NCBI GenBank assembly: GCA_050633305.1
Contig: JBOEGF010000022.1
Span: forward strand, 128,001 to 192,000
Source: Nannocystales bacterium
Lineage (GTDB): Bacteria > Myxococcota_A > Polyangia > Nannocystales > Nannocystaceae
Length of the DNA: 64,000 nucleotides
Direction: 5' to 3'
Shown here: one piece after another, positions 1 through 64,000 of the stretch
Numbering within the stretch: position 1 is the stretch's first letter
How the letters are laid out: the number at the start of each line of letters is the position of its first letter
The notes under the pieces: model-generated
What the model was told of the DNA's origin: nothing
Seen by the model: only the letters and a program-made list of their open reading frames with translations
The model's database searches: none
Program-made: the position numbers and the translations under genes

Positions 1-325
1 TGCGGGAGCGCTGGCCCGGTGGGGTGGCACGGGCCTTCTCGCGTTCGGCTCACGGCATCTCCGTGACGGCCAAAGCCGTTCCCGTCTGACCATCCGCCCC
101 AGCCTGCTTGGCGTCACGGGCCAGTTCTGATCGGCCTGCCCCGCGGGCTTTGCCGACCTCGATCAAGACGGCGTTTTCTCGACGCACGAGCGCGCAGGGG
201 CGGCGGACGACACAGCGTGAACGGGGACAGCCGGGCCCTACATCGACCGAGAACTCGAGTGGCCGGGGGCTCGATCCACAGCGAGCGAGGAAACGATTTC
301 CCCTCGGGCGGTACGACCACACCCG

Positions 326-1705
326 ATGCGCTCTCCAATCGTTGCTGCGGTGGCCCTGTCTCTGTTCCTCCCGATCTCGGGAGAGGCCGCCCCCAAGAAG
401 ACAAGTCCGTTTTCGCCCCACTCGAAGAACCCTCGACCCAGCCTCCCCACAACCCCGTCGCCGAGACCCACACTCAACCCGAAGACACGACCGCACCGGC
501 CGAGGCCGACCGCGCCAAGGATCGACCGTTCGAAGGTCTATCGCCCGTCCGTTCCTGTGACCGGTGACCTGTCATGCCGCCGTGGAGACCTCGACTGCAA
601 CCCGTGCACCACCGATGTACGCGGGCAGTTCGCCAAGATGCGGCGAGGCGAATCGAAGTGGAAGCGCAAGCCGTGGAGATTCGAGTGGGGCAAACGCTAC
701 GTGCCGGATGCGACGCGTCCCTATGAGGCCTTTGATGCGGACACCCACCTCGCCAACGTGGCCGGACTCTCTTCCGCCCACCCACAAGCCTTCATCCGCA
801 CGAACGAAGGGCCCGGCTGGTACGCCGGGACGCACAGTCAGAAGGAATCGGGGCGCCCCGGGACGGTGTTCGTCATCGACCAAGAGCGCAACGGAAAGAA
901 GCGATTGGTCGCGCTGCACCGAACGAAGACTCAGCACCCCAATGGGCTCCACGTGTTGGGCCGCTTTCTGCTGTTCGCCGAGCGTCCGAACTCGCGCAAC
1001 CCGGACGAGCTTCGGGTGATCGATCTTCGCCGTCGAACGACGCGGCAGAACATCACCCACTTGGTTCCCGAGGCGGTCGGAGAGTCGCGGGAGATGAAAC
1101 AGTTCGGTGGCGGCTTGGGCAGCGCAAAGCTCAGCGACGGAAGCTACTTGCTCATCTCCACCGTCCCTGGAAGCCGCAAGACTCGGACGGACGAAGGAGA
1201 CCGCAAACACCGATTCCATCAGTTCTACAACATGAGGGGCGACATCTCCGACCCCTCCGATCTCACGATTCGGTTCCTGGCCGAGCAACGCTTCTCACCC
1301 ACCCCCTCAGTTCCGCAGAAGTACGAGTTTTCCGAGAACCTGTCCGTCGTGACGGAGTGCACGACAGGAGACATCTACGCCATGCACTCTAGCGGCGATG
1401 ACGAGGCGGTCGATGGTCTAGAAGGCAGGGGCTACTGGCGCCTGTCCCAGCTCGTTCAACGAGACGGGGTCCCGCAGCTGGACCCCGTCGATGTGTTCGA
1501 ACTGAAGCAGCGGGCCCAAAGCTGCCACATGCGTTCGGCGGCCTCCGTCGGTGTGGCGCCCAACGGCAGGTTGGAGTTCCTCTGCCACCAGTACCGCAAG
1601 GACCCTGACCCCTCCGTCGTCGACGTGGTCAGTGGAAATATCTTCGGCGGCAACATCTCCGGCAACGACCACTGGAACTTCCGCGCGGGCGTCCCGAAGA
1701 ACTGA
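326..1705 (+). CDS. Secreted hypothetical protein (signal peptide, Pro/Arg-rich linker, Cys-containing beta-rich domain)
   Basis: 459-aa ORF with N-terminal hydrophobic signal (MRSPIVAAVALSLFLPISGEA) and GC-biased codons; no family motif recognised. Confidence 0.75.
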   Translation: MRSPIVAAVALSLFLPISGEAAPKKTSPFSPHSKNPRPSLPTTPSPRPTLNPKTRPHRPRPTAPRIDRSKVYRPSVPVTGDLSCRRGDLDCNPCTTDVRGQFAKMRRGESKWKRKPWRFEWGKRYVPDATRPYEAFDADTHLANVAGLSSAHPQAFIRTNEGPGWYAGTHSQKESGRPGTVFVIDQERNGKKRLVALHRTKTQHPNGLHVLGRFLLFAERPNSRNPDELRVIDLRRRTTRQNITHLVPEAVGESREMKQFGGGLGSAKLSDGSYLLISTVPGSRKTRTDEGDRKHRFHQFYNMRGDISDPSDLTIRFLAEQRFSPTPSVPQKYEFSENLSVVTECTTGDIYAMHSSGDDEAVDGLEGRGYWRLSQLVQRDGVPQLDPVDVFELKQRAQSCHMRSAASVGVAPNGRLEFLCHQYRKDPDPSVVDVVSGNIFGGNISGNDHWNFRAGVPKN

Positions 1706-1837
1706 GCGGCCACGGGACGGGGCGGCCAAGCGAAATGAAGTGGAAATTGGAGTGAGGCTGAGGTCGCGGAGGAGTGGGGGGGGCGCGCGAAAGGAGGGAG
1801 GAGAGCAGCGCGGTGGGGTTTCAAGACCGGCTGGGGT

Positions 1838-2857
1838 TTGAGAAGGTCGGCGCGGAGTCCTGTGGCCGTCTCATCACCATCTCGAGTTGCTGTGGGGTGC
1901 GCGGTCGCGCTGCAGCTGAGTTGTGCATCCAAGCCCGATGGACGGTCGGTGGCGACCGAAGGGAGCTCGAGCGACGGGCTACCAGGGACCACTGAGCAGG
2001 CCTCCGGGGCGACGGACACGGGGGGCGGCGACGGTTCGACCTCCACCGTGGGCTCCGAGATCTCGTCCACGGTGGCGGCTGAGAGTTCTTCGGGAGGCGT
2101 GGTTGCGACCGTCGTCGTGCACGGCCACCGCGGCGACCGGGGAAACGTTCCGCCGGGCAACACCCTGCCGTCGTTCTCGTCGGCGCTCGGGTACGGCGTG
2201 GATGTCCTCGAAGGCGACCTGCAGATCACCGATGAGGGATCGGTGGTGTTTGGTCATGACAACGACCTTCGCACTACGCCTTGTGCGTGGGCAGGCCGCG
2301 GGCCTTCGTCCTCGGCGCTGGTCTCCAACATGAGTGATGCCGAGCTGGCTCAATGGGACTGCCACCCGGAACTCGACGGGATCCAAGCTCCACCGCATCT
2401 GCATGAGGTTCTGGCGCTGAGCGAGAGCGTCGGCTTCAACCTCGAGCTCAAGCGCTGGGGGGCCGAGGCCGCCGACATCTACCTGCCCGCGTTGATCGCC
2501 CAGGACGAGGCCTGCGGAGGCTGTTTGGCGCCGCGGCTGATCGTGCAGTCATTCGACTGGATCGGCCTCGAACATGCGCATGACAGCTATGGCGCGACGT
2601 TCGAGGCTCGCCTCTCTCTATTGGCGCAGGCGCCTCGGCCCGACGAGTTGGCGGCCGCGGCTCGGTGGGCTCAGATCTGGTCGCCCAACCTGGACATCGC
2701 GACCGCGGCCGCGATCGAAGAGGCGCACGCGATGGGACTGCAGGTGGCGCCGTGGACGGTCAACGACGAGGCGGAGATGCAGCGCCTGATCGACGCTGGG
2801 GCGGACGCGATCATCACGGACTACCCCGACGTGCTGCTGGAGTTGCTCGGACGCTGA
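1838..2857 (+). CDS. Glycerophosphodiester phosphodiesterase (GDPD) lipoprotein
   Basis: HGHRG, EGDLQIT, NLELK, WTVND and IITDYP motifs; lipobox-like LSC followed by an S/T/G linker; exact start uncertain. Confidence 0.9.
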   Translation: MRRSARSPVAVSSPSRVAVGCAVALQLSCASKPDGRSVATEGSSSDGLPGTTEQASGATDTGGGDGSTSTVGSEISSTVAAESSSGGVVATVVVHGHRGDRGNVPPGNTLPSFSSALGYGVDVLEGDLQITDEGSVVFGHDNDLRTTPCAWAGRGPSSSALVSNMSDAELAQWDCHPELDGIQAPPHLHEVLALSESVGFNLELKRWGAEAADIYLPALIAQDEACGGCLAPRLIVQSFDWIGLEHAHDSYGATFEARLSLLAQAPRPDELAAAARWAQIWSPNLDIATAAAIEEAHAMGLQVAPWTVNDEAEMQRLIDAGADAIITDYPDVLLELLGR

Positions 2858-2872
2858 GGGAGTCGACCCAGC

Positions 2873-3333
2873 TTAGTCTGCGGCGGGGAGGGCGTTTTGC
2901 TTCTTGGCGCGCTGCCGGAGTTTCCAGCGCCGCCGCTTCGCGCCCAGCCAACCTTCCCCAGGCGCACGCCGTCGAACCTCGACGGTCCCCAGACGCACCC
3001 GCCCGGTGATCCGCAGGATTTGGTCCCAGCCCTCGGCGGCCGGCTCGGTGTCTTCTTCGTAGCTACCCAACAGGAGCTCGACCTCTTGGATGACGGCCCA
3101 CGTCGGGGGGATCGTGATGACGATGCTGCCGACGAGGACCTCGACATCGAAACACAGCTCGTCCACGTCGGGGAGGAGAGCATCGCGCAGGTCGAGGTTG
3201 ACCTCCGCGAACGTGGCCTTGACGAACGTCGTGCTCCCGGGCGTCCACGGACCCGTCCGCTTGGTCTCGGCGAACAGCGCCGAGATCTCGTCGGTGATGA
3301 CCCGGGCGGGGAGGTTGGAGGGAGGGGCCGACA

Positions 3334-3337
<4 letters not shown>
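2873..3337 (-). CDS. LiaF C-terminal-like (DUF1707-associated) domain protein
   Basis: KRTGPW...[13 protein letters not shown]...VGSIVITIP...[14 protein letters not shown] pattern; start overlaps the stop of the upstream peptidase. Confidence 0.7.
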
Positions 3338-5670
<2,333 letters not shown>

Positions 5671-5755
5671 GGCGGCGAGTCTTACAGCCGGCCGCCCCGG
5701 TGACAACGTCCTGCGCTTGCGCTGGGCCACGAATCGGGGCACAAACCGAGGCTAG

Positions 5756-6196
5756 ATGGGTTCGCTCGCCGACAAACTCACCGCACCTGAAGTCCGCCGC
5801 GATGTCGTCGAGGCCTTGTGCACCCTGGTGGAGGCCGAAGTCGACGGCAAGCGGGGCTTCTCCGGAGCCGCGATCAAGCTCGGCTACAAGGCCGTCAAGG
5901 CGCTCAAGCCCGGGTTTGTCGGGGGGGCCGTCAATGGCTTGCTTCCCGAGTTCGCGGACGCGATGCAGCCGCTGTACGACAAGAACGACGCGGATGCCGA
6001 CAAGTTCGCCAGCTACATCACGGCCAACGCGGCCGAGACGGCCGACCTCCTCCTGAAGGTGACGGACGGCAAGGCCGACGGGGCCAAGAACGCGACGATC
6101 AAGAAGACCTACGGAAAGCTACGAGGCTCAGCCAAGGACAACGTGCAGTCCGCGGTGCCTGGCCTGGCCAAGGCGCTTCGGCCCTTCCTGGGCTAG
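5756..6196 (+). CDS. Conserved hypothetical protein (DUF6918-like)
   Basis: EVDGKRGFSGAAIKLGYKAVK...LLPEF...LLKVTD...YGKLR pattern; strong codon bias. Confidence 0.75.
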   Translation: MGSLADKLTAPEVRRDVVEALCTLVEAEVDGKRGFSGAAIKLGYKAVKALKPGFVGGAVNGLLPEFADAMQPLYDKNDADADKFASYITANAAETADLLLKVTDGKADGAKNATIKKTYGKLRGSAKDNVQSAVPGLAKALRPFLG

Positions 6197-7774
6197 AGCA
6201 GATCGTCCGCGGCGCCGACCTGGGAGATCGCGGCCGGCTCAGGCGTGCCCGCCGACCCGTTCGCGGGAGACTCCGCCAGTTGCACGCGGTTGCGTCCGCC
6301 CGACTTCGCCGCATACAGGGCGTCGTCGGCCCGGCGCAGGACCATCTCCCACTTGTGGCCGTCGTCAGGCAGCGTCGCGACGCCGACCGAAATGGTGACG
6401 CCCATCTGGCTACGGACGATGTCAGCGCGGAGTTTCTCGGCTTGAGCTGCGGCATCGCGTTTGTTGCAGGAGGGCAGCGCAACGAGGAACTCTTCGCCGC
6501 CGTACCGACAAGCGATGTCCGACTCCCGAAAATGGGTCTGCAGGCGCGAGCCCAACTCTCTCAACGCCTGGTCGGCCGCTTGATGTCCGTGGCTATCGTT
6601 GAACTTCTTGAAGTGGTCGACGTCGATCATCAGAATCGACAATGGTGAGTCGTCCCGCTTGGCGCGTGCGGTCTCACGGGCCATCGAAGCCTCCATGTGC
6701 CGTCGGTTGAACAAGCCCGTCAGTGGGTCGCGGAGCGCCAGCCGACTGAGGGATTCCCGAAGGTTGAGGTTGCTGACCGCGAGGGCGGAGCTGATCCGCG
6801 ATCGCTTTCCCCGCCCGTTCCACCCCGTCGCGTTCCGATCTCTGCAGCGGAGCGGAGCCACAGACCGAAATGAGGCCGATCGACTGCCCGTGCGCCGACA
6901 TCGGAATGCACATGTGCCACGACCCGTGCTCGACGTGATCGCAGCGGGGGAAGGGAGGGGTATCGCCGTTGTCTCCGGCATAGTGCGTTTGGGAGCGGCG
7001 AAGCCCCCAGCACTCCTCGGGTGTGAATCGGAGCGTGTTGTCGTCGCGCCCCCAGTGGGCCTTGCGGACAAGGCCATCTCGAGAGGAGCGGGTAAGGAAG
7101 ACGGAGACGGCGGACAGCCCGGGGCCACAGGGGATGAGGTTCTCGCCAAAGCTTGCGACGATTTGATGGGCCTCGTCCGCTGTGACGGCGTGCTGCAACA
7201 GCGACGACATCTCGCTGAGGAGCCCCATCTCGTAGCGGTAACGTTGCAGTTCTGCGACCCGGTCGCGAAGCTCGGACTCCTGTTTCTTGCGCTCGGTGAT
7301 GTCGACGATCGAGGCGAGGACGAAGCGCTCGCCATTGTCGCTGAACGGGTTGAGGCCGATCTCGATTGCGATCTCGGTTCCGTCGCGCCGAACCCCGCGG
7401 AGGTCTTGGTCCTGGTTTCGGCCCATCAATCTCGTCTTGGGGTCGTCCAAGAACTGCTGCATGAGGCGGGGGTGTCCGGGTCGGTATCGCTCCGGCACGA
7501 GCTTTTCGACCCGCTGCCCGATGAGCTCTGCGCGGCCGTATCCGAACATCGACTCGACTTGGCGGTTGACCATCGCGATCGACCCGGACGCGTCCACCAT
7601 CAGCAAACCCGTCGGAGAGGCCTCCACACCCAGGCGGTAGTGATTCGACGAGATCTGGCCCGTCCCCACCTTGGGCGGCGCATGGGTCTGTTCGTCCAAG
7701 GGCGAGTCCTGCTCCACGGCGACGCCCGAGAACGGGCAGCTGCCCGCCGATGAACTATGCCCCGCGTCGGCCAT
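6193..7774 (-). pseudogene. PAS-GAF-GGDEF diguanylate cyclase interrupted by a +1 frameshift near 6787-6788 (pseudogene or assembly error)
   Basis: ORF 6674..7774 holds PAS/GAF ending IADQL; ORF 6193..7335 holds ALAVSNLNLRESL...RDPLTGLFNRR...RYGGEEF; removing one G at 6787/6788 joins them in frame. Confidence 0.85.
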
Positions 7775-7860
7775 CAGGGTTCTTATGGGCTCCAGCAGAT
7801 ACGGAGGCGAGGCCTAGACTGGGACGGCGTTCACGCTCCGGCGTTTTGCGTGGTGGGGTG

Positions 7861-9183
7861 CTACCGGAGGTTCGCCACGTAGGTGTCGGTCACCGTCTGT
7901 CGTAGCGACACCTCTGTGCCTGACGTGACGATCTTGGAGTTCACGAAGAGGCACAGCTCCATGTCTTCGGGCAGAAACACGGCGACGCTCTGCTCGAGCC
8001 GACCATCGCCAGGTCCCCATGCGCCGTTCTTGTTGTACAGCCTCCCGGCGGGGGTGGTGATGCGCTGATCGATGCCGAGGTTCTTGTTGAGGAAGTCCGA
8101 GACCTCTGAGGTCGGCACGATGGTCCCCGAGCGCCGGAATGTGCCCATGACATCGAGCACCTCGCTGACCGACATCCGGAACCCCGCGCCGCCGCTGACC
8201 GTCGTGAGGTCGCCAGAGTCCCAGCCGGATCCGCCGGCGGGGTTGTAGGCGAGGGCATCCCCTGCCGCGGGCTTGAACCCCACGTCGGGCACCCCACTGG
8301 GGCCGAAGATGTACCGGTTGCAGTACTCCCGGAACCGGATCGTACTGCGGACATCCCAGATGTGGTCGGTGGAGGTCCCATGGGTATCGCTCTCGTTGAT
8401 CCAGCCGTGCAACACGGGGATCAGCACGCGACACAGGGCGAAGTTGACGTTCTCGTAGCCATACTTCCCGTGCGTGGAGGCGACGCCCTGGGCGACCTTG
8501 GATTTCATCGTCGCGAAGTCTGTCGCAGAGCCGGGGACGCGGAACCCTGTGGTGTGGTTGAGGAGTTGCCGGAACGTGATGTCTTTGACCTTGGCGCCCA
8601 GTGTCCAGTAATCCGGGAGGTAGTCGTAGATGCGATCGGTGAGGTTGCGGTTGGCGCCGCGCAGCTTGTGCACCATGGCCATCGCGGTGAACAGCTTGCT
8701 CACCGAGGCGATGTGCATTCGGGTGTCCATGGTCCAGCCTTGGCCGCCGTTGGTCGGGGTGCGGCCCCACTGCCAAAGCCCGTTGTGCACGACCGTGCCG
8801 CCACGTCGCAGTTGCCACGCGTAGCCCTGGACCGAGTTGGCCAGCTTTGCATGGAGGGCGGGCCCAAACGCATCGATGTCGAGCCTCGGCGCCTTGTCGA
8901 TCTCGCGGAGGGGGCGGCCGAGCTTGACGCGGCGCAGCTTGGCCGAGACACCGGTGTCGGTCACGACCCCGCGGGTGTGGGCGGGACGAATGACGTGGGT
9001 CTTGGCCAGTCGGGCGGTGTTCCGGTCGATCTTCGTGACCTTCGCGGTGCGCGGACGGACCGCCGGCTTCCGCGAGCTGGGCCGAGCGGGGCCGAGCTTG
9101 GGTGCGGCCCCCGCAATTCGGGCGTGGGCGAGAACCGCAGCGGCTGGAAGGCCGGCCATGAAGAAGCGTCGGGTGCGTTTCAT
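7861..9183 (-). CDS. Serine hydrolase, beta-lactamase class C-like family, Tat-exported
   Basis: SVSK (SxxK), LLNHTTG, YEN (YxN) and NKNG motifs; TRRFF twin-arginine signal. Confidence 0.88.
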   Translation of the reverse strand: MKRTRRFFMAGLPAAAVLAHARIAGAAPKLGPARPSSRKPAVRPRTAKVTKIDRNTARLAKTHVIRPAHTRGVVTDTGVSAKLRRVKLGRPLREIDKAPRLDIDAFGPALHAKLANSVQGYAWQLRRGGTVVHNGLWQWGRTPTNGGQGWTMDTRMHIASVSKLFTAMAMVHKLRGANRNLTDRIYDYLPDYWTLGAKVKDITFRQLLNHTTGFRVPGSATDFATMKSKVAQGVASTHGKYGYENVNFALCRVLIPVLHGWINESDTHGTSTDHIWDVRSTIRFREYCNRYIFGPSGVPDVGFKPAAGDALAYNPAGGSGWDSGDLTTVSGGAGFRMSVSEVLDVMGTFRRSGTIVPTSEVSDFLNKNLGIDQRITTPAGRLYNKNGAWGPGDGRLEQSVAVFLPEDMELCLFVNSKIVTSGTEVSLRQTVTDTYVANLR

Positions 9184-9245
9184 CGATCAGATGGATGCAC
9201 AGCTGGAGCTTTGTGACGCGCCGCCGAGTCGATCTTGGTGAGCCG

Positions 9246-10655
9246 TCAGATCAAGGCGCCCAGGACAGCGAACGCGACGGCTGCGACCGCGCCCCCGAGC
9301 AGGGCGTAGGGCAGCTGTGTACGGACATGCTGAATATGATCCGTCGCCGCGGAGAGCGAGGCTACGATGGTGGTGTCGCTGATCGGGGAGCAGTGGTCGC
9401 CGAACACGCCGCCTGCAAGTGATGCGGCGATGAACGGTTCCAGCGGCAGACCCATGGAAGCAGCGGTCGGAACGGCGATCGGGAGCATGATCGCGAACGT
9501 GCCCCAGCTCGAGCCGATCGAGAATGCGACACCGGCCCCGACGACGAACAGGACCGGGAGCAAGACAAAGGTCGGCATCGAGCCAGCGGCGAGTCGCGCG
9601 AGGTAGAGTCCCGTGCCGAGTTCCTTGGCAAGCCCCCCGAGGGCCAACGCGAGCACCAGAATGATGGCGAGCGGAAGCAGGGCACCCGCGCCTTCGAGTG
9701 CGCGGCGGGTGAGCCTGTCGACACTGAGTGCGCCTTGAACCAGCAACATGACCCACGCGGTCGCGAGGGCTCCCGAGGCGGCCCACAGGACGCTGGTAGA
9801 CCCCGAGCCTTTCATGATGTCGCCCTCGCCCGTGACCCACAGGGCAAGCGGCATCGCGGCGACCAGGACGGCAATGGGGACCAGCATGTTGCGCGCCCGC
9901 GGCTCGATCTTCAGCTGCGGGTCGAGCTTTGCTCCGTCGTCGGCCAACGGATGCGAGCCTTCCGCGTGGAGTCTGCCATCGGCGACCCGAGCTTGTGCGG
10001 CTTTCATTGGGCCCAGGTCGATGTTCCACAGGATCGTGGCGACCGCCAGTGCAACCGCCGCCAGCGCGTAGAAGTTGTAGAGCAGTGATCCCAAGAACAC
10101 GCCCAACGCATCCGGGACGCCCAGCCCCTCGAGCAAGCTGAGGTTGTACGCGCCCCATGCGTTGAGAGGGATCAGGATGCAGACCGGCGCGGACGTGGAA
10201 TCGATAATGTAGGCGAGCTTCTCGCGCGAGATCTTGAACCGGTCGAACAGCGGACGGGCGACGGTCCCCGCAACAAGCACTGTCACGTTGGATTCGACGA
10301 AAATCACCACACCCAGGGTCCACGCGAGGAGCTGCGCTCGGCGAGGTGTGCCGACCCATGAGCGCTCCTCGAGGCGATTGACGAATCCCGTCACGCCCCC
10401 TGTGGCCTCCAGGGTTGTGATGAGGGCACCGACGACCAATGTGAACAGAACCACCCGCGCATCGCCGGCGCTTCCGAGGACTGAGACGAGGCGCTCGAGA
10501 CTCGCACCAAGACCCGCGAGGGGATCGAGGCCGGTCAGGAACGTGGAGCCAAGCCAGATGCCGGCGCCCAACGATAGGTACACCTGCCGGGTGACGATCG
10601 CCATGAGGATGGCGAGGACCGGTGGCAGTACGGAGATCCAGGACGGGTCGTCCAC
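9246..10655 (-). CDS. Na+/H+ antiporter NhaC-family transporter
   Basis: ISREKLAYIIDSTSAP, GSSWGTFAIM, GDHCSPISDTT and HVRTQLPYA motifs; many TM segments; GGAGG upstream of the GTG. Confidence 0.92.
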   Translation of the reverse strand: MDDPSWISVLPPVLAILMAIVTRQVYLSLGAGIWLGSTFLTGLDPLAGLGASLERLVSVLGSAGDARVVLFTLVVGALITTLEATGGVTGFVNRLEERSWVGTPRRAQLLAWTLGVVIFVESNVTVLVAGTVARPLFDRFKISREKLAYIIDSTSAPVCILIPLNAWGAYNLSLLEGLGVPDALGVFLGSLLYNFYALAAVALAVATILWNIDLGPMKAAQARVADGRLHAEGSHPLADDGAKLDPQLKIEPRARNMLVPIAVLVAAMPLALWVTGEGDIMKGSGSTSVLWAASGALATAWVMLLVQGALSVDRLTRRALEGAGALLPLAIILVLALALGGLAKELGTGLYLARLAAGSMPTFVLLPVLFVVGAGVAFSIGSSWGTFAIMLPIAVPTAASMGLPLEPFIAASLAGGVFGDHCSPISDTTIVASLSAATDHIQHVRTQLPYALLGGAVAAVAFAVLGALI

Positions 10656-11613
10656 TGCCCTCCACTATAGGCGAGGGCGCCGAAGCTGCTCCACCGCAGG
10701 TCTGCGGGTTCAGCTCTCTCGGACGCGAAGGGGCGCGACACCGGCACAGCTGAGCTCCTAGCGGCAGCGCAGGCTGCGGTACCCCGTCGACAGAACCCGT
10801 CTCAGGCGGAGGTCTGATGCCGGTGGCGTACCCGAGCTCGGGGCCACGGAAGCCCGAGCGGACAGACGCCGGGCTCCGGGGTCTGTGCTCCGTGGCTGGC
10901 GGGCCCGCGCCCGAGGGCTTTGACTTGCAGCCCGCGCACCCCGACCTTCCATCCTGGCTGTGTACGCGGGCACCCAGTGACCCGGGCCGTCTTCGGCTGC
11001 TGCTCTTGGCCGCGCTCCGTTTCGAGGAGCGCGCACCAACACGGTGGAGCAGGAATCCGCATCGAGTGAACCCCGCTCGCGAATCCGATGACGACCTTCC
11101 TCATCGTCGACGAGGCGAGCGACTCGGACAGCGGTTTGGACAATCCGCCTGAAGGCACATTGCCGGTTCCTGCCACCGGGTGTGGGAATCGAAGAACCGT
11201 CGGCCGTCCGATTCGCGAGAGAGGCAGGGGGTGTTCGCCGCATCTTTAGAGATACGAATCGGGGGCACCGGGAGCGGGGAAGAGGGGATCCTTTGAGGGG
11301 ACCACGAGCCCATTCGCCAAACATCCTGCTCCTGTGGACTGGTCAGACCCGCCAGCGGCTGCGCGGGTTGCCCTGTTTTCTCATCAGCCCCCGGCCGGAC
11401 ATTGTGGATAGAGCGAGTTCCGGCCGGCTTGCTCGGTGTCCGGAAACCGAACATTTGGGCCCGGCCGGCTGTTTGAGCATTGCAGAATCCGCGATGGCGC
11501 ACCCCGGGATGTCAACTGCGGACATCTATAAAGAAGGTAGGATTGAGCTGCGCCGACCGGCCGGTTTGGGAGCGCCGCGATTTCACGAATACGAGAAACG
11601 TCTCATTCACGTG

Positions 11614-11637
11614 CCCATATTTTGGTCAAGATATGGG
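11614..11637. promoter_or_regulatory. Near-perfect 24-bp palindrome, candidate transcription-factor operator
   Basis: CCCATATTTTG-GT-CAAGATATGGG (one mismatch) in an AT-rich non-coding stretch. Confidence 0.4.
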
Positions 11638-12538
11638 TGGATAAATTCTCTCATTCGGCTACAACGGCATACATGGAAACGTTGTTCCGTCGCCTCCAGC
11701 GACTTCGTGCTGAAACGCCGCGCATCTCACGTGGCTTCAGTACGTCGTTCGGCGCACGGAACCGAGGAGATAGAAAAAAGTTTTCTGTTTCGCGAAGGTT
11801 GCGGTCCGCAAACGCCATAGAGGTGGGTCTCGCTCCTACTCTCATGAACGAATGCGAGCCCACCGGCCTGGTTTCAGCCTCCTTTTGTGTGCTGTCCACC
11901 TATTCCTTCGCGCAGGAGATCGACGAAAAATCCGTGGGCCGATCCCGCCGATTCGTGTCCTCCCTCGACCTTCTTCGATGCCGGCCGACTGGGCCATCGG
12001 GTTCGGCCGAAACTACCGAAACCGACACTTCGGCTCGACAGATAAGCGGTGCTGAAAAATGGGCGAGCGCCGAGGCTCCATCCGAGCTCGACGTCCGCAA
12101 GGCCCGCAAGGGCGGGGCAGATGTTCATCGTCTCCTCGCCTGTCCATGCTCTTTTCAACCAACCCGTCCGGCTGTCGCTTGGGCGGGTTCTCGTGTGTTC
12201 GGGGATTGTTCATTCTCAGGCTCATCAGCCGAGGAATGCTCTCCTTCTAATCCTGGGGTGCCGACGAGGTACCCACCAACAGAATCGCTTTAGTGCAGGT
12301 TGCCATCACTTTGCAGCAGTCACTAAACCGATCCTGATTGCCTGATTCGAATCGGGCCCGAGCCCGGCCGCGCCGTGGTTCGAGCTTCCCGTGCCAGGGG
12401 TTCGAAACAGACGTCCGTTGTCTACCCAAACTACGGCCAGATGGCGTGGTCTAGGCGGTTGCGGCCTTGTTTTCAGGCGTTTGGGTGTTCGGGCGGTGTC
12501 AGTTCAGTCACCCGTCCTCGGTGCTTATCGGAGTCGTC

Positions 12539-14224
12539 ATGATCCAGCGAAAAACACAATCTTCTTTGTCCGGGGTGGGCACTCTTCTTTCCGCGTCCCT
12601 TCTTACAGCCGCGATCGGGCTGGGGGGCTGCACGCAGGAACCGGGGGAGGTCGTCTATCGTTCCTCGACGCCGGCTCCGGTGGACGACAACAACGAGCTC
12701 GGCCTGTATGTGGCGCAATGCGAGGCAGTCCTGGGCCCGATCCCCGAGATTAGCTGTGACCCCGAGAACCCGGCTCCAGGGACGCACGTGTCCCGTATTC
12801 CGGTGTTCTCTGACGGTATGCTGCTGGGGTTTGGCGGGGACTGGGACGGGGCCGAGTTTGAACGGCGCGCCGAAGAGGAGGACTACTCGTGCGACTTCCC
12901 CAGCCTCGGTGGAGACTTCGCGTGTTCGGTCGGCTCCACGCTCGTCCAGTACAGCAATGACGACAACCCGAACGTGCAGTGGGTCGGCTTGTGCCGGGGC
13001 GTGGGGGAAGACACCCCTGACTATGACCGTTTCATCGGAAACGGCTTGATCGGCGCCAACACGGTCACCGGTGAGATGTGCTTCTTCTTCGGAGCCAACG
13101 AGGACACCGACGAGGACTACGTGCTGCCGAAGCTGACCTCCGATGTGGATTCGAACGAGGACCTGAAACCATGGCTTCCGCCCGCGGAAATGCCGGGTTC
13201 CTGTCTCTCGTGCCACCCCAACAACGACCCATGGGTGATGACGCCGTGGCTTCAGCCCAGCTACATGGCGCAGCTGCTCACCAGCGATGATTACCCTCTG
13301 ACGCTTCCTGAGGGGGTCGAACTGACCGACGTAATGGCGGCGCAGCACATCCGCCAGACCCCGTACAAGACGATGCTTCCCGAGGCGCTGCCCAGCGGGC
13401 GGACGGCCTGGACCGAAGAGGAGATCTTCGGCGAAGACGGTGTGCTCCTGAAGCGTCAGTACCGTGCTGTCGGGTCCAGCTACGTCGCTGCGGAAGCCGC
13501 GGGCACCGTCGCACCCCGCAAAGGGGCTGCAGACCCTCGGTGGAGCATCAACTTCCGCGAGCGTCTTCAGCTGCAGCCCGCCGAAAGCAGCTGCGCGAGT
13601 GGTTGCCACGCCACGGCAAACTCGTACTTCGAAACCCTCGCGTACGACTCGCTGGGCGACAAATACGCCACCAAATACCTCTCGGACGGCATGTCTGATC
13701 GCGCGCTCCAAGACACTTGGATGCCGCTGGGCGGTGGTCCCGTCGAGCATTGGGAAGAGATGTTCGAGTCGGCCGAGGCGACGATTCCCGCGATTACCGA
13801 GTGCCCGATTCCCAAGCAGCTCGATACGCCCGTCGCCATCTCGGTGACCTGCGGAGACGGTGCTCCCGAGGCTGAGCTTCGCTGGACCTACGTCAACGAC
13901 TACGGCGGTGTGCCCGGCCGGGACGATGTCCGCTTCGACGTCGCGCTCTCGTTCGGCACCGGAAGTGGGAAACTGGGAATTGCCGGCAGTGGCAGTCCCG
14001 AAGGTGTCCGGATGGACGCACCCTCGGAGAACGTGATGATCCTGCGTGATGTCGCGCCGGAACCGGGGACCGACGAATACCGGGTCGTGGTCCCGTTCTC
14101 CGAAGATGCACCACTGCTCCACGTCGACGTCCAGCCCAAGCGGTTCTGCTTCGAGGAGCCGGACCGGCGTCCGTTCGCGTACGCGCGGCCCGAAGCTGTG
14201 CGGGTCGAATCCTCGTGTGAGTGA
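12539..14224 (+). CDS. Cys-rich lipoprotein, putative c-type cytochrome
   Basis: GGAG RBS before ATG 12539; lipobox LGGC; CLSCH heme motif and a second CASGCH (CxxxCH) motif. Confidence 0.78.
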   Translation: MIQRKTQSSLSGVGTLLSASLLTAAIGLGGCTQEPGEVVYRSSTPAPVDDNNELGLYVAQCEAVLGPIPEISCDPENPAPGTHVSRIPVFSDGMLLGFGGDWDGAEFERRAEEEDYSCDFPSLGGDFACSVGSTLVQYSNDDNPNVQWVGLCRGVGEDTPDYDRFIGNGLIGANTVTGEMCFFFGANEDTDEDYVLPKLTSDVDSNEDLKPWLPPAEMPGSCLSCHPNNDPWVMTPWLQPSYMAQLLTSDDYPLTLPEGVELTDVMAAQHIRQTPYKTMLPEALPSGRTAWTEEEIFGEDGVLLKRQYRAVGSSYVAAEAAGTVAPRKGAADPRWSINFRERLQLQPAESSCASGCHATANSYFETLAYDSLGDKYATKYLSDGMSDRALQDTWMPLGGGPVEHWEEMFESAEATIPAITECPIPKQLDTPVAISVTCGDGAPEAELRWTYVNDYGGVPGRDDVRFDVALSFGTGSGKLGIAGSGSPEGVRMDAPSENVMILRDVAPEPGTDEYRVVVPFSEDAPLLHVDVQPKRFCFEEPDRRPFAYARPEAVRVESSCE

Positions 14225-14250
14225 ACCGCGGACCGCTGAAACCGTCGATA

Positions 14251-14285
14251 GGCGAGGGTGGAGGCCGATGGTGCCCACCCTCGCC
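14251..14285 (+). terminator. GC-rich stem-loop downstream of the cytochrome-like gene
   Basis: GGCGAGGGTGG...CCACCCTCGCC perfect 11-bp inverted repeat 27 nt after the stop; no U-tract. Confidence 0.45.
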
Positions 14286-15719
14286 CTCGCGTTTGGACCG
14301 GCCGAGAGCGCTGCGACAGCTCTCGTTTCACCGAGCTCGGTTGGATCGAGCCGCCGGCGGTGGACTTCGGTGGAGTGGAATGCGTAATGCTACGCACCAT
14401 TCGGCGTCCGACCGGGGCTGCGTTCCAGGGGCGCCAGCGCGAGCCCCTGTGAGACCTCAATGCCAGCAGCCGCCGGCTCGCTGGCGCCGTCGTTTGAGGG
14501 GAACCGTCCCCTTTTCAGTCTTGCCCGCAGGGAACTCCGTGACCGATGCTGCTGTCTTTCAGCGCATCGTTTTCTCGCTGCAGCGTCGAATCGGGCCGCC
14601 TCGAGCCTGCCGGAATCGACTGAGCGAATGGAGTGCCACGCGGCAGGCCTTGTCGCACGGCTCGGCAGGCGCGCTCTGTCGAGGCAGCACCTGGGGTGTG
14701 CAGCGCCGCCTCGAGCCGCTGACGCGCTGATCCCAGGCGACCCTGGTCGACCGTTCTATGATGATTCCCCTCGGCGAGGTGGATGGATAGGGGTCCCCGC
14801 TGGCGTGTCGGCTCAATCGGCAGGTGATTGAATCGACGCCCGCCCGTGGGCTTTGGATGTGAAGACCGTCGGGCATCAAGCCTGGTCTCCTGTTCGGTGT
14901 ACTCCTCGGCCGGGCCAAGAAAACAGCCAGCTGGCCGCCCCGGGGAGTGCGCATTGGGGACGACGGCCAGAAAGCCCTGAGGCCGAAAGCCCGCTGGTGT
15001 CGACAATCCGGCCTGCCGGAATAACCTCAGGCTCGTAGGAATCGATCCCGCGGAGTCAAGAACGGGTGAATCTTTTCGACCGGCCGACCGCAAGAAGCGA
15101 GATCTCCCAAAGAATCTCGATGGTGGAATTACGAGATGGGAAACCGAGACCAAGGACCGGAGCCGGACCGGGCACGGTGGGCCGTGGCGATCTCGAAGTC
15201 GAGGTGAAGGACGACCCCGGCAAATGCTCGTTGTGTTTGGAGGTCCTGGCCCGGTGCGCGGCTTGATCTTGACAAAGGACTGCAGAACGTCGTTCTGCCT
15301 GATTCGCAATAGTGGATCGAGCGAGTTCGACGCACGGACTCTGCGGATCCGGGCTGGGGGCGCGAGCCCACCGAGGCCCAACGGCGAAGCCGGTAGGGGT
15401 GCCGTCGCTCGTGAGCAGTTGCGTGGTCTGGGGTCGCGATCGGGAGCGGCTCGGGACACGCCGGGGAGCGTCGCGCGCCTGCAATCAACACCGACGAGAG
15501 GCCGCAGTGCTCGTGCCGAGAGCACTGATAATCCGGACACAGGCGCGACCGGCTACCACCACGCCGGAATGCCGTCACCAGACTGGTTGACCGCATTCGG
15601 GGTTCCCACTATAGCTATTCGGGCCCTGACTGCCCCTCTCCGCGCGAGAACGAGCGCGGCTTCTGACAGCGCCCGCCCGTGCACGTGCGGGGCTGACGCA
15701 GACAGGGCTGCACTGAACG

Positions 15720-17108
15720 ATGGAACCTGTACTGTCCCCGCCGACAACTTTTGCCTTCCTCCGCACCGCGCGTTTGATGCTCTCTGGGACATTGGTCGCA
15801 GCAGCTCTCGGCGGGTGTTCGTCCGAGTCTCCGCCGCCTGCTACCGAGGTCGCTGATACCGATGCCGTCGAGGAAGAGACTGACACCGAAGCCGAGCTCG
15901 ACCCCAGTATCTTCTCCGACAAGGAGATCGAGATCATTCTGGCGTGGCTCGGGCCGCTTCCCGATGCGCCGCCGCCGGACCTGAGCAACGCGTACGCGGA
16001 TGACCCCGCCGCTGCGGCTTTGGGCCTGAAGCTGTTCTTCGACAGCCGATACTCGGGCAACGGAGAGGTTTCATGCGCGACGTGCCACGAACCCGCTGAC
16101 GCGTTTGGTGACTCGCGGTCCAACACCTCATTGGGCATTTCGGTGACGGGGCGAGCGTCCATTGCGTTGTTCAACGGAGCCTATGGTGCTGCGGCGGAGA
16201 ACGAGACGAACTGGCAGTTGTGGGACGGTCGCGCGGATAGCCAATGGGGGCAGGCGCTTGGTCCACCGGAGAGCGGGGTGGTCATGGGCGGCACACGCTC
16301 GGGCATCGCGCTGCTGATCTTCGACGAGTACGCGGAGGAGTACGAAGCCATCTTCGGGCCGCTTCCCGAGTTGCGGGATGAGGCGGGGGACCCGGTCGTG
16401 GACCCGACGCTCAAACCGGGGGAAGAGGGATGGGATGCGCTCCCGCAGGACATGCGTGACTCGATCACGGAGGTGTACGTCAACTTCGGAAAGAGTCTCG
16501 CGGCCTACGAGAGACTTCTCGTGAGTCGCGATTCACGGTTTGACGAGTTTTGGACCGCCCTGTCTCAGGGGGACACTGAGAGCGACGCGCTTACGGAGCA
16601 AGAGCGGCACGGCTTGCGGGTGTTTATCGGGAAGGGGCGCTGTCTCGGATGTCACAGTGGTCCGAACTTTACGGACAATCAGTTTCATAATATTGGCATC
16701 GCGCAAAGCGGTGAGAATATTCCCGAGAATGACGAGGGGCGTATTGCTGGTGTTGGGAAACTTCTCGGCAATAGCTTCAACTGTGCCAGCGAATGGAGTG
16801 ATCACCCGGATCCGACTCAGTGCGCAGTGGAGACCCTGCAGGGCGGGGAGCTGGGCGCGTTCAGAACGCCAACGTTGCGCAGTGTGAGCCTGAGCCCGCC
16901 GTACATGCACACCGGAAACTTCGCCAGCTTGGAGGCGGTCATTCAGCACTACGACCTCGGGGGAGCCGCCAACGGCAGTTTCGATGGGGTTCGAGACGAG
17001 CTGATGCGGCCGCTATCTCTCGACGCACACGAACGGCAGGCGCTGGTCGCTTTCCTGCGCGCGCTCGAGGGCGCACCGCTGGACGAAGCCTTGATGGGGC
17101 CGCAATGA
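15720..17108 (+). CDS. Di-heme cytochrome c peroxidase family lipoprotein (bCcP/MauG/MbnH superfamily)
   Basis: LGLKLFFD, CATCH, WDGRAD, CLGCH, FRTPTLR and PYMH motifs; lipobox LGGC; true start may be 15777. Confidence 0.92.
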   Translation: MEPVLSPPTTFAFLRTARLMLSGTLVAAALGGCSSESPPPATEVADTDAVEEETDTEAELDPSIFSDKEIEIILAWLGPLPDAPPPDLSNAYADDPAAAALGLKLFFDSRYSGNGEVSCATCHEPADAFGDSRSNTSLGISVTGRASIALFNGAYGAAAENETNWQLWDGRADSQWGQALGPPESGVVMGGTRSGIALLIFDEYAEEYEAIFGPLPELRDEAGDPVVDPTLKPGEEGWDALPQDMRDSITEVYVNFGKSLAAYERLLVSRDSRFDEFWTALSQGDTESDALTEQERHGLRVFIGKGRCLGCHSGPNFTDNQFHNIGIAQSGENIPENDEGRIAGVGKLLGNSFNCASEWSDHPDPTQCAVETLQGGELGAFRTPTLRSVSLSPPYMHTGNFASLEAVIQHYDLGGAANGSFDGVRDELMRPLSLDAHERQALVAFLRALEGAPLDEALMGPQ

Positions 17109-18064
17109 CGATCGAACCACACAAGAATCCGGAGCTACGGGCGCTGGGCCTGCGTGCCTTGACCACGGCGGGGACCGTCGCGTTCTACGTCGCCTCGTGC
17201 CTGAGTCCGAACGCCGTCCTCGCGGCGCCAGCTGCCGAGGGAGAGGGCGAGTCGCCCGGTGCTGCCCGGGACGAGCAGCCCGTCGGAGGGGTGGATACAC
17301 CGGACAGCGAGGTGAGCGATTCGGGTAGAGCCCAGGCTCTCCGACGTGTCGCCGAAGATCGATTCTTCGAAGAAGACTACGAGGGCGCACTGGAGGCGTT
17401 CTCCGAGGCGATGGAACTCTCACCGCACTCGACGGACCTGTTCAACATGGGCAGGATTCACGAAGAGATGGGGGACCTGCCCGAGGCGTTGCAGCGCTAC
17501 GAGCAGTTCGTGTCTCAACCGAGGATCCCGCTGGAGGAGCGAGCGGCTGCTGCCGACCGCATCGAAGTCCTTCGCAAGCTGGTCAAGGACGAAGAGCCGG
17601 CCTCGACCGCGGATTCTGGCGATGCCGCGGCGGCCGCTCGTGCGGATGAACTGGCGGACCGGGCATACCGAGACGAGCGACGGGCGCAGACCCGGCTTCT
17701 CTCCGCTGGAGCTGCCGTCGCCGCACTGGGCGCGGCGGTCGGAGTCGGTGGGGGCGTGGGCTTCGGCATCGTCGCCCGTCGGAACAGCGACAAGATTGAC
17801 GACCTGTCTGCGGGCCAGAACCCCGGCCGTCTGACTCTCCGAGAAGCCGAGGACCTCGAAGCCCGAGGCCGTGACTTCGAGACGATGCAGATCGCAGCCA
17901 TGGCGACCGGTGGTGCGATGCTGACCGCAGGCGTGGTGATGATCATCGTCGCGCAAGAGCGTCGTAGCAAGGCCGATCGCGCTCGCGGGCGCACCAGCCG
18001 GCGCTCCATTTCCCCTGTCCTCTCATCCCGGACCGTTGGCGTCCGGGCTCGCTGGAGCTTCTGA
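17105..18064 (+). CDS. Tetratricopeptide-repeat protein with C-terminal hydrophobic segments (myxobacterial type)
   Basis: FFEEDYEGALEAFSEAM...LFNMGRIHEEMG...ALQRYEQF TPR; ATGA overlap with the upstream stop. Confidence 0.8.
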   Translation: MTIEPHKNPELRALGLRALTTAGTVAFYVASCLSPNAVLAAPAAEGEGESPGAARDEQPVGGVDTPDSEVSDSGRAQALRRVAEDRFFEEDYEGALEAFSEAMELSPHSTDLFNMGRIHEEMGDLPEALQRYEQFVSQPRIPLEERAAAADRIEVLRKLVKDEEPASTADSGDAAAAARADELADRAYRDERRAQTRLLSAGAAVAALGAAVGVGGGVGFGIVARRNSDKIDDLSAGQNPGRLTLREAEDLEARGRDFETMQIAAMATGGAMLTAGVVMIIVAQERRSKADRARGRTSRRSISPVLSSRTVGVRARWSF

Positions 18065-18987
18065 TGGATTTGAGACTTCATGTCATCACCTTCGCAGTCG
18101 GCCTTCTCGGCGGTTGCTTTTCAGCCGACCTGGATACCGACGTCTCTTCAGTCTTTGTATGCGAGGAGGATGTGGAATGCCCTGTTGGCCTCGCGTGCTC
18201 CGATGGTCTGTGTCGGTCATCGGAGGATCTGATGGGCCCGAGTATCGAAATCCTCGGACCTCCCATGCTGGAGATCTTCGATGAGGGGACGACCACCGTT
18301 CCTCTTACGGTTCGAGGGAGCAATCTGGAACTCACATCAACGGAGACCGATTCTGCGAACGCGGGCTTTATCGAAGTCTATGTCGACGGAACACTCGTCG
18401 ACGCGATCACAGATGGCGTCCTGGAGAACGGCATCGAGATCCCGCGCATGGCCATCCCTGATGCCCCTGGGCTGCACCACATTGTGTTGTCGGCGCGGCG
18501 CCTCTCTGGTGACCGCTTTGACTCCGCAGAATCCGAGACGCACGTTGCGTTCTGGGTCGACGATGGTGAGGAGCACGTCGGGATCCTATCGCCGGCCCCC
18601 GCATCCCGAATCGAGCTTGGCGAACAAGAGATGGAGATCGAGATCGCCGCGTTGAACTTCACGTTCGTCAATCCCGGCTTCATGGACCCCTCGGCGGGCG
18701 CAGGGGATCATGAAGGCTATGTGCACCTCTTCGTTGACTCGGATGTGCCCGGATGTCTGCCGGAATGCAATTTCGACTACCAGACGTCGATCATTCCGCA
18801 GGGGCTCGCTCGTGTTAACCGGCTCACCGCGGACCAGGGGCTGATCCTGCCAGAAGGCGTGGGCACGATTCGGCTTCAGATCGTCGCGCAGACGACGGCC
18901 AACCTTCCCTACTACCAGGTCGAGGACCCCATCAACTTGGTCTACGACGAAGTCCCCGTGCAGTCGGTGCTGGGAGGTGGAGAATGA
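18064..18987 (+). CDS. Hypothetical lipoprotein with His-containing Ig-like domains
   Basis: Lipobox LGGC; CEEDVECPVGLACSDGLC Cys module; GLHHIVL and HEGYVHLFVD motifs; TGATG overlap. Confidence 0.75.
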   Translation: MDLRLHVITFAVGLLGGCFSADLDTDVSSVFVCEEDVECPVGLACSDGLCRSSEDLMGPSIEILGPPMLEIFDEGTTTVPLTVRGSNLELTSTETDSANAGFIEVYVDGTLVDAITDGVLENGIEIPRMAIPDAPGLHHIVLSARRLSGDRFDSAESETHVAFWVDDGEEHVGILSPAPASRIELGEQEMEIEIAALNFTFVNPGFMDPSAGAGDHEGYVHLFVDSDVPGCLPECNFDYQTSIIPQGLARVNRLTADQGLILPEGVGTIRLQIVAQTTANLPYYQVEDPINLVYDEVPVQSVLGGGE

Positions 18988-19553
18988 TGGGGCAGGGCGG
19001 TTGTCGCTCGCGCTGGTGCGCACCGTTGTTGACATCGTTCCTGCTGCTGGGTTGCTCCGAGCCGGAGCGAGCCACGCGGGCCGATGGCGGGGATGGGCAG
19101 GACTCCGATGATGAGACTGACGATATCGATGTCGAGGTCGATGAGGCGGAGGTTACGGACGAATTGATGGCGTATCGCAGCAATCTGGTTGCGTACTCCG
19201 GGGAGCCCGAGCACGCTGAAACCCATGCCGATGCGGCGAGCGTGGCGATCTGGGGAACGGCGGAGGTCGAGGACCTGTTTCACTCCATTGATGCAATGGA
19301 TCCGAGTCAGTCGGTCACGTTCTCTCCTGGAACCACATTCGTCAAAGAACACTTTGACGAAGAAGGAGAGCTGTTCGGCGTGAACATCATGTTCAAGGGA
19401 CCCGAGGGGTATGACCCTGAATTCGGGGACTGGGTGTGGCTGCGGGTGCGCGGGGATGAAGCCTCCCACTTCGGTCGGGTCGAGTTCTGTCAGGACTGCC
19501 ACGCCGCCGCCGTGAACAGTGACTTCGTCGTCGGATTCGGGAAGAGCGAGTAG
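18984..19553 (+). CDS. Cytochrome P460-family lipoprotein
   Basis: GTTFVKE, MFKGPEGYDPEFGDWVW and C-terminal CQDCH motifs; lipobox LLGC. Confidence 0.85.
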   Translation: MMGQGGCRSRWCAPLLTSFLLLGCSEPERATRADGGDGQDSDDETDDIDVEVDEAEVTDELMAYRSNLVAYSGEPEHAETHADAASVAIWGTAEVEDLFHSIDAMDPSQSVTFSPGTTFVKEHFDEEGELFGVNIMFKGPEGYDPEFGDWVWLRVRGDEASHFGRVEFCQDCHAAAVNSDFVVGFGKSE

Positions 19554-19557
19554 TCGG

Positions 19558-21192
19558 ATGAGTAAGCACGCAAGTCAGCCCGCAGCCCCCATTCCCCTGC
19601 ACCCCGAGGTCGTGGCGGGCGCTCCGCGAAACGGCGAGGTCATCGCGGGGCGGTATACGGTGCAACGCCTGCTCGGGCGGGGCGGCATGGGCGACGTGTA
19701 CCTTGCCTCGACCGACGACGACCGGCCCGATGTCGCACTCAAGATGCTCTCGGACCGTCTACTCGACCAGCCAGACGCCGTCGCGCGCTTCGAGCGAGAA
19801 GCGACGCGCCTGCGCTCGGTCGAGCACCCCAACGTTGTCATCTTGCACGACAGTGGCGTTGATCGCGGACGACCCTTTCTTGTGATGGAGTACATCGACG
19901 GCGAGCCGCTGAGCGAGTTCTTGGAGCGCCGTGGCGCGTTGACCCTTCGTGAGTTCGTGCCGATTGCTGCGCAGATCCTCAAGGGCATGGGGCACGCGCA
20001 TCTACGAGAGATGATGATTCGAGACGTCAAGCCGTCGAACATCATGTTGTGTACTCGGAAAGGGCGGGCCAATTTCGTCAAGCTGCTGGACTTCGGCCTG
20101 GCCAAATTCACCAGCAAAGAGCCCCTCCTCACCGAAGGCCACGTCCTGGGGACGGCGGGCTACTTGGCACCAGAGGCGATACGGGGCGAGGAACTCGACT
20201 TGCGTGTCGACGTGTACGCCATCGGAGTCGTCTTCTACCAGATGCTCAGCGGCAAGGTGCCGTTCGAGGATTGCGAGAGCGCCACGCTCTTGTACAAGAC
20301 GCTGGATGAAGTGCCGCCACCGCTGGAAGATGTCGTCCCAGAAGGTCATGACATTCCGGAGGCCCTGTTCGCGTTGGTCTCTGACTGCCTCGAGAGGGAC
20401 CGTGAACGCCGCCCCAGCGATGCGAACATCATCGTGGAGCGCTTGATCGATGCTGTCCCTGCGTCGCTGTTTCGGTTGCCGACGACAGAACAGTCTCCGC
20501 GGTCTCCGGGGTATGGCAACAGCGGCTTGATGGAGCTGGTTCGCGTCAATCCCAGCGCTCGGTTCCCGGCCCAGCCTGCTCAACCTGCTGTGGACGAGGA
20601 GGTCGCCGAGCCGACTCCACAGGAGCCGCGGGCGACCCGGTGGTTGGCGGTCATTGGCGTTGCGGTGCTTGCCTCGTTGGCGACTGCGTATTCGGTCGTC
20701 TCCGTGATGAGCGATTCAGACGTGGAAAACGGAGCTGGGGTCGCGCCGGCCTCGGTGCTCCCGCTTTCGGGCTCGGGCGAGCCGACACCGAACGTCCGCG
20801 AGGCCCCGCCACTCGAGCAACAGGCCCCTCGAGGTCCCGCTCCGGTGCCTGCGGAGGTCGTTGCGGATGCCGACCCCAGCGGCGTGGCGGAGCCGGCGAA
20901 GAATGATGGCGCCACCGCCGTGCAACCCAGGGAGAAAACAAGGAGGGGGAGGCGACGCCGCCGACCCGCGCCTGCAGCTGCAGCTGCAGTCGAACCAACC
21001 CCCTCCAGCCCCGCCGCGGTGGCGTCTGCAACAGGGCCCGCGGAAGGGACTTCACCCAAGCCACGCGCTGCCCGGGTTGGTGCAGAAGCCCCCAAGGCTC
21101 CGTCCAGAGACAAGAAGCGCGACTCCGTATTCTTGTCGGCGGACCGCGACGAGAGTCGGACGACGAGGTCGGCGCTGTTGCCCGCGCGCTAG
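19558..21192 (+). CDS. Membrane Ser/Thr protein kinase
   Basis: GRGGMG, VALK, IRDVKPSN, DFG and APE motifs; TM segment and Pro/Ala-rich tail. Confidence 0.92.
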   Translation: MSKHASQPAAPIPLHPEVVAGAPRNGEVIAGRYTVQRLLGRGGMGDVYLASTDDDRPDVALKMLSDRLLDQPDAVARFEREATRLRSVEHPNVVILHDSGVDRGRPFLVMEYIDGEPLSEFLERRGALTLREFVPIAAQILKGMGHAHLREMMIRDVKPSNIMLCTRKGRANFVKLLDFGLAKFTSKEPLLTEGHVLGTAGYLAPEAIRGEELDLRVDVYAIGVVFYQMLSGKVPFEDCESATLLYKTLDEVPPPLEDVVPEGHDIPEALFALVSDCLERDRERRPSDANIIVERLIDAVPASLFRLPTTEQSPRSPGYGNSGLMELVRVNPSARFPAQPAQPAVDEEVAEPTPQEPRATRWLAVIGVAVLASLATAYSVVSVMSDSDVENGAGVAPASVLPLSGSGEPTPNVREAPPLEQQAPRGPAPVPAEVVADADPSGVAEPAKNDGATAVQPREKTRRGRRRRRPAPAAAAAVEPTPSSPAAVASATGPAEGTSPKPRAARVGAEAPKAPSRDKKRDSVFLSADRDESRTTRSALLPAR

Positions 21193-21410
21193 CTTGGGGC
21201 CGCCCCCGAGGGGGCGTGGAACCCGGCCGTTGCTAGTGACGACGCCAGCCCTACGGTGGCGTCGTTCCTCGTCGAGCGGCGCAAGCAGTCGGTGAGGAGC
21301 TGCTGCATGGGCGCTGGGCACCCCGGTGGGTCCGTCGAGTTGGGGACGGCCCCGAGGCAGCGGAGTCTCCGCGGCGGTCCTGCCGATTTGCCGATTGCCC
21401 TGCGCTCACG

Positions 21411-23510
21411 TTAGAAGCGGAGCCCGCCCACGAAGCCTGGCCAGAGTGCGACCCGGCCTCCGCTGGTGTTGTTCTTTGACCAGGCGGTCCAGCCGTAGCC
21501 CAGCCGAGGGCGGTCGTCGTCCTCCTCGATGACGACGTTGAACGTCGGCCCACCCCACACGGTGAGCCGCGGTGCAAAGGACCACGCGAACATCAGCCGG
21601 GCCTTCGTGAGGCCGCCGATGTGCCCCTGGAACGACCGATCGGTGAAGGTCGAGTACCCCCCGAGGTCGATGTCGATTGCGGCTGAGTTCCCGACTGGGA
21701 TGTGTCCACCGAAGCCTGCACCGAACTGCCATCCGGCACTCTCGCCGATGGGGTGGAAGCCCGCGGCGAGAAAGGAGTAGGTGTATTTGGCCGGAAACCG
21801 CAGTCCGAGGTTCAGCATCGCCGTGTCGCTGGTGTAGACCTCCGGATGGACGCCGCCTTCCTGGGTGAACGCGAACAATCCGATGCTCGCGTCCGCTTCT
21901 TTGGCGATGTTGACGAGCCCGACCTGGACACTCACGTCCCGGCCGACATTGACGAGTCCGAGCTGGGCCCCCTCGACGTTTCGGCCCACGTTGAGCAGGG
22001 CGAGCTGGGCTCCGCTGAAGGAGCGCCCCGCGACGTTGACGTTGCCGAGCTGCACGCCGCGCCCTTCGCCCGCCCAGTTGATGCCGGAGGTCAGCTGCGC
22101 GCCTTGGAGGCGTCCAGCCGCGTTGAAGCCCGCCGACAGCTGGGCGCCACGAGCATCCTCCGAAACCCAGTTCCCGCCGACGGTGAGCTGAGCCCCCGCG
22201 AGCCGTCCGGTGGAGACGTTCGCTCCGACCGACCACTGCAAGCCAATGACGTGTTCGGCAGCCACGTCGGCAGCGAGCGCCATCGAGAGGCCGTGGACGC
22301 GGGCTGATTCGGCCCATAGGAGTGCGGCGCCAAAGTTGACGATGGTCGGCCGACCGCGTCGACCGACGCTGAGCGCCGGGAGGACGCCGATATTGAACGG
22401 GATCTGGAGGTAGTCGCTGTCGGCCGGTGCTCCGCGAGCCGTCGTTTCCTCCTTGGGGATCGTCGAGAACGCCGATGCGGCGAGGGAGACCTGGCCCTTT
22501 CGCGTGAGTGTGACAGGGGCTCGGGCGAAGAGACCTTCGTTTTCTACGGTGACTGTGTAGTCGCCGGGCTCGAGTGCGAGCAAGACTGGGTCTCCGTCGC
22601 CCGGGACGACCAGTTCGGCGGCCAGGCGCCCCTTTTCCGTCCGTACCCAGACCCGGCCGCGGATCGATGGCTCGAGCTCGAGCCGGGCGTTGGCTTGACG
22701 AAGGTCGGTCATGACGAGTTCGCCAGTTCCCGAAAGACGGATGTCGTAGGCCGCGTGCTGCACACCCGCCGAGGTGGCCTGCGTGTGCTCGAGCGTCTCC
22801 TCGTAGGCGAACTCGTAGGCCTCACCCAGCGTCACCTGGCGGTCGCCGTTGCTGTCGGCGGCGCCGCGCATTCCACTGACGAGAAAGTGCGTGAAGAAGG
22901 AGCCGCCGATACGATCGGACTCCTGTGCGGTCTCCTCTGCGGAGCTCGAGGTGAGGAAGGCGTGCCCTTCGACCTCAGAGGTGGAGTTGACCAGGAACGG
23001 CGCACGCCGGCGTCCGCCTTTGATCCGCGTGAACGCACCGGACGCGCACGAATCCAAGATCGCGATGTGTACGTCGGCCGGGACTGCGTCGAGCAGTTTC
23101 CTCAGCTCGACGTAGGTCACCTTGTCCTCCCCGAGCAACAGGCCAGTCTCGTCCGAATGTCCCGAGTAATAGAAAATGAACTCGACACGTCGGCTTCGCG
23201 CGCGGGCGGTCTTGGCCCGAGAGGCCGCGCGTTCGAGCGCCGAGGTCAGCTTGTCCGGGGTGGCGCGGAAGACGTGCAGCTCGTTGCTGCTTCCCAGGCC
23301 TCCTGCTTGCCGCAGGACCTTGCCCACTGCGTACGCATCGGACTCTGCGTAGCGCAGGACCGCACGGCCATCGCCTCCGTGGTTGGCCGAGGTGAGCACG
23401 GCGATGCGTTCGACCGCTGCGCCTGCGGGAGCAGCATTCGCGGCCCAGACCGGGCCAGAGAACAGCCCTGCGATGAGCAAGGCGGGGAGAAACCACAGGG
23501 AGGGGAACAT
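21411..23510 (-). CDS. Secreted caspase-family (peptidase C14) protein with GxQxxxxN (LA_2272-like) repeats
   Basis: YYSGHS and LDSCASG catalytic His/Cys; GAQL...N repeats; C-terminal Phe; signal peptide from MFPSLW. Confidence 0.88.
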   Translation of the reverse strand: MFPSLWFLPALLIAGLFSGPVWAANAAPAGAAVERIAVLTSANHGGDGRAVLRYAESDAYAVGKVLRQAGGLGSSNELHVFRATPDKLTSALERAASRAKTARARSRRVEFIFYYSGHSDETGLLLGEDKVTYVELRKLLDAVPADVHIAILDSCASGAFTRIKGGRRRAPFLVNSTSEVEGHAFLTSSSAEETAQESDRIGGSFFTHFLVSGMRGAADSNGDRQVTLGEAYEFAYEETLEHTQATSAGVQHAAYDIRLSGTGELVMTDLRQANARLELEPSIRGRVWVRTEKGRLAAELVVPGDGDPVLLALEPGDYTVTVENEGLFARAPVTLTRKGQVSLAASAFSTIPKEETTARGAPADSDYLQIPFNIGVLPALSVGRRGRPTIVNFGAALLWAESARVHGLSMALAADVAAEHVIGLQWSVGANVSTGRLAGAQLTVGGNWVSEDARGAQLSAGFNAAGRLQGAQLTSGINWAGEGRGVQLGNVNVAGRSFSGAQLALLNVGRNVEGAQLGLVNVGRDVSVQVGLVNIAKEADASIGLFAFTQEGGVHPEVYTSDTAMLNLGLRFPAKYTYSFLAAGFHPIGESAGWQFGAGFGGHIPVGNSAAIDIDLGGYSTFTDRSFQGHIGGLTKARLMFAWSFAPRLTVWGGPTFNVVIEEDDDRPRLGYGWTAWSKNNTSGGRVALWPGFVGGLRF

Positions 23511-24026
23511 GGGGCGGTTGGCGGGCGTCACGTCGGCGGGCCTGCACATGGTGGACACAACAACACCGGGCACGCCGTGTGGTGTTCATCGCAGGTGAGG
23601 TTTTTTTCTGAGGTCCGCTTTGGTGCCCTCATCGGGTCGTGGGAGCACACCGGGGCTCTCCTGCAGCGTCAGGGCAGGCGTGCGCTGAACACGCGGGGCG
23701 GGCGGTGGGGGCCGTCACGGCTGGGGATCCGTCGTCCGTCTTGCGGCGGGTCGCAGGTGCACAGCAACGCAGCCGACAGCGTAGAAGCCTGTCTGAGTCG
23801 CATCTTCGCGGGCGGGCGACGGAGTTGACCCCGGGGTGCCGTCGGACGTCCCGGAGCGGCTGAGCCGGGCTTCACGCGAGGCGTGTGTCGACACCGAAGA
23901 TTTCTTCGCAGGCCGACGAACACTTTTGCATCTGACCGGTGTTCTGAGAGGTGCAGGTCGGCCGGAGCCCCGACGCGCCCATTGGCGTCGCGTTGAGAGG
24001 ACCGGTGCCTGCCTCGCAGGACACAT

Positions 24027-24671
24027 ATGAATCTCAACGACCAATTTCTAAGGCTCGCGCTCAATGGTTCCGAGTGGGTGCTCTGGCTGCTCGTCGCGAT
24101 CAGCCTCGGGGCAACCGCGGTGATGGTGGAACGCTGGATCGTCTACGGTGGTTTGCGGCGTCGAGAGGCTCAGCTCGCGAAGTTGATGGCCGGGCGTAGC
24201 CCCGAGCGGTGGGGGGAGCTTCGCCGCGTCGCGAACCAACTCGACACGCCCGGTGCTCGGCTCTTGGAGCGGGTTCTTCGGGCTCGAAGCGAGCGAGCCG
24301 ACAACCTGGAACTCATCGTGGAGTCGGCGAAGACGGCGGAGAAGGTTCGCCTTGAACGCAACCTCGGGTTCTTGGGAACCGTGGGTGCCAACGCGCCGTT
24401 CATCGGACTGCTCGGGACCGTGCTCGAGATTCTGCGGGTGTTCAACCTGCTGGGCGACCAGGGGGTGACCTCGGCTGCCGACACGTCCTCGATCATGACC
24501 GGAATCTCCGAGGCCCTGGTGGCGACAGGGGTCGGCTTGTTGGTCGCGATCCCTGCGACCATCGCCTACAACGCCTACCTCAAACGGGTCGGTGGCTTGC
24601 TCAGTCAGGCCCAAGAGACCGCCTCGGCGGGCCTGGAGTTCTCCGGGGTGCACGAAGGAGCGGAGGTCTGA
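24027..24671 (+). CDS. exbB: MotA/TolQ/ExbB proton channel protein
   Basis: LGTVGANAPFIGLLGTV and GISEALVATGVGLLVAIPA motifs. Confidence 0.9.
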   Translation: MNLNDQFLRLALNGSEWVLWLLVAISLGATAVMVERWIVYGGLRRREAQLAKLMAGRSPERWGELRRVANQLDTPGARLLERVLRARSERADNLELIVESAKTAEKVRLERNLGFLGTVGANAPFIGLLGTVLEILRVFNLLGDQGVTSAADTSSIMTGISEALVATGVGLLVAIPATIAYNAYLKRVGGLLSQAQETASAGLEFSGVHEGAEV

Positions 24672-25099
24672 TGGCTGCCGCAGGCGGACAGAGCGAGGGG
24701 CTGACGGCGATCAACATCACCCCGATGGTGGACATCATGTTGGTGCTGCTGGTCATCTTCATGGTGACAACCTCGGCGATCAACGAGGTGGAATCGCTGG
24801 AGGTCAACCGGCCCGACGCGGCGACAGGCCAGAACACGCCCTCGGGCGATGGTCAGATCCTCCTGACCTGTCTCGCCGATGGGGGGACGAGTGTAGACGG
24901 GGTCGTGACGACGTCTGATGCGGCGGTTCTCGCTGCGATCGCGGCGAGAAAAGCGAAGACTCCCGAGCTTCACGGGGTCCTCTCCTGCGACGAAGACGCA
25001 CGTGTTCGTACGTTGGTCCGCCTGCTCGACCTTCTGCGCAAAGCCGGCGTCAGCAAGTACGCCATCGCGACCGAACAACCTCAAGAGCGTCAGGGGTAA
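24671..25099 (+). CDS. exbD: ExbD/TolR biopolymer transport protein
   Basis: INITPMVDIMLVLLVIFMV motif; TGATG overlap with exbB. Confidence 0.9.
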   Translation: MAAAGGQSEGLTAINITPMVDIMLVLLVIFMVTTSAINEVESLEVNRPDAATGQNTPSGDGQILLTCLADGGTSVDGVVTTSDAAVLAAIAARKAKTPELHGVLSCDEDARVRTLVRLLDLLRKAGVSKYAIATEQPQERQG

Positions 25100-25107
25100 G
25101 CCTCGCC

Positions 25108-25992
<885 letters not shown>

Positions 25993-26002
25993 CGACGCCT
26001 TC

Positions 26003-28804
26003 TTGCGCCGCGTCCGTGCTGCGACGTTTCTGGCCATCTTCTGCGCTCCGGCGCTGGCGGTCGCTGCCGCACCGCCCGAACCGCCACCATCCTCCGCCCC
26101 GGACGAGGCGTTGGAGTCGGCGGAGGAGTCGCCGGCCGACGCACCCAACTCGGACGGGGAGCCTTCGGGTCCGCCGCCGGGACTGGTGATGCCGGTCCTC
26201 GAGCGCGAGGTTTCGTTCGAGTACCCTGAGGCGTTGGCGCAGCAACCCGAGCCGCCCTCGGGAAGCGTGGTCGTGCGGTTTGTGGTCGACGTCGACGGTG
26301 GGACGAAGGAGGCCGAGGTCACGCAGTCTGTCGCGCCTGAGATCGATGCCGCCGCACTCGAAGCCATCGCGTCGCTAAAGTATCGACCCGCGACCTTCGA
26401 AGGCAACCCGGTCGAACTTGTCTTGTCGATGACGATCGAGGTCAGCCCGCCCGAGCCGGCCCCACCGGAGCCCCAGGTCGGAGCGGAGCCGGACGTTGAG
26501 GCTGAAGACGAGCCCGAGCCGGTCCCCAGCGGGCCAGTGCGGGTTCGCGGCAGGGTGCTGCAAGCCGGGGAGCGGCAGCCGCTGGAAGGGGCGGTGATCA
26601 CGGTCTACCCTGCCGGCAACACGAAGCTGGGACGGATCCCGTATCGCAAGCGCAAGCCGCCCACCACGGAGCCCGCGTGGACCGCTGGAACGCGGAGTGA
26701 GGCCGATGGCTCCTTCGAGCTGCGCGATGTCCAGGAGGGTCGGCTGCGTGTCGTGATCATGACCCAGGGGTACGAACGCCTCGAGTACGTCGTGGAACTC
26801 GGCGACAACGAGGTGCTCGAACTCGAGTACTACCAGGTCCGACTGAACACGAACCCCTATCGGACAGAGGTCGAAACCGAGGCGGACGCGTTCCAAGAGG
26901 TTCGCCGCCACAAGTTGGAACCCGAAGAACTCGCGAAGCTACCCGGCACCAACGGCGATGCGCTCAAGGCGGTCCAGAACTTCCCTGGTGTTGCACGCGC
27001 GCCCTTCGGGTTGGGGCAGCTTGTCCTGCGCGGAGCGGCGCCGGCCGACTCGCGGGTGTACCTCGCTGGCCACGAGGTCCCCAGTCTCTTCCACTTCGGA
27101 GGCCTCACCAGCGTGTTCAACTCCAGCCTCATCGAGAGTATGGAGCTGGTCCCGGGCAACTTCGACTCCCGGTACGGCAACGCGATCGGTGGCGTGGTCA
27201 ATGTCGAGACTCGGAAGGGTCGCCGTGACGGTTTCCACGGCTACGTCAAAGCGGATGTCTTCGATGCCGCCGGGGTGGTCGAGGGGCCGATCGGCAAGGG
27301 GTCGTTCGCGCTCTCCGTTCGTCGGAGTTACATCGACGCGATCTTGCCCGCCGTGCTGCCCAGTGACGGCAACCTTTCGTTCTCGGTGGCGCCGCGCTAC
27401 TACGACTACTCGGGCTCGTTCGACTACCCGCTGGCTGGGGGCAATTTCACCGCGCGCGTGCTTGGATCTGACGACCGGCTCACGCTCATCGACACCAACG
27501 AGAACGACGACGACGCAGGGACCCGCGGCACGATCGGGACGGTCTCCTGGTTTCACCGCGCTGACCTCGCCTACGAGAAACGGTGGCGAAAGTGGTCGTT
27601 CTTCATCTCCCCTTCGTATCGCCGCGACCACTTCTCGCTCGATATCGGAGAGGACGCTCGGTTCGGGTTGGAAACAGACCGCTTCAGCGGCCGGGCCGAA
27701 GTCACCCGGGAGGTCGGGAAACGCTCGTCTTGGCGACTGGGAACCGAGGTCATCACGGACTGGTTCACCGTCGACATCAAGTCGCCACCGCCCAGCGGAA
27801 ACGCGTCCGGACCTCGTGGTGGAAGTGGGTCTCCCGGAGGCGACTCTCTGTCGCCTGTTGGCTCGAACTACCGCGTCTTCATTGCTCGGCCCTCGCTGTA
27901 CTCCACATTCCGGTGGGGCATCACGGACCGGTTTGCGGTGTCGCCAGGGCTGCGGCTGACCTACCTGGTCGGCGATCGCAACTCGTTGATGGTCGACCCG
28001 CGGCTCAGCGCGGAGGTCAAGGCCACCGATACGACCACCATCACCGCAGCGGCGGGCATCTATTCCCAGCTCAACTACGACGTGACCAACGCCCGGGACT
28101 TCGGGAACCCCGACCTCGATCCGGACAAAGCGATGCACGTCAGCCTCGGTGTCGCGCAGGACTTCGGCGCGGGGTGGAACGCGAGCGCGACCGGCTTCTA
28201 CAAACACCTGTGGTCGCTCGCCGCGACGACGGATGAGGTCGTCGAGGGCCCGGACGGGCAGTTGAAGCCGCTTCTTTTCGACGACACCGGGGTGGGGCGG
28301 GTCTACGGGGGCGAGTTGATGGTCCGCAAGGAGATGACCGGAAACCTCTACGGTTGGGCGGCGTACACCCTCAGCCGTAGCGAGGTTCAACAACGCTCTG
28401 GTGAGCCGTTCGAGCTGTTCGGCTACGACCAGACCCACGTGTTCACGCTGCTCTCCGCGTATCGTCTGCCGAGAAACTGGCAGATCGGGCTTCGGTTCCG
28501 GGTCGCGTCCGGCAACCCCTACACCCCGATTCACGACGGTGTCGCACAGCTGCGGGAGGGTCTGCAGTTCGGTCTGCCCGCGGACAACAACTCGGCCCGC
28601 TTTCGTGCCTTTCACCAGCTCGACCTTCGTGTCGACAAGACCTGGACCTTCCAGCGCGTCGCGCTGGACGCGTATCTCGATGTCCAGAATGTCTACAACG
28701 CGAAGAACCCCGAGTTCCTCGAAGAGTCTTGGAACTACCAGCGTCAGACGACGATCAACTCCCTCCCGATCATCCCGTCGATCGGCCTGAAACTCACGTG
28801 GTAG
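26003..28804 (+). CDS. TonB-dependent receptor with N-terminal TonB_C and carboxypeptidase-regulatory-like domains
   Basis: LPGTNGDALKAVQNFPGVAR plug, YGNAIGGVV, QLDLRVDK and NVYN motifs, terminal Trp; start uncertain (TTG 26003 assumed). Confidence 0.9.
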   Translation: MRRVRAATFLAIFCAPALAVAAAPPEPPPSSAPDEALESAEESPADAPNSDGEPSGPPPGLVMPVLEREVSFEYPEALAQQPEPPSGSVVVRFVVDVDGGTKEAEVTQSVAPEIDAAALEAIASLKYRPATFEGNPVELVLSMTIEVSPPEPAPPEPQVGAEPDVEAEDEPEPVPSGPVRVRGRVLQAGERQPLEGAVITVYPAGNTKLGRIPYRKRKPPTTEPAWTAGTRSEADGSFELRDVQEGRLRVVIMTQGYERLEYVVELGDNEVLELEYYQVRLNTNPYRTEVETEADAFQEVRRHKLEPEELAKLPGTNGDALKAVQNFPGVARAPFGLGQLVLRGAAPADSRVYLAGHEVPSLFHFGGLTSVFNSSLIESMELVPGNFDSRYGNAIGGVVNVETRKGRRDGFHGYVKADVFDAAGVVEGPIGKGSFALSVRRSYIDAILPAVLPSDGNLSFSVAPRYYDYSGSFDYPLAGGNFTARVLGSDDRLTLIDTNENDDDAGTRGTIGTVSWFHRADLAYEKRWRKWSFFISPSYRRDHFSLDIGEDARFGLETDRFSGRAEVTREVGKRSSWRLGTEVITDWFTVDIKSPPPSGNASGPRGGSGSPGGDSLSPVGSNYRVFIARPSLYSTFRWGITDRFAVSPGLRLTYLVGDRNSLMVDPRLSAEVKATDTTTITAAAGIYSQLNYDVTNARDFGNPDLDPDKAMHVSLGVAQDFGAGWNASATGFYKHLWSLAATTDEVVEGPDGQLKPLLFDDTGVGRVYGGELMVRKEMTGNLYGWAAYTLSRSEVQQRSGEPFELFGYDQTHVFTLLSAYRLPRNWQIGLRFRVASGNPYTPIHDGVAQLREGLQFGLPADNNSARFRAFHQLDLRVDKTWTFQRVALDAYLDVQNVYNAKNPEFLEESWNYQRQTTINSLPIIPSIGLKLTW

Positions 28805-28806
28805 CG

Positions 28807-29937
28807 ATGTCTCGTCTCCTCCATTCTCAACTCCTGCTCTGGCTTTCTCTGGGGGCGCTTGGCTCCGGATGCGGCGACACGCTTCCTCCGTACGAGAAGG
28901 TGGTCGAGCACCGACTGCTCTCGGCACCGGTGCGCGTGGTCGGACCGCACGAACCACTCGACGTCGCCGAGGGCTTTGTGGCCGCAGAAGCTCTGCCTGC
29001 AGAGACCGTGGAAGTGACAGCGTTCGCGGTCGGTCCCGATGGACCGGTCGCTCTGAACGCACTCGACCTACGGTGGATCGCTTGCGAACTCCCCCCGGGG
29101 GCGGGCGCGTTTGCGTGCCTCTCGGAGAGTTTTCCTCTCTCCCTCGACGGGCTCGGGGTCTGTGACTTCCCCGATCTGGACGACCTTCGGGCCGCCGGCG
29201 AGCCCGAGGAGTTTGGCGGCCCCTGCTTGCTGAGCGAGGATCCGAGCGAGGGCTTTGAGGTCCCTGTCACCGCGGGCACGCTTGCGGGTGCGAGCCTCGA
29301 ACTCACCGCAATCGGAGCCACTCCCGGCGGCACGCCGTCGGAGCAGTGTGCCCGCGAGCTGTTGGCGGGGAGGGCCGATGTGCCGAACGACTGCATCTAC
29401 GGCGTGCAGGTTGTTCCCATCGGATCCGAGCAGCGACTGCTCCAATGGTTGTCGGACGAGGGCATCGGGGATGCCGAGGCGCCGCAATCCGACGAGGTCG
29501 ACCCGGTCGATGTGCACCCCCGCGTCACGAGCTTCCAGGTCTCGGTGCTCGGAGACGACGACCAGCCCCTTGCCGAGCCAGTCGAGGTTCCGCTGGGCGG
29601 CACGTTCGAGGCCCGCGCCGGGCAGCGGCTGCGTGTTGACGTGACTTCACCCGAGGAGGACCTGCAGGAGTATCGATACCCCGTCAACGGCGGCGCGGAC
29701 TTCGAGACCGCGACCGAGCAATACACCGGGCAGTGGTTCATCACCTGGGGCTCGCTGTTGTCCCCCGTGAGCATCGACGCGGACAGCTACAACGAGTGGA
29801 CACTGGAGTCGGCGGACGAGGACGCATCCCGGCCTGCGGACGAGGTCGCGCATCTCTACTACGTCGTTCGTGACGGCCGCAACGGCGCGGAAAACTGGTG
29901 GATCTCGGTGCGCTTCGTGGGCGAGGACGGCGCCTGA
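28807..29937 (+). CDS. TBDR-associated hypothetical lipoprotein
   Basis: Lipobox GSGC; C-terminal YVVRDGRNG motif of the type found in myxobacterial TBDR-partner lipoproteins. Confidence 0.75.
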   Translation: MSRLLHSQLLLWLSLGALGSGCGDTLPPYEKVVEHRLLSAPVRVVGPHEPLDVAEGFVAAEALPAETVEVTAFAVGPDGPVALNALDLRWIACELPPGAGAFACLSESFPLSLDGLGVCDFPDLDDLRAAGEPEEFGGPCLLSEDPSEGFEVPVTAGTLAGASLELTAIGATPGGTPSEQCARELLAGRADVPNDCIYGVQVVPIGSEQRLLQWLSDEGIGDAEAPQSDEVDPVDVHPRVTSFQVSVLGDDDQPLAEPVEVPLGGTFEARAGQRLRVDVTSPEEDLQEYRYPVNGGADFETATEQYTGQWFITWGSLLSPVSIDADSYNEWTLESADEDASRPADEVAHLYYVVRDGRNGAENWWISVRFVGEDGA

Positions 29938-29942
29938 ACTCG

Positions 29943-29985
29943 CGGCGCCGAATGGCCCCACCTCGGCGCCGGGACCGTTCTTTTT
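29943..29985 (+). terminator. Probable intrinsic terminator of the TonB operon
   Basis: CGGCGCCGA...TCGGCGCCG stem followed a few nt later by TTCTTTTT. Confidence 0.5.
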
Positions 29986-30034
29986 GTCGTAGGGCGCTCA
30001 ACCCCCGCGTTGCAAACCTGCTATAGCCCCGGCC

Positions 30035-31375
30035 GTGGAGCGGCTCAGAACGTCCCAGATCTGGGCCGCGTGGTGGCCGCTGGCCGCGAGCTGGTTGCTG
30101 ATGGGGATCGAGCAGCCAGCCATCGCGGCGGTCATCGCTCGGCTGCCCGACACCAAGGTCCAGCTGGCGGCCTACGGCAGCGTGGTGTTCCCGATCGCCC
30201 TGCTGATCGAAGCCCCGATCATCATGCTGCTCGCGGCGTCGACCGAGCTGAGCCGCGATCGGGCCCGATACGCGCAGATGGCTCGCTACACCCGGTTGAT
30301 GGGGATCGGGCTCACCGTCGTTCACATCGTGGCGGCCGCGACACCGGCCGGTCCGTGGTTCATCGAGGCCGCGCTCTCGGTACCGCCCGAGGTCGCGGAG
30401 GCGTCCAGGCCAGGGCTGTGGCTGATGATCCCGTGGTCGTGGGCGATCGCGTCGCGCCGGACCGGGCAGGGGCTGTTGATTCGGACCGGGAAGAGTCGCG
30501 TCGTGGGACTCGCCACGGGCGTGCGGTTGGGGGTGTCCTCGACAGTGCTTCTCACCGGCGTGCTCACCCAGTCGGCCTCGGGCGTCGAGATTGGCGCGGC
30601 CGCGTTGTCCATCGGTGTGCTCAGCGAAGCCGCGTTCGTTCACGGCTTCGTGCGTCGGGTTGTCGCGACCCAGCTCCCTGCGACGTCCGATGCTCCGCCC
30701 CTGAGCGGGGCTGGGTTCTTGTCGTTCTATGTACCCCTGGCCCTGACCCCCGTGGTCATCTTGGTGATTCAACCGATCGGGACGGCCGCGATCAGTCGGA
30801 TGCCCGAGGTGCTCGGGTCCCTTGCGGTCTGGCCGGTCGTGGTGGGGCTTGGGTTCGTCTTGCAGAGTGTGGGCTTGGCCTTCAACGAGGTCGTGGTCGC
30901 GTTGGTGGGTCGTCCGGGAGCTCGGGAGCTGCTGTGGCGGTTCGCGTGGCGCTTGGCACTGACACTCACTGCGATCTGGCTGGCGTTCTCGATGTCGCCG
31001 CTGGCCTCATTGTGGTTCGAGCATGTCGCGAATCTCCCCTCCGACCTGGTCGAGCCTGCGCTCTTGGGGCTGCTCTTCGCCTCGCCGCAGCCCGCATCGC
31101 GTGTGTTGCAGAGCTGGTTTCAGGGCCTCCTGGTCTCTGAGCATCGGACGCGCCCGATCACCGAGGCCGTTGTCGTGTTCGGCCTGGCGTGCGGCGCGGT
31201 GTTCGTCGTCGGTGTCGCCTGGCAGGGCACCGCGGGGGTCTACATGGCCGTGCTCGGTTTTACCGCGGGGCGCGCGGCGCAAACGGGGTGGCTGTGGTGG
31301 CGATGCCGGGGCTTGCTTGCGGGCGAGGCCACATCCGCAGCGCGGGCGAACCCCGAGCGCGAAGGGGACCGCTAG
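30035..31375 (+). CDS. MATE/MOP-superfamily membrane transporter (ANKH-like)
   Basis: Duplicated halves WWPLAA...IARLP...LAAY and YVPLAL...ISRMP...LAVW; about 12 hydrophobic segments. Confidence 0.8.
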   Translation: MERLRTSQIWAAWWPLAASWLLMGIEQPAIAAVIARLPDTKVQLAAYGSVVFPIALLIEAPIIMLLAASTELSRDRARYAQMARYTRLMGIGLTVVHIVAAATPAGPWFIEAALSVPPEVAEASRPGLWLMIPWSWAIASRRTGQGLLIRTGKSRVVGLATGVRLGVSSTVLLTGVLTQSASGVEIGAAALSIGVLSEAAFVHGFVRRVVATQLPATSDAPPLSGAGFLSFYVPLALTPVVILVIQPIGTAAISRMPEVLGSLAVWPVVVGLGFVLQSVGLAFNEVVVALVGRPGARELLWRFAWRLALTLTAIWLAFSMSPLASLWFEHVANLPSDLVEPALLGLLFASPQPASRVLQSWFQGLLVSEHRTRPITEAVVVFGLACGAVFVVGVAWQGTAGVYMAVLGFTAGRAAQTGWLWWRCRGLLAGEATSAARANPEREGDR

Positions 31376-31844
31376 GCTCAGTCTCGGTTCCGAGGCGATT
31401 CGACCGTCGGCGAGGGGGATTCGGGATCACCTTGGCGACGTCAGACGTCTATCAGCGCCGAGATGAGCACTTGACGCCTCGCGTTCCAAAACAAGAAGCT
31501 CGAACACGAGAAGGCGATCGGGCGCTGCATTGAGCGTGTTCAGTTCGAAGGGAAGCGGGAAGGTGTGAACGTCGCGGGGGCGCTGTCGCGCTGCACCGAG
31601 CGTTTCGCGAAGATCCCCGAAGCGGAGCGGGCGCTCTCGAGGCGACGAAGGCATCGCTGGACGCCTTGGCGACGATGCATGCCTCGCTGCTCGTCGGCTA
31701 CGGGGGATGAGCGCCGAAGCGCGGCTGCGCTAGGTTCAGCAGGATATCAAGGCCAAACTTGACGAGCGGGAGCCCTTCTATGAAAGGTATGGACTGCTCA
31801 TGCAATAGCGGTGGCGCCCTCGACATGGGACGCTCGGCTCGCGG

Positions 31845-34823
31845 ATGACGACCGAATCCAGCCGCCTCGCCGCGCTCATGGCAGAGCAGGCCGAGGCACC
31901 GCGGGACATCGAAGCGCGCGAGCTGCTTGCCGCCGTGCGCCGCAACATGTTTGCGCGAGAGGCCGATTCTCTACGGCTGGGTCGCTATCAGAACCTGACC
32001 CGCCTCGGCGCAGGTGGGATGGGGATCGTGTACCGGGCGCTCGACCCCAAGCTCGACCGGTCGGTGGCGATCAAGGTGCTCCACGCCACGTCCGCGGCCA
32101 GCCACGCCGATGTTCTCCGTGAGGCTCGTCTCCTCGCCCAGGCGCCGCACCTCAACATCGTGACCGTACTCGACGTTGGGGTTGAGGGAACGGAGTCGTT
32201 CATCGCACTGGAGTTGGTGGAGGGTCCAACGCTCCAAGCGTGGTTGACGGAACGTCGACGCCCTTGGACGGCGGTCGTCGATGTCTTGATCGACGCGGGG
32301 CGTGGACTGGCGGCAGCCCACGCGCGGGGCGTCGTTCACCGCGACTTCAAGCCGGCCAACGTATTGATCGGGTCGGACGGACGCGCGCGCGTGAGTGATT
32401 TCGGACTGGCTGTCCAAGTCACGTCACCCGCAACGGCGCCAAACGGGGAGCCTGGCCACGGGCCCGGCCCGACGTCTCGACACGGCGGCACACTGGGGTA
32501 CGCGGCGCCAGAACAACTTCATGGTGCCCCGCATGGCCCCGTCGACACGCGAGCCGACCAGTTTGCGTTTGGTGTGTGCCTGTTCGAAGCGTTGGCTGGT
32601 GAGCGCCCATTCGCGTCGACATCGGTTGCCTCGTACGAAGCCGCCGTTGCCGAGGCGAGCCCCGCGATCGCACAGGTTCGTGCGCCCCGTGCTGTCCGTA
32701 ACGTCATCGTGCGCGCCCTCGCTTGCCGACCGGAGCGGCGGTTCGCGGACATGGATGCGTTGGTGAACGCGCTGGTCAAGGCGCGCCGGTCTCACCGCCT
32801 GGGTCGGCAGCTCACCGCCTGGGTCGGCGGCATGAGCATCGTGGGTGCGACGGGGGTCTTCGCAACCCAAACCGATGTCCGTTGTCCCGCAGGGCGAGAG
32901 GTCCCAGAGTTGTGGGACAGCGCCGCTCGGACGCGCACGAGGGCAAGGTTCGATGCCACGAGTCTTCCGTACGCGGCGGCGAGCTTCGATGCCGCAGATG
33001 GGCATCTGCGGAGCGCCGTACTCGCCTGGACCGCGGAGTATCAGGAGGTCTGCGATGCCGGGTCTGCGACGCTTTCGGAGGCGCATTTTGACGCCCGCCT
33101 TGCATGCCTGCAAACGCGCCGGGCTGGCCTCGTTGCTCTCACCACACTCCTTCAGCGCGCCGACGCGAGCATCGTCGAGCACGCTGTTCAGTCGGCCGCC
33201 TCCTTGGCCACGGTCACGGCTTGCGACGAGGCGGAGCCCGTCCCCACCACGGGAACCCAACGTCAAACGCGGGCCGAACTTGCCCGTCAGGTGGCCGCGG
33301 CGCGGGTGCTGATCACTGCAGGTGCCTACGATGATGCAGACCAAGCGCTCGGCGTCGTGCCCAGCGATGCAGACGAAACGGTACACGGCCGGGTGCTTGC
33401 GGAACATGCGGCGGCGCGAGGACAGCTCGAAAAAATGCGCGGGGCGTACCCCGAAGCGGCGGGGCACCTCGCGCGCGCGTATCACCTGGCCACGGCGGTC
33501 GCGTACGACCGGTGTGCCGCTCTCGCGGCCGCCGAGTTGGCGATGGTCATCGGTGCCGAACAGGGGCAGCTCGAGGAAGCCGACCGCTGGCGAAGACACG
33601 CCGAGGCTGCGCTCGAGCGGTGGGGTGGCACGGGTGTTGATTCCGCGGCCGTGCACACGTCATTGGCTGCATTGGCGCGCGCGCGCAGTGACCTTGATGG
33701 CGCTGAGGGGAGCCTGCGCCACGCAGCGGCGCTGCTCGTGTCCGCGCACAGAGCGGAGGGCAACCGGATGGCCAATGTGCTGACGACGTTGGGCGCCGTC
33801 TTGCACGACGCAGGTCGCTACGATGAGGCCTTGGCGAGCTTGAGGCGCGCCCTCATGTTGTTGGAGCAGACGTTCGGCAGCGAGCACCCAGGCCTGCTCG
33901 GCACCCTGCAAGACCTCGGCGCATCGCTGCACGCACGCGGTGACTTCGCCGAATCCGTGGCTGTCAACGAGCGTGCCCTACGCCTCGCGCAAGAGACGTT
34001 GGGTCCCGACCACGTCCGCGTCGGGGGCTTCGAGAACACGCTCGGCAATGTCGCGATGGCCCAGCATGATGACGCGACAGCGCGTCCTCACTACGAGCGT
34101 GCGCTTGAGATTTTTCGGGCGGAGCTGGGGCCCGACAATCCGAGGACGATGACACCCCTGGTCAACCTGGGCTCCATCCATGCACGCACTGGCCGGTACG
34201 ATCTCGAGCAGGAGTACGTCACGCGCGCGCTCGAGGTGGTTCGGACCTCCAAGGGGGCCGACGCTCCAGCGGTGGGGCAACTGCTGGTCAACCTCGGTCG
34301 CAGTCACCAGCAGCAGGGCGATGGCATCGGTGCACGGGAGCACTACGAAGAGGCGTTGTTGATCTTCGAACGAAGGCTCGGCGCCAACCACCCGTACGTC
34401 GCGGTGGTTCTGGTGAACCTTGCGACCCTCGCCATCGATGCGGGCGACGCTCAGACCGCGTGGCCGAAGCTTGCGCGTGCCCTCCAGATCCGAGAAACGG
34501 CCTTGGGCGTCGAACACCCCGCCGTCGCCTCCACGCTCCTCACCTATGGGGTTGCGCTGACGCATGTCGGGCGTTTCGAGGAGGCCGATGCCCACCTGCG
34601 TCGCGCGCTACGGATGCACCATCGCCTCGGCCACCCGCCGTCACGCGTCGCCAAGGTGGAGCTCGCTCTCGCAGATGTCCAATGGGAAGGCGGCGACCGT
34701 GTTTTGGCCCGAACGACCGCCAAGACTGCACGGCTGCGCTGCGTTGGTACCGACAGCGTGACGCTCGCTGTGCACGCGGAGATCGTCGCTTGGACCCAGA
34801 CGCACCCAGCTTCGCGGCCTTGA
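31845..34823 (+). CDS. Ser/Thr protein kinase with C-terminal TPR array
   Basis: GAGGMG, HRDFKPAN, DFG and APE motifs; TM segment; repeated LGxxHP TPR units. Confidence 0.93.
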   Translation: MTTESSRLAALMAEQAEAPRDIEARELLAAVRRNMFAREADSLRLGRYQNLTRLGAGGMGIVYRALDPKLDRSVAIKVLHATSAASHADVLREARLLAQAPHLNIVTVLDVGVEGTESFIALELVEGPTLQAWLTERRRPWTAVVDVLIDAGRGLAAAHARGVVHRDFKPANVLIGSDGRARVSDFGLAVQVTSPATAPNGEPGHGPGPTSRHGGTLGYAAPEQLHGAPHGPVDTRADQFAFGVCLFEALAGERPFASTSVASYEAAVAEASPAIAQVRAPRAVRNVIVRALACRPERRFADMDALVNALVKARRSHRLGRQLTAWVGGMSIVGATGVFATQTDVRCPAGREVPELWDSAARTRTRARFDATSLPYAAASFDAADGHLRSAVLAWTAEYQEVCDAGSATLSEAHFDARLACLQTRRAGLVALTTLLQRADASIVEHAVQSAASLATVTACDEAEPVPTTGTQRQTRAELARQVAAARVLITAGAYDDADQALGVVPSDADETVHGRVLAEHAAARGQLEKMRGAYPEAAGHLARAYHLATAVAYDRCAALAAAELAMVIGAEQGQLEEADRWRRHAEAALERWGGTGVDSAAVHTSLAALARARSDLDGAEGSLRHAAALLVSAHRAEGNRMANVLTTLGAVLHDAGRYDEALASLRRALMLLEQTFGSEHPGLLGTLQDLGASLHARGDFAESVAVNERALRLAQETLGPDHVRVGGFENTLGNVAMAQHDDATARPHYERALEIFRAELGPDNPRTMTPLVNLGSIHARTGRYDLEQEYVTRALEVVRTSKGADAPAVGQLLVNLGRSHQQQGDGIGAREHYEEALLIFERRLGANHPYVAVVLVNLATLAIDAGDAQTAWPKLARALQIRETALGVEHPAVASTLLTYGVALTHVGRFEEADAHLRRALRMHHRLGHPPSRVAKVELALADVQWEGGDRVLARTTAKTARLRCVGTDSVTLAVHAEIVAWTQTHPASRP

Positions 34824-34854
34824 CCGGCGTCTCGCCCCGCGGCAGGGTATCGAC

Positions 34855-35403
34855 GTGTCCGATCCGCAACTGGCCCCATCGGACCTGCAGTTGCTGGACC
34901 GGTGGCGCATGGGCGACGACGGTGCGGGCGATGCCCTCCTCGGGCGGCATTTCGACTCGCTGTGCCGCTTCTTTCGCAACAAGGTGGAGGCAGGGGTCGA
35001 CGACCTGGTGCAGACGACCATGCTTCGCTGTGTCGAAAAGCGCGACCAGTTCCGTCGGCACTCGAGCTTCCGCACCTACCTATTCGTCATCGCGCGGAAC
35101 CTGTTGTACGACCGCCTCCGGAGTCAGCATCGCGCACCACAGCAGCTCGACTTCTCCGCGGTCTCGTTGCGCGACCTCGGCACGTCACCGAGCAAGGGCG
35201 TGGCCCGCAACGAACGCAAGCGAGCGCTCATGGTGGCCCTGCAAACCTTGCCGCTGGAGTTCCAGATCGTGGTGGAACTGACCTACTGGGAGGGGCTCAA
35301 CGCCACGGAGGTGGGCGAGGTCTTGGGCATTCCCGGGAACACCGTGCGCAGTCGTTTGTCGCGCGCCCGCAAGTCGCTCGACGCTCACCTCCAAGACCTG
35401 TGA
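34855..35403 (+). CDS. ECF RNA polymerase sigma factor
   Basis: DDLVQTT, SSFRTYLFVIARN, and YWEGL...EVGEVLGIPGNTVRSRLSRAR motifs. Confidence 0.92.
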   Translation: MSDPQLAPSDLQLLDRWRMGDDGAGDALLGRHFDSLCRFFRNKVEAGVDDLVQTTMLRCVEKRDQFRRHSSFRTYLFVIARNLLYDRLRSQHRAPQQLDFSAVSLRDLGTSPSKGVARNERKRALMVALQTLPLEFQIVVELTYWEGLNATEVGEVLGIPGNTVRSRLSRARKSLDAHLQDL

Positions 35404-35412
35404 GGGTGCCCC

Positions 35413-35970
35413 TCAGGACTCCGCTGGTGGGCCTGACGCGGCCCGTTGGTCGAGTTGGTGCACACGGTCGCAGCTCTTCGTCCGGCCCGACTGGCATGAA
35501 GCGACAAGCTCTCCACGGCTGACGTACCCGAGATCGTCAACCCCGACGACCGCGCCGTTCCAAAACCGCACGCGAGTGTCCCGGACCCCGGAAAACGTAC
35601 GGGTGCTGTGACTCCCGCCTCGGTCGAAGGACGTCTGCGTTCCATACGCGACCTCCTCGAAGATCCACTGGGCGTCTCCGCGCTCGGGAGTCGATGGCGT
35701 GATGGTCTCGCGGGAAACGGGACTGCCAAGGCTCGCTCGCACCTGCTCCCCTTGCATCCCTTCTGTGAGCTTGCCTGCAAGGATCGCCTCGCGCACTGCG
35801 GTGTCGGCCTCCGGATGCGCGTCGACGTAGCGCTGCCGCCTTTGCTCCGGGGTCGGCGGTGCGGTTGACGTCGCTCGATCCCCGCCCAACGTCTTGCTGA
35901 TCCAAGCACACCCCGCGGGAGCGGCAACGAGAGGGAACATGAGTACAAGCAAGAGGCGTATCGGTCGCAT
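35413..35970 (-). CDS. Hypothetical lipoprotein
   Basis: MRPIRLLLVL...PAGC lipobox; GMxxEQVRASLGSP (BamE-like) motif. Confidence 0.65.
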   Translation of the reverse strand: MRPIRLLLVLMFPLVAAPAGCAWISKTLGGDRATSTAPPTPEQRRQRYVDAHPEADTAVREAILAGKLTEGMQGEQVRASLGSPVSRETITPSTPERGDAQWIFEEVAYGTQTSFDRGGSHSTRTFSGVRDTRVRFWNGAVVGVDDLGYVSRGELVASCQSGRTKSCDRVHQLDQRAASGPPAES

Positions 35971-36183
35971 GACTTGCTGGTCGTAGACGAACGATGTCGC
36001 CCAGGTGATCCCGAGAAAATGGGCCGAAAAACACAGCGCTCTGCCGTGGGCAGGAGCAAAATGCGGTCGGCCGAGCAACTCTGCGACTGTGGGTCCTTGG
36101 CCAATCGTGGCGGGGGCTTTGGAAAGCTTGCGCTGCGTCGTGGTGAGACCGGCCTGAAGACGCGCGAGCTTCTCAACACCCCG

Positions 36184-38025
36184 TCAGATCCCGTGGGCAG
36201 CATAGATGTTGTTGTGCACGCCATCGTTCTGCGACCAGACGACGATGACGTGATCCTCATCCACCATCGCGACATCTGCCTCGAGGACGTATCCGCCTTC
36301 TTCGAATTCAACGAGCCGCGCGGTCCCCCAAGTCTGGCTGGCGGCGTCATACTGGTTGGCCATCAAGTCGTACCGCGCGCCATCCCATTGTCGCCAAACT
36401 ACAACCGCGCTGCCGTCATCGCCGACGGTGATATCTGGCTCAAATGCGTTGCCCGCGTTTTCGGACTCCAACAGCTCGACCGGTCCCCAGACTTGAGTCA
36501 TGGCATCCCACCGTCGGGCGTACATGTTGTCGTTCCCGTCTTCTTGCGTCCAAGCCGCATGGATGTTGCCAAGAGAGTCTGCACCGAGAGCGGGTGTTGA
36601 CGCATCCCCGGGCTCAGTCTCGAAGAACGCGGCGCCTTCCCACTCTCCGAGGTTGTCGTTGTAGCGGTTGTACAAGGCGTCGGAGGAGACGCTGTCCTGT
36701 CGCCAGACTGTCGTTGCGTTGCCGGCCGGGTCAATCAACACATGGACCGCCCGCGCCGGAGTCGCAGCGTTCTCCAGGCTGGTTTCGGGAAACCAACCAT
36801 TCGCAAGCAGGTTGTAGCGTCGCGCGTAGGCGTTGGTGGCCACGGCCTCTCTCCGAGACCAGCCGACGACTCCGAGCCCGGCGTTCACATCGGCGTGCGG
36901 GTACTGTGCGAAGTCGGACGTGCCACCGACCTCCATGGGGGGGCTCCAAGTGCCGACGCTGGCAAGACGGCGGTTCGCGTAGACGCGGAAGCCCGCGGCC
37001 GTATCCACCTCCCACACCGTAAGTGCGTTCCCCTCGGCATCCCCCGCAAGTTCCGCGTGCACAAGGTTGTCGGCCAGGTTCTCGAGGGCCTGGGCCGTAC
37101 CCCAGCTCTGTGTCCCAGCATCGTAGTGACGGGTAAAGAGGCTGCGGACGCCTCCTGAACTCTCGTCCCAGATCGCGTCAGCATCGCCGCTGTCGCTCAT
37201 CACGATTCGGCCGAGGGAGGCTGGGTTGACGGCACTGTTGTCGAGCTCGATTCGCGGACCCCAGGTCTGTGATGCTTCATTGTAGTGGCGCGCAAAGATG
37301 CTCTGCGCCGGAGGAGTGGCCTGCTGCCAAAGCGCGATGGCGTTCCCGCTGGCGTCCATGGCCACGCGAGCGCCCACGGCGGAGCCGGGTTCGACTTCAA
37401 GTTCCATCGTTGGCCCCCACGGCGCCAGCATGCAAGTGTCGAGGCAGCCGTCAGAGTCGTCCGCGTTCTGGCCGTCGTCGCACTCTTCTCCTGTTTGTAC
37501 AAAACTGTCTCCGCAGGACGGTAACGTGCAGGTGTCGGTGCAGTCGTCGGTGTTGTCGCCATTCTGTCCGTCGTCGCATTGCTCACCGGCTTGAACGAAC
37601 ATGTCCCCGCACGCCGGGAGCAGGCAGGCGTCGGTGCAGTCGTCGGTGTTGTCGCCATCCTGACCGTCGTCGCACTCCTCGTCCGCCTGGACGCTGGCAT
37701 CGCCACAGAACTCAGGCGCCCCGGTCGTTTCGGATCCGGTGCCCGATGTGTCGGTGCCGGTCGACTCAACCCCTGACGTTGCGGACCCAGTGTCGCCTCC
37801 CGGTTCGCCTGTCGAGCCTCCCGATTCGCTTGTCGAGCCTTCCGGTGAGCTGTCCGTCGACGTGGTCGCGTCGTACCCTGACACTCCCGCATCGGTTGTG
37901 GTTCCTCCCGTCCCCGCCGGAGAAGACGGAGCTGTCGCGTCTGCGGTGTCAGAGCATGCCGAGCTCAACGTCAACGCCATGCCAAGCGCGGTACGCAACA
38001 ACCCAAGATCTCTCGTTCCAACCAT
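36184..38025 (-). CDS. Lipoprotein with DUF4215/Myxococcus Cys-rich repeats and a C-terminal beta-propeller-like domain
   Basis: Lipobox SAC; S/T/G linker; three CGD...ECDDG...CTDxC units; repeated GNAxxVW...ARRY...TWG blades. Confidence 0.85.
   Translation of the reverse strand: MVGTRDLGLLRTALGMALTLSSACSDTADATAPSSPAGTGGTTTDAGVSGYDATTSTDSSPEGSTSESGGSTGEPGGDTGSATSGVESTGTDTSGTGSETTGAPEFCGDASVQADEECDDGQDGDNTDDCTDACLLPACGDMFVQAGEQCDDGQNGDNTDDCTDTCTLPSCGDSFVQTGEECDDGQNADDSDGCLDTCMLAPWGPTMELEVEPGSAVGARVAMDASGNAIALWQQATPPAQSIFARHYNEASQTWGPRIELDNSAVNPASLGRIVMSDSGDADAIWDESSGGVRSLFTRHYDAGTQSWGTAQALENLADNLVHAELAGDAEGNALTVWEVDTAAGFRVYANRRLASVGTWSPPMEVGGTSDFAQYPHADVNAGLGVVGWSRREAVATNAYARRYNLLANGWFPETSLENAATPARAVHVLIDPAGNATTVWRQDSVSSDALYNRYNDNLGEWEGAAFFETEPGDASTPALGADSLGNIHAAWTQEDGNDNMYARRWDAMTQVWGPVELLESENAGNAFEPDITVGDDGSAVVVWRQWDGARYDLMANQYDAASQTWGTARLVEFEEGGYVLEADVAMVDEDHVIVVWSQNDGVHNNIYAAHGI
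37425..37707 (-). repeat. Three 96-nt (32-aa) Cys-rich tandem repeats
   Basis: CGDASVQADEECDDGQDGDNTDDCTDAC, CGDMFVQAGEQCDDGQNGDNTDDCTDTC, CGDSFVQTGEECDDGQNADDSDGCLDTC. Confidence 0.85.
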
Positions 38026-38213
38026 GCGGGCCTGGTAGACGTCCCACGGCAACCAAGTGATCCGCAGAAACGGGTGTGGCGCTGGCGTGTTCCCAACGGC
38101 GGAGGTCTATGGCGTCCCGCACGGGTCAACCAGGTCCGCATCATTCCGCCGAGCCGCAGGCCTCGCGCAGGTGGTCGTACCGGGTGGGCACGCGTGGTCT
38201 CAGCCCCTAAGCT

Positions 38214-39350
38214 ATGCAGCCCGTGGGGAAGCCCGACACAACGTCACCGCGACGTGGATCGACGCAGAACCGTCGGGCGGCGTTGGTCGGAGTTGCGGTG
38301 GTGCTGGGGTTCATGGGGGGCCCGCGCGGCCAGGCCATCGCGGCCCCGAGCGCCGCGTCCGTCGAACTCGATTGGGTCGCACCCGGCGCGTGCCCAGCCC
38401 GTGCCCGCGTATTGGAGACGATGCGGGCACGGCTTGGAGATGATCCTGCGGTCGATCCCGAGATGCCGATCCGGGCGTGGGTGCGCGTCCAACCCTCGGT
38501 GCGTGGTCTCGACGCACAGCTGCGCGTGACCACCCCTGGGGGGCTCACGGAGCGTAGCCTGAGCGCGGACGACTGCGAGACGATCGTCGACGCGGCGGTG
38601 CTGATCGTGGCGATGTCCGCGGTCGCGATGGCGGAGGTGCCGTCCGTCGCGGAGGACCCTGGGCCGCCGTCCTCCGTCGACGAGACGGCACTCGGTCCTG
38701 CCGCTCTCACCTCTGCAGAGCCCGCCGAAGCACCGCTGGAGCCTGCCGAGGCGCGGCGGGAGCCCGCCGACGTGGCGCGGGAGGCCCCGGGCTCCGAGAA
38801 CCCGGTGGAGCGAGCCCCCAAGACGGCGCCGCCACGAAGCTTTGGCGGACAGGTGCGTGCCGGGGGCGGTGTCGGGCTGGGCGGCATCACCGCGGTCGCG
38901 GGCAACCTCAGCGCCGGGGGAGGGGTGAGCTGGAGCCGGTGGCAGTTCGACGCCGTCGGCCGCTTGTGGTTCTCCCAGCGGCTCGCGTTGCCGCAACAGG
39001 AGGATCTGGGAGCCGATGTTCGGCTCTGGTCGCTCGGACCCCGTGGCGGGCCTGTTCTGCGCTGGAGACGGTTCGAGTTTCCCGTTCAGCTCGGACTGGA
39101 CGTCGGACGTGCGCGGGCCCGGGGGTATGGCCTGAGCACGCCGCGCACGGCGGCCCGGACCTGGCTGAGCGTGGGCGTGTTCCCGGCGGCCGTCTGGAGC
39201 GTGACGCGGCACCTGGGGCTCGGCCTGGGCGCCGAGATGAGCGCGGTCCTGCTTCGCCCGCGATTTGCGATCTCCGACGCAGGGCTGTTGCCCCGTGTCG
39301 GCGGGCTCCTCGGTGGATTCTCTGCGCGAATTCAGGTTCGATTTCCGTGA
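38214..39350 (+). CDS. Secreted hypothetical protein of the myxobacterial ECF-associated type
   Basis: WVAPGACP...ERSLSADDC N-terminal domain, Pro linker, beta-strand-rich C-terminus; start uncertain. Confidence 0.75.
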   Translation: MQPVGKPDTTSPRRGSTQNRRAALVGVAVVLGFMGGPRGQAIAAPSAASVELDWVAPGACPARARVLETMRARLGDDPAVDPEMPIRAWVRVQPSVRGLDAQLRVTTPGGLTERSLSADDCETIVDAAVLIVAMSAVAMAEVPSVAEDPGPPSSVDETALGPAALTSAEPAEAPLEPAEARREPADVAREAPGSENPVERAPKTAPPRSFGGQVRAGGGVGLGGITAVAGNLSAGGGVSWSRWQFDAVGRLWFSQRLALPQQEDLGADVRLWSLGPRGGPVLRWRRFEFPVQLGLDVGRARARGYGLSTPRTAARTWLSVGVFPAAVWSVTRHLGLGLGAEMSAVLLRPRFAISDAGLLPRVGGLLGGFSARIQVRFP

Positions 39351-39390
39351 CGGATTCGGCCCCGAGTCGAGAATAGAGTGCAGACTGCTC

Positions 39391-39930
39391 ATGGCGAGAC
39401 CGCCGGAAGAGCTCGAAACAGCTGAGATCTTTGGCGAACACCACGACTTCGTGTGGCGTTCGCTCGCCCGTCTTGGCGTGCCGCGTGCCGTCATCGACGA
39501 CGCGACCCAAGACGTGTTCATCGTGGTTCACCGCCGCCTCGAGGACTACCGACGCGACATGCCGATGCGCGCATGGCTGTATGGCATCGCTCGGCGGGTC
39601 GCATACCGGTACCGGACGCAGGCTGCGAAGAATCGGCGCGCGTATCCGGCTACGGCGGCCGAGGCCCGCGCCCCCGATGACGCCGTTGCCCTTCAGGAGG
39701 CCGCCGGCATGGTGGCGGCCTTCCTGTCCGAGCTGTCGCCGGCAGCGCGTGAAGTGTTCGTCCTCGCCGAGCTCGAAGGACTCAGCGGACCGGAGATCGC
39801 GGCGGCCCTCGGAGTCAAACTCAATACAGTCTATTCACGACTCCGCCTCGCGCGGCGTCAGTTCGCGCGCGTGGTGAAGCGCTCGCAGGCTCATGCACAA
39901 AGGGAGATGCGTCATGCCTCAACTCGATGA
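39391..39930 (+). CDS. ECF RNA polymerase sigma factor
   Basis: FVWRSLARLG, DDATQDVF, WLYGIARR and NTVYSRLRLAR motifs. Confidence 0.92.
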   Translation: MARPPEELETAEIFGEHHDFVWRSLARLGVPRAVIDDATQDVFIVVHRRLEDYRRDMPMRAWLYGIARRVAYRYRTQAAKNRRAYPATAAEARAPDDAVALQEAAGMVAAFLSELSPAAREVFVLAELEGLSGPEIAAALGVKLNTVYSRLRLARRQFARVVKRSQAHAQREMRHASTR

Positions 39931-40714
39931 GCATGCGCGGGCCCAACTCGAGGCCTACGCAAGCACGGTCCAGCCCTCGGCCGAGCGTCGGCGTCGAAAC
40001 AAAGCGCTCTTGTTGGAGCGCCTCCGGAGTCACGACGACCCGCCCGAAGCGGCGGAGGCTCCCGCAGATCCGGCACCCGTGGCTGTACGTTGGCCGTTGG
40101 TTGCTCTGGCTGCGGCGGCTCTCGTCGCGCTCGCACTGGGCGTTGCGAGCCGCGACCCAGCACATGCTGAACCCTCGACGGCGGCATCTCAGGCTGACGC
40201 CACGCTCGAGGAGGAGGCCGCGCGACCCGCTGCGCAACGGCGATCGCCGCCGACGGAACCCGGCTCGCGTGGAACGAGTGCTGGTGCCACGGCGCAAGCG
40301 GATCCGCGCTCGGATGGGCCAGATGCCGACACGACCCCGCAACCGCAGCCTTCCCCACCATCCCGCGTCGAGAGGCTGCGACCCCCCGCGCCGCCGCGTC
40401 GTGATGCCGCGACAAGCCCCAACCGGCTTGCGGCCGAAGTCGCGTTGATCACCCTGGCTCGAACTCACCTCGCCGAGCGAAAGAACGCCTCGGCCCTGTC
40501 ATCGTTCCAACGCCACGCTCGAGAGTTTCCGAACGGAGCGCTGGCGGAGGAGCGGTCGGCGTGGGTGGCGATTCTTCAATGTCGTCTGGGTCGAGATGGT
40601 GGCCGACAGTCCGCCGCCGCGTTTCTCGTTGCCCATCCCAACTCGCCGCATGTTCGCCGCGTTCGCAAGACTTGCTCAACTACGGTGACGGACGCACCGC
40701 CGACCGAAGAATAG
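39914..40714 (+). CDS. Putative anti-sigma factor with TM and C-terminal TPR-like domain
   Basis: Overlaps the sigma gene; TM segment; LAAEVALI...HAREFPNGALAEER...FLVAHPNSPH motif. Confidence 0.75.
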   Translation: MPQLDEHARAQLEAYASTVQPSAERRRRNKALLLERLRSHDDPPEAAEAPADPAPVAVRWPLVALAAAALVALALGVASRDPAHAEPSTAASQADATLEEEAARPAAQRRSPPTEPGSRGTSAGATAQADPRSDGPDADTTPQPQPSPPSRVERLRPPAPPRRDAATSPNRLAAEVALITLARTHLAERKNASALSSFQRHAREFPNGALAEERSAWVAILQCRLGRDGGRQSAAAFLVAHPNSPHVRRVRKTCSTTVTDAPPTEE

Positions 40715-40723
40715 AGGGGCACG

Positions 40724-41314
40724 ATGACGGTTTCATCCCACCCACTGAAGAGCCTGTTCCTGGTGTCCGCCCTGTTCGGCGTCGCGTGCGACACCCCGCC
40801 GGGCGACGTCGGAGAGTCCGCCAACGACACCGCAGCGTCGGAGGGCATGCCGACCACGGCAGGCTCCGAGGGCAGTTCGTCCGGGGGCAACGGCATGCCG
40901 ACCACGGCCGACCCCGGAGGTTCCAGCACCTCGGGGACTGGCGACGCGTCGGTCACCGACGGTATGCCGACGACGGCCGATCCTGGAACCTCGGGCACCT
41001 CCGCGACGAGCGGAGGGACGGACTCCGTAGGCATGCCCACGACGGCGACGACCGACGTGGGGAGCACAGGAGAGGACGACTCCGACTCCGGGGAAAGCCC
41101 GGTCGACGACTGCTCCGAGTGCGGTCCTGGGGATGTCTGCGTGCGCCACGTGGCGCTCACCGCCGAGACGTTCTGCGTTCCGATGCCCGACGCCTGCGGG
41201 GACGGCCTCGACTGCGAGTGCGGTGCGGCGACGTTGTGCAACGAGCTGTACGACACATGCATCGAGCCGACCGAACCGAATCAGCTCGACTGCGAGTGCT
41301 CGGTCTGTGCTTGA
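40724..41314 (+). CDS. Lipoprotein with GMPTTA repeats and Cys-rich C-terminus
   Basis: GAGGGG RBS; lipobox VAC; four GMPTTA units; Cys-dense tail. Confidence 0.8.
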   Translation: MTVSSHPLKSLFLVSALFGVACDTPPGDVGESANDTAASEGMPTTAGSEGSSSGGNGMPTTADPGGSSTSGTGDASVTDGMPTTADPGTSGTSATSGGTDSVGMPTTATTDVGSTGEDDSDSGESPVDDCSECGPGDVCVRHVALTAETFCVPMPDACGDGLDCECGAATLCNELYDTCIEPTEPNQLDCECSVCA

Positions 41315-41476
41315 GGCTCGACCGACGAGCGAGCCCTGACAAGGTCCGCTCCGTTGGTCGGACGCGGTGTCCTTCGCGGATACAGCGGACTCTCGGGATG
41401 TCGCTCCGCGGTGGACCTCCGAGCTTCGGGAACAGCGTCTGGCGCCATGAAATGCCGAACTGATAGGCTCCGATCA

Positions 41477-42496
41477 ATGGCGCCGGCTCGCGGGACTTGG
41501 ATCCTACTCTTGGCCGCGTCGGTTGCATCCTGCGTGAAGCCAGCCGGGCCGACGGGGCCGGTCGAGGAGCAAGCCCGAATTGCGCCACAGGTGCAGGCTC
41601 CCGGTGAGGCGACTTCGCCTGACGTCGAGGAGGTCGAAGAGGCCGACGTGTCCAGGAGGGCACGGCACCCAGAGCCCCAGGGGTGGGAAGTCCGACCGAC
41701 GCGGGCGCGGCCGTGTTGGGTGCACGACACTGCGAAGCAGTTTGAGATGGTCTGCGACCACGTCGTCAATCCGGACCTCGACCTCGAGCGGAGTTGGCTC
41801 GAAGCGATCGTGGACACATCCGGGTTTGAGGTTCCCGCGGACTCGCCCGGGTATCCGAAGGACGTACGGCCAGGGACGGAGTTGTCCCTGATCACCGCGC
41901 GCGGTGTCGTATACCGCACGGTCAAGGGGGTCTCGGGCCATGAGTCGATTCGCAGCGATGCACACGGAGGCGGTCGGGTGGGATTGCTCTACACGATCCG
42001 ATTGGACGGTCCCTCCGTTGGCCCAGCGTTTGCGGCCGGCCAGGTGGAACGCGGTGCGGTGCTGTCCAGAGTCCAGATGCAACGGGTAGGCCCGACGCCG
42101 CTTCGTGCAATGCTCGAACGTCGGATGGCCCTCGCTGAGGGGACGGTCCCGAATCATGGGACGCGACAGATGGACGTGCGCTCTTGGACGGATCCTCTCG
42201 ACCCGTCCATGGGCAAGTTTGTCGCGATCGTTGACGAGCTTCAGCAGGGCCCCGACCTCTTCGATGTCTTCGGCGGGCTTGGCTACGTGGTCGACTCGAA
42301 CGCTGAGGTCGCGTGGATCGTTCCGCCCGAATCGGGGCTGGAAGGTGTCTCCATCGAGCACGTCGTCGATCTCGACGGTGACCACAGCAACGAGCTCATC
42401 GTTCGGATGGAAACCGAGTACACCGAGACGTTGTTGCTCGTTCGCCGCGGACTCCACGGGTTCGAGCTTCAGGAGATCTATTCGTTCGGCTGCTAA
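41477..42496 (+). CDS. Hypothetical lipoprotein with a C-terminal DLDGD (FG-GAP-like) motif
   Basis: Lipobox ASC; VDLDGDHSNELIV; start uncertain. Confidence 0.7.
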   Translation: MAPARGTWILLLAASVASCVKPAGPTGPVEEQARIAPQVQAPGEATSPDVEEVEEADVSRRARHPEPQGWEVRPTRARPCWVHDTAKQFEMVCDHVVNPDLDLERSWLEAIVDTSGFEVPADSPGYPKDVRPGTELSLITARGVVYRTVKGVSGHESIRSDAHGGGRVGLLYTIRLDGPSVGPAFAAGQVERGAVLSRVQMQRVGPTPLRAMLERRMALAEGTVPNHGTRQMDVRSWTDPLDPSMGKFVAIVDELQQGPDLFDVFGGLGYVVDSNAEVAWIVPPESGLEGVSIEHVVDLDGDHSNELIVRMETEYTETLLLVRRGLHGFELQEIYSFGC

Positions 42497-42744
42497 CGAC
42501 GCTGCGCCGACCTTGCACCGCGGCCGAACTCATCGTGCCGAGGAACCGGCCTGGCCGACCTTGTCTCGGGCGGAGGCACGTGGCCTCTGCCCTCTGGCTG
42601 TTGAGCCGTTTTGCGCCACCGGACAAGAATGGCCCGAGGCTCCGCTGTACGGACCCAGTCCTGTATCGAATCGTCGCACCGGCGATGGCGGTTCGCGAAT
42701 AGACGTGCTTGCGGCGCATCATCTCGTATGTTATCTGCTGCAAC

Positions 42745-42879
42745 ATGGAAAAGGCACGCAGTGACAAAGCAGAGGGGTCGGTCAAGCTGGACGTGAAGCG
42801 CGTCCGCAACGAAAATCGCGATGGACAGGTGAAAGACCTCGCCCATGAGTTTCGGCCTCCGACCTCGGACGCCAAATAG
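42745..42879 (+). CDS. 44-aa small ORF, candidate RiPP precursor peptide
   Basis: Translated by hand as MEKARSDKAEGSVKLDVKRVRNENRDGQVKDLAHEFRPPTSDAK*; TG-n-TATCTG-N7-ATG leaderless promoter geometry; lies upstream of the ANL-family enzyme. Confidence 0.6.
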   Translation: MEKARSDKAEGSVKLDVKRVRNENRDGQVKDLAHEFRPPTSDAK

Positions 42880-43019
42880 GCCGAACGTCCGAGCAACCTG
42901 ATGTCGGATTTGAGCGACCAAACATTGCGCGTAGCCCGCTCGGTGCTTGGTCGCTTTTCTGTTGGTGCGGGGAGGGATTTGGTGAGAGCCGGATTCAGAT
43001 GTCGTGAGGCGGAACCGGG

Positions 43020-44858
43020 ATGCATATACTTGAGATAAGGCCCGAAAGCGCGATTCCCAAGCACCACCAAACTCTGATTTTGGTCCGTCTCTCCGAGGGC
43101 GGGCGGAGCATTTTCTCATGGTCCACCGAAGGTGTCGGGGCCGTGGAAGACCCGGAGTTCTCCGCGGGAATGGTCCAGCGTGGCTATGCGCGTCAAGAAC
43201 GGAGATGTTCTGGCCTGGATAGGGCAGATCGAACTGCCAAGTCTCGCGGTGTCGACATTACGTGCGGTTTCGTCGAGACCTCACTCGAGCAGTTGTCTCA
43301 ACTCTTGGCTGACGTCCAAGATGTCCTCTTGGAGCAAAGGCGAGGAGGGTTGTTGACGTTGCTTTCCGTCGCGAGCGACGAATTCGCTGAAAATGCCTCC
43401 ATTCGCGAGTATGCGAGCCGTCGGCATGCTGTGGCCTGCCAGGATGGGGGCGCGCGTTGGCCAGAGATCCCGGGTTGCGAACACCACTTTTGGCATAAGC
43501 AAGGTGAAACTATCCATGTGTTTCATCGCTGCGTGCATCAGATGTTTACATTCTTGCAGCCGAGCGATGCGGAACTTCCCGAAACGCTGCGGGCGTGTGC
43601 TGAACTCGTTGGGCTGGACCACCCCGAGAACCTGACGACGACTCGCGTTCAGGAGAGTCTTCAGCGAAGCTTGCCCAAGCTCTCCGAGGCGGAGCGGGCC
43701 GGTCGACTCTCCGGGCAAGATGTGTGGACGTCCAAGGAGTGGATGGACAATTTTTGGAAAACTGTGCAGCTCGAAGAGCGGCCGCTTGACGAGCTTCGGG
43801 CCGACCCCGCATATAACATTGCAACGTCGAGCGGAAGCACGGGCGAGCAGAAGATTGTGCTGCAGGAAGAGGAGCTGCTCGACGAACGCCGAGATGCCGA
43901 GAACGCGGTCTGGGCGTATTCCGAGCCGTGGTTCGTCGCGATTGTGAATCGACCCACCAATCTCTTCGCGGTGAAGGACGAGTTCGATGAGTTTCGCTTC
44001 GAGGAAACCGACGCGGACCTGAAGGTCACGCCAGGCGCGAACCCGACGACCGCGACCTCAGACGCGTGGCGCCGAGTCGCGCACAGTATTAGACGGTCGA
44101 ATCCGACTGTGCTTGCTGGCGATGCCCAGTATCTGGTCTCGTTGATGCCCTATCTCGCCAGGGACGAGCTTCCGAGCCTTAGGCATGTTGTCGTGAGTAA
44201 CCATGTCTCCTGGTCCTTTCAGCGGCGGATGCTCGAGGCGCACTTCGGTCTGCCGGTTCAGATTCTCTACCATTCGGGCGAACTGTCCATGATGGCTACA
44301 TCGTGTCGACATCAGAGCTGGCATTTGCTTGAAACGTTCGCCTGCTACGAGGTCTTCCACCAGTCCGAGGCGAGGAACGATGAGACGGGGCTGCTGTTGG
44401 CGACCACGATGGACTCGAAGGTTCGGCCGCTCGTGCGCTATCCGCTTGGAGATATTGGCAGGATTGACGAATCTCTGTGCCCTTGCGGTGACCGGAGGCG
44501 TCGCGTCGTTCTTGAAGGAAGAACGACGTACACGTTCCCCGCGAGGTCTGGAGGCTGGGTCACTCTCAAGGCGGTTGACGAGTCGCTGTCGCGGGTTCAA
44601 GGCCTGTCGCACCTGGCGCTGTCCTTTCGAGAGGACCAGATCGTTCTTGAAGCCGTGGCCCTTTGTGGCCAAGAGCCCGTCGTGCCGGTCGACCAACTGA
44701 AAGCGCTTACAGGGTATCCAGTTCACGTCAACAGCTCCTCGAACCTGAAACTGTTGACCCCGGGCGGAAAACTGTCTGTCTTTGAATCCTCTACGACGCT
44801 TACGGAGGAGCACTTCATCAAGAGCACCGACCCGGTACGCTTCGTGAGGCAGTCGTAG
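43020..44858 (+). CDS. Phenylacetate-CoA ligase (PaaK/CapK)-like adenylate-forming enzyme with an N-terminal extension of about 200 aa
   Basis: TSSGSTG P-loop, YHSGE, PLVRYPLGD, CPCG and EGR motifs; atypical codon usage. Confidence 0.82.
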   Translation: MHILEIRPESAIPKHHQTLILVRLSEGGRSIFSWSTEGVGAVEDPEFSAGMVQRGYARQERRCSGLDRADRTAKSRGVDITCGFVETSLEQLSQLLADVQDVLLEQRRGGLLTLLSVASDEFAENASIREYASRRHAVACQDGGARWPEIPGCEHHFWHKQGETIHVFHRCVHQMFTFLQPSDAELPETLRACAELVGLDHPENLTTTRVQESLQRSLPKLSEAERAGRLSGQDVWTSKEWMDNFWKTVQLEERPLDELRADPAYNIATSSGSTGEQKIVLQEEELLDERRDAENAVWAYSEPWFVAIVNRPTNLFAVKDEFDEFRFEETDADLKVTPGANPTTATSDAWRRVAHSIRRSNPTVLAGDAQYLVSLMPYLARDELPSLRHVVVSNHVSWSFQRRMLEAHFGLPVQILYHSGELSMMATSCRHQSWHLLETFACYEVFHQSEARNDETGLLLATTMDSKVRPLVRYPLGDIGRIDESLCPCGDRRRRVVLEGRTTYTFPARSGGWVTLKAVDESLSRVQGLSHLALSFREDQIVLEAVALCGQEPVVPVDQLKALTGYPVHVNSSSNLKLLTPGGKLSVFESSTTLTEEHFIKSTDPVRFVRQS

Positions 44859-45162
44859 ACGGTGCCGAGGTTCCAAGACGACGCGAGGTCCTTGCTTGAG
44901 GCGATGCCGCCGAGCACCGCGAGGGCGGTCGTCCGCGTGTTCGACACCGCCGTCGGCGTTCGTGGGACACGAGGGGCGTCCCAGTTCGATGAAACGGCCA
45001 TTGCGGCGCGTCCAAGCGGCGTCTTCGTGCCTTGGCCTGGACTCTGCCGCCACCCCGCTGAGCATTCCACCGAGGTGGGGGCGGCCCCTGAGCCAAGGGC
45101 GAGGTTCCCCCTTGCGTCATGTTCCGGGCGGCCGGGTCGAGCCCCGGCTCAGCGACGGGCCG

Positions 45163-46869
45163 TCAATCCTCGAGGTCGCCGAGCAAACGCTCGAAGACCT
45201 CGAACGGTTGGGCACCCGAGACCCGGTAGCCGTCGACGAAGAACGTCGGACTTCCGCGACCTCCAGCCGTCTCACATCGCGCCTGTTCGTCTTCGAGTAC
45301 GGCGTGGATGTCGTCGCTGTCGAGTTCGGCAACGAAGGCTTTGGCGTCGATTTCGAGCTTGTGGCCCATGGTGATGAAGTCCTCCGTGGTCATCGGGCCC
45401 GGGTGCATGTGCAGGTAGTCGGATGCGGGCCAGTACACGCCGTGCTTGCGCGCGACGATCAGCGCACGGGATTTTCGTTCGGCGCCCTCGTGCATGGCCA
45501 GCGGGTATTGGAGATGCGCGACGCGGACCCTGCCTTCGAACGTGTCCAGGAGCTGGTCGAGCGTCGCGGCGGAGGCTCGGGCGTACGGACAGTCGGGGTC
45601 CACACAGGCCACGACGTCGGTCGAGGCATCGGTCTCACCGCGCCAGTCGAGGCCCTGTGTCTTGGGGGCGGAGGGCTCTCGCTGAAGGATGCCAGCGACG
45701 ATCTGGGCGGGGCTCAGCTCCGCATCACTCAAAGGTCGCAACGTGAACTCCATCGTTCCTTCAAAGCCCGGGGCGTATTCGGTGTCGGTGTCGGGAAACA
45801 GTCCGTCAGCGAGACACGCGGTCGTCCGAGCGTCGGGAGCGTCTGGGTCATGGGTCACCGAGGTCAGCCGACTGTGTCCTTGTTCGTCACGCACGAACTC
45901 GGCTTCGAGGATGAACCGGGTGTCGCGGGCGGCATCGTGGTCGGCGGCGCAGGCCTGGGCGAGCAGGCGGCTGAGCGCCGCGAGTTCGCGGATCTCCTCG
46001 GCGCTACTGTCCCGCCCGACGCCACGGGTCTCAATCTGCGCGCCGTACTGCGGCGCCTCGGCGGAGTCATCGCGAACGCCCGAGTTGCTCGTGGTGCGCA
46101 GGGCTGCCCCCGCGGGCGCAGGGCCCTTGGACGACTCTGAGGTCGGGGCAGCGGATGCGCCAGGCTCAGGTGCGCTCGAGCCCGTCGCGGCGGCGGCTGT
46201 ACTCGCTGCGGGTTCCCGGTCGGTCGCAGCATAGGTTGTGACGCCGAGGGCGGTGGCGGAGGTGAGGGTGATCAGGGTTGCGATTGTTTTCATGGTCCAC
46301 GGCTGCGCTTGTGCGGTCGGAGGGATGCTGCCCGAGACGCCTGGGACCGCTGCCAGGGCTCCGAGCCAGTGTTTGCGCTCCTCGAAGCGGCGGTCGAGCC
46401 GTTCGCGAAGCCGCTTGAGCCCCTCCCGAACCCGCCAGCTGGCGGTGTTGGTCGGGCATCCCTGGTGTTGACCAATCTCGCGGGCGGTGAGCCCGTCCTC
46501 GAACCTCAGACGCAGCGCCTCTTCATAAGCCGCAGGCAGCGCCGACCACTCCTCGTGGAGTGCGTCGAGCAGCTGGCTGCGTGCCACCTGTTCTTCGGGG
46601 GTTGGGGGCAGATCCGGCTCGGAACTGGCCCAGTGCTCCCGTTGTTGTCGTCTCCGCGCACCACGATGCTTCGAGATGGCACGGTTTCGCATCGCCTGAC
46701 GCAGCCAACCCAGCGGATTGGAGACGGGGCGCGTATTGTGGATGGCGGCGAGGAGCGTGTCCTGAACGAGGTCCGCTCCATCGGCGCCGACGAGGTGTCG
46801 ACCCAGCGACACGAGTGCCGCGTAGTGCCTCTCGGCGGCGATGGAAACGGCATTGGACGAACCAGGCAT
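45163..46869 (-). CDS. ECF sigma factor fused to a TM segment and a C-terminal DsbA/thioredoxin-like domain
   Basis: DLVQDT, GWLRQAMRN and LRFEDGLTAREIG sigma regions; TM segment; DCPYA, YPLAMH and GSPTFFVDG...GAQPFE DsbA-like motifs. Confidence 0.85.
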   Translation of the reverse strand: MPGSSNAVSIAAERHYAALVSLGRHLVGADGADLVQDTLLAAIHNTRPVSNPLGWLRQAMRNRAISKHRGARRRQQREHWASSEPDLPPTPEEQVARSQLLDALHEEWSALPAAYEEALRLRFEDGLTAREIGQHQGCPTNTASWRVREGLKRLRERLDRRFEERKHWLGALAAVPGVSGSIPPTAQAQPWTMKTIATLITLTSATALGVTTYAATDREPAASTAAAATGSSAPEPGASAAPTSESSKGPAPAGAALRTTSNSGVRDDSAEAPQYGAQIETRGVGRDSSAEEIRELAALSRLLAQACAADHDAARDTRFILEAEFVRDEQGHSRLTSVTHDPDAPDARTTACLADGLFPDTDTEYAPGFEGTMEFTLRPLSDAELSPAQIVAGILQREPSAPKTQGLDWRGETDASTDVVACVDPDCPYARASAATLDQLLDTFEGRVRVAHLQYPLAMHEGAERKSRALIVARKHGVYWPASDYLHMHPGPMTTEDFITMGHKLEIDAKAFVAELDSDDIHAVLEDEQARCETAGGRGSPTFFVDGYRVSGAQPFEVFERLLGDLED

Positions 46870-46943
46870 GTGACCTCGAGACGCCACCGACCCACTGATC
46901 CGTGGTTGGAGGCTGTTTTTTCTGCCCGGATCCCCTGGGAGGC

Positions 46944-48278
46944 TCAGGCCGTGGCGCGCGGGGGCGGGACCCGGTCGCGTCCGCCCAAGACCGTACGCAG
47001 CATTGGCGCGACGATCTCGCGGCGGGCATCGGCGACCGCAGCGGTGAGCTCGGCTTGCGAGAGTCGCCCATAGTGGCGCCAGTGTGGATGCTCCGGCGTG
47101 GGTTCGAAGCGCGCTGTGGGGAGGTCGGCGAAGGCTTGGCGAAGCGCGCCAGCAACCTCGGCTCCGCCGGCTTCGAGTGCCCACTTCACGGTGCGCCAAG
47201 CCAACGCCGCGTGCTCGGCCTCGTCCTTGGCGATTCCCCCCAACACCTCTTGGGTGTGGGGATCGAGGGCCATGGCCGCACCGCGTTCGGCCACCAACGC
47301 GGCGGTTGTCTCACCGACGCAGCCCTCGAGGAAGGCATCGACCGCGACCTGCACCAGGGTGGGGGAGCGGGGCGTGGCGGCGGGTAGGGGACCGGGTCCT
47401 TGGATCGCGGAGGTGAAACGACTGGCCATGCCGTAGCAAGCCTGAGCGTGTCGCACCTCATCCGCGGCGGCACGCAACGTGTCCTCGAGCAGGGCGGGCG
47501 GCGCACCGACGGCCATCAGCTCGATCACGACGCGACTGAACGCAGCCACCGAGGCGTGCTCCGCGGCGGCATCGGCCAGCCACGCGTCGCACAGCGCGTC
47601 TGCGATTCCGGCTGCTGCAGGGCAGGCGAGGTCGGCCCAGTCGGTCCGTCGAACCGCGGGGGCGGCCAGCACTTCGGTGCCCTCCACCAGAGGGCGGCCG
47701 GAGCAGTACTCGAACCAGTGGTAGCAGCACACATTCTCCTCGCCGGCTTCGCGGGCGAGCTCGGTCCCGTGTTGGTTGAGCGAGCCCTGCATGGAATTCT
47801 TGTCGGACAGCCCCTTGTACTTGCCCGGGTTCGAGGTGACCGGGCTGGGCGTGTGTGCGCCGATGACTCGGGTGGGGCAGCCCAACTCCAGCTGCGGCTC
47901 GCCGACCTTCGGTGCGATCGCGAGCGCGGCATCCATCGCACCGCACCAGTTGCCGGAGACGCAGGGGTCTTCTTCGGGGTTGTAGCCGTCGATGAAAGGC
48001 GGGTCGCCCTCGATCGGCATCATCCGAAGCTCGTCGGGGTCTGTGGGCAAGGGAGGCGGCGGCGGAGCTGCGTTGACACGCGGTCCGGGGCCGGGCTTGG
48101 CCTGCGTTTCGTCTCCCTTGGCCGCTTTCGCGCTGGGCGGATTCGTTCGGACGGCCTTGGCCTTGTCCTTCGCCCCGTTGGCGGAGGGCTGGGGCGCAGG
48201 ATCACCGCACCCCCCCAGAAGCACGGGAATGCACGCGAGGAGGCTCAGGCGGCGACGGAGCGCGGACGTGTCACGCAT
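46944..48278 (-). CDS. Ferritin-like domain lipoprotein (myxobacterial)
   Basis: CCY...GRP, EHASVAAF, DEVRHA, EGCVGET and DEAEHA di-iron ExxH motifs; lipobox LGGC. Confidence 0.85.
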   Translation of the reverse strand: MRDTSALRRRLSLLACIPVLLGGCGDPAPQPSANGAKDKAKAVRTNPPSAKAAKGDETQAKPGPGPRVNAAPPPPPLPTDPDELRMMPIEGDPPFIDGYNPEEDPCVSGNWCGAMDAALAIAPKVGEPQLELGCPTRVIGAHTPSPVTSNPGKYKGLSDKNSMQGSLNQHGTELAREAGEENVCCYHWFEYCSGRPLVEGTEVLAAPAVRRTDWADLACPAAAGIADALCDAWLADAAAEHASVAAFSRVVIELMAVGAPPALLEDTLRAAADEVRHAQACYGMASRFTSAIQGPGPLPAATPRSPTLVQVAVDAFLEGCVGETTAALVAERGAAMALDPHTQEVLGGIAKDEAEHAALAWRTVKWALEAGGAEVAGALRQAFADLPTARFEPTPEHPHWRHYGRLSQAELTAAVADARREIVAPMLRTVLGGRDRVPPPRATA

Positions 48279-48355
48279 CCGGGCGACGGTATCAGGGACA
48301 GCGCCGGTCGACACGGGTGCAAGCCCGGCATTCGGGCAGGGTATGCTCGGAGGCG

Positions 48356-49561
48356 ATGGATTGGCGTAGGGTCGGGAAGCGGGTGTGGGTGCTCGGTGGA
48401 GGGCTTTGGGCGCTGACCGGGTGTCCCAGCGGGGATGCGGGCGTTGGCGTGACCAGTACGGCGTCGGAGGGGATGGCCCCGGGATCGACCGGTGCGGCAG
48501 AGAGCTCGACCGGCGCGGACACGCTCGCAGACGGCAGCGGCGGCGGCACCACCGCGGCACCCACGGTCGAGGTCGGGTGCGGCGAGATGCCAGCGGCGGC
48601 GCTGGAGGCGGAGTACGCCCACGCGTTCGAGGTGGACCCGCCGGACGCCTCGGGAGATTGGAGCGTCGAAGGCCTGCCCGAGGGGATGTCGTTCTCCCCG
48701 TTTGGCGGGGAGTTGTCGGGCATCCCCACGGAGGAGGGGACCTTTGAGCTCACGGTGTCGGTGGACGGCTCGGCGGGCATGGGCGAGGCGACGTGCATGC
48801 TGGACGTCGGCCCCGCGCTGTCGGCCGATCTCTCGGTCCTGGCGCGTCCGTGTTTGGGGCCCGGCGACAGCCTCACCGACATCCTGGTCGGCGGTGACGG
48901 GTCCGAGCTCACCTGCACGACGCCTGCGGGGAACGGTTCGGGCGCTCGACCCGAAGGGGTGACGGTCAACGAAGACACCTGCGCGATCGAGGGCGAGCCA
49001 ACGCCCGACGAGTGGGGGACGTGGGTGTGGATCACCCAAGTGCGCCAGGCGGGCGCCAGGGTGCATGTGCCGTTTTGCATCACCCAAGACACGCCGCCCG
49101 CGGACAGCTTCGACGTCACGATGACCCGCAGAGGCGATACGGATGTCTTGCTCGAGCCCTTGGTCGGAACGTTCTCAGCCGCGGAACCCCTTGCGTTCGG
49201 AGGGGACGGCAACCCGAGGTTCGAGGTCACGGGTGGATGCGGGGGTGGAGCCTGCTTCTACGGCTTCAGCTTCAACGCAGGCGCGTCTCCGTTCGGTGGC
49301 GACTGCGGCCAGGACTCGTGCTTGGGTCTGGCGCCCAGCGCCATCGTGGTCGACAAGACGGACGGGCCGATCGGCTTCTCTCACGAGCTGTATGCGTTCG
49401 GGCCCCCCGTCGACGACAACTTCGTCGCCCGGCCATTCGTCATGCCGTGGGAGCTGACCTACTGCATCGCCGACAACGACACGGAGTGCGACGGCAGCGA
49501 GGCCATCCTCGCCAACGCCGGTGCCCATGTGCACGTCTCGTTGCTGATGCTCCCCGAGTAG
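48356..49561 (+). CDS. Lipoprotein with a putative Ig (He_PIG-like) domain and Cys-rich C-terminus
   Basis: Lipobox LTGC; GLPEGMSF...GELSGIPTEEGTF motif. Confidence 0.78.
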   Translation: MDWRRVGKRVWVLGGGLWALTGCPSGDAGVGVTSTASEGMAPGSTGAAESSTGADTLADGSGGGTTAAPTVEVGCGEMPAAALEAEYAHAFEVDPPDASGDWSVEGLPEGMSFSPFGGELSGIPTEEGTFELTVSVDGSAGMGEATCMLDVGPALSADLSVLARPCLGPGDSLTDILVGGDGSELTCTTPAGNGSGARPEGVTVNEDTCAIEGEPTPDEWGTWVWITQVRQAGARVHVPFCITQDTPPADSFDVTMTRRGDTDVLLEPLVGTFSAAEPLAFGGDGNPRFEVTGGCGGGACFYGFSFNAGASPFGGDCGQDSCLGLAPSAIVVDKTDGPIGFSHELYAFGPPVDDNFVARPFVMPWELTYCIADNDTECDGSEAILANAGAHVHVSLLMLPE

Positions 49562-49580
49562 GGCGGGGCCGGAGTCGCTG

Positions 49581-49618
49581 AGGACTGGCTCAGGACTGGC
49601 TCAGGACTGGCTCAGGAC
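49581..49618. repeat. 11-bp tandem repeat (AGGACTGGCTC) x3 plus a partial copy, spanning the bioB stop codon
   Basis: Direct reading: aggactggctc aggactggctc aggactggctc aggac. Confidence 0.9.
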
Positions 49619-50719
49619 CGGGAGCCGGGCGGGCTTTCGCTTCAGCTCGGGTCGGACATCTCCGCAGCGGTGCGGGATGAGGCCCAGCTCGTGAAGCATC
49701 TCGAGGTCGTCGTCCACCGTCCGGTTGGCGGTGGTGAGGAAGTCGCCCACCATCATGCCCGAGGCGCCCGCGCTGAACATCATCGGCAGCAGCTGTCCCA
49801 GGTGGGTGCGGCCCGCTGCGATGAAGATGTTTTGTCGCGGCAAGAACAGCCGGTATGCCGCGATGATTCGGAGCATCTCCATCGGCTCCAGGGGATCGGT
49901 GGGCGGCAGTTTGGTGCCCTCGATGCTCACCAGAAAGTTCATCGGCACCTCGTCCACGTCGAGTTCGCGCAGCGACTCCGCCAGCTCGACCCGGTCGCTG
50001 GGGGCCTCGCCCATGCCGAAGATGCCGCCCACGCAGGTGCGCAAGCCCTTGGCCTTGGCCATGCGGATCGTGTCCATCCGCTCGTCGTATGTGTGGGTGC
50101 TGACGACCTTGGAAAAGTAGCTCCGGCCGGTCTCGAGGTTGTGGTTGAGCTCGGTGAGTCCGGCCTCGACCATGCGGTCCATCGCGTCGTCGGTCAGGAA
50201 TCCGACGGAGGCGTGGGCTTCGGTGTGCCCCGCGTCGCGCACGGCCTTGATACCGGCGACGACGTGATCGAGCGCCTTGGTGTCATGTTCGAGCCCTCGG
50301 GTCGCGGTGACCAAGCCCAGCGCGCTGGCGTTTCGGCCCGCCGCGCGCTCGCTGTGGTCGACGATCTCCTCGACCGGGGTGAACTTCTTGGCCTGAACGT
50401 GCGTGCTGAAGTGCCGGGACTGGGCGCAGAATCCACAGTCCTCGGGGCACCCCCCCTCCTTGGCGTTGACGATCGAGCACAGGTGCACAGAGTTGCCGAA
50501 CCGGGCCCTGCGGACCGTGTCGGCAGCCGCCATCAGCGACCACACGTCTACATCTGGGCCTAGATAGGCGAGCAGCGTCTCGCTATCGAGGGCCTCGAGG
50601 TCGCCCCGAACGATGCGTTCGGCGATGACGGACGGCGCGAGGACCGTGGGCTCGCTCGTGGCTTCGGTGGACGCCTCGGTGGAGGGCCGTGCGTCGGTGT
50701 CGTGAGACTCCAGCGACAT
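49601..50719 (-). CDS. bioB: Biotin synthase (radical SAM)
   Basis: CPEDCGFCAQS, NHNLET, GGIFGMGE, VPMNFL and GDFLTT motifs. Confidence 0.88.
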   Translation of the reverse strand: MSLESHDTDARPSTEASTEATSEPTVLAPSVIAERIVRGDLEALDSETLLAYLGPDVDVWSLMAAADTVRRARFGNSVHLCSIVNAKEGGCPEDCGFCAQSRHFSTHVQAKKFTPVEEIVDHSERAAGRNASALGLVTATRGLEHDTKALDHVVAGIKAVRDAGHTEAHASVGFLTDDAMDRMVEAGLTELNHNLETGRSYFSKVVSTHTYDERMDTIRMAKAKGLRTCVGGIFGMGEAPSDRVELAESLRELDVDEVPMNFLVSIEGTKLPPTDPLEPMEMLRIIAAYRLFLPRQNIFIAAGRTHLGQLLPMMFSAGASGMMVGDFLTTANRTVDDDLEMLHELGLIPHRCGDVRPELKRKPARLPVLSQS

Positions 50720-50790
50720 GCGAGCACGTATATCAAGGATTGACTGGGGCGGGGTCGCACGGGGCCCGGACGGTGTTATTTTCCGCCCAC

Positions 50791-51783
50791 GTGACCCCCA
50801 CGACCTCTCCCACCCAGGCGCCCGACAAGGACGAGGTGGTGCGCGTCTTCAAGGAGATGCTCCGAATCCGTCGATTCGAGGAGCTCGCCTCGCGCGCGTA
50901 CACCCAGGGCAAGATCAGTGGCTTCCTCCACCTGTATATCGGGCAGGAAGCCATCGCCGTCGCGACGGCCGATCTGATGAAAGACGGTGACCGCGTCGTC
51001 ACCACCTATCGCGACCACGGCTTTGCGGTGGCGCTCGGCTGTGAGCCGCAACGCTGCATGGCCGAGTTGTTCGGCAAGAAGGACGGCTTGGTCGGCGGCG
51101 TCGGCGGCTCGATGCACTTCTTCGATCGAGACAAGGGCATGTGGGGCGGCTACGCGATCGTCGGAGGCCACCTCCCCGTCGCTGCCGGCCATGCGTTCGC
51201 GTCCAAGTACACGGGCGATGGTGCCGTCACGCTTTGCTTCCTTGGCGAAGGCGCGATGCACATCGGTGCGACCCACGAAGGCATGCACCTGGCCGGCTTG
51301 TGGAAGCTGCCGATCGTGTTCGTGGTCGAGAACAACCAGTACGCGATGGGCACTCCGCTGTCGCGCCAGACGTTGGTCGACGACCTCACCGTTCGGGCGC
51401 CTGCCTACCGCATGACCTCGGACCGTTGGGAAGTGACCGACGTCTTTGAGACTCGTCGCCGTCTCTCCGAGGCTGTCGAACGGGCGCGGACCGACAACCA
51501 GCCCGCGCTCATCGAGCTGCTCACGTACCGCTTCCGCGGTCACAGCATGAGCGACCCGGCCAAGTACCGGACCAAGGACGAGGTCGAGGTGCAGCGCAAG
51601 AAAGATCCGCTGTATCGCACCGAGCAGAGCCTTCGCGAAGACCACGGCTTCAGCGACGACGCCATCGAGGCGATCGATGACGCGATCGTCGAAGAGATGC
51701 AAGCGGCGGTCGACTTCGCCGAAGCCTCCCCGCAGCCCGACCCCGAGCACCGTTTCCGCAACCACCTCGTCGAGGACGACTAA
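50791..51783 (+). CDS. pdhA: Pyruvate dehydrogenase E1 alpha subunit
   Basis: GFLHLYIGQEA, GGSMH, GEGA...ENNQYAMG and RFRGHSMSDP motifs. Confidence 0.95.
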   Translation: MTPTTSPTQAPDKDEVVRVFKEMLRIRRFEELASRAYTQGKISGFLHLYIGQEAIAVATADLMKDGDRVVTTYRDHGFAVALGCEPQRCMAELFGKKDGLVGGVGGSMHFFDRDKGMWGGYAIVGGHLPVAAGHAFASKYTGDGAVTLCFLGEGAMHIGATHEGMHLAGLWKLPIVFVVENNQYAMGTPLSRQTLVDDLTVRAPAYRMTSDRWEVTDVFETRRRLSEAVERARTDNQPALIELLTYRFRGHSMSDPAKYRTKDEVEVQRKKDPLYRTEQSLREDHGFSDDAIEAIDDAIVEEMQAAVDFAEASPQPDPEHRFRNHLVEDD

Positions 51784-51787
51784 CGCC

Positions 51788-52771
51788 ATGCCCACACTAC
51801 AGATTCGAGAAGCGCTCCGAGATGCCATCGACGAGGAGATGGCCCGCGACGACCGCGTCTTCGTCATGGGCGAAGAGGTCGGCTACTACCAGGGAGCCTA
51901 CAAGTGCACCCAAGGACTGCTGGAGAAGTATGGCGAGCAGCGGGTGGTCGACACCCCGATCGCTGAGGCCGGATTCGCCGGGGTTGGCGTCGGGGCTGCG
52001 ATGGCGGGTTTGCGCCCGATCATCGAGTTCATGACCTTCAACTTCTCCGCGGTGGCCTTCGACCAGATCCTCAACAACGCGGCCAAGATGCGGCACCTCA
52101 CCGGTGGTCAGTTCACCGTGCCCATGGTGTTCCGCGGTCCCAACGCCGCCGCGCACATGCTCAGCTCCACGCACAGCCAGGCGTTCGAGAGCTTCTACTG
52201 CGGCTTCCCAGGCGTAAAGGTCGTCTCGGTGGCCACGCCATACGACGCCAAGGGCCTGCTCAAGTCGGCCGTGCGCGACGAAAACCCGGTCATCTTCTTC
52301 GAGTCCGAGGTGATGTACGGCGTCAAGGGAGAGGTCCCCGATGGCGAGTACCTGATCCCGATCGGCGAAGCGGACATCAAGCGCCCCGGAAGCCAGGTCA
52401 CCGTGATCACGTGGGGCCAGGGGGTGCCCACGACCCTCGAAGCCGCGAAGATGGCTGAAGAGGTCGGCATCGACGCCGAGGTCATCGACCTTCGCACGCT
52501 GCGACCGCTGGACAAGGACGCCATCTTGAACAGCGTACGCAAGACCAACCGCGCCGTGCTCTCGTATCACGGCTGGCCGTACGGCGGCACCGGAGCCGAG
52601 GTCGCCGACCTCATCGCTCGAGAGTGCTTCTACGACCTGGACGCGCCCGTCGAGCGTGTCTGTTACGAAGACATCAACTTCTCCTACGCCGAGAACCTCG
52701 AAGAGCTGGCGATTCCCTCGCCCAAACAGATCTACGAGGCCATCGCGAAGGTCGCCTACCACTCTCTTTAG
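51788..52771 (+). CDS. pdhB: Pyruvate dehydrogenase E1 beta subunit
   Basis: MGEEVG, DTPIAE, EFMTFNF, FRGPN and IDLRTLRPLD motifs. Confidence 0.95.
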   Translation: MPTLQIREALRDAIDEEMARDDRVFVMGEEVGYYQGAYKCTQGLLEKYGEQRVVDTPIAEAGFAGVGVGAAMAGLRPIIEFMTFNFSAVAFDQILNNAAKMRHLTGGQFTVPMVFRGPNAAAHMLSSTHSQAFESFYCGFPGVKVVSVATPYDAKGLLKSAVRDENPVIFFESEVMYGVKGEVPDGEYLIPIGEADIKRPGSQVTVITWGQGVPTTLEAAKMAEEVGIDAEVIDLRTLRPLDKDAILNSVRKTNRAVLSYHGWPYGGTGAEVADLIARECFYDLDAPVERVCYEDINFSYAENLEELAIPSPKQIYEAIAKVAYHSL

Positions 52772-52804
52772 ACCCAGCTGAACGGCAGCATCAGGACCAG
52801 CGCT

Positions 52805-54070
52805 ATGGCAACGATCGTCGAGCTTCCCCGCCTCTCCGACACCATGGAGGAGGGCGTCATCGCCAAGTGGCACATCGCCGAGGGCGACAAAGTCAAACGC
52901 GGCCAGATCATCGCGGATGTCGAGACCGACAAGGCCACGATGGAGTACGAGTCCTTCGACGCCGGCACGGTGTTGAAGATCATCGCGGCCGAGGGCGACA
53001 CACACCCGATTGGCACGCCCATCGCAGTGCTCGGCAAGCCGGGCGAGGATGTGGATGCTGCGCTCGCCAAGGCGGGGAGTGCTTCTCCAGTCGCGCCTCA
53101 GGGCGAGGCAGCTCCGGCGGCGGCGCCTGTGCCCGCGCCCGCAGCACCCGTTGCCGCAGCTCCGGTCGCAGCACCCGCGCCTGCACCGACGGCCGACGAT
53201 GGTCGGGTTGCCGCCTCACCGTTGGCTCGGCGCATGGCCCATGAGGCCGGTATCGCCCTGTCGGCGATCACGGGGAGCGGCCCGCACGGTCGCGTCGTGA
53301 AGGCCGATGTCGACGCTGCGATCGCGGGCGGCGGAGCACCCGCGGCCGGGACGACTGTCTCGGATGGCGCTCGCACCTTCGTGTCCCGCCCGGACACCAC
53401 CATGTCCCTCTCGCAGATGCGCAAGACCATCGCGAAGCGGATGTCGCAGAGCAACGCCGAGATCCCGCACTTCTACCTGACGATCGACGCCGACATGGGC
53501 GGTGCGGTCGCCATGCGGACGCAGCTCAAGGCCGCGCTTCCCGACGTCAAGATCTCCTACAACGACATGGTCATCTTGGCTGTGGCGAAGGCGCTGGTGA
53601 AGCACCCGGAGATCAACGCCTACTGGGATGGCAAGACCATCGTCCGCCGTGGCGACATCCACGTCGGCATGGCGGTTGCTGTGGACGAGGGCCTCATCGT
53701 GCCGCCGGTTCGGCACACCGAGCAACGGACGCTCTCCGAGGTCGCGACGGCCACTCGGGCGATCGGTGCCAAGGCTCGAGACAAGAAGCTGACCCCGGCC
53801 GAGATGACGGGCAGCACCTTCACCGTGTCCAACCTGGGCATGTTCGGCATCGAGCAGTTCCTGGCCGTGATCAACCCCGGGGAGGGTGCAATCCTGGCCG
53901 TCGGTGCGATTCGCGACGAAGCCGTCGTCGTCAATGGCGAACTGGCGCCGGGCAAGCGCATGCGGGTCAACCTGGCGTGTGACCACCGGGTGATGGACGG
54001 GGCTGTCGGAGCACAGTTCCTCGTGACCCTCCGCGGCTACCTCGAGCAGCCGCTGTCGATGCTGGCCTAG
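52805..54070 (+). CDS. pdhC: Dihydrolipoamide acetyltransferase (PDH E2)
   Basis: ETDKA lipoyl site, ASPLARR, GSGPHGRV and DHRVMDG motifs. Confidence 0.95.
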   Translation: MATIVELPRLSDTMEEGVIAKWHIAEGDKVKRGQIIADVETDKATMEYESFDAGTVLKIIAAEGDTHPIGTPIAVLGKPGEDVDAALAKAGSASPVAPQGEAAPAAAPVPAPAAPVAAAPVAAPAPAPTADDGRVAASPLARRMAHEAGIALSAITGSGPHGRVVKADVDAAIAGGGAPAAGTTVSDGARTFVSRPDTTMSLSQMRKTIAKRMSQSNAEIPHFYLTIDADMGGAVAMRTQLKAALPDVKISYNDMVILAVAKALVKHPEINAYWDGKTIVRRGDIHVGMAVAVDEGLIVPPVRHTEQRTLSEVATATRAIGAKARDKKLTPAEMTGSTFTVSNLGMFGIEQFLAVINPGEGAILAVGAIRDEAVVVNGELAPGKRMRVNLACDHRVMDGAVGAQFLVTLRGYLEQPLSMLA

Positions 54071-54073
54071 GCC

Positions 54074-54712
54074 GTGGCCGCGATGGCTGGGCGCATTCTG
54101 TGGGCCTATGCCCACCCCAAAGAGGCTGAAGGCCTCGACCTCCCGCACAGCGTCGAGCTGGGCGTGGGCAAGGTCGAGGCCACCCTTGCGCTCACGCGAG
54201 CGCTTTGCGGCGCGCTGCCCGACGTCGTGATCAACTTCGGGGTCGCCGGAGCGTTTCCTGCGTCAGGGCTCGAGGTCGGAGACGTTTGCCTGGTGACGCA
54301 GGAGACCTTTGCCGATGAAGGCCTCGTGACGCAGGACGGCTTCGAGGACCTCGTGGCGTTGAAGCTGGCCGAGGGTGTGGAGTGGTCGGCGGATTCGGTG
54401 TGGACGCAGCGCGTCGCCGACGTCTTGGGCGAGGTCCCGCGGATCCGCGGTACGACGGTGTCGACGATCAGCGGCACGGATGCGTTGGCGGCGGCGTACG
54501 CCGACCGAGTGCAAGCCGCGGTCGAGACCATGGAAGGGGCGGCGGTCGCCCGGGTGTGTGACGCGTTCGGGGTGCCGTGGGTTCAGCTGCGGAGCATCAG
54601 CAACCGGGTGGGGGATCGCGAGCGCGGCGGTTGGGACATCCGACTCGCGAAGACGCGGTTGCACGAGGCGGCCCGACGCCTGCTGCGCTCGCCGGGGTTC
54701 GCAGAGAGCTGA
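54074..54712 (+). CDS. mqnB: Futalosine hydrolase
   Basis: GVGKVEA, GVAGAF, ETMEGAAVA and RSISNRVGDRER..W motifs. Confidence 0.87.
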   Translation: MAAMAGRILWAYAHPKEAEGLDLPHSVELGVGKVEATLALTRALCGALPDVVINFGVAGAFPASGLEVGDVCLVTQETFADEGLVTQDGFEDLVALKLAEGVEWSADSVWTQRVADVLGEVPRIRGTTVSTISGTDALAAAYADRVQAAVETMEGAAVARVCDAFGVPWVQLRSISNRVGDRERGGWDIRLAKTRLHEAARRLLRSPGFAES

Positions 54713-54835
54713 GTGGGGCAGGCGGCGTGTTCGCGGTTGATGTTCCGACCCGCGAGCCGTGATGGCAGCGAACACGACAGATCCCGGCCTCAGGAACCGC
54801 CCATGTTCAGGGGCGGTTGGCGTATGCTAGCGGCG

Positions 54836-55861
54836 GTGGGGAACAAGCGACTCGTCCTGGCTTCGGCGGCCGTAACGCTCGCTGTGTCGGCATGTACCGT
54901 CTCGCCTGGCCCGCGCGAGGACTTCCCCGAGACGACCGCCACGCCGACGACGGCGAGCGGTACGAGCAATGGCGGCGTCACTGGGTCCGAAGCGGGAGAG
55001 CTGACTTCGGTCGGCAGCGACTCCAGCGGCGGCGAGAAGCTGGATGTGAACGCCCCCGATGCCCCCGTGGGCTGCGAGATGGTGGACTTCCTGTTCGTCA
55101 TCGACAACTCGCTGTCGATGCAGACCTACCAAGAGCAGCTCGCAGAGGAGTTCCCGAACTTCATCGCGGCGGCCTTCGAGGCGCTTCCTCCCGACGTTGA
55201 CGTTCATGTCGGCATCACCACGACGGACTTCGACTATAGCTGCGGCGCACCCGAGGTCACGGGCAACTGTCAGACGACGGCGTCGTTCGAAGAGGTCAAC
55301 AGCCACTACATCACGCCCGACGTGATGAACAACGGGGGCAACGGATCCCAAGGTCGGCTGTTCGAGTGGTCCGATCAGCACTGGTTCGAGACCAACTCCG
55401 GCGACGACCCCGCTGCGCTCACGCAATGGTTCTCCGGCGCAGCGGTGGCCGCGGGGGAGCAAGGGTGCTCGTTCGAGATGCCCGTGGCCGCCGCAGGGTG
55501 GGCGACCGATCCGATCAACGCGGAGACCAACGAAGGTTTCATTCGGGACGAGAATGCGCTGTTGGTGGTCTTCTTCCTCACCGACGAGCCGGACAAGTCG
55601 CCCGAGCCTGAATCCGTCCACGCCGCGCAGATGCTGGCGGCCAAGGAGGCGTGCGGGGGAGAGGAGTGCATCTTCGTCAGTGGGCTGATCCCCGACTGCA
55701 TCGAAGGCGCAAACCAGAAACTCTGGCAGTTCATGACCCTGTTCGATGAGGGGAACCCCCCGTGGGGTGATGTCGCCCAGACGACCCAGTACAGCCAGCT
55801 CTTCGGCGGTTTCCTGGCCGGTGCCGTCGCCGATGCGTGCTTGTCGATCCCCGCCGCGTAG
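54836..55861 (+). CDS. vWA-like domain lipoprotein (myxobacterial)
   Basis: DFLFVIDNSLSM MIDAS-like motif, VGITTTD, FLTDEPD; lipobox SAC; start 54824 or 54836. Confidence 0.8.
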   Translation: MGNKRLVLASAAVTLAVSACTVSPGPREDFPETTATPTTASGTSNGGVTGSEAGELTSVGSDSSGGEKLDVNAPDAPVGCEMVDFLFVIDNSLSMQTYQEQLAEEFPNFIAAAFEALPPDVDVHVGITTTDFDYSCGAPEVTGNCQTTASFEEVNSHYITPDVMNNGGNGSQGRLFEWSDQHWFETNSGDDPAALTQWFSGAAVAAGEQGCSFEMPVAAAGWATDPINAETNEGFIRDENALLVVFFLTDEPDKSPEPESVHAAQMLAAKEACGGEECIFVSGLIPDCIEGANQKLWQFMTLFDEGNPPWGDVAQTTQYSQLFGGFLAGAVADACLSIPAA

Positions 55862-55911
55862 GGGTCCGCTACCCGCTTGTCCGGCGTGGCCCGGAACGGC
55901 ACACTGGGCGA

Positions 55912-57681
55912 ATGCGGAACTTGGGTGGTGTCCTTCCTTATTTGCTCCTTAGTCTTCCCGCGCTTGCTTGCGGCGACGATGACGTCAGCGCGACGGCCGG
56001 TTCCTCCTTTGGTGGCTCAACTTCAGGAAACCCGATTCCAGTCGATTCGTCGTCGAGCTCCTCTGGTGCAGGGACGGACTCGGTGGGCGCAGATGGCAGC
56101 ACCGGCGACACCACCACGGGTGTTGAGCCGACCACGAGCGGTCCGGGCGAGACGGACCCGAGTACGGGGAGTTCGACCGGCTCGGACACGACCGGGCCCA
56201 TCGATTGCGATGTGGGCAGCGACACGCCGGACATCAATGGGCTGGATGAGGACGGCGACGGGATCGACGGGGTCGCGTGCGCGGCCGTGTTCGTGAGCGC
56301 GATCGCGGGCAGCGACCTCAACGAAGGCCTCGAGCAGAACGACCCGGTCCTGTCGATCAGCCGGGGCATCGAGATCGCGGAATCCTTCAGTCCCCCGCGA
56401 ATGGTCTTGGTGAGCACGGGCAACTATTCCGAGACGGTGAACCTGGTCTCGGGTGTGAGCATCTACGGAGGCTACGACCCGCTGACTTGGGAGAGGAGCA
56501 TCGAGGACAACCGCGCCTCGATCGTCGGGACGGAGGATCGCACCGTCATCGCCGAGAACCTCGAAGCGGCTGTCACGATGCAGGGCTTCACGGTCGAAGG
56601 GGCGAGCTTCCAGTTCGACAGCGCATCGACGTATGGGATCTGGGTTCGGGACACGCCGGACGGACTGCTGAGCATCGATGCCTGCGAGGTTCGGGCGGGT
56701 GACGCCGGAGAGGGCACTGCTGGCGACGCCGGGGAGGAAGGCGACCCTGGAGGCAACGGCATGCCCGGCGGCCTCGGGGCGGGCGGAGCGGGCGGCACAT
56801 CGTCGTGCGGAGCGAACGGAGGAAACGGGGGCACCGCGGCCAGCAACTGCACGTACACCGCCAGCCAACCGGGGCAAAACGGCGGGGACGGGACACAGGT
56901 CGGAAGCGCGGGAACCCCGGGTCCTGACGAATGCTCCAATGACGGCTGCAATGACGAGGGCGAGAACGCAGGCGATGGCGGCGACGGGAACGCCGGACTC
57001 GATGGCGAGGGAGCCACCGCGAGCCCGTCAGGACTCGGCGCGTTCAACGGTGCGGGCCTTTGGGGGCAGACCGGGGGCACGCCCGCGACGGATGGGCTCA
57101 ACGGCGGTGGCGGTGGCGGTGGCGGCCACGGGGGATCCGACGACGATACCGATAGCATCCTCGGCGTCGATTTGTGCGGTGGAGAGATCGATGTCGGTGG
57201 CGGTGGCGGTGGTGCCGGTGCCGGCGGATGCGGTGGTAACGGCGGACAGAGCGGCCTGCCCGGAGGCGGGAGCTTCGGAATTGTCGTCATCGCTTCGAGC
57301 ATCTCGATCACCAACACCGACGTCTTCATGGGCTCCGGTGGCAATGGCGGCGACGGAGGAGCGGGCGGGAACGCGGGAACTCGCGGAACGGGTTCGGGCG
57401 GCGGCAGCGGGGACGAGGAAGCAGGCGATGGCGGCGACGGGGGCGTCGGTGGATTTGGCGGTGCCGGTGGTGGTGGCGCGGGCGGTTGCGGTGGCCCCGC
57501 GATCGGGATCGCGAATGTCTCCGGATCAGCCCTCAACGTCTCCAACGTCTCGTTCCAAGACGGAGCGGCCGGAATCCCCGGAGATCCGGGGACAGGGGGG
57601 GTCCATGCCGACAACACCCAAGAAGCCCCTGCCGGAGAGCCTGGCTGCGTTGGGGTGTTCACCGACCAACAGGAGTTCTAG
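55912..57681 (+). CDS. Gly-rich surface lipoprotein with a DUF1565-like/beta-helix region
   Basis: Lipobox LAC; DEDGDGIDG, GVSIYGGY; long GGxGG runs. Confidence 0.82.
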   Translation: MRNLGGVLPYLLLSLPALACGDDDVSATAGSSFGGSTSGNPIPVDSSSSSSGAGTDSVGADGSTGDTTTGVEPTTSGPGETDPSTGSSTGSDTTGPIDCDVGSDTPDINGLDEDGDGIDGVACAAVFVSAIAGSDLNEGLEQNDPVLSISRGIEIAESFSPPRMVLVSTGNYSETVNLVSGVSIYGGYDPLTWERSIEDNRASIVGTEDRTVIAENLEAAVTMQGFTVEGASFQFDSASTYGIWVRDTPDGLLSIDACEVRAGDAGEGTAGDAGEEGDPGGNGMPGGLGAGGAGGTSSCGANGGNGGTAASNCTYTASQPGQNGGDGTQVGSAGTPGPDECSNDGCNDEGENAGDGGDGNAGLDGEGATASPSGLGAFNGAGLWGQTGGTPATDGLNGGGGGGGGHGGSDDDTDSILGVDLCGGEIDVGGGGGGAGAGGCGGNGGQSGLPGGGSFGIVVIASSISITNTDVFMGSGGNGGDGGAGGNAGTRGTGSGGGSGDEEAGDGGDGGVGGFGGAGGGGAGGCGGPAIGIANVSGSALNVSNVSFQDGAAGIPGDPGTGGVHADNTQEAPAGEPGCVGVFTDQQEF

Positions 57682-57710
57682 GCCAACGGACGACCGCGCC
57701 ATCGTGGCTC

Positions 57711-58259
57711 TCACGATAGGCGCGCGGGGGGCTTTCGAGCCCACGGTTCCGCGGCGACCTCGGTCACGTTCACGAGGAATGACACGGCGTGATACAGGCC
57801 GGCGAGGGTGACGAGCTCGATGCACGCAGCGTCTTCAAAGTGCTCGTGGACCGAGGCCCATGTCGCATCGGAGACCCGAGACGTCTCGTGCAGCTCGTCG
57901 CAGAGTCGCAGGAGCGCTCGTTCATCGTCGGTCCAGCTTTCCAGCTCGAGGCCCGTCCACGTCGCCTCGAGTTGGGCGTCATCGAGACCTGCCGTGCCGC
58001 CGAACAGCGTGGCATGGACACCCCATTCGTAGTGGGCGTCGCACTGGGCGCAGCTGCGCAGGATCACGATCTCCCGCTGTCGCACACTGATCGAGCCGGG
58101 GTCGAGCAGGCCTGAGCGCTGGATGCGGCGCAGCACCCGGGGGTTGTGCGCTAGGGTGCGAAACAGCGACAGCGGCTCCATCCCCGGCGGCATCAGCCGG
58201 GAGAACGTGTCGACGACGTCTTGGGGGTAGGGGGCTTCGAGGGGGGCAATACGGGGCAT
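57711..58259 (-). CDS. Carboxymuconolactone decarboxylase/AhpD-family protein
   Basis: LFRTLAHNP, REIVILR..AQCDAHYEWGVH and ELHETSRVSD motifs. Confidence 0.85.
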   Translation of the reverse strand: MPRIAPLEAPYPQDVVDTFSRLMPPGMEPLSLFRTLAHNPRVLRRIQRSGLLDPGSISVRQREIVILRSCAQCDAHYEWGVHATLFGGTAGLDDAQLEATWTGLELESWTDDERALLRLCDELHETSRVSDATWASVHEHFEDAACIELVTLAGLYHAVSFLVNVTEVAAEPWARKPPARLS

Positions 58260-58278
58260 CGTTTTCCTTGGCCTTGTT

Positions 58279-58332
58279 GCTACGGTTTTCGTAGCGGTAT
58301 GCTCTCGGTGTAGCGCTACTTTTTTCGTAGCG
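58279..58332. promoter_or_regulatory. Two GCTAC-N7-GTAGC operators between divergent CMD and HxlR genes
   Basis: GCTACGGTTTTCGTAGC (58279-58295) and CGCTACTTTTTTCGTAGCG (58314-58332). Confidence 0.75.
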
Positions 58333-58349
58333 CAACCACGGTGCAAGCG

Positions 58350-58643
58350 ATGCCCAAGAAGAAGACGTCAACCCGGCGCCCAGTCATGACCCTGCTCGAG
58401 GTGTTGGGGCGTCGGTGGACGCTGCGGATCTTGTGGGAGCTCCGCGTCGGTGCGCTGAGTTTTCGTGCGCTCCGGGCCGCGGCCGACGACGTGTCCCCGA
58501 GTGTGCTCAATGCTCGACTCGCGGATCTACGGGCACTGGGCGTGGTCGAGTCCGGAGATGACGGGTACATGCTGACCTCGTCGGGAAAGGAACTCTCGGC
58601 GACTCTGCTCGAGCTCAACGAATGGGCGAACCGGTACGCGTAG
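58350..58643 (+). CDS. HxlR-family winged-helix transcriptional regulator
   Basis: LGRRWTLRILWEL...SPSVLNARLADL...YMLTSSGKEL pattern. Confidence 0.9.
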   Translation: MPKKKTSTRRPVMTLLEVLGRRWTLRILWELRVGALSFRALRAAADDVSPSVLNARLADLRALGVVESGDDGYMLTSSGKELSATLLELNEWANRYA

Positions 58644-58746
58644 AGGCGAACGCCCGGACCGCGGCTCTCGCTTGTGTAGGAGCGTTCGCGTTCCTTTTAC
58701 GAAGCGTTGACTGTGCTCGCGGCTGGCCCCGTGCAGGATGACGAAC

Positions 58747-59553
58747 ATGCGTAGATTCTCGATGTTGTCCGTTGTGCTCCTCGCCCTGGGGGGTTGCGAC
58801 GGCAAGGACACGTCGCCAGAAACGGACGAAGCCCAGGCTGCCACCGAGGACGAGTCGAAGCTCCAGGCGGAGGCCGAGAGCCCCGGCCCGCACGGAAAAC
58901 GAGGCGGTCCGCACGGAGAACGACGCGGCCCGCACGGAAAGCGGGGCGGCGCCCACGGAAAGCGGGGCGGTGCTCATGGAGGACCCAGAGGTGAGGGAGG
59001 CCCTCCCCACGGCCGACGTCCGCCTCCTCGCCGTCCGCAGCTCGAAGACCGAGTGTTGGCGGACAGCGGGTTGGGAGTCGGCGGCAAGCTGAGCCCCTTC
59101 CAGATTCTCAACTGCGAAGACGGGGAGGAGTACTGCCAGGTCTGTCGCTACGGGAGCAGCCCCAAGCTCATGGCCGTGGGGACGGCGGACGACGAGGCCT
59201 TTCGCAAGGACCTCCAAGACCTCGACGCGATGGTCAAGAAGTATGGATCCGACAAGGTCAAGGCGTTCGCGGTCATCACGGAGATCGAAGACGGCAAGGC
59301 TGTGACCCCCAAGGACCCTGAGGCCTCGAGAGCCAAAGCCAAGGCTCTCAAGGCGGAGCTCGGCCTGGACTTCCCCGTCGTTGTGCCCGCGCCTGAAGAC
59401 GGGCACAACGAGACCTGGGAGCGCTACTACAACATCACCAAGAGCCGCACCGTGATGTTCTCGAATGGCCGCAATCAGGTGAAATACTCCGCCGTCGAAC
59501 CGTCGGATTTTGCAGACCTGGGCGAAGCGATCGAAGCTGTCCTGGGGGCCTGA
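58747..59553 (+). CDS. Lipoprotein with GPHGKRG repeats and a thioredoxin-like C-terminal domain
   Basis: Lipobox LGGC; five heptad repeats; YCQVCRYG motif; start 58738 or 58747. Confidence 0.75.
   Translation: MRRFSMLSVVLLALGGCDGKDTSPETDEAQAATEDESKLQAEAESPGPHGKRGGPHGERRGPHGKRGGAHGKRGGAHGGPRGEGGPPHGRRPPPRRPQLEDRVLADSGLGVGGKLSPFQILNCEDGEEYCQVCRYGSSPKLMAVGTADDEAFRKDLQDLDAMVKKYGSDKVKAFAVITEIEDGKAVTPKDPEASRAKAKALKAELGLDFPVVVPAPEDGHNETWERYYNITKSRTVMFSNGRNQVKYSAVEPSDFADLGEAIEAVLGA
58885..58989 (+). repeat. Five 21-nt tandem repeats encoding G(P/A)HG(K/E/G)xx heptads
   Basis: ggcccgcacggaaaacgaggc / ggtccgcacggagaacgacgc / ggcccgcacggaaagcggggc / ggcgcccacggaaagcggggc / ggtgctcatggaggacccaga. Confidence 0.85.
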
Positions 59554-59573
59554 CGCCGCTTCGGAGGTTGCCG

Positions 59574-59990
59574 CTACCCCGCGCGCCCGGCCTCTGTCTC
59601 GAGCATCCGCGCCCAGGTCCGCAAGTACAAGACCACGTCGTCCCGGTCGTTGCGACGCAGGTGTCGACGTCCCGGCACTCGTTCCAGGACGCGAGGGTCT
59701 TCGAGCCGCTCCAGGTCGGCCAGCTCGCCGGGCGTGAATCCGAAGCCGATCATCTGCGCGGCGACATCCTCCACCGCGTGACCGGTGATGGGGCAGTAGT
59801 CGCTGAGGTGCTCGGACCATTCTCCGCGGACCATCGCGTAGATCTCCTTTTTGGAGTGCTGGGTCACCGTCTGGGCGAGGTGCCCACAGTTGCACGCACC
59901 CGCATGTCCCCACTCGTAGTCCGCACCGCTGGCGAGGCGCTTCGCGGTGGTGCGCAGGGCTTCGATCACCTTCCGATTGAGCTTCGCCAT
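59574..59990 (-). CDS. Conserved hypothetical protein with a YEWGHxGxCNCGHL motif
   Basis: Well-biased ORF with a Cys/His cluster and a YCPITG motif. Confidence 0.75.
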   Translation of the reverse strand: MAKLNRKVIEALRTTAKRLASGADYEWGHAGACNCGHLAQTVTQHSKKEIYAMVRGEWSEHLSDYCPITGHAVEDVAAQMIGFGFTPGELADLERLEDPRVLERVPGRRHLRRNDRDDVVLYLRTWARMLETEAGRAG

Positions 59991-60120
59991 CCGCTTGAGC
60001 GTAGGCGGTCGGGGCCGCAGGCTCAATCAATCCTCCTCCAGCGACGCGCGCCAGGGCGTCGCGGCGCTCCGCGTGAGGAACGCCGATGGCACGGGACCCA
60101 GGCCGTGGTAGGCACGCGGT

Positions 60121-60921
60121 GTGCTGCGCCTGGGCTACTCGCCGTGTCCCAATGACACCTTCATGTTTCATGCGTTGGTGCACGGCCTCGTGCCCGATGC
60201 CCCTGGGGTCGAGGTGGTCCTCGACGACATCGAAGGTCTCAATCGGCGCGTTCTCGAGCCGGGTGGGGATGCGCTCGCCGTCTCGAAGCTCAGCGTCAGC
60301 GCATGGGCCCGCGCGCGTGAACGCTATGCTGTGCTGGAATCCGGGGCGGCGCTGGGGAGGGGATGTGGCCCGCTCGTCGTCGGTCGTCAAGCCGCCGCGT
60401 TGTCCGACCTCGCGGGGAAGAAGGTTGCGGTTCCAGGTCTCGGCACCACCGCGTACGCGTTGTTGCGCATGTTCGGCCCGCAGCACGAACCGGTCCCCAT
60501 GCGCTTCGAGCAGGTCATGCCCGCGGTCGCGCGCGGCGAGGTGGAGGCGGGACTGATCATTCACGAAAGCCGCTTCACGTATCCCGACCACGGGCTGGTG
60601 CAGATCGCCGACCTGGGGGAAGTTTGGGAGGCTGACACCGGGCTGCCCCTGCCCCTGGGGGTCATTGCCGCACAACGCTCCGTGGACGAGAGCGTGCGCG
60701 AGCGGTTTTCAGCGGCGCTCTGTGCCTCGGTTCGGTACGCATGGGCCCACCCCGAGGCCAGCCGCGACTACGTAAAGGCCCATGCCCAAGAGATGGCCCA
60801 GGACGTCTGTGACAAGCACATCGGGCTGTACGTCAACACATTCTCCGCGGAACTCGGCGACGAAGGCCGGGCGGCGCTCGACACCTTCGTACGGCGCGGC
60901 ACGGAGGCGGGCGTGCTGTGA
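60121..60921 (+). CDS. mqnD: 1,4-dihydroxy-6-naphthoate synthase
   Basis: GYSPCPNDTF, GAALGRGCGP, IIHESRFTY, LPLPLG and HIGLYVN motifs. Confidence 0.95.
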   Translation: MLRLGYSPCPNDTFMFHALVHGLVPDAPGVEVVLDDIEGLNRRVLEPGGDALAVSKLSVSAWARARERYAVLESGAALGRGCGPLVVGRQAAALSDLAGKKVAVPGLGTTAYALLRMFGPQHEPVPMRFEQVMPAVARGEVEAGLIIHESRFTYPDHGLVQIADLGEVWEADTGLPLPLGVIAAQRSVDESVRERFSAALCASVRYAWAHPEASRDYVKAHAQEMAQDVCDKHIGLYVNTFSAELGDEGRAALDTFVRRGTEAGVL

Positions 60922-60937
60922 CACGCTGCAAGCGGGT

Positions 60938-61414
60938 TCAGAACACGAACCCGACGATGTACAGGGCGAGACCGCTTCCGGCGGTCAGCGCGTAGGCGAT
61001 CACGGCCCACCACCCCAAGCTCCGGTGGACTTCGGAGAACGTGCCGGGCAGCAGACGAGACCGAAACCTCCGCCAAGAGACGATGGGGAACACGCTCCAC
61101 AGCGCTGCGTTGACGGCCGCCACCGCGAGGTGTCCATACAGAACGGCGTCGAGGAAGACCGTGTCCTCGTAGCGACCTCCGGAGGCAAAGAACGCCATCC
61201 CGCCCGCCATTCGGATGTCGACCTCCAGGGCGATGGTCGCAACCGCGAAGATCGTCGCGAGCCACAGCTGCAGGGCTTTGTGCAGGCCGTACTGTCCGTC
61301 TCGAGCCGCTCGAATCGCACGCAGCAAGACCGGGATGGCGACGAGCTCGGTCACGACCACGGCTTCGATCAGCAGGTCGGCACGCGAGCCGATGACACTT
61401 CCTGGCATGGTCAT
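60938..61414 (-). CDS. DUF420-family membrane protein
   Basis: Four TM segments with spaced His residues (LHKALQ, GHL, VHRSLG); GGAGG RBS. Confidence 0.75.
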   Translation of the reverse strand: MTMPGSVIGSRADLLIEAVVVTELVAIPVLLRAIRAARDGQYGLHKALQLWLATIFAVATIALEVDIRMAGGMAFFASGGRYEDTVFLDAVLYGHLAVAAVNAALWSVFPIVSWRRFRSRLLPGTFSEVHRSLGWWAVIAYALTAGSGLALYIVGFVF

Positions 61415-61415
61415 C

Positions 61416-62348
61416 TCAGCTCACCTCCAGCGTAGCGGTGTCGTCCAGGGCACGGCGGAGTGCTTGCCGAGACTGGAAACCGCAGGCATCTGCGACCTCT
61501 TCGATGCTCCGGTCGCTTGCGGCCAGGAGCCGACGAGCGTGCTCGCAACGTGCCTCGCGGACGAACTGCGCTGGCGACATGCCGCTCTCGGCGGAGAATC
61601 GCCGCGTGAAGTTTCGGACACTCATGTTGGCCCGCTGCGCGAGCGCTTCGACACGAAGGTCCTGCGACGGGTTGTTGCGGACGAAAGCCTGAACCCGGGC
61701 GATTTCCCGGACATGCAGTCCCTGGGACTTCAGCGTGGCGCTGCGCTGCGTCTCCTCTCCGCCGCGTCGAAGACTGAGCACCAGCCACTGCGCAACCTCG
61801 TGGGCGAGCTGGGGCCCGGCGTCTCGCTCGAGCATGGCCAGCGCCATGTCCATTCCCGCGCTGACGCCCGCGGACGTCCAGATCGGCTTGCGGTCGTCCT
61901 GGGTCTGGTACAGCGAGTCGCGGTCGAGTGTTGTGCGGGGGAAGCTCGCGGCGAAGTCATCTTCCTTCGCCCAGTGGGTCGATGCCCGCTTCCCGACGAG
62001 CAGGCCCGCTTCGGCGAGGAGGTACGACCCGGTGCACACGCTGGCGATTCGCCCCGCTCGCGCACCGAGCTGGCCGAGGTGGTCCGCGACGACTGGAGTC
62101 CGCAGTCCGTGGATCCCCTCACCCCCCGGGACGATCATCGTCGCGCCCGCGGGCAGGTCTTCCCACGCGCCGTCCACAGCCCATCGCAGGCCGTTGGTCG
62201 CCCGAACCGGAGCACCAGTCTGAGAGAGAATCGTTGTCTCGTAGTGATCGTGCCCGCTGAGTTCGTTTGCCGTGGCAAACACCTCCAGCGGTCCACAGAC
62301 GTCCAACGCCTGGACGTCGTCGAATACTAAGAACGAAGCGGCGATCAT
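61416..62348 (-). CDS. GlxA-family AraC regulator with a DJ-1/PfpI domain
   Basis: ASVCTG, STHW, WTSAGVSAGMD, MSVRNFTRRF and VADACGF motifs. Confidence 0.92.
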   Translation of the reverse strand: MIAASFLVFDDVQALDVCGPLEVFATANELSGHDHYETTILSQTGAPVRATNGLRWAVDGAWEDLPAGATMIVPGGEGIHGLRTPVVADHLGQLGARAGRIASVCTGSYLLAEAGLLVGKRASTHWAKEDDFAASFPRTTLDRDSLYQTQDDRKPIWTSAGVSAGMDMALAMLERDAGPQLAHEVAQWLVLSLRRGGEETQRSATLKSQGLHVREIARVQAFVRNNPSQDLRVEALAQRANMSVRNFTRRFSAESGMSPAQFVREARCEHARRLLAASDRSIEEVADACGFQSRQALRRALDDTATLEVS

Positions 62349-62414
62349 CGCGCCACAAGTCTTGTCCAGCGTCCGACGCCGGGCCAGGACAAATCGGGAA
62401 CGAATCCGGCCAAC

Positions 62415-62993
62415 CTACTGTGGCGCGCTGATGCGGACGTACTCCAGGGTGCACAGCTCTTGAATTTGGGCGCGCAGCGTCGGGACGCGGACCTGCGGCA
62501 GCTTGTCGTACAGGGACAGGTGGTCCCACAAGGCCACCAGGTGAAAGCCAAGGTAGCTCGGCTCTCCCTGGAACACCTCCGCGTGCGCTTCGAGCCACGA
62601 CAGGCCCGCCTCGATGGCCCGCCGTAGTTTGCCAAACCGAGGCATTTCGACGGTGTCGATGCCGCTGCGCTCGGCCAACAACAGCTCCACCTCAGCGCCC
62701 ATGACTCCGTTCATCACGGCGCGTGCGTTGAGGCGCTCGACCTCGGAGGTGGCGACCCCGAACCGGTCCGCAGGATCCAGCCGGCGCATGAGGTACGCGG
62801 CAATGTGGTCCGAGTCGAACACCTGGGTTTCGCCGTCGAGCAGCACGGGGACCTTCATCAACGGGTTGTCCGCGAACGCTGTCGGATCACCGACGTCGCC
62901 GACATCGACCTGTTGGACGGTCGCTCCCCAGCCGTCGAGGAGAAGCCGGACCTTCCGGGAGAAGTGGGAGCGCGGTGTGTAGTACAGCTGCAC
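62415..62993 (-). CDS. Glutathione S-transferase family protein
   Basis: SHFSRKVR, NPLMKVPVL and FDSDHI motifs. Confidence 0.88.
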   Translation of the reverse strand: MQLYYTPRSHFSRKVRLLLDGWGATVQQVDVGDVGDPTAFADNPLMKVPVLLDGETQVFDSDHIAAYLMRRLDPADRFGVATSEVERLNARAVMNGVMGAEVELLLAERSGIDTVEMPRFGKLRRAIEAGLSWLEAHAEVFQGEPSYLGFHLVALWDHLSLYDKLPQVRVPTLRAQIQELCTLEYVRISAPQ

Positions 62994-63009
62994 GCGTCCT
63001 CGGTTCGTC

Positions 63010-63225
63010 TCACCGCTGGCTACGGGGAATGGCGCGACCGTCGTCGTTGAGGACCTTCCAGAACTCGGGCCAGTCGGGAATCTCGACCAGCGTGGGGAGG
63101 ACTTCGTCGTAGTTGTGCGGGTAGGTCCGCTTGATGTACGTGGCGACCGCCTTCACGTGGGTCGCCTCGATGAAGTGAGGCTCCATGATCGGGAACTCGT
63201 AGCGGAACTTCTTGCGCTCGGTCAT
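63010..63225 (-). CDS. Small conserved hypothetical protein (71 aa)
   Basis: GAGG RBS; strongly biased codons; in tandem with the adenosyltransferase gene. Confidence 0.7.
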   Translation of the reverse strand: MTERKKFRYEFPIMEPHFIEATHVKAVATYIKRTYPHNYDEVLPTLVEIPDWPEFWKVLNDDGRAIPRSQR

Positions 63226-63234
63226 GTGCAGTCC

Positions 63235-63840
63235 TCAGGTGGTCTCGGGGACCCAAAGCGTCTCGGCGTAGCCCAAGCGGTTCGATGCCGCTCGGGAGAC
63301 TACGAAGAAGTAGTCGCTGAGTCGGTTCACGTATTTGATCGCAACCTCGCTGACCTGTTCGCCGGCGTTGGCGAGCGAGACCACCTCCCGCTCTGCTCGC
63401 CGACAGACGGTCCGGCTCACGTGGCATGCCGCGGCGATGGGGCCGCCGCCCGGAAGGATGAAACTCTTCAACGGCTCCAGGGCGTCGTTCCAGCCGTCGA
63501 TGTCCCGCTCGAGAGCGTCGACGTGCTCGGACCGCACGCAGAGCCGGGGCATGTCCGTGGGCTCGGTGGGCTCCGGGAACGCAAGCTCAGCGCCGAGGTT
63601 GAACAGCTCCTGCTGGATGCGTCCGAGCTGGACGTCGAGCGTGCTGAGGAAGGCTTCGGCGCCCTCGGACTTTGCCTCGCGCGCGAGCTCGACGCGGACC
63701 ATTCCGATCGTCGCGTTGAGCTCGTCGACGTCACCGTAGGAGCGGATCCGCTGGTGATCCTTGGGGACCTTCTCGCCGCTGGCGAGCATCGTCTTCCCGC
63801 CATCGCCAGCCTTTGTGTAGACCTTTGAGATGTAGACCAT
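63235..63840 (-). CDS. ATP:cob(I)alamin adenosyltransferase, PduO type
   Basis: KVYTKAGDGG, YGDVDELN, FILPGG, RTVCRRAER and NRLSDYFF motifs. Confidence 0.93.
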   Translation of the reverse strand: MVYISKVYTKAGDGGKTMLASGEKVPKDHQRIRSYGDVDELNATIGMVRVELAREAKSEGAEAFLSTLDVQLGRIQQELFNLGAELAFPEPTEPTDMPRLCVRSEHVDALERDIDGWNDALEPLKSFILPGGGPIAAACHVSRTVCRRAEREVVSLANAGEQVSEVAIKYVNRLSDYFFVVSRAASNRLGYAETLWVPETT

Positions 63841-63932
63841 CGCTGGCCGCACCATACCGCCGGCTGCACCCGGGGGCCTCAAAAGGCGTTCGGGCGACCG
63901 CAGGCCGGCGGCTGACCAGGAGCCGTCCGGGC

Positions 63933-64000
63933 TCAGACCGAGATGACCTTGGTCCCCGCGATCTTGTCGTGAATGCACTGGTGCTCGGCACCGAAGATGT
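63933..64000 (-). CDS. 3' end of an RDD-family protein (truncated by the window edge)
   Basis: Hand translation ...IFGAEHQCIHDKIAGTKVISV* matches the RDD C-terminal HDxxAGTxV motif. Confidence 0.7.
   Translation of the reverse strand, partial: IFGAEHQCIHDKIAGTKVISV

Follow-up and report, generated by a model that had tools for sequence, protein, structure and literature searches.

RiPP discovery rests on knowing the enzyme families that act on precursor peptides. Among these, the graspetide ATP-grasp ligases perform the same leader-guided carboxylate activation as proposed below, with lactam or lactone closure, but belong to a different superfamily. We know of no ANL/PaaK-type enzyme that activates the carboxylate of a ribosomal peptide; the ANL enzymes known from RiPP pathways, such as the one that attaches indolic acid in nosiheptide, reportedly activate a free acid. 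The asparagine-synthetase-like, macrolactam-forming lasso cyclase (mentioned in PMC12710340) likewise resembles the proposed logic in its leader-guided activation of a side-chain carboxylate, and is again of a different superfamily.

Here, we describe a two-gene locus in a 64,000-nucleotide stretch of a Nannocystales genome (contig JBOEGF010000022.1, positions 128,001 to 192,000; hereafter the window), which couples a gene for a small peptide to one for a PaaK-type enzyme, a rare and conserved combination that probably represents a module for a new kind of peptide natural product. The closest described enzymes come from benzoxazole pathways, viz., NatL2/BomJ, AjiA1, and ClxA, which share with the window enzyme the two-domain ANL fold of the PaaK type together with the P-loop, the GR hinge, the C-terminal catalytic Lys, and a C...CxCG cysteine cluster. 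In NatL2, the acyl-AMP is resolved by a hydroxyl rather than by CoA to give an ester, and the Zn is structural (PMC7204872). NatL2, AjiA1, and ClxA are stand-alone proteins of about 400-436 aa that use free aminohydroxybenzoic acids as substrates and lack a peptide partner, whereas the window enzyme is 18-21% identical to them in fold alignments, extends ~204 residues further at its N-terminus, and is linked to a small peptide gene. A second precedent is provided by RRE-Finder, which includes the model RREFam044 'Memo_RRE'; its authors term Memo-like fusions unprecedented in RiPPs (PMC12710340), and the published Memo-RRE proteins may correspond to the Memo-PaaK fusions considered below.

A PaaK-type ANL domain preceded by a reduced LigB/Memo-like domain

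The enzyme is encoded by an ORF of 612 aa (43020..44858, + strand), co-oriented with the 44-aa peptide ORF and separated from it by 140 nt, an arrangement that the initial annotation had correctly described. The enzyme on record has 441 aa only, starting from a GTG at residue 172; the longer N-terminus is conserved in alignments of the homologues and folds with confidence in structure models.

Motifs, fold, and profiles agree in placing a PaaK-family ANL adenylating domain at residues 205-612 (43632..44858 with the stop codon, + strand). It displays TSSGSTG (residues 269-275, 43824-43844, + strand), YHSGE (417-421), PLVRYPLGD (470-478, with RYPLGD at 473-478), EGR (499-501), and a catalytic-type Lys, K584 (44769-44771, + strand), in GGKL (GGK 582-584), which we take to be, respectively, the P-loop, the aromatic-x-x-G-E motif, the (R)Y-x-x-GD motif, the hinge GR, and the C-terminal catalytic Lys of ANL enzymes. 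A Cys cluster is formed by C429 and C487-x-C489 (CPCG 487-490). All five motifs named at the outset (TSSGSTG, YHSGE, PLVRYPLGD, CPCG, and EGR) are thus present, and almost every residue in them is invariant across the family alignments; S270, G272, Y417, H418, E421, R473, Y474, G477, D478, G500, R501, G583, and K584 are invariant in nine sequences, and the window copy keeps every family-invariant residue.

The best sequence match is ClxA (9s3l, E 4e-13), and the family profile recovers from the PDB 9s3l (1.6e-19) and 4r1l (3.9e-18, over chain residues 86-351). Foldseek searches with the full model (pLDDT 68, low in 205-298, 438-477, and 578-612) again retrieve ClxA 9s3l first (E 1.9e-16, TM by target 0.58), followed by BT_0428, PaaK1 2y27, NatL2, and AjiA1, all with probability 1.00 and the two-subdomain PaaK-like ANL fold; the assignment of the C-terminal part to the PaaK type is therewith borne out by both sequence and fold. 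Curated family models all score below their cut-offs, namely 16 bits against 29.9 for Pfam AMP-binding and, in NCBIfam, 48.7 against 300 for DVU1553_fam_AMP, 34.1 against 800 for BagE_FevW, and 16 against 700 for PaaK. Judged by its sequence, the enzyme is a distant, unnamed branch of the PaaK-type ANL enzymes.

About 204 residues precede this part, in keeping with the ~200 extra N-terminal residues originally noted, but they are mainly a reduced LigB/Memo-like α/β domain (residues 1-149; 43020..43466, + strand) and not an RRE. The model of this domain (pLDDT 76.7, pTM 0.71) was assigned by fold comparison: the top 10 VIA-align rows all belong to the LigB/Memo superfamily (LigB-type dioxygenases, TK2203, MEMO1, and YgiD), with Z of 8.7-5.6, 129-146 residues aligned at an rmsd of 3.4-4.1 over the model range 1-162, about half of the target domain being covered and a Z near 8 being common among best matches. 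The assignment is backed by the sequence kinship with Memo fusions, which agrees with it; Foldseek gives a best E of 4e-3, and the window protein has no Pfam Memo or LigB match. The invariant columns of residues 1-149 are M1, G55, A73, D79, L103, and Q106, with no His, and none of the conserved His/Asp residues that we presume to be the metal ligands of Memo is among them, pointing to a domain that is probably non-catalytic. No such domain could be detected in the second paralogue from Minicystis.

Pfam Memo matches occur in 17 of the 28 top relatives scanned, and Memo-PaaK fusions of 800-960 aa, which share the LigB/Memo fold with the N-terminal domain of the window enzyme, are the nearest by sequence. 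Relative to them, the window family has its Memo domain cut to ~150 residues, without conserved metal ligands, and lacks 26 RRE-like columns. The tree groups 11 short enzymes in a clade with 100/100 support nested among the fusions, and the peptide-linked enzymes occupy both its deepest branch (Mr2) and its crown (Mr1 and the window). The window enzyme pairs with P0001, a protein from another source, on a long branch of 1.02 changes per column that could reflect a changed or relaxed function. P0001 is 79% identical to the window enzyme over its full length, which means that both lineages have retained the gene since their split.

A candidate RRE remnant between the two domains

Residues 153-202 (43476..43625, + strand) form a β-β-β-helix segment in which C153 and H169-x-C171 are conserved; its modeled strands span 156-161, 164-169, and 174-179, and its helix 186-197, after which the N-terminal helices of the PaaK domain begin. 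A PqqD-like RRE is a winged helix, with three β-strands followed by three helices. The window family aligns with the Memo-PaaK fusions from C153 to the C-terminus (hhalign E 9.9e-80), with 26 alignment columns missing after the third strand, two helices' worth. In the fusions, the equivalent segment lies between the Memo and PaaK domains and gives marginal matches to the lasso RRE TfuB1 (6jx3_B, E 0.12, chain residues 11-96 of 99) and, in one of the 14 members, to NF033530 lasso_PqqD_Strm (E 0.16); Pfam PqqD is found in none of the 14. One of the fusions, G506, adjoins a YcaO gene and a nitroreductase-family gene. Neither a Pfam search of the window protein nor the family profile against the PDB returned PqqD, and the fold searches barely tested segment 153-202. 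The RRE-like segment proposed from the initial annotation is hence retained as a homolog of the PqqD-like segment of the fusions, but with 26 columns missing and no PqqD match in the window protein itself. All peptide-linked enzymes retain the segment, even the one that lacks the N-terminal domain. On these sequence relationships, we consider it the remnant of the PqqD/RRE-like segment of the Memo-PaaK fusions and a candidate peptide-binding module.

Complex prediction with custom alignments gave peptide and enzyme a score of 0.53 (runs of 0.58, 0.53, and 0.07), against 0.00 for the best of three controls, with at least 44% of contacts agreeing between runs and a partner pLDDT of at least 40. 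In the calibration of this approach, 116 of 157 solved complexes and two of 215 mismatched pairs reached the mark, and at ≤0.60 it was reached by only 18 of the 157, the two mismatches that reached it both scoring in this range. The prediction thus lends weak support to contact between the peptide and the enzyme.

The upstream gene and its peptide family

The peptide ORF (42745..42879, + strand) runs from ATG 42745 to TAG 42877-42879 and, as read from the sequence, encodes the 44-aa product MEKARSDKAEGSVKLDVKRVRNENRDGQVKDLAHEFRPPTSDAK; an identical product is recorded in the protein collection from the window's own contig. The ORF listing starts the same frame at an upstream TTG (42709), giving 56 aa. 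ORF size alone is uninformative here, since 115 ORFs reaching 30 aa or more overlap 38000-50000. The small ORF rises above chance on three other counts. First, its product and that of a small ORF adjoining the orthologue in Minicystis reach a Smith-Waterman score of 48, against 21 ± 4 for shuffles, of which 3/5000 and 0/5000 attain 48. Second, the peptide pair tops the 36 frame pairs of both intergenic regions (53; runner-up 42). Third, its GC by codon position (0.67/0.38/0.69) is like that of the enzyme gene (0.63/0.45/0.69). BLASTP fails to align the window peptide with those of Minicystis, their likeness resting on the Smith-Waterman and shuffle comparison and on a four-peptide profile. This profile, which includes the window peptide, recovers the window ORF with an E of 1.6e-20 and no other credible match in the window's genome.

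The family comprises the window peptide and three from Minicystis rosea, four members in all, with like N-termini and unrelated C-termini. Their N-terminal motif, L-x-[LV]-[DE]-V-[KR]-R-[IV]-R-x3-R-x-G-x-[VI]-x-[DE], covers leader residues ~10-34, and M1, S6, L15, V17, R19, R21, R25, and G27 are invariant in the alignment, all eight being kept in the window peptide. In this alignment, the conserved N-terminal part comprises residues 1-34 (42745-42846, + strand) and the variable C-terminal part, EFRPPTSDAK, residues 35-44 (42847-42876, + strand); because the family alignment stops there, we place the leader/core border at 34/35. The window core has Thr and Ser and no Cys, and the leader matches nothing in Pfam or NCBIfam. 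The alignment upholds the suggestion of a conserved peptide gene whose product is constant toward the N-terminus and variable toward the C-terminus, and on sequence grounds the small ORF belongs to a real gene family. Searches of 400 genomes of the class with the peptide profile yielded no further credible member (the nine weak matches comprise seven in open frames of at least 280 aa and two short frames antisense to larger ORFs), and a search of 5.8 billion protein clusters likewise revealed none.

No Shine-Dalgarno sequence precedes the small ORF. The TG-n-hexamer-N7-start geometry attributed to it can be read as TGtTATCTG-N7-ATG, but the hexamer agrees with TATAAT at only 3/6 positions and a consensus scan upstream of the ORF found no promoter. 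Downstream, a stem-loop (42912..42965, + strand; arms 42913-42931 and 42937-42955, then UUUUCUGUU) follows the peptide gene, its arms also being found as an inverted repeat. Its centroid structure is modest in stability (z = -1.7 over 99 nt; 9/200 shuffles fold equally well). The stem-loops after the Minicystis peptide genes are much stronger (z = -6.4, -4.5, and -6.2; 0/200 shuffles each), and one follows each of the three folded enzyme-linked peptide genes (window, Mr1, and Mr2). Lying between the two genes, the window element looks like a terminator or attenuator.

Association with lanthipeptide enzymes in Minicystis rosea

In Minicystis rosea, another myxobacterium, two of the peptide genes adjoin genes for orthologues or paralogues of the window enzyme together with a full-length LanB (loci L011 and L043), which is directly downstream in both (Pfam E 2.6e-77 and 7e-84); a LanC-like gene is present at L011 and at the locus of the third peptide. 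The LanBs of L011 and L043 are 42% identical and, therefore, the Minicystis cassette was duplicated as a unit. The Minicystis annotation of its enzyme copy reads phenylacetate-CoA ligase. These loci supply the RiPP setting envisaged for the pair, with LanB in both and LanC in one, and recall class I lanthipeptides in their LanB and LanC-like genes (two loci each), in their cores, all three of which have one Cys besides Ser/Thr, and in the stem-loop after the precursor gene. The window locus differs in having no adjoining LanB or LanC and no core Cys; the genome's sole LanB/LanC cluster lies elsewhere, PF04738 and PF05147 matching contig C10 only (the window is on C22), and the LanB of that cluster is barely related to the Minicystis LanBs (E 0.01). 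To our knowledge, a PaaK-type enzyme is not a known component of lanthipeptide systems, and our literature search found no paper linking the two.

Both flanks could be read for four enzyme loci; at three of them (the window, L011, and L043), a same-strand peptide gene lies within 420 nt of the enzyme gene. The expectation of small ORFs beside enzyme homologues is thus borne out at these three but not at the fourth, G600, whose full-length enzyme orthologue (E 1.1e-165) has no such peptide gene nearby and is flanked by a 1230-aa repeat protein and purD. The proposal of a new RiPP system consequently stands as far as a peptide family linked to the enzyme is concerned, but not as a self-standing new class everywhere, because relatives of the pair accompany lanthipeptide enzymes and G600 lacks the peptide.

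Genomic context and the possibility of an orphan cluster fragment

The two genes are the only ones in a low-GC stretch (42600..44900, no strand assigned) with a GC of 0.57-0.60, against 0.64-0.75 on both sides. An enzyme orthologue is found in none of six same-genus genomes, in four of five such genomes the long DNA matches all lie right of about 45180, and a dispersed repeat marks the right edge of the island. These sequence features indicate that the stretch is probably acquired DNA. The remark that no protease or exporter lies next to the pair holds, and LanB and LanC are absent beside it as well.

An island of this kind might be a piece of a lanthipeptide-type cluster that was transferred without LanB and LanC, leaving an enzyme that needs a LanB-made intermediate and yields no finished product. 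The island's two-gene content and low GC, its absence from the same-genus genomes, the repeat at its edge, and the LanB in both Minicystis enzyme loci are all in line with such an origin, as are the Cys-less window core, the long stem branch of the window/P0001 pair, and the peptide gene's want of a Shine-Dalgarno sequence. We nonetheless regard this scenario as unlikely: both ORFs are intact, the family-invariant residues are kept in enzyme and leader alike, and the full-length conservation of P0001 indicates a gene that has been maintained. Reads of a near-identical strain from one metagenome run point weakly, at low depth, in the same direction, with seven of the 12 differing sites in the enzyme gene being synonymous.

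Proposed function of the pair

Given the above, we lean slightly toward the pair being a RiPP-type module made up of a precursor peptide and a leader-dependent, carboxylate-activating ligase. The 44-aa product would be the precursor, with a conserved leader and the short variable core EFRPPTSDAK, and the 612-aa protein a leader-dependent tailoring enzyme derived from Memo-RRE-PaaK fusion enzymes, which may bind the leader via the β3/helix remnant at 153-202. By analogy to NatL2, its PaaK-type domain would use ATP to form an acyl-adenylate, from which the acyl group would go straight to an O or N nucleophile with no CoA involved. The activated carboxylate might be the core's own Asp42, Glu35, or C-terminus, leading to a lactone or lactam, or a free acid that is then attached to the peptide; the side-chain or C-terminal adenylation, or acylation, envisaged in the initial annotation would fall within these options. 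The window copy presumably functions without LanB or LanC. If true, a leader-guided ANL/PaaK-type ligase would be a new ATP-dependent activation or acylation route for ribosomal peptides, for which the window, with its single peptide and single enzyme, is the simplest case, and the cultured Minicystis rosea DSM 24000, with its complete genome, has the fuller clusters. Such a ligase would also assign a function to the Memo-RRE fusions and furnish a genome-mining handle for myxobacteria.

The enzyme could instead activate a small aromatic or other acid, as do PaaK, NatL2, ClxA, and BagE, and never touch the peptide, whose partners would then be LanB and LanC. Small acids are the substrates of all solved relatives (PMC7204872), and the lack of a peptide gene at G600, the annotation of the Minicystis copy, and the class-V aminotransferase genes adjoining remoter PaaK-like relatives in Polyangiaceae in 4/4 loci (L023, L027, L028, and L029) would all suit such a role. 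That the window island holds the peptide and enzyme genes alone, with no LanB or LanC, speaks against it, as do the recurrence of the linkage in a duplicated and diverged cassette, the conserved extra module at 153-202 with its homology to a probable RRE, and, weakly, the predicted complex (0.53 against 0.00 for the best control), so that we judge a pure free-acid ligase quite unlikely. Finally, a third alternative, in which the small ORF would be a chance or decayed frame that gives no peptide and the enzyme gene alone would matter, is very improbable: the missing Shine-Dalgarno and consensus promoter, the BLASTP result, and the abundance of ORFs of such length in the GC-rich DNA here are outweighed by the shuffle and frame controls, the profile match with nothing else credible in the genome (the window peptide being in the profile), the enzyme-like codon-position GC, the eight of eight family-invariant positions kept, and a stem-loop before the enzyme gene as in the relatives.

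The RiPP-type reading of the pair can be carried further, to a proposal that we regard as doubtful and put forward tentatively: RRE-bearing PaaK-type ANL enzymes, full in the Memo-RRE-PaaK fusions and reduced here, might be an unrecognized class of RiPP maturases that adenylate the peptide's own Asp/Glu or C-terminal carboxylate to form a lactone or lactam, with the window island as their minimal form, which would need no LanB and would define a RiPP class of its own, and Minicystis combining this step with lanthionine chemistry.

The peptide-enzyme pair and its catalytic domain

The initial annotation placed a small ORF just upstream of a co-oriented 612-aa protein, and both are present on the forward strand, namely a 44-aa precursor-type ORF (ATG 42745, stop 42877-42879; the ORF lister starts it at an upstream TTG, giving 56 aa) and the enzyme ORF (43020-44858). 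We propose, as the reading towards which we lean, that the two constitute a RiPP module comprising a precursor peptide and a leader-guided ATP-dependent ligase. The basis for this proposal is a peptide family of leader/core type that is recurrently linked to the enzyme family as well as to LanB and LanC, together with the intact adenylation motifs and conserved extra module of the enzyme. Such a module would share its logic, a RiPP precursor acted upon by a leader-guided ATP-dependent ligase, with the lasso cyclases and graspetide ATP-grasp enzymes; what sets the window enzyme apart from those is a catalytic domain from the PaaK branch of ANL enzymes.

The assignment of the C-terminal part to the PaaK-type ANL enzymes holds in sequence, fold and motifs. 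By sequence search, residues ~340-530 fall within the PaaK branch of the ANL superfamily, with 9s3l as the top PDB match (E 4e-13), and the AlphaFold model (pLDDT 68) matches ClxA (9s3l, E 1.9e-16), BT_0428, PaaK1, NatL2, and AjiA1 in a fold search. Invariant across nine family members are the P-loop residues S270 and G272, Y417-H418-x-x-E421, R473-Y474-x-x-G477-D478, G500-R501, G583-K584, and the cysteines C429 and C487-x-C489. Because these motif residues are invariant and the model matches PaaK-type structures, the enzyme looks adenylation-competent. NatL2 is described as taking an acyl-adenylate to an ester without CoA and as needing a structural Zn (PMC7204872). Since all scores fall far below the respective cut-offs (Pfam AMP-binding, 16 bits versus 29.9; NCBIfam DVU_1553-family ligase, E 5.6e-13 and 48.7 bits versus 300), the enzyme belongs, by these profile comparisons, to no curated PaaK, F390, or DVU_1553 family. 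Its database record holds 441 aa only, from a GTG at residue 172, thereby omitting 43020-43535. The longer N-terminus is conserved in five homologous enzymes (P0001, P0003, P0006, P0007, P0008) and the Minicystis rosea orthologue, and in the model it folds with confidence (pLDDT about 75-90); homologues and model hence show the gene start to be the ATG at 43020.

A probable Memo-like relic and a candidate RRE

The ~200 additional N-terminal residues noted initially amount to about 204 and are conserved; they divide into a LigB/Memo fold (residues 1-149, predicted model against known structures) and a segment remnant (153-202). For the fold searches (Foldseek against PDB, VIA-align wide) the N-terminal model covered residues 1-262. 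The best ten VIA-align rows were all class III extradiol dioxygenases, MEMO1, TK2203, or YgiD (Z 8.7-5.6, 129-146 residues aligned), and Foldseek returned the LigB/Memo families again (E 4e-3 and weaker). This agrees with the sequence kinship of the enzyme to Memo-PaaK fusions: 17 of the 28 top relatives scanned carry a Pfam Memo domain ahead of the PaaK-like part and are 680-960 aa long, and the eleven short enzymes form a clade (100/100) nested among these fusions in a maximum-likelihood tree. The family alignment has no conserved His in the reduced domain and Pfam Memo does not match the window enzyme; the domain is probably a non-catalytic relic.

In a profile-profile comparison, the window family and the fusions align from C153 to the C-terminus (E 9.9e-80), with a 26-column gap after the third β-strand, such that the window enzyme retains three strands and one helix of the RRE-like segment of the fusions (153-202). 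In the fusions, this segment reads at the level of sequence as marginally PqqD-type-RRE-like: its profile aligns with residues 11-96 of 99 of the lasso-peptide RRE TfuB1 at a marginal E of 0.12, one of 14 fusions matches NCBIfam lasso_PqqD_Strm at an equally marginal E of 0.16, and none matches Pfam PqqD. The 2025 RRE-Finder update includes a model 'Memo_RRE' and describes RRE fusions of Memo-like proteins as 'unprecedented in RiPPs' (PMC12710340), a passage that lends independent support to an RRE in the fusions, if the published proteins, possibly others, are indeed Memo-PaaK fusions. The RRE-like segment of the initial annotation thus finds marginal backing in the homologous region of the fusions, and an RRE in the window enzyme is a candidate, a lead only, because just three strands and one helix remain beside the 26-column gap. 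The listed Foldseek and VIA-align rows for the 1-262 model, which barely tests residues 149-208, contain no PqqD/RRE chain; residues 149-208 matched only small β3-α proteins (phage P7, an AP2 domain, and an AcrIF protein; Z about 4), and the best ESM Atlas score for residues 1-235, 0.78, is uninformative.

One fusion gene, in genome G506, immediately precedes a nitroreductase-family gene followed by a YcaO gene, a TOMM-like RiPP setting for the nearest relatives of the window enzyme. The locus (L048, G506:C1 6308-12901, reverse strand) codes for the 965-aa fusion, the nitroreductase-family protein, an 832-aa YcaO protein, and a phosphodiesterase.

Genomic setting and origin

The window has a myxobacterial GC content of 0.64-0.75 (host genome 11 Mb), which falls to 0.57-0.60 over about 42600-44900, a stretch carrying just the two ORFs in the same orientation. 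Its right edge coincides with a dispersed repeat just 3' of the enzyme gene (44969-45097), which looks like a MITE or REP element: a piece of ~77 nt (45013-45090) recurs with 81-87% identity at three other sites of the same genome and at at least 10 sites of the same-genus genome G001, and a second piece of ~40 nt (44969-45010) likewise recurs. Four of the five same-genus genomes searched have long DNA matches to the window, all of them lying rightward of about 45180. In the maximum-likelihood tree, a long stem branch (1.02) leads to the window and P0001 enzymes, whose tips are short, and no Shine-Dalgarno sequence precedes the 44-aa ORF. With its low-GC island, match boundary, repeat, long stem, and missing Shine-Dalgarno sequence, the pair bears several features of acquired DNA. 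A target-site duplication was sought, and only a 12-nt near-repeat flanking the pair was found (42709-42720/45001-45012, 11/12 identical), positioned like one and probably due to chance. A consensus scan detected no promoter near 42745, and a shared promoter was rejected, the upstream regions of four peptide genes having nothing in common except in two near-duplicate Minicystis copies.

The genes around the pair offer no functional clue. On one side are an ECF sigma factor with a probable partner, a Cys-rich secreted protein, and a 380-aa ORF that lacks family matches and has an N-terminus that is lipoprotein-like by eye; on the other is a 678-aa ORF (45163-47199, reverse strand). The 678-aa protein is an unusual fusion of sigma-70 regions 2 and 4 (residues ~123-266) to a C-terminal thioredoxin/DsbA-like domain (519-673), with 72% DNA identity in the same-genus genome G002. 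PADLOC matched neither the pair nor the upstream gene, and a defence system was set aside.

The caveat of the initial annotation, that neither protease nor exporter adjoins the pair, is borne out by the surrounding ORFs, which also include no LanB or LanC; the pair in the window is not a class I lanthipeptide system. It is nevertheless improbable that the pair is an orphan remnant: both ORFs are intact with every family-invariant residue retained, P0001 (610 aa) keeps its full length at 79% identity to the window enzyme, and 7 of 12 differences to a near-identical strain are synonymous, the contigs of the latter being of low depth and possibly from the source sample. One DNA metagenome run, which may be that sample, contains 0.46 of the words, and its contigs leave 42776-42963, inside and after the small ORF, without cover; no RNA dataset was listed as containing the sequence. 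The sole LanB/LanC cluster of the host genome is a separate class I lanthipeptide cluster on contig C10, away from window contig C22; it encodes (L022, 1762-10892) a LanC-like protein, LanB, a 431-aa protein without family matches, a C39-peptidase ABC transporter, and HlyD. The LanB of this cluster was ruled out as a specific partner of the pair in trans, since it is barely related to the Minicystis LanBs (E 0.01) and no leader of the window peptide family was found by the peptide profile on any other contig of the genome.

Distribution of the enzyme family

The enzyme family is very rare. No orthologue turned up in six same-genus genomes or in 72 from the order, and G600 has the only other full-length copy among the genomes sampled at phylum level (401) and class level (400); a scan of 185,579 species returned a single locus, in Minicystis rosea DSM 24000, and a metagenome scan returned one 5'-truncated enzyme fragment with uninformative downstream sequence. 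The G600 orthologue (617 aa, E 1.1e-165) is flanked by a 1230-aa repeat protein without family matches and by purD, whose start its stop overlaps. The enzyme and the internal-repeat protein, for which Pfam also gives no match, appear to be inserted between purH and purD (L047, G600:C1 5796-11594). The expectation of small ORFs upstream of homologues is borne out at the first Minicystis locus (297 nt upstream) and not at G600: the peptide profile found no member of the window family near that orthologue or in the class sample, which argues against universal peptide-enzyme pairing. More remote PaaK-like relatives (family-profile E about 1e-31) adjoin a class-V aminotransferase at all four Polyangiaceae loci (L023, L027, L028, L029), which suggests small-molecule work for these branches; L027 and L028 (genomes G458 and G457) also carry an S9 prolyl oligopeptidase, and L028 a P450. 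Such observations would sit well with a free-acid ligase unrelated to the peptide, as solved members of the PaaK branch act on free acids, whereas the window enzyme is paired with a peptide gene; we rate this alternative as less probable still than a remnant.

A peptide family with a leader/core pattern

The Minicystis orthologue (37% identity to the window enzyme) has a 61-aa ORF 297 nt upstream with a good Shine-Dalgarno sequence, and the first 30 residues of this ORF resemble window peptide residues 5-34. The evidence on this resemblance between the sequences is mixed and on balance positive: BLASTP gave no alignment of the two peptides; their Smith-Waterman score is 48 versus 21 ± 4 for shuffles (reached by 3/5000 and 0/5000), and among the 36 possible frame pairings of the two intergenic regions this one scores highest (53 versus 42 for the next). 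GC by codon position is coding-like in both ORFs, and it is very unlikely that the small window ORF is untranslated, its missing Shine-Dalgarno sequence notwithstanding.

A profile of the two peptides recovered two further Minicystis peptides, one of 52 aa (E 0.009) and one of 53 aa (E 0.002), both carrying KKGLRLEVRRIRTQIREGVI[DE]EYGQ followed by short Cys-containing tails. The 52-aa gene lies ~360 nt downstream of a second enzyme paralogue (E 7.6e-193, annotated phenylacetate-CoA ligase) and ~110 nt upstream of a second full LanB; the first locus has the order LanC-like, peptide, enzyme, LanB. As the two Minicystis LanBs are 42% identical, peptide, enzyme, and LanB were evidently duplicated together. 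The 53-aa gene adjoins a LanC-like gene, and the ORFs scanned in the 20-kb stretch around it include no LanB or PaaK-like gene. The second paralogue (L043, 7633-9734) aligns with the family from profile position 132 onward only, and a search of every frame with the family HMM detected no LigB-like domain at the N-terminus; a 222-aa ORF that overlaps it in a different frame has only faint BLASTP similarity, and the N-terminus may reflect a split gene, a frameshift, or true loss.

Common to the four peptides are M1, S6, L15, V17, R19, R21, R25, and G27 (window numbering), and after residue ~34 they are wholly unlike; judged from these alignments, a conserved start with a divergent end is the leader/core pattern of RiPP precursors. 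Since the C-termini are not conserved, a LysW-type carrier protein or C-terminal tag was ruled out. A stem-loop follows each of the three enzyme-linked peptide genes folded (the window and the two Minicystis loci), with a modest z of -1.7 in the window and strong values of -4.5 to -6.4 in Minicystis. No further credible member was found in 400 genomes of the class, where the nine weak matches lay in open frames of at least 280 aa or, for the two short frames inspected, antisense to larger ORFs, nor in a 5.8-billion-cluster protein collection. The unpublished genome G681 contributes just one chance-level row to the peptide-profile search, and none of the claims depends on it.

Proposed action of the pair

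We propose that the enzyme recognizes the leader, perhaps via strand 174-179 and helix 186-197, the elements that would form the cleft of an RRE. ATP would then be spent on activating a carboxylate, ending as an ester or amide on the core; this carboxylate could come from a free acid or from the peptide itself (Asp, Glu, or the C-terminus). Prediction of the peptide-enzyme complex, a check suggested at the outset, weakly backs binding: the score was 0.53 (runs 0.58, 0.53, and 0.07) against 0.00 for the best control, with contact agreement of at least 44% and partner pLDDT of at least 40. Of 157 solved complexes, 116 reach the mark applied, as do 2 of 215 mismatched pairs; only 18 of those solved complexes and both of those mismatches do so with scores no higher than 0.60. 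Our literature searches found no paper that links PaaK-type enzymes with lanthipeptides, and those covering PaaK in RiPPs, Minicystis rosea lanthipeptides, and RREs with phenylacetate ligases returned, the Memo-RRE remark excepted, no mention of this enzyme family; that the pair marks a new class of RiPP maturase is a tentative suggestion, which we hold with considerable doubt. The motif S-D-[AL] occurs in three of the four cores (window TSDAK, ASDAV, LSDLC) and, speculatively, might mark the modification site.
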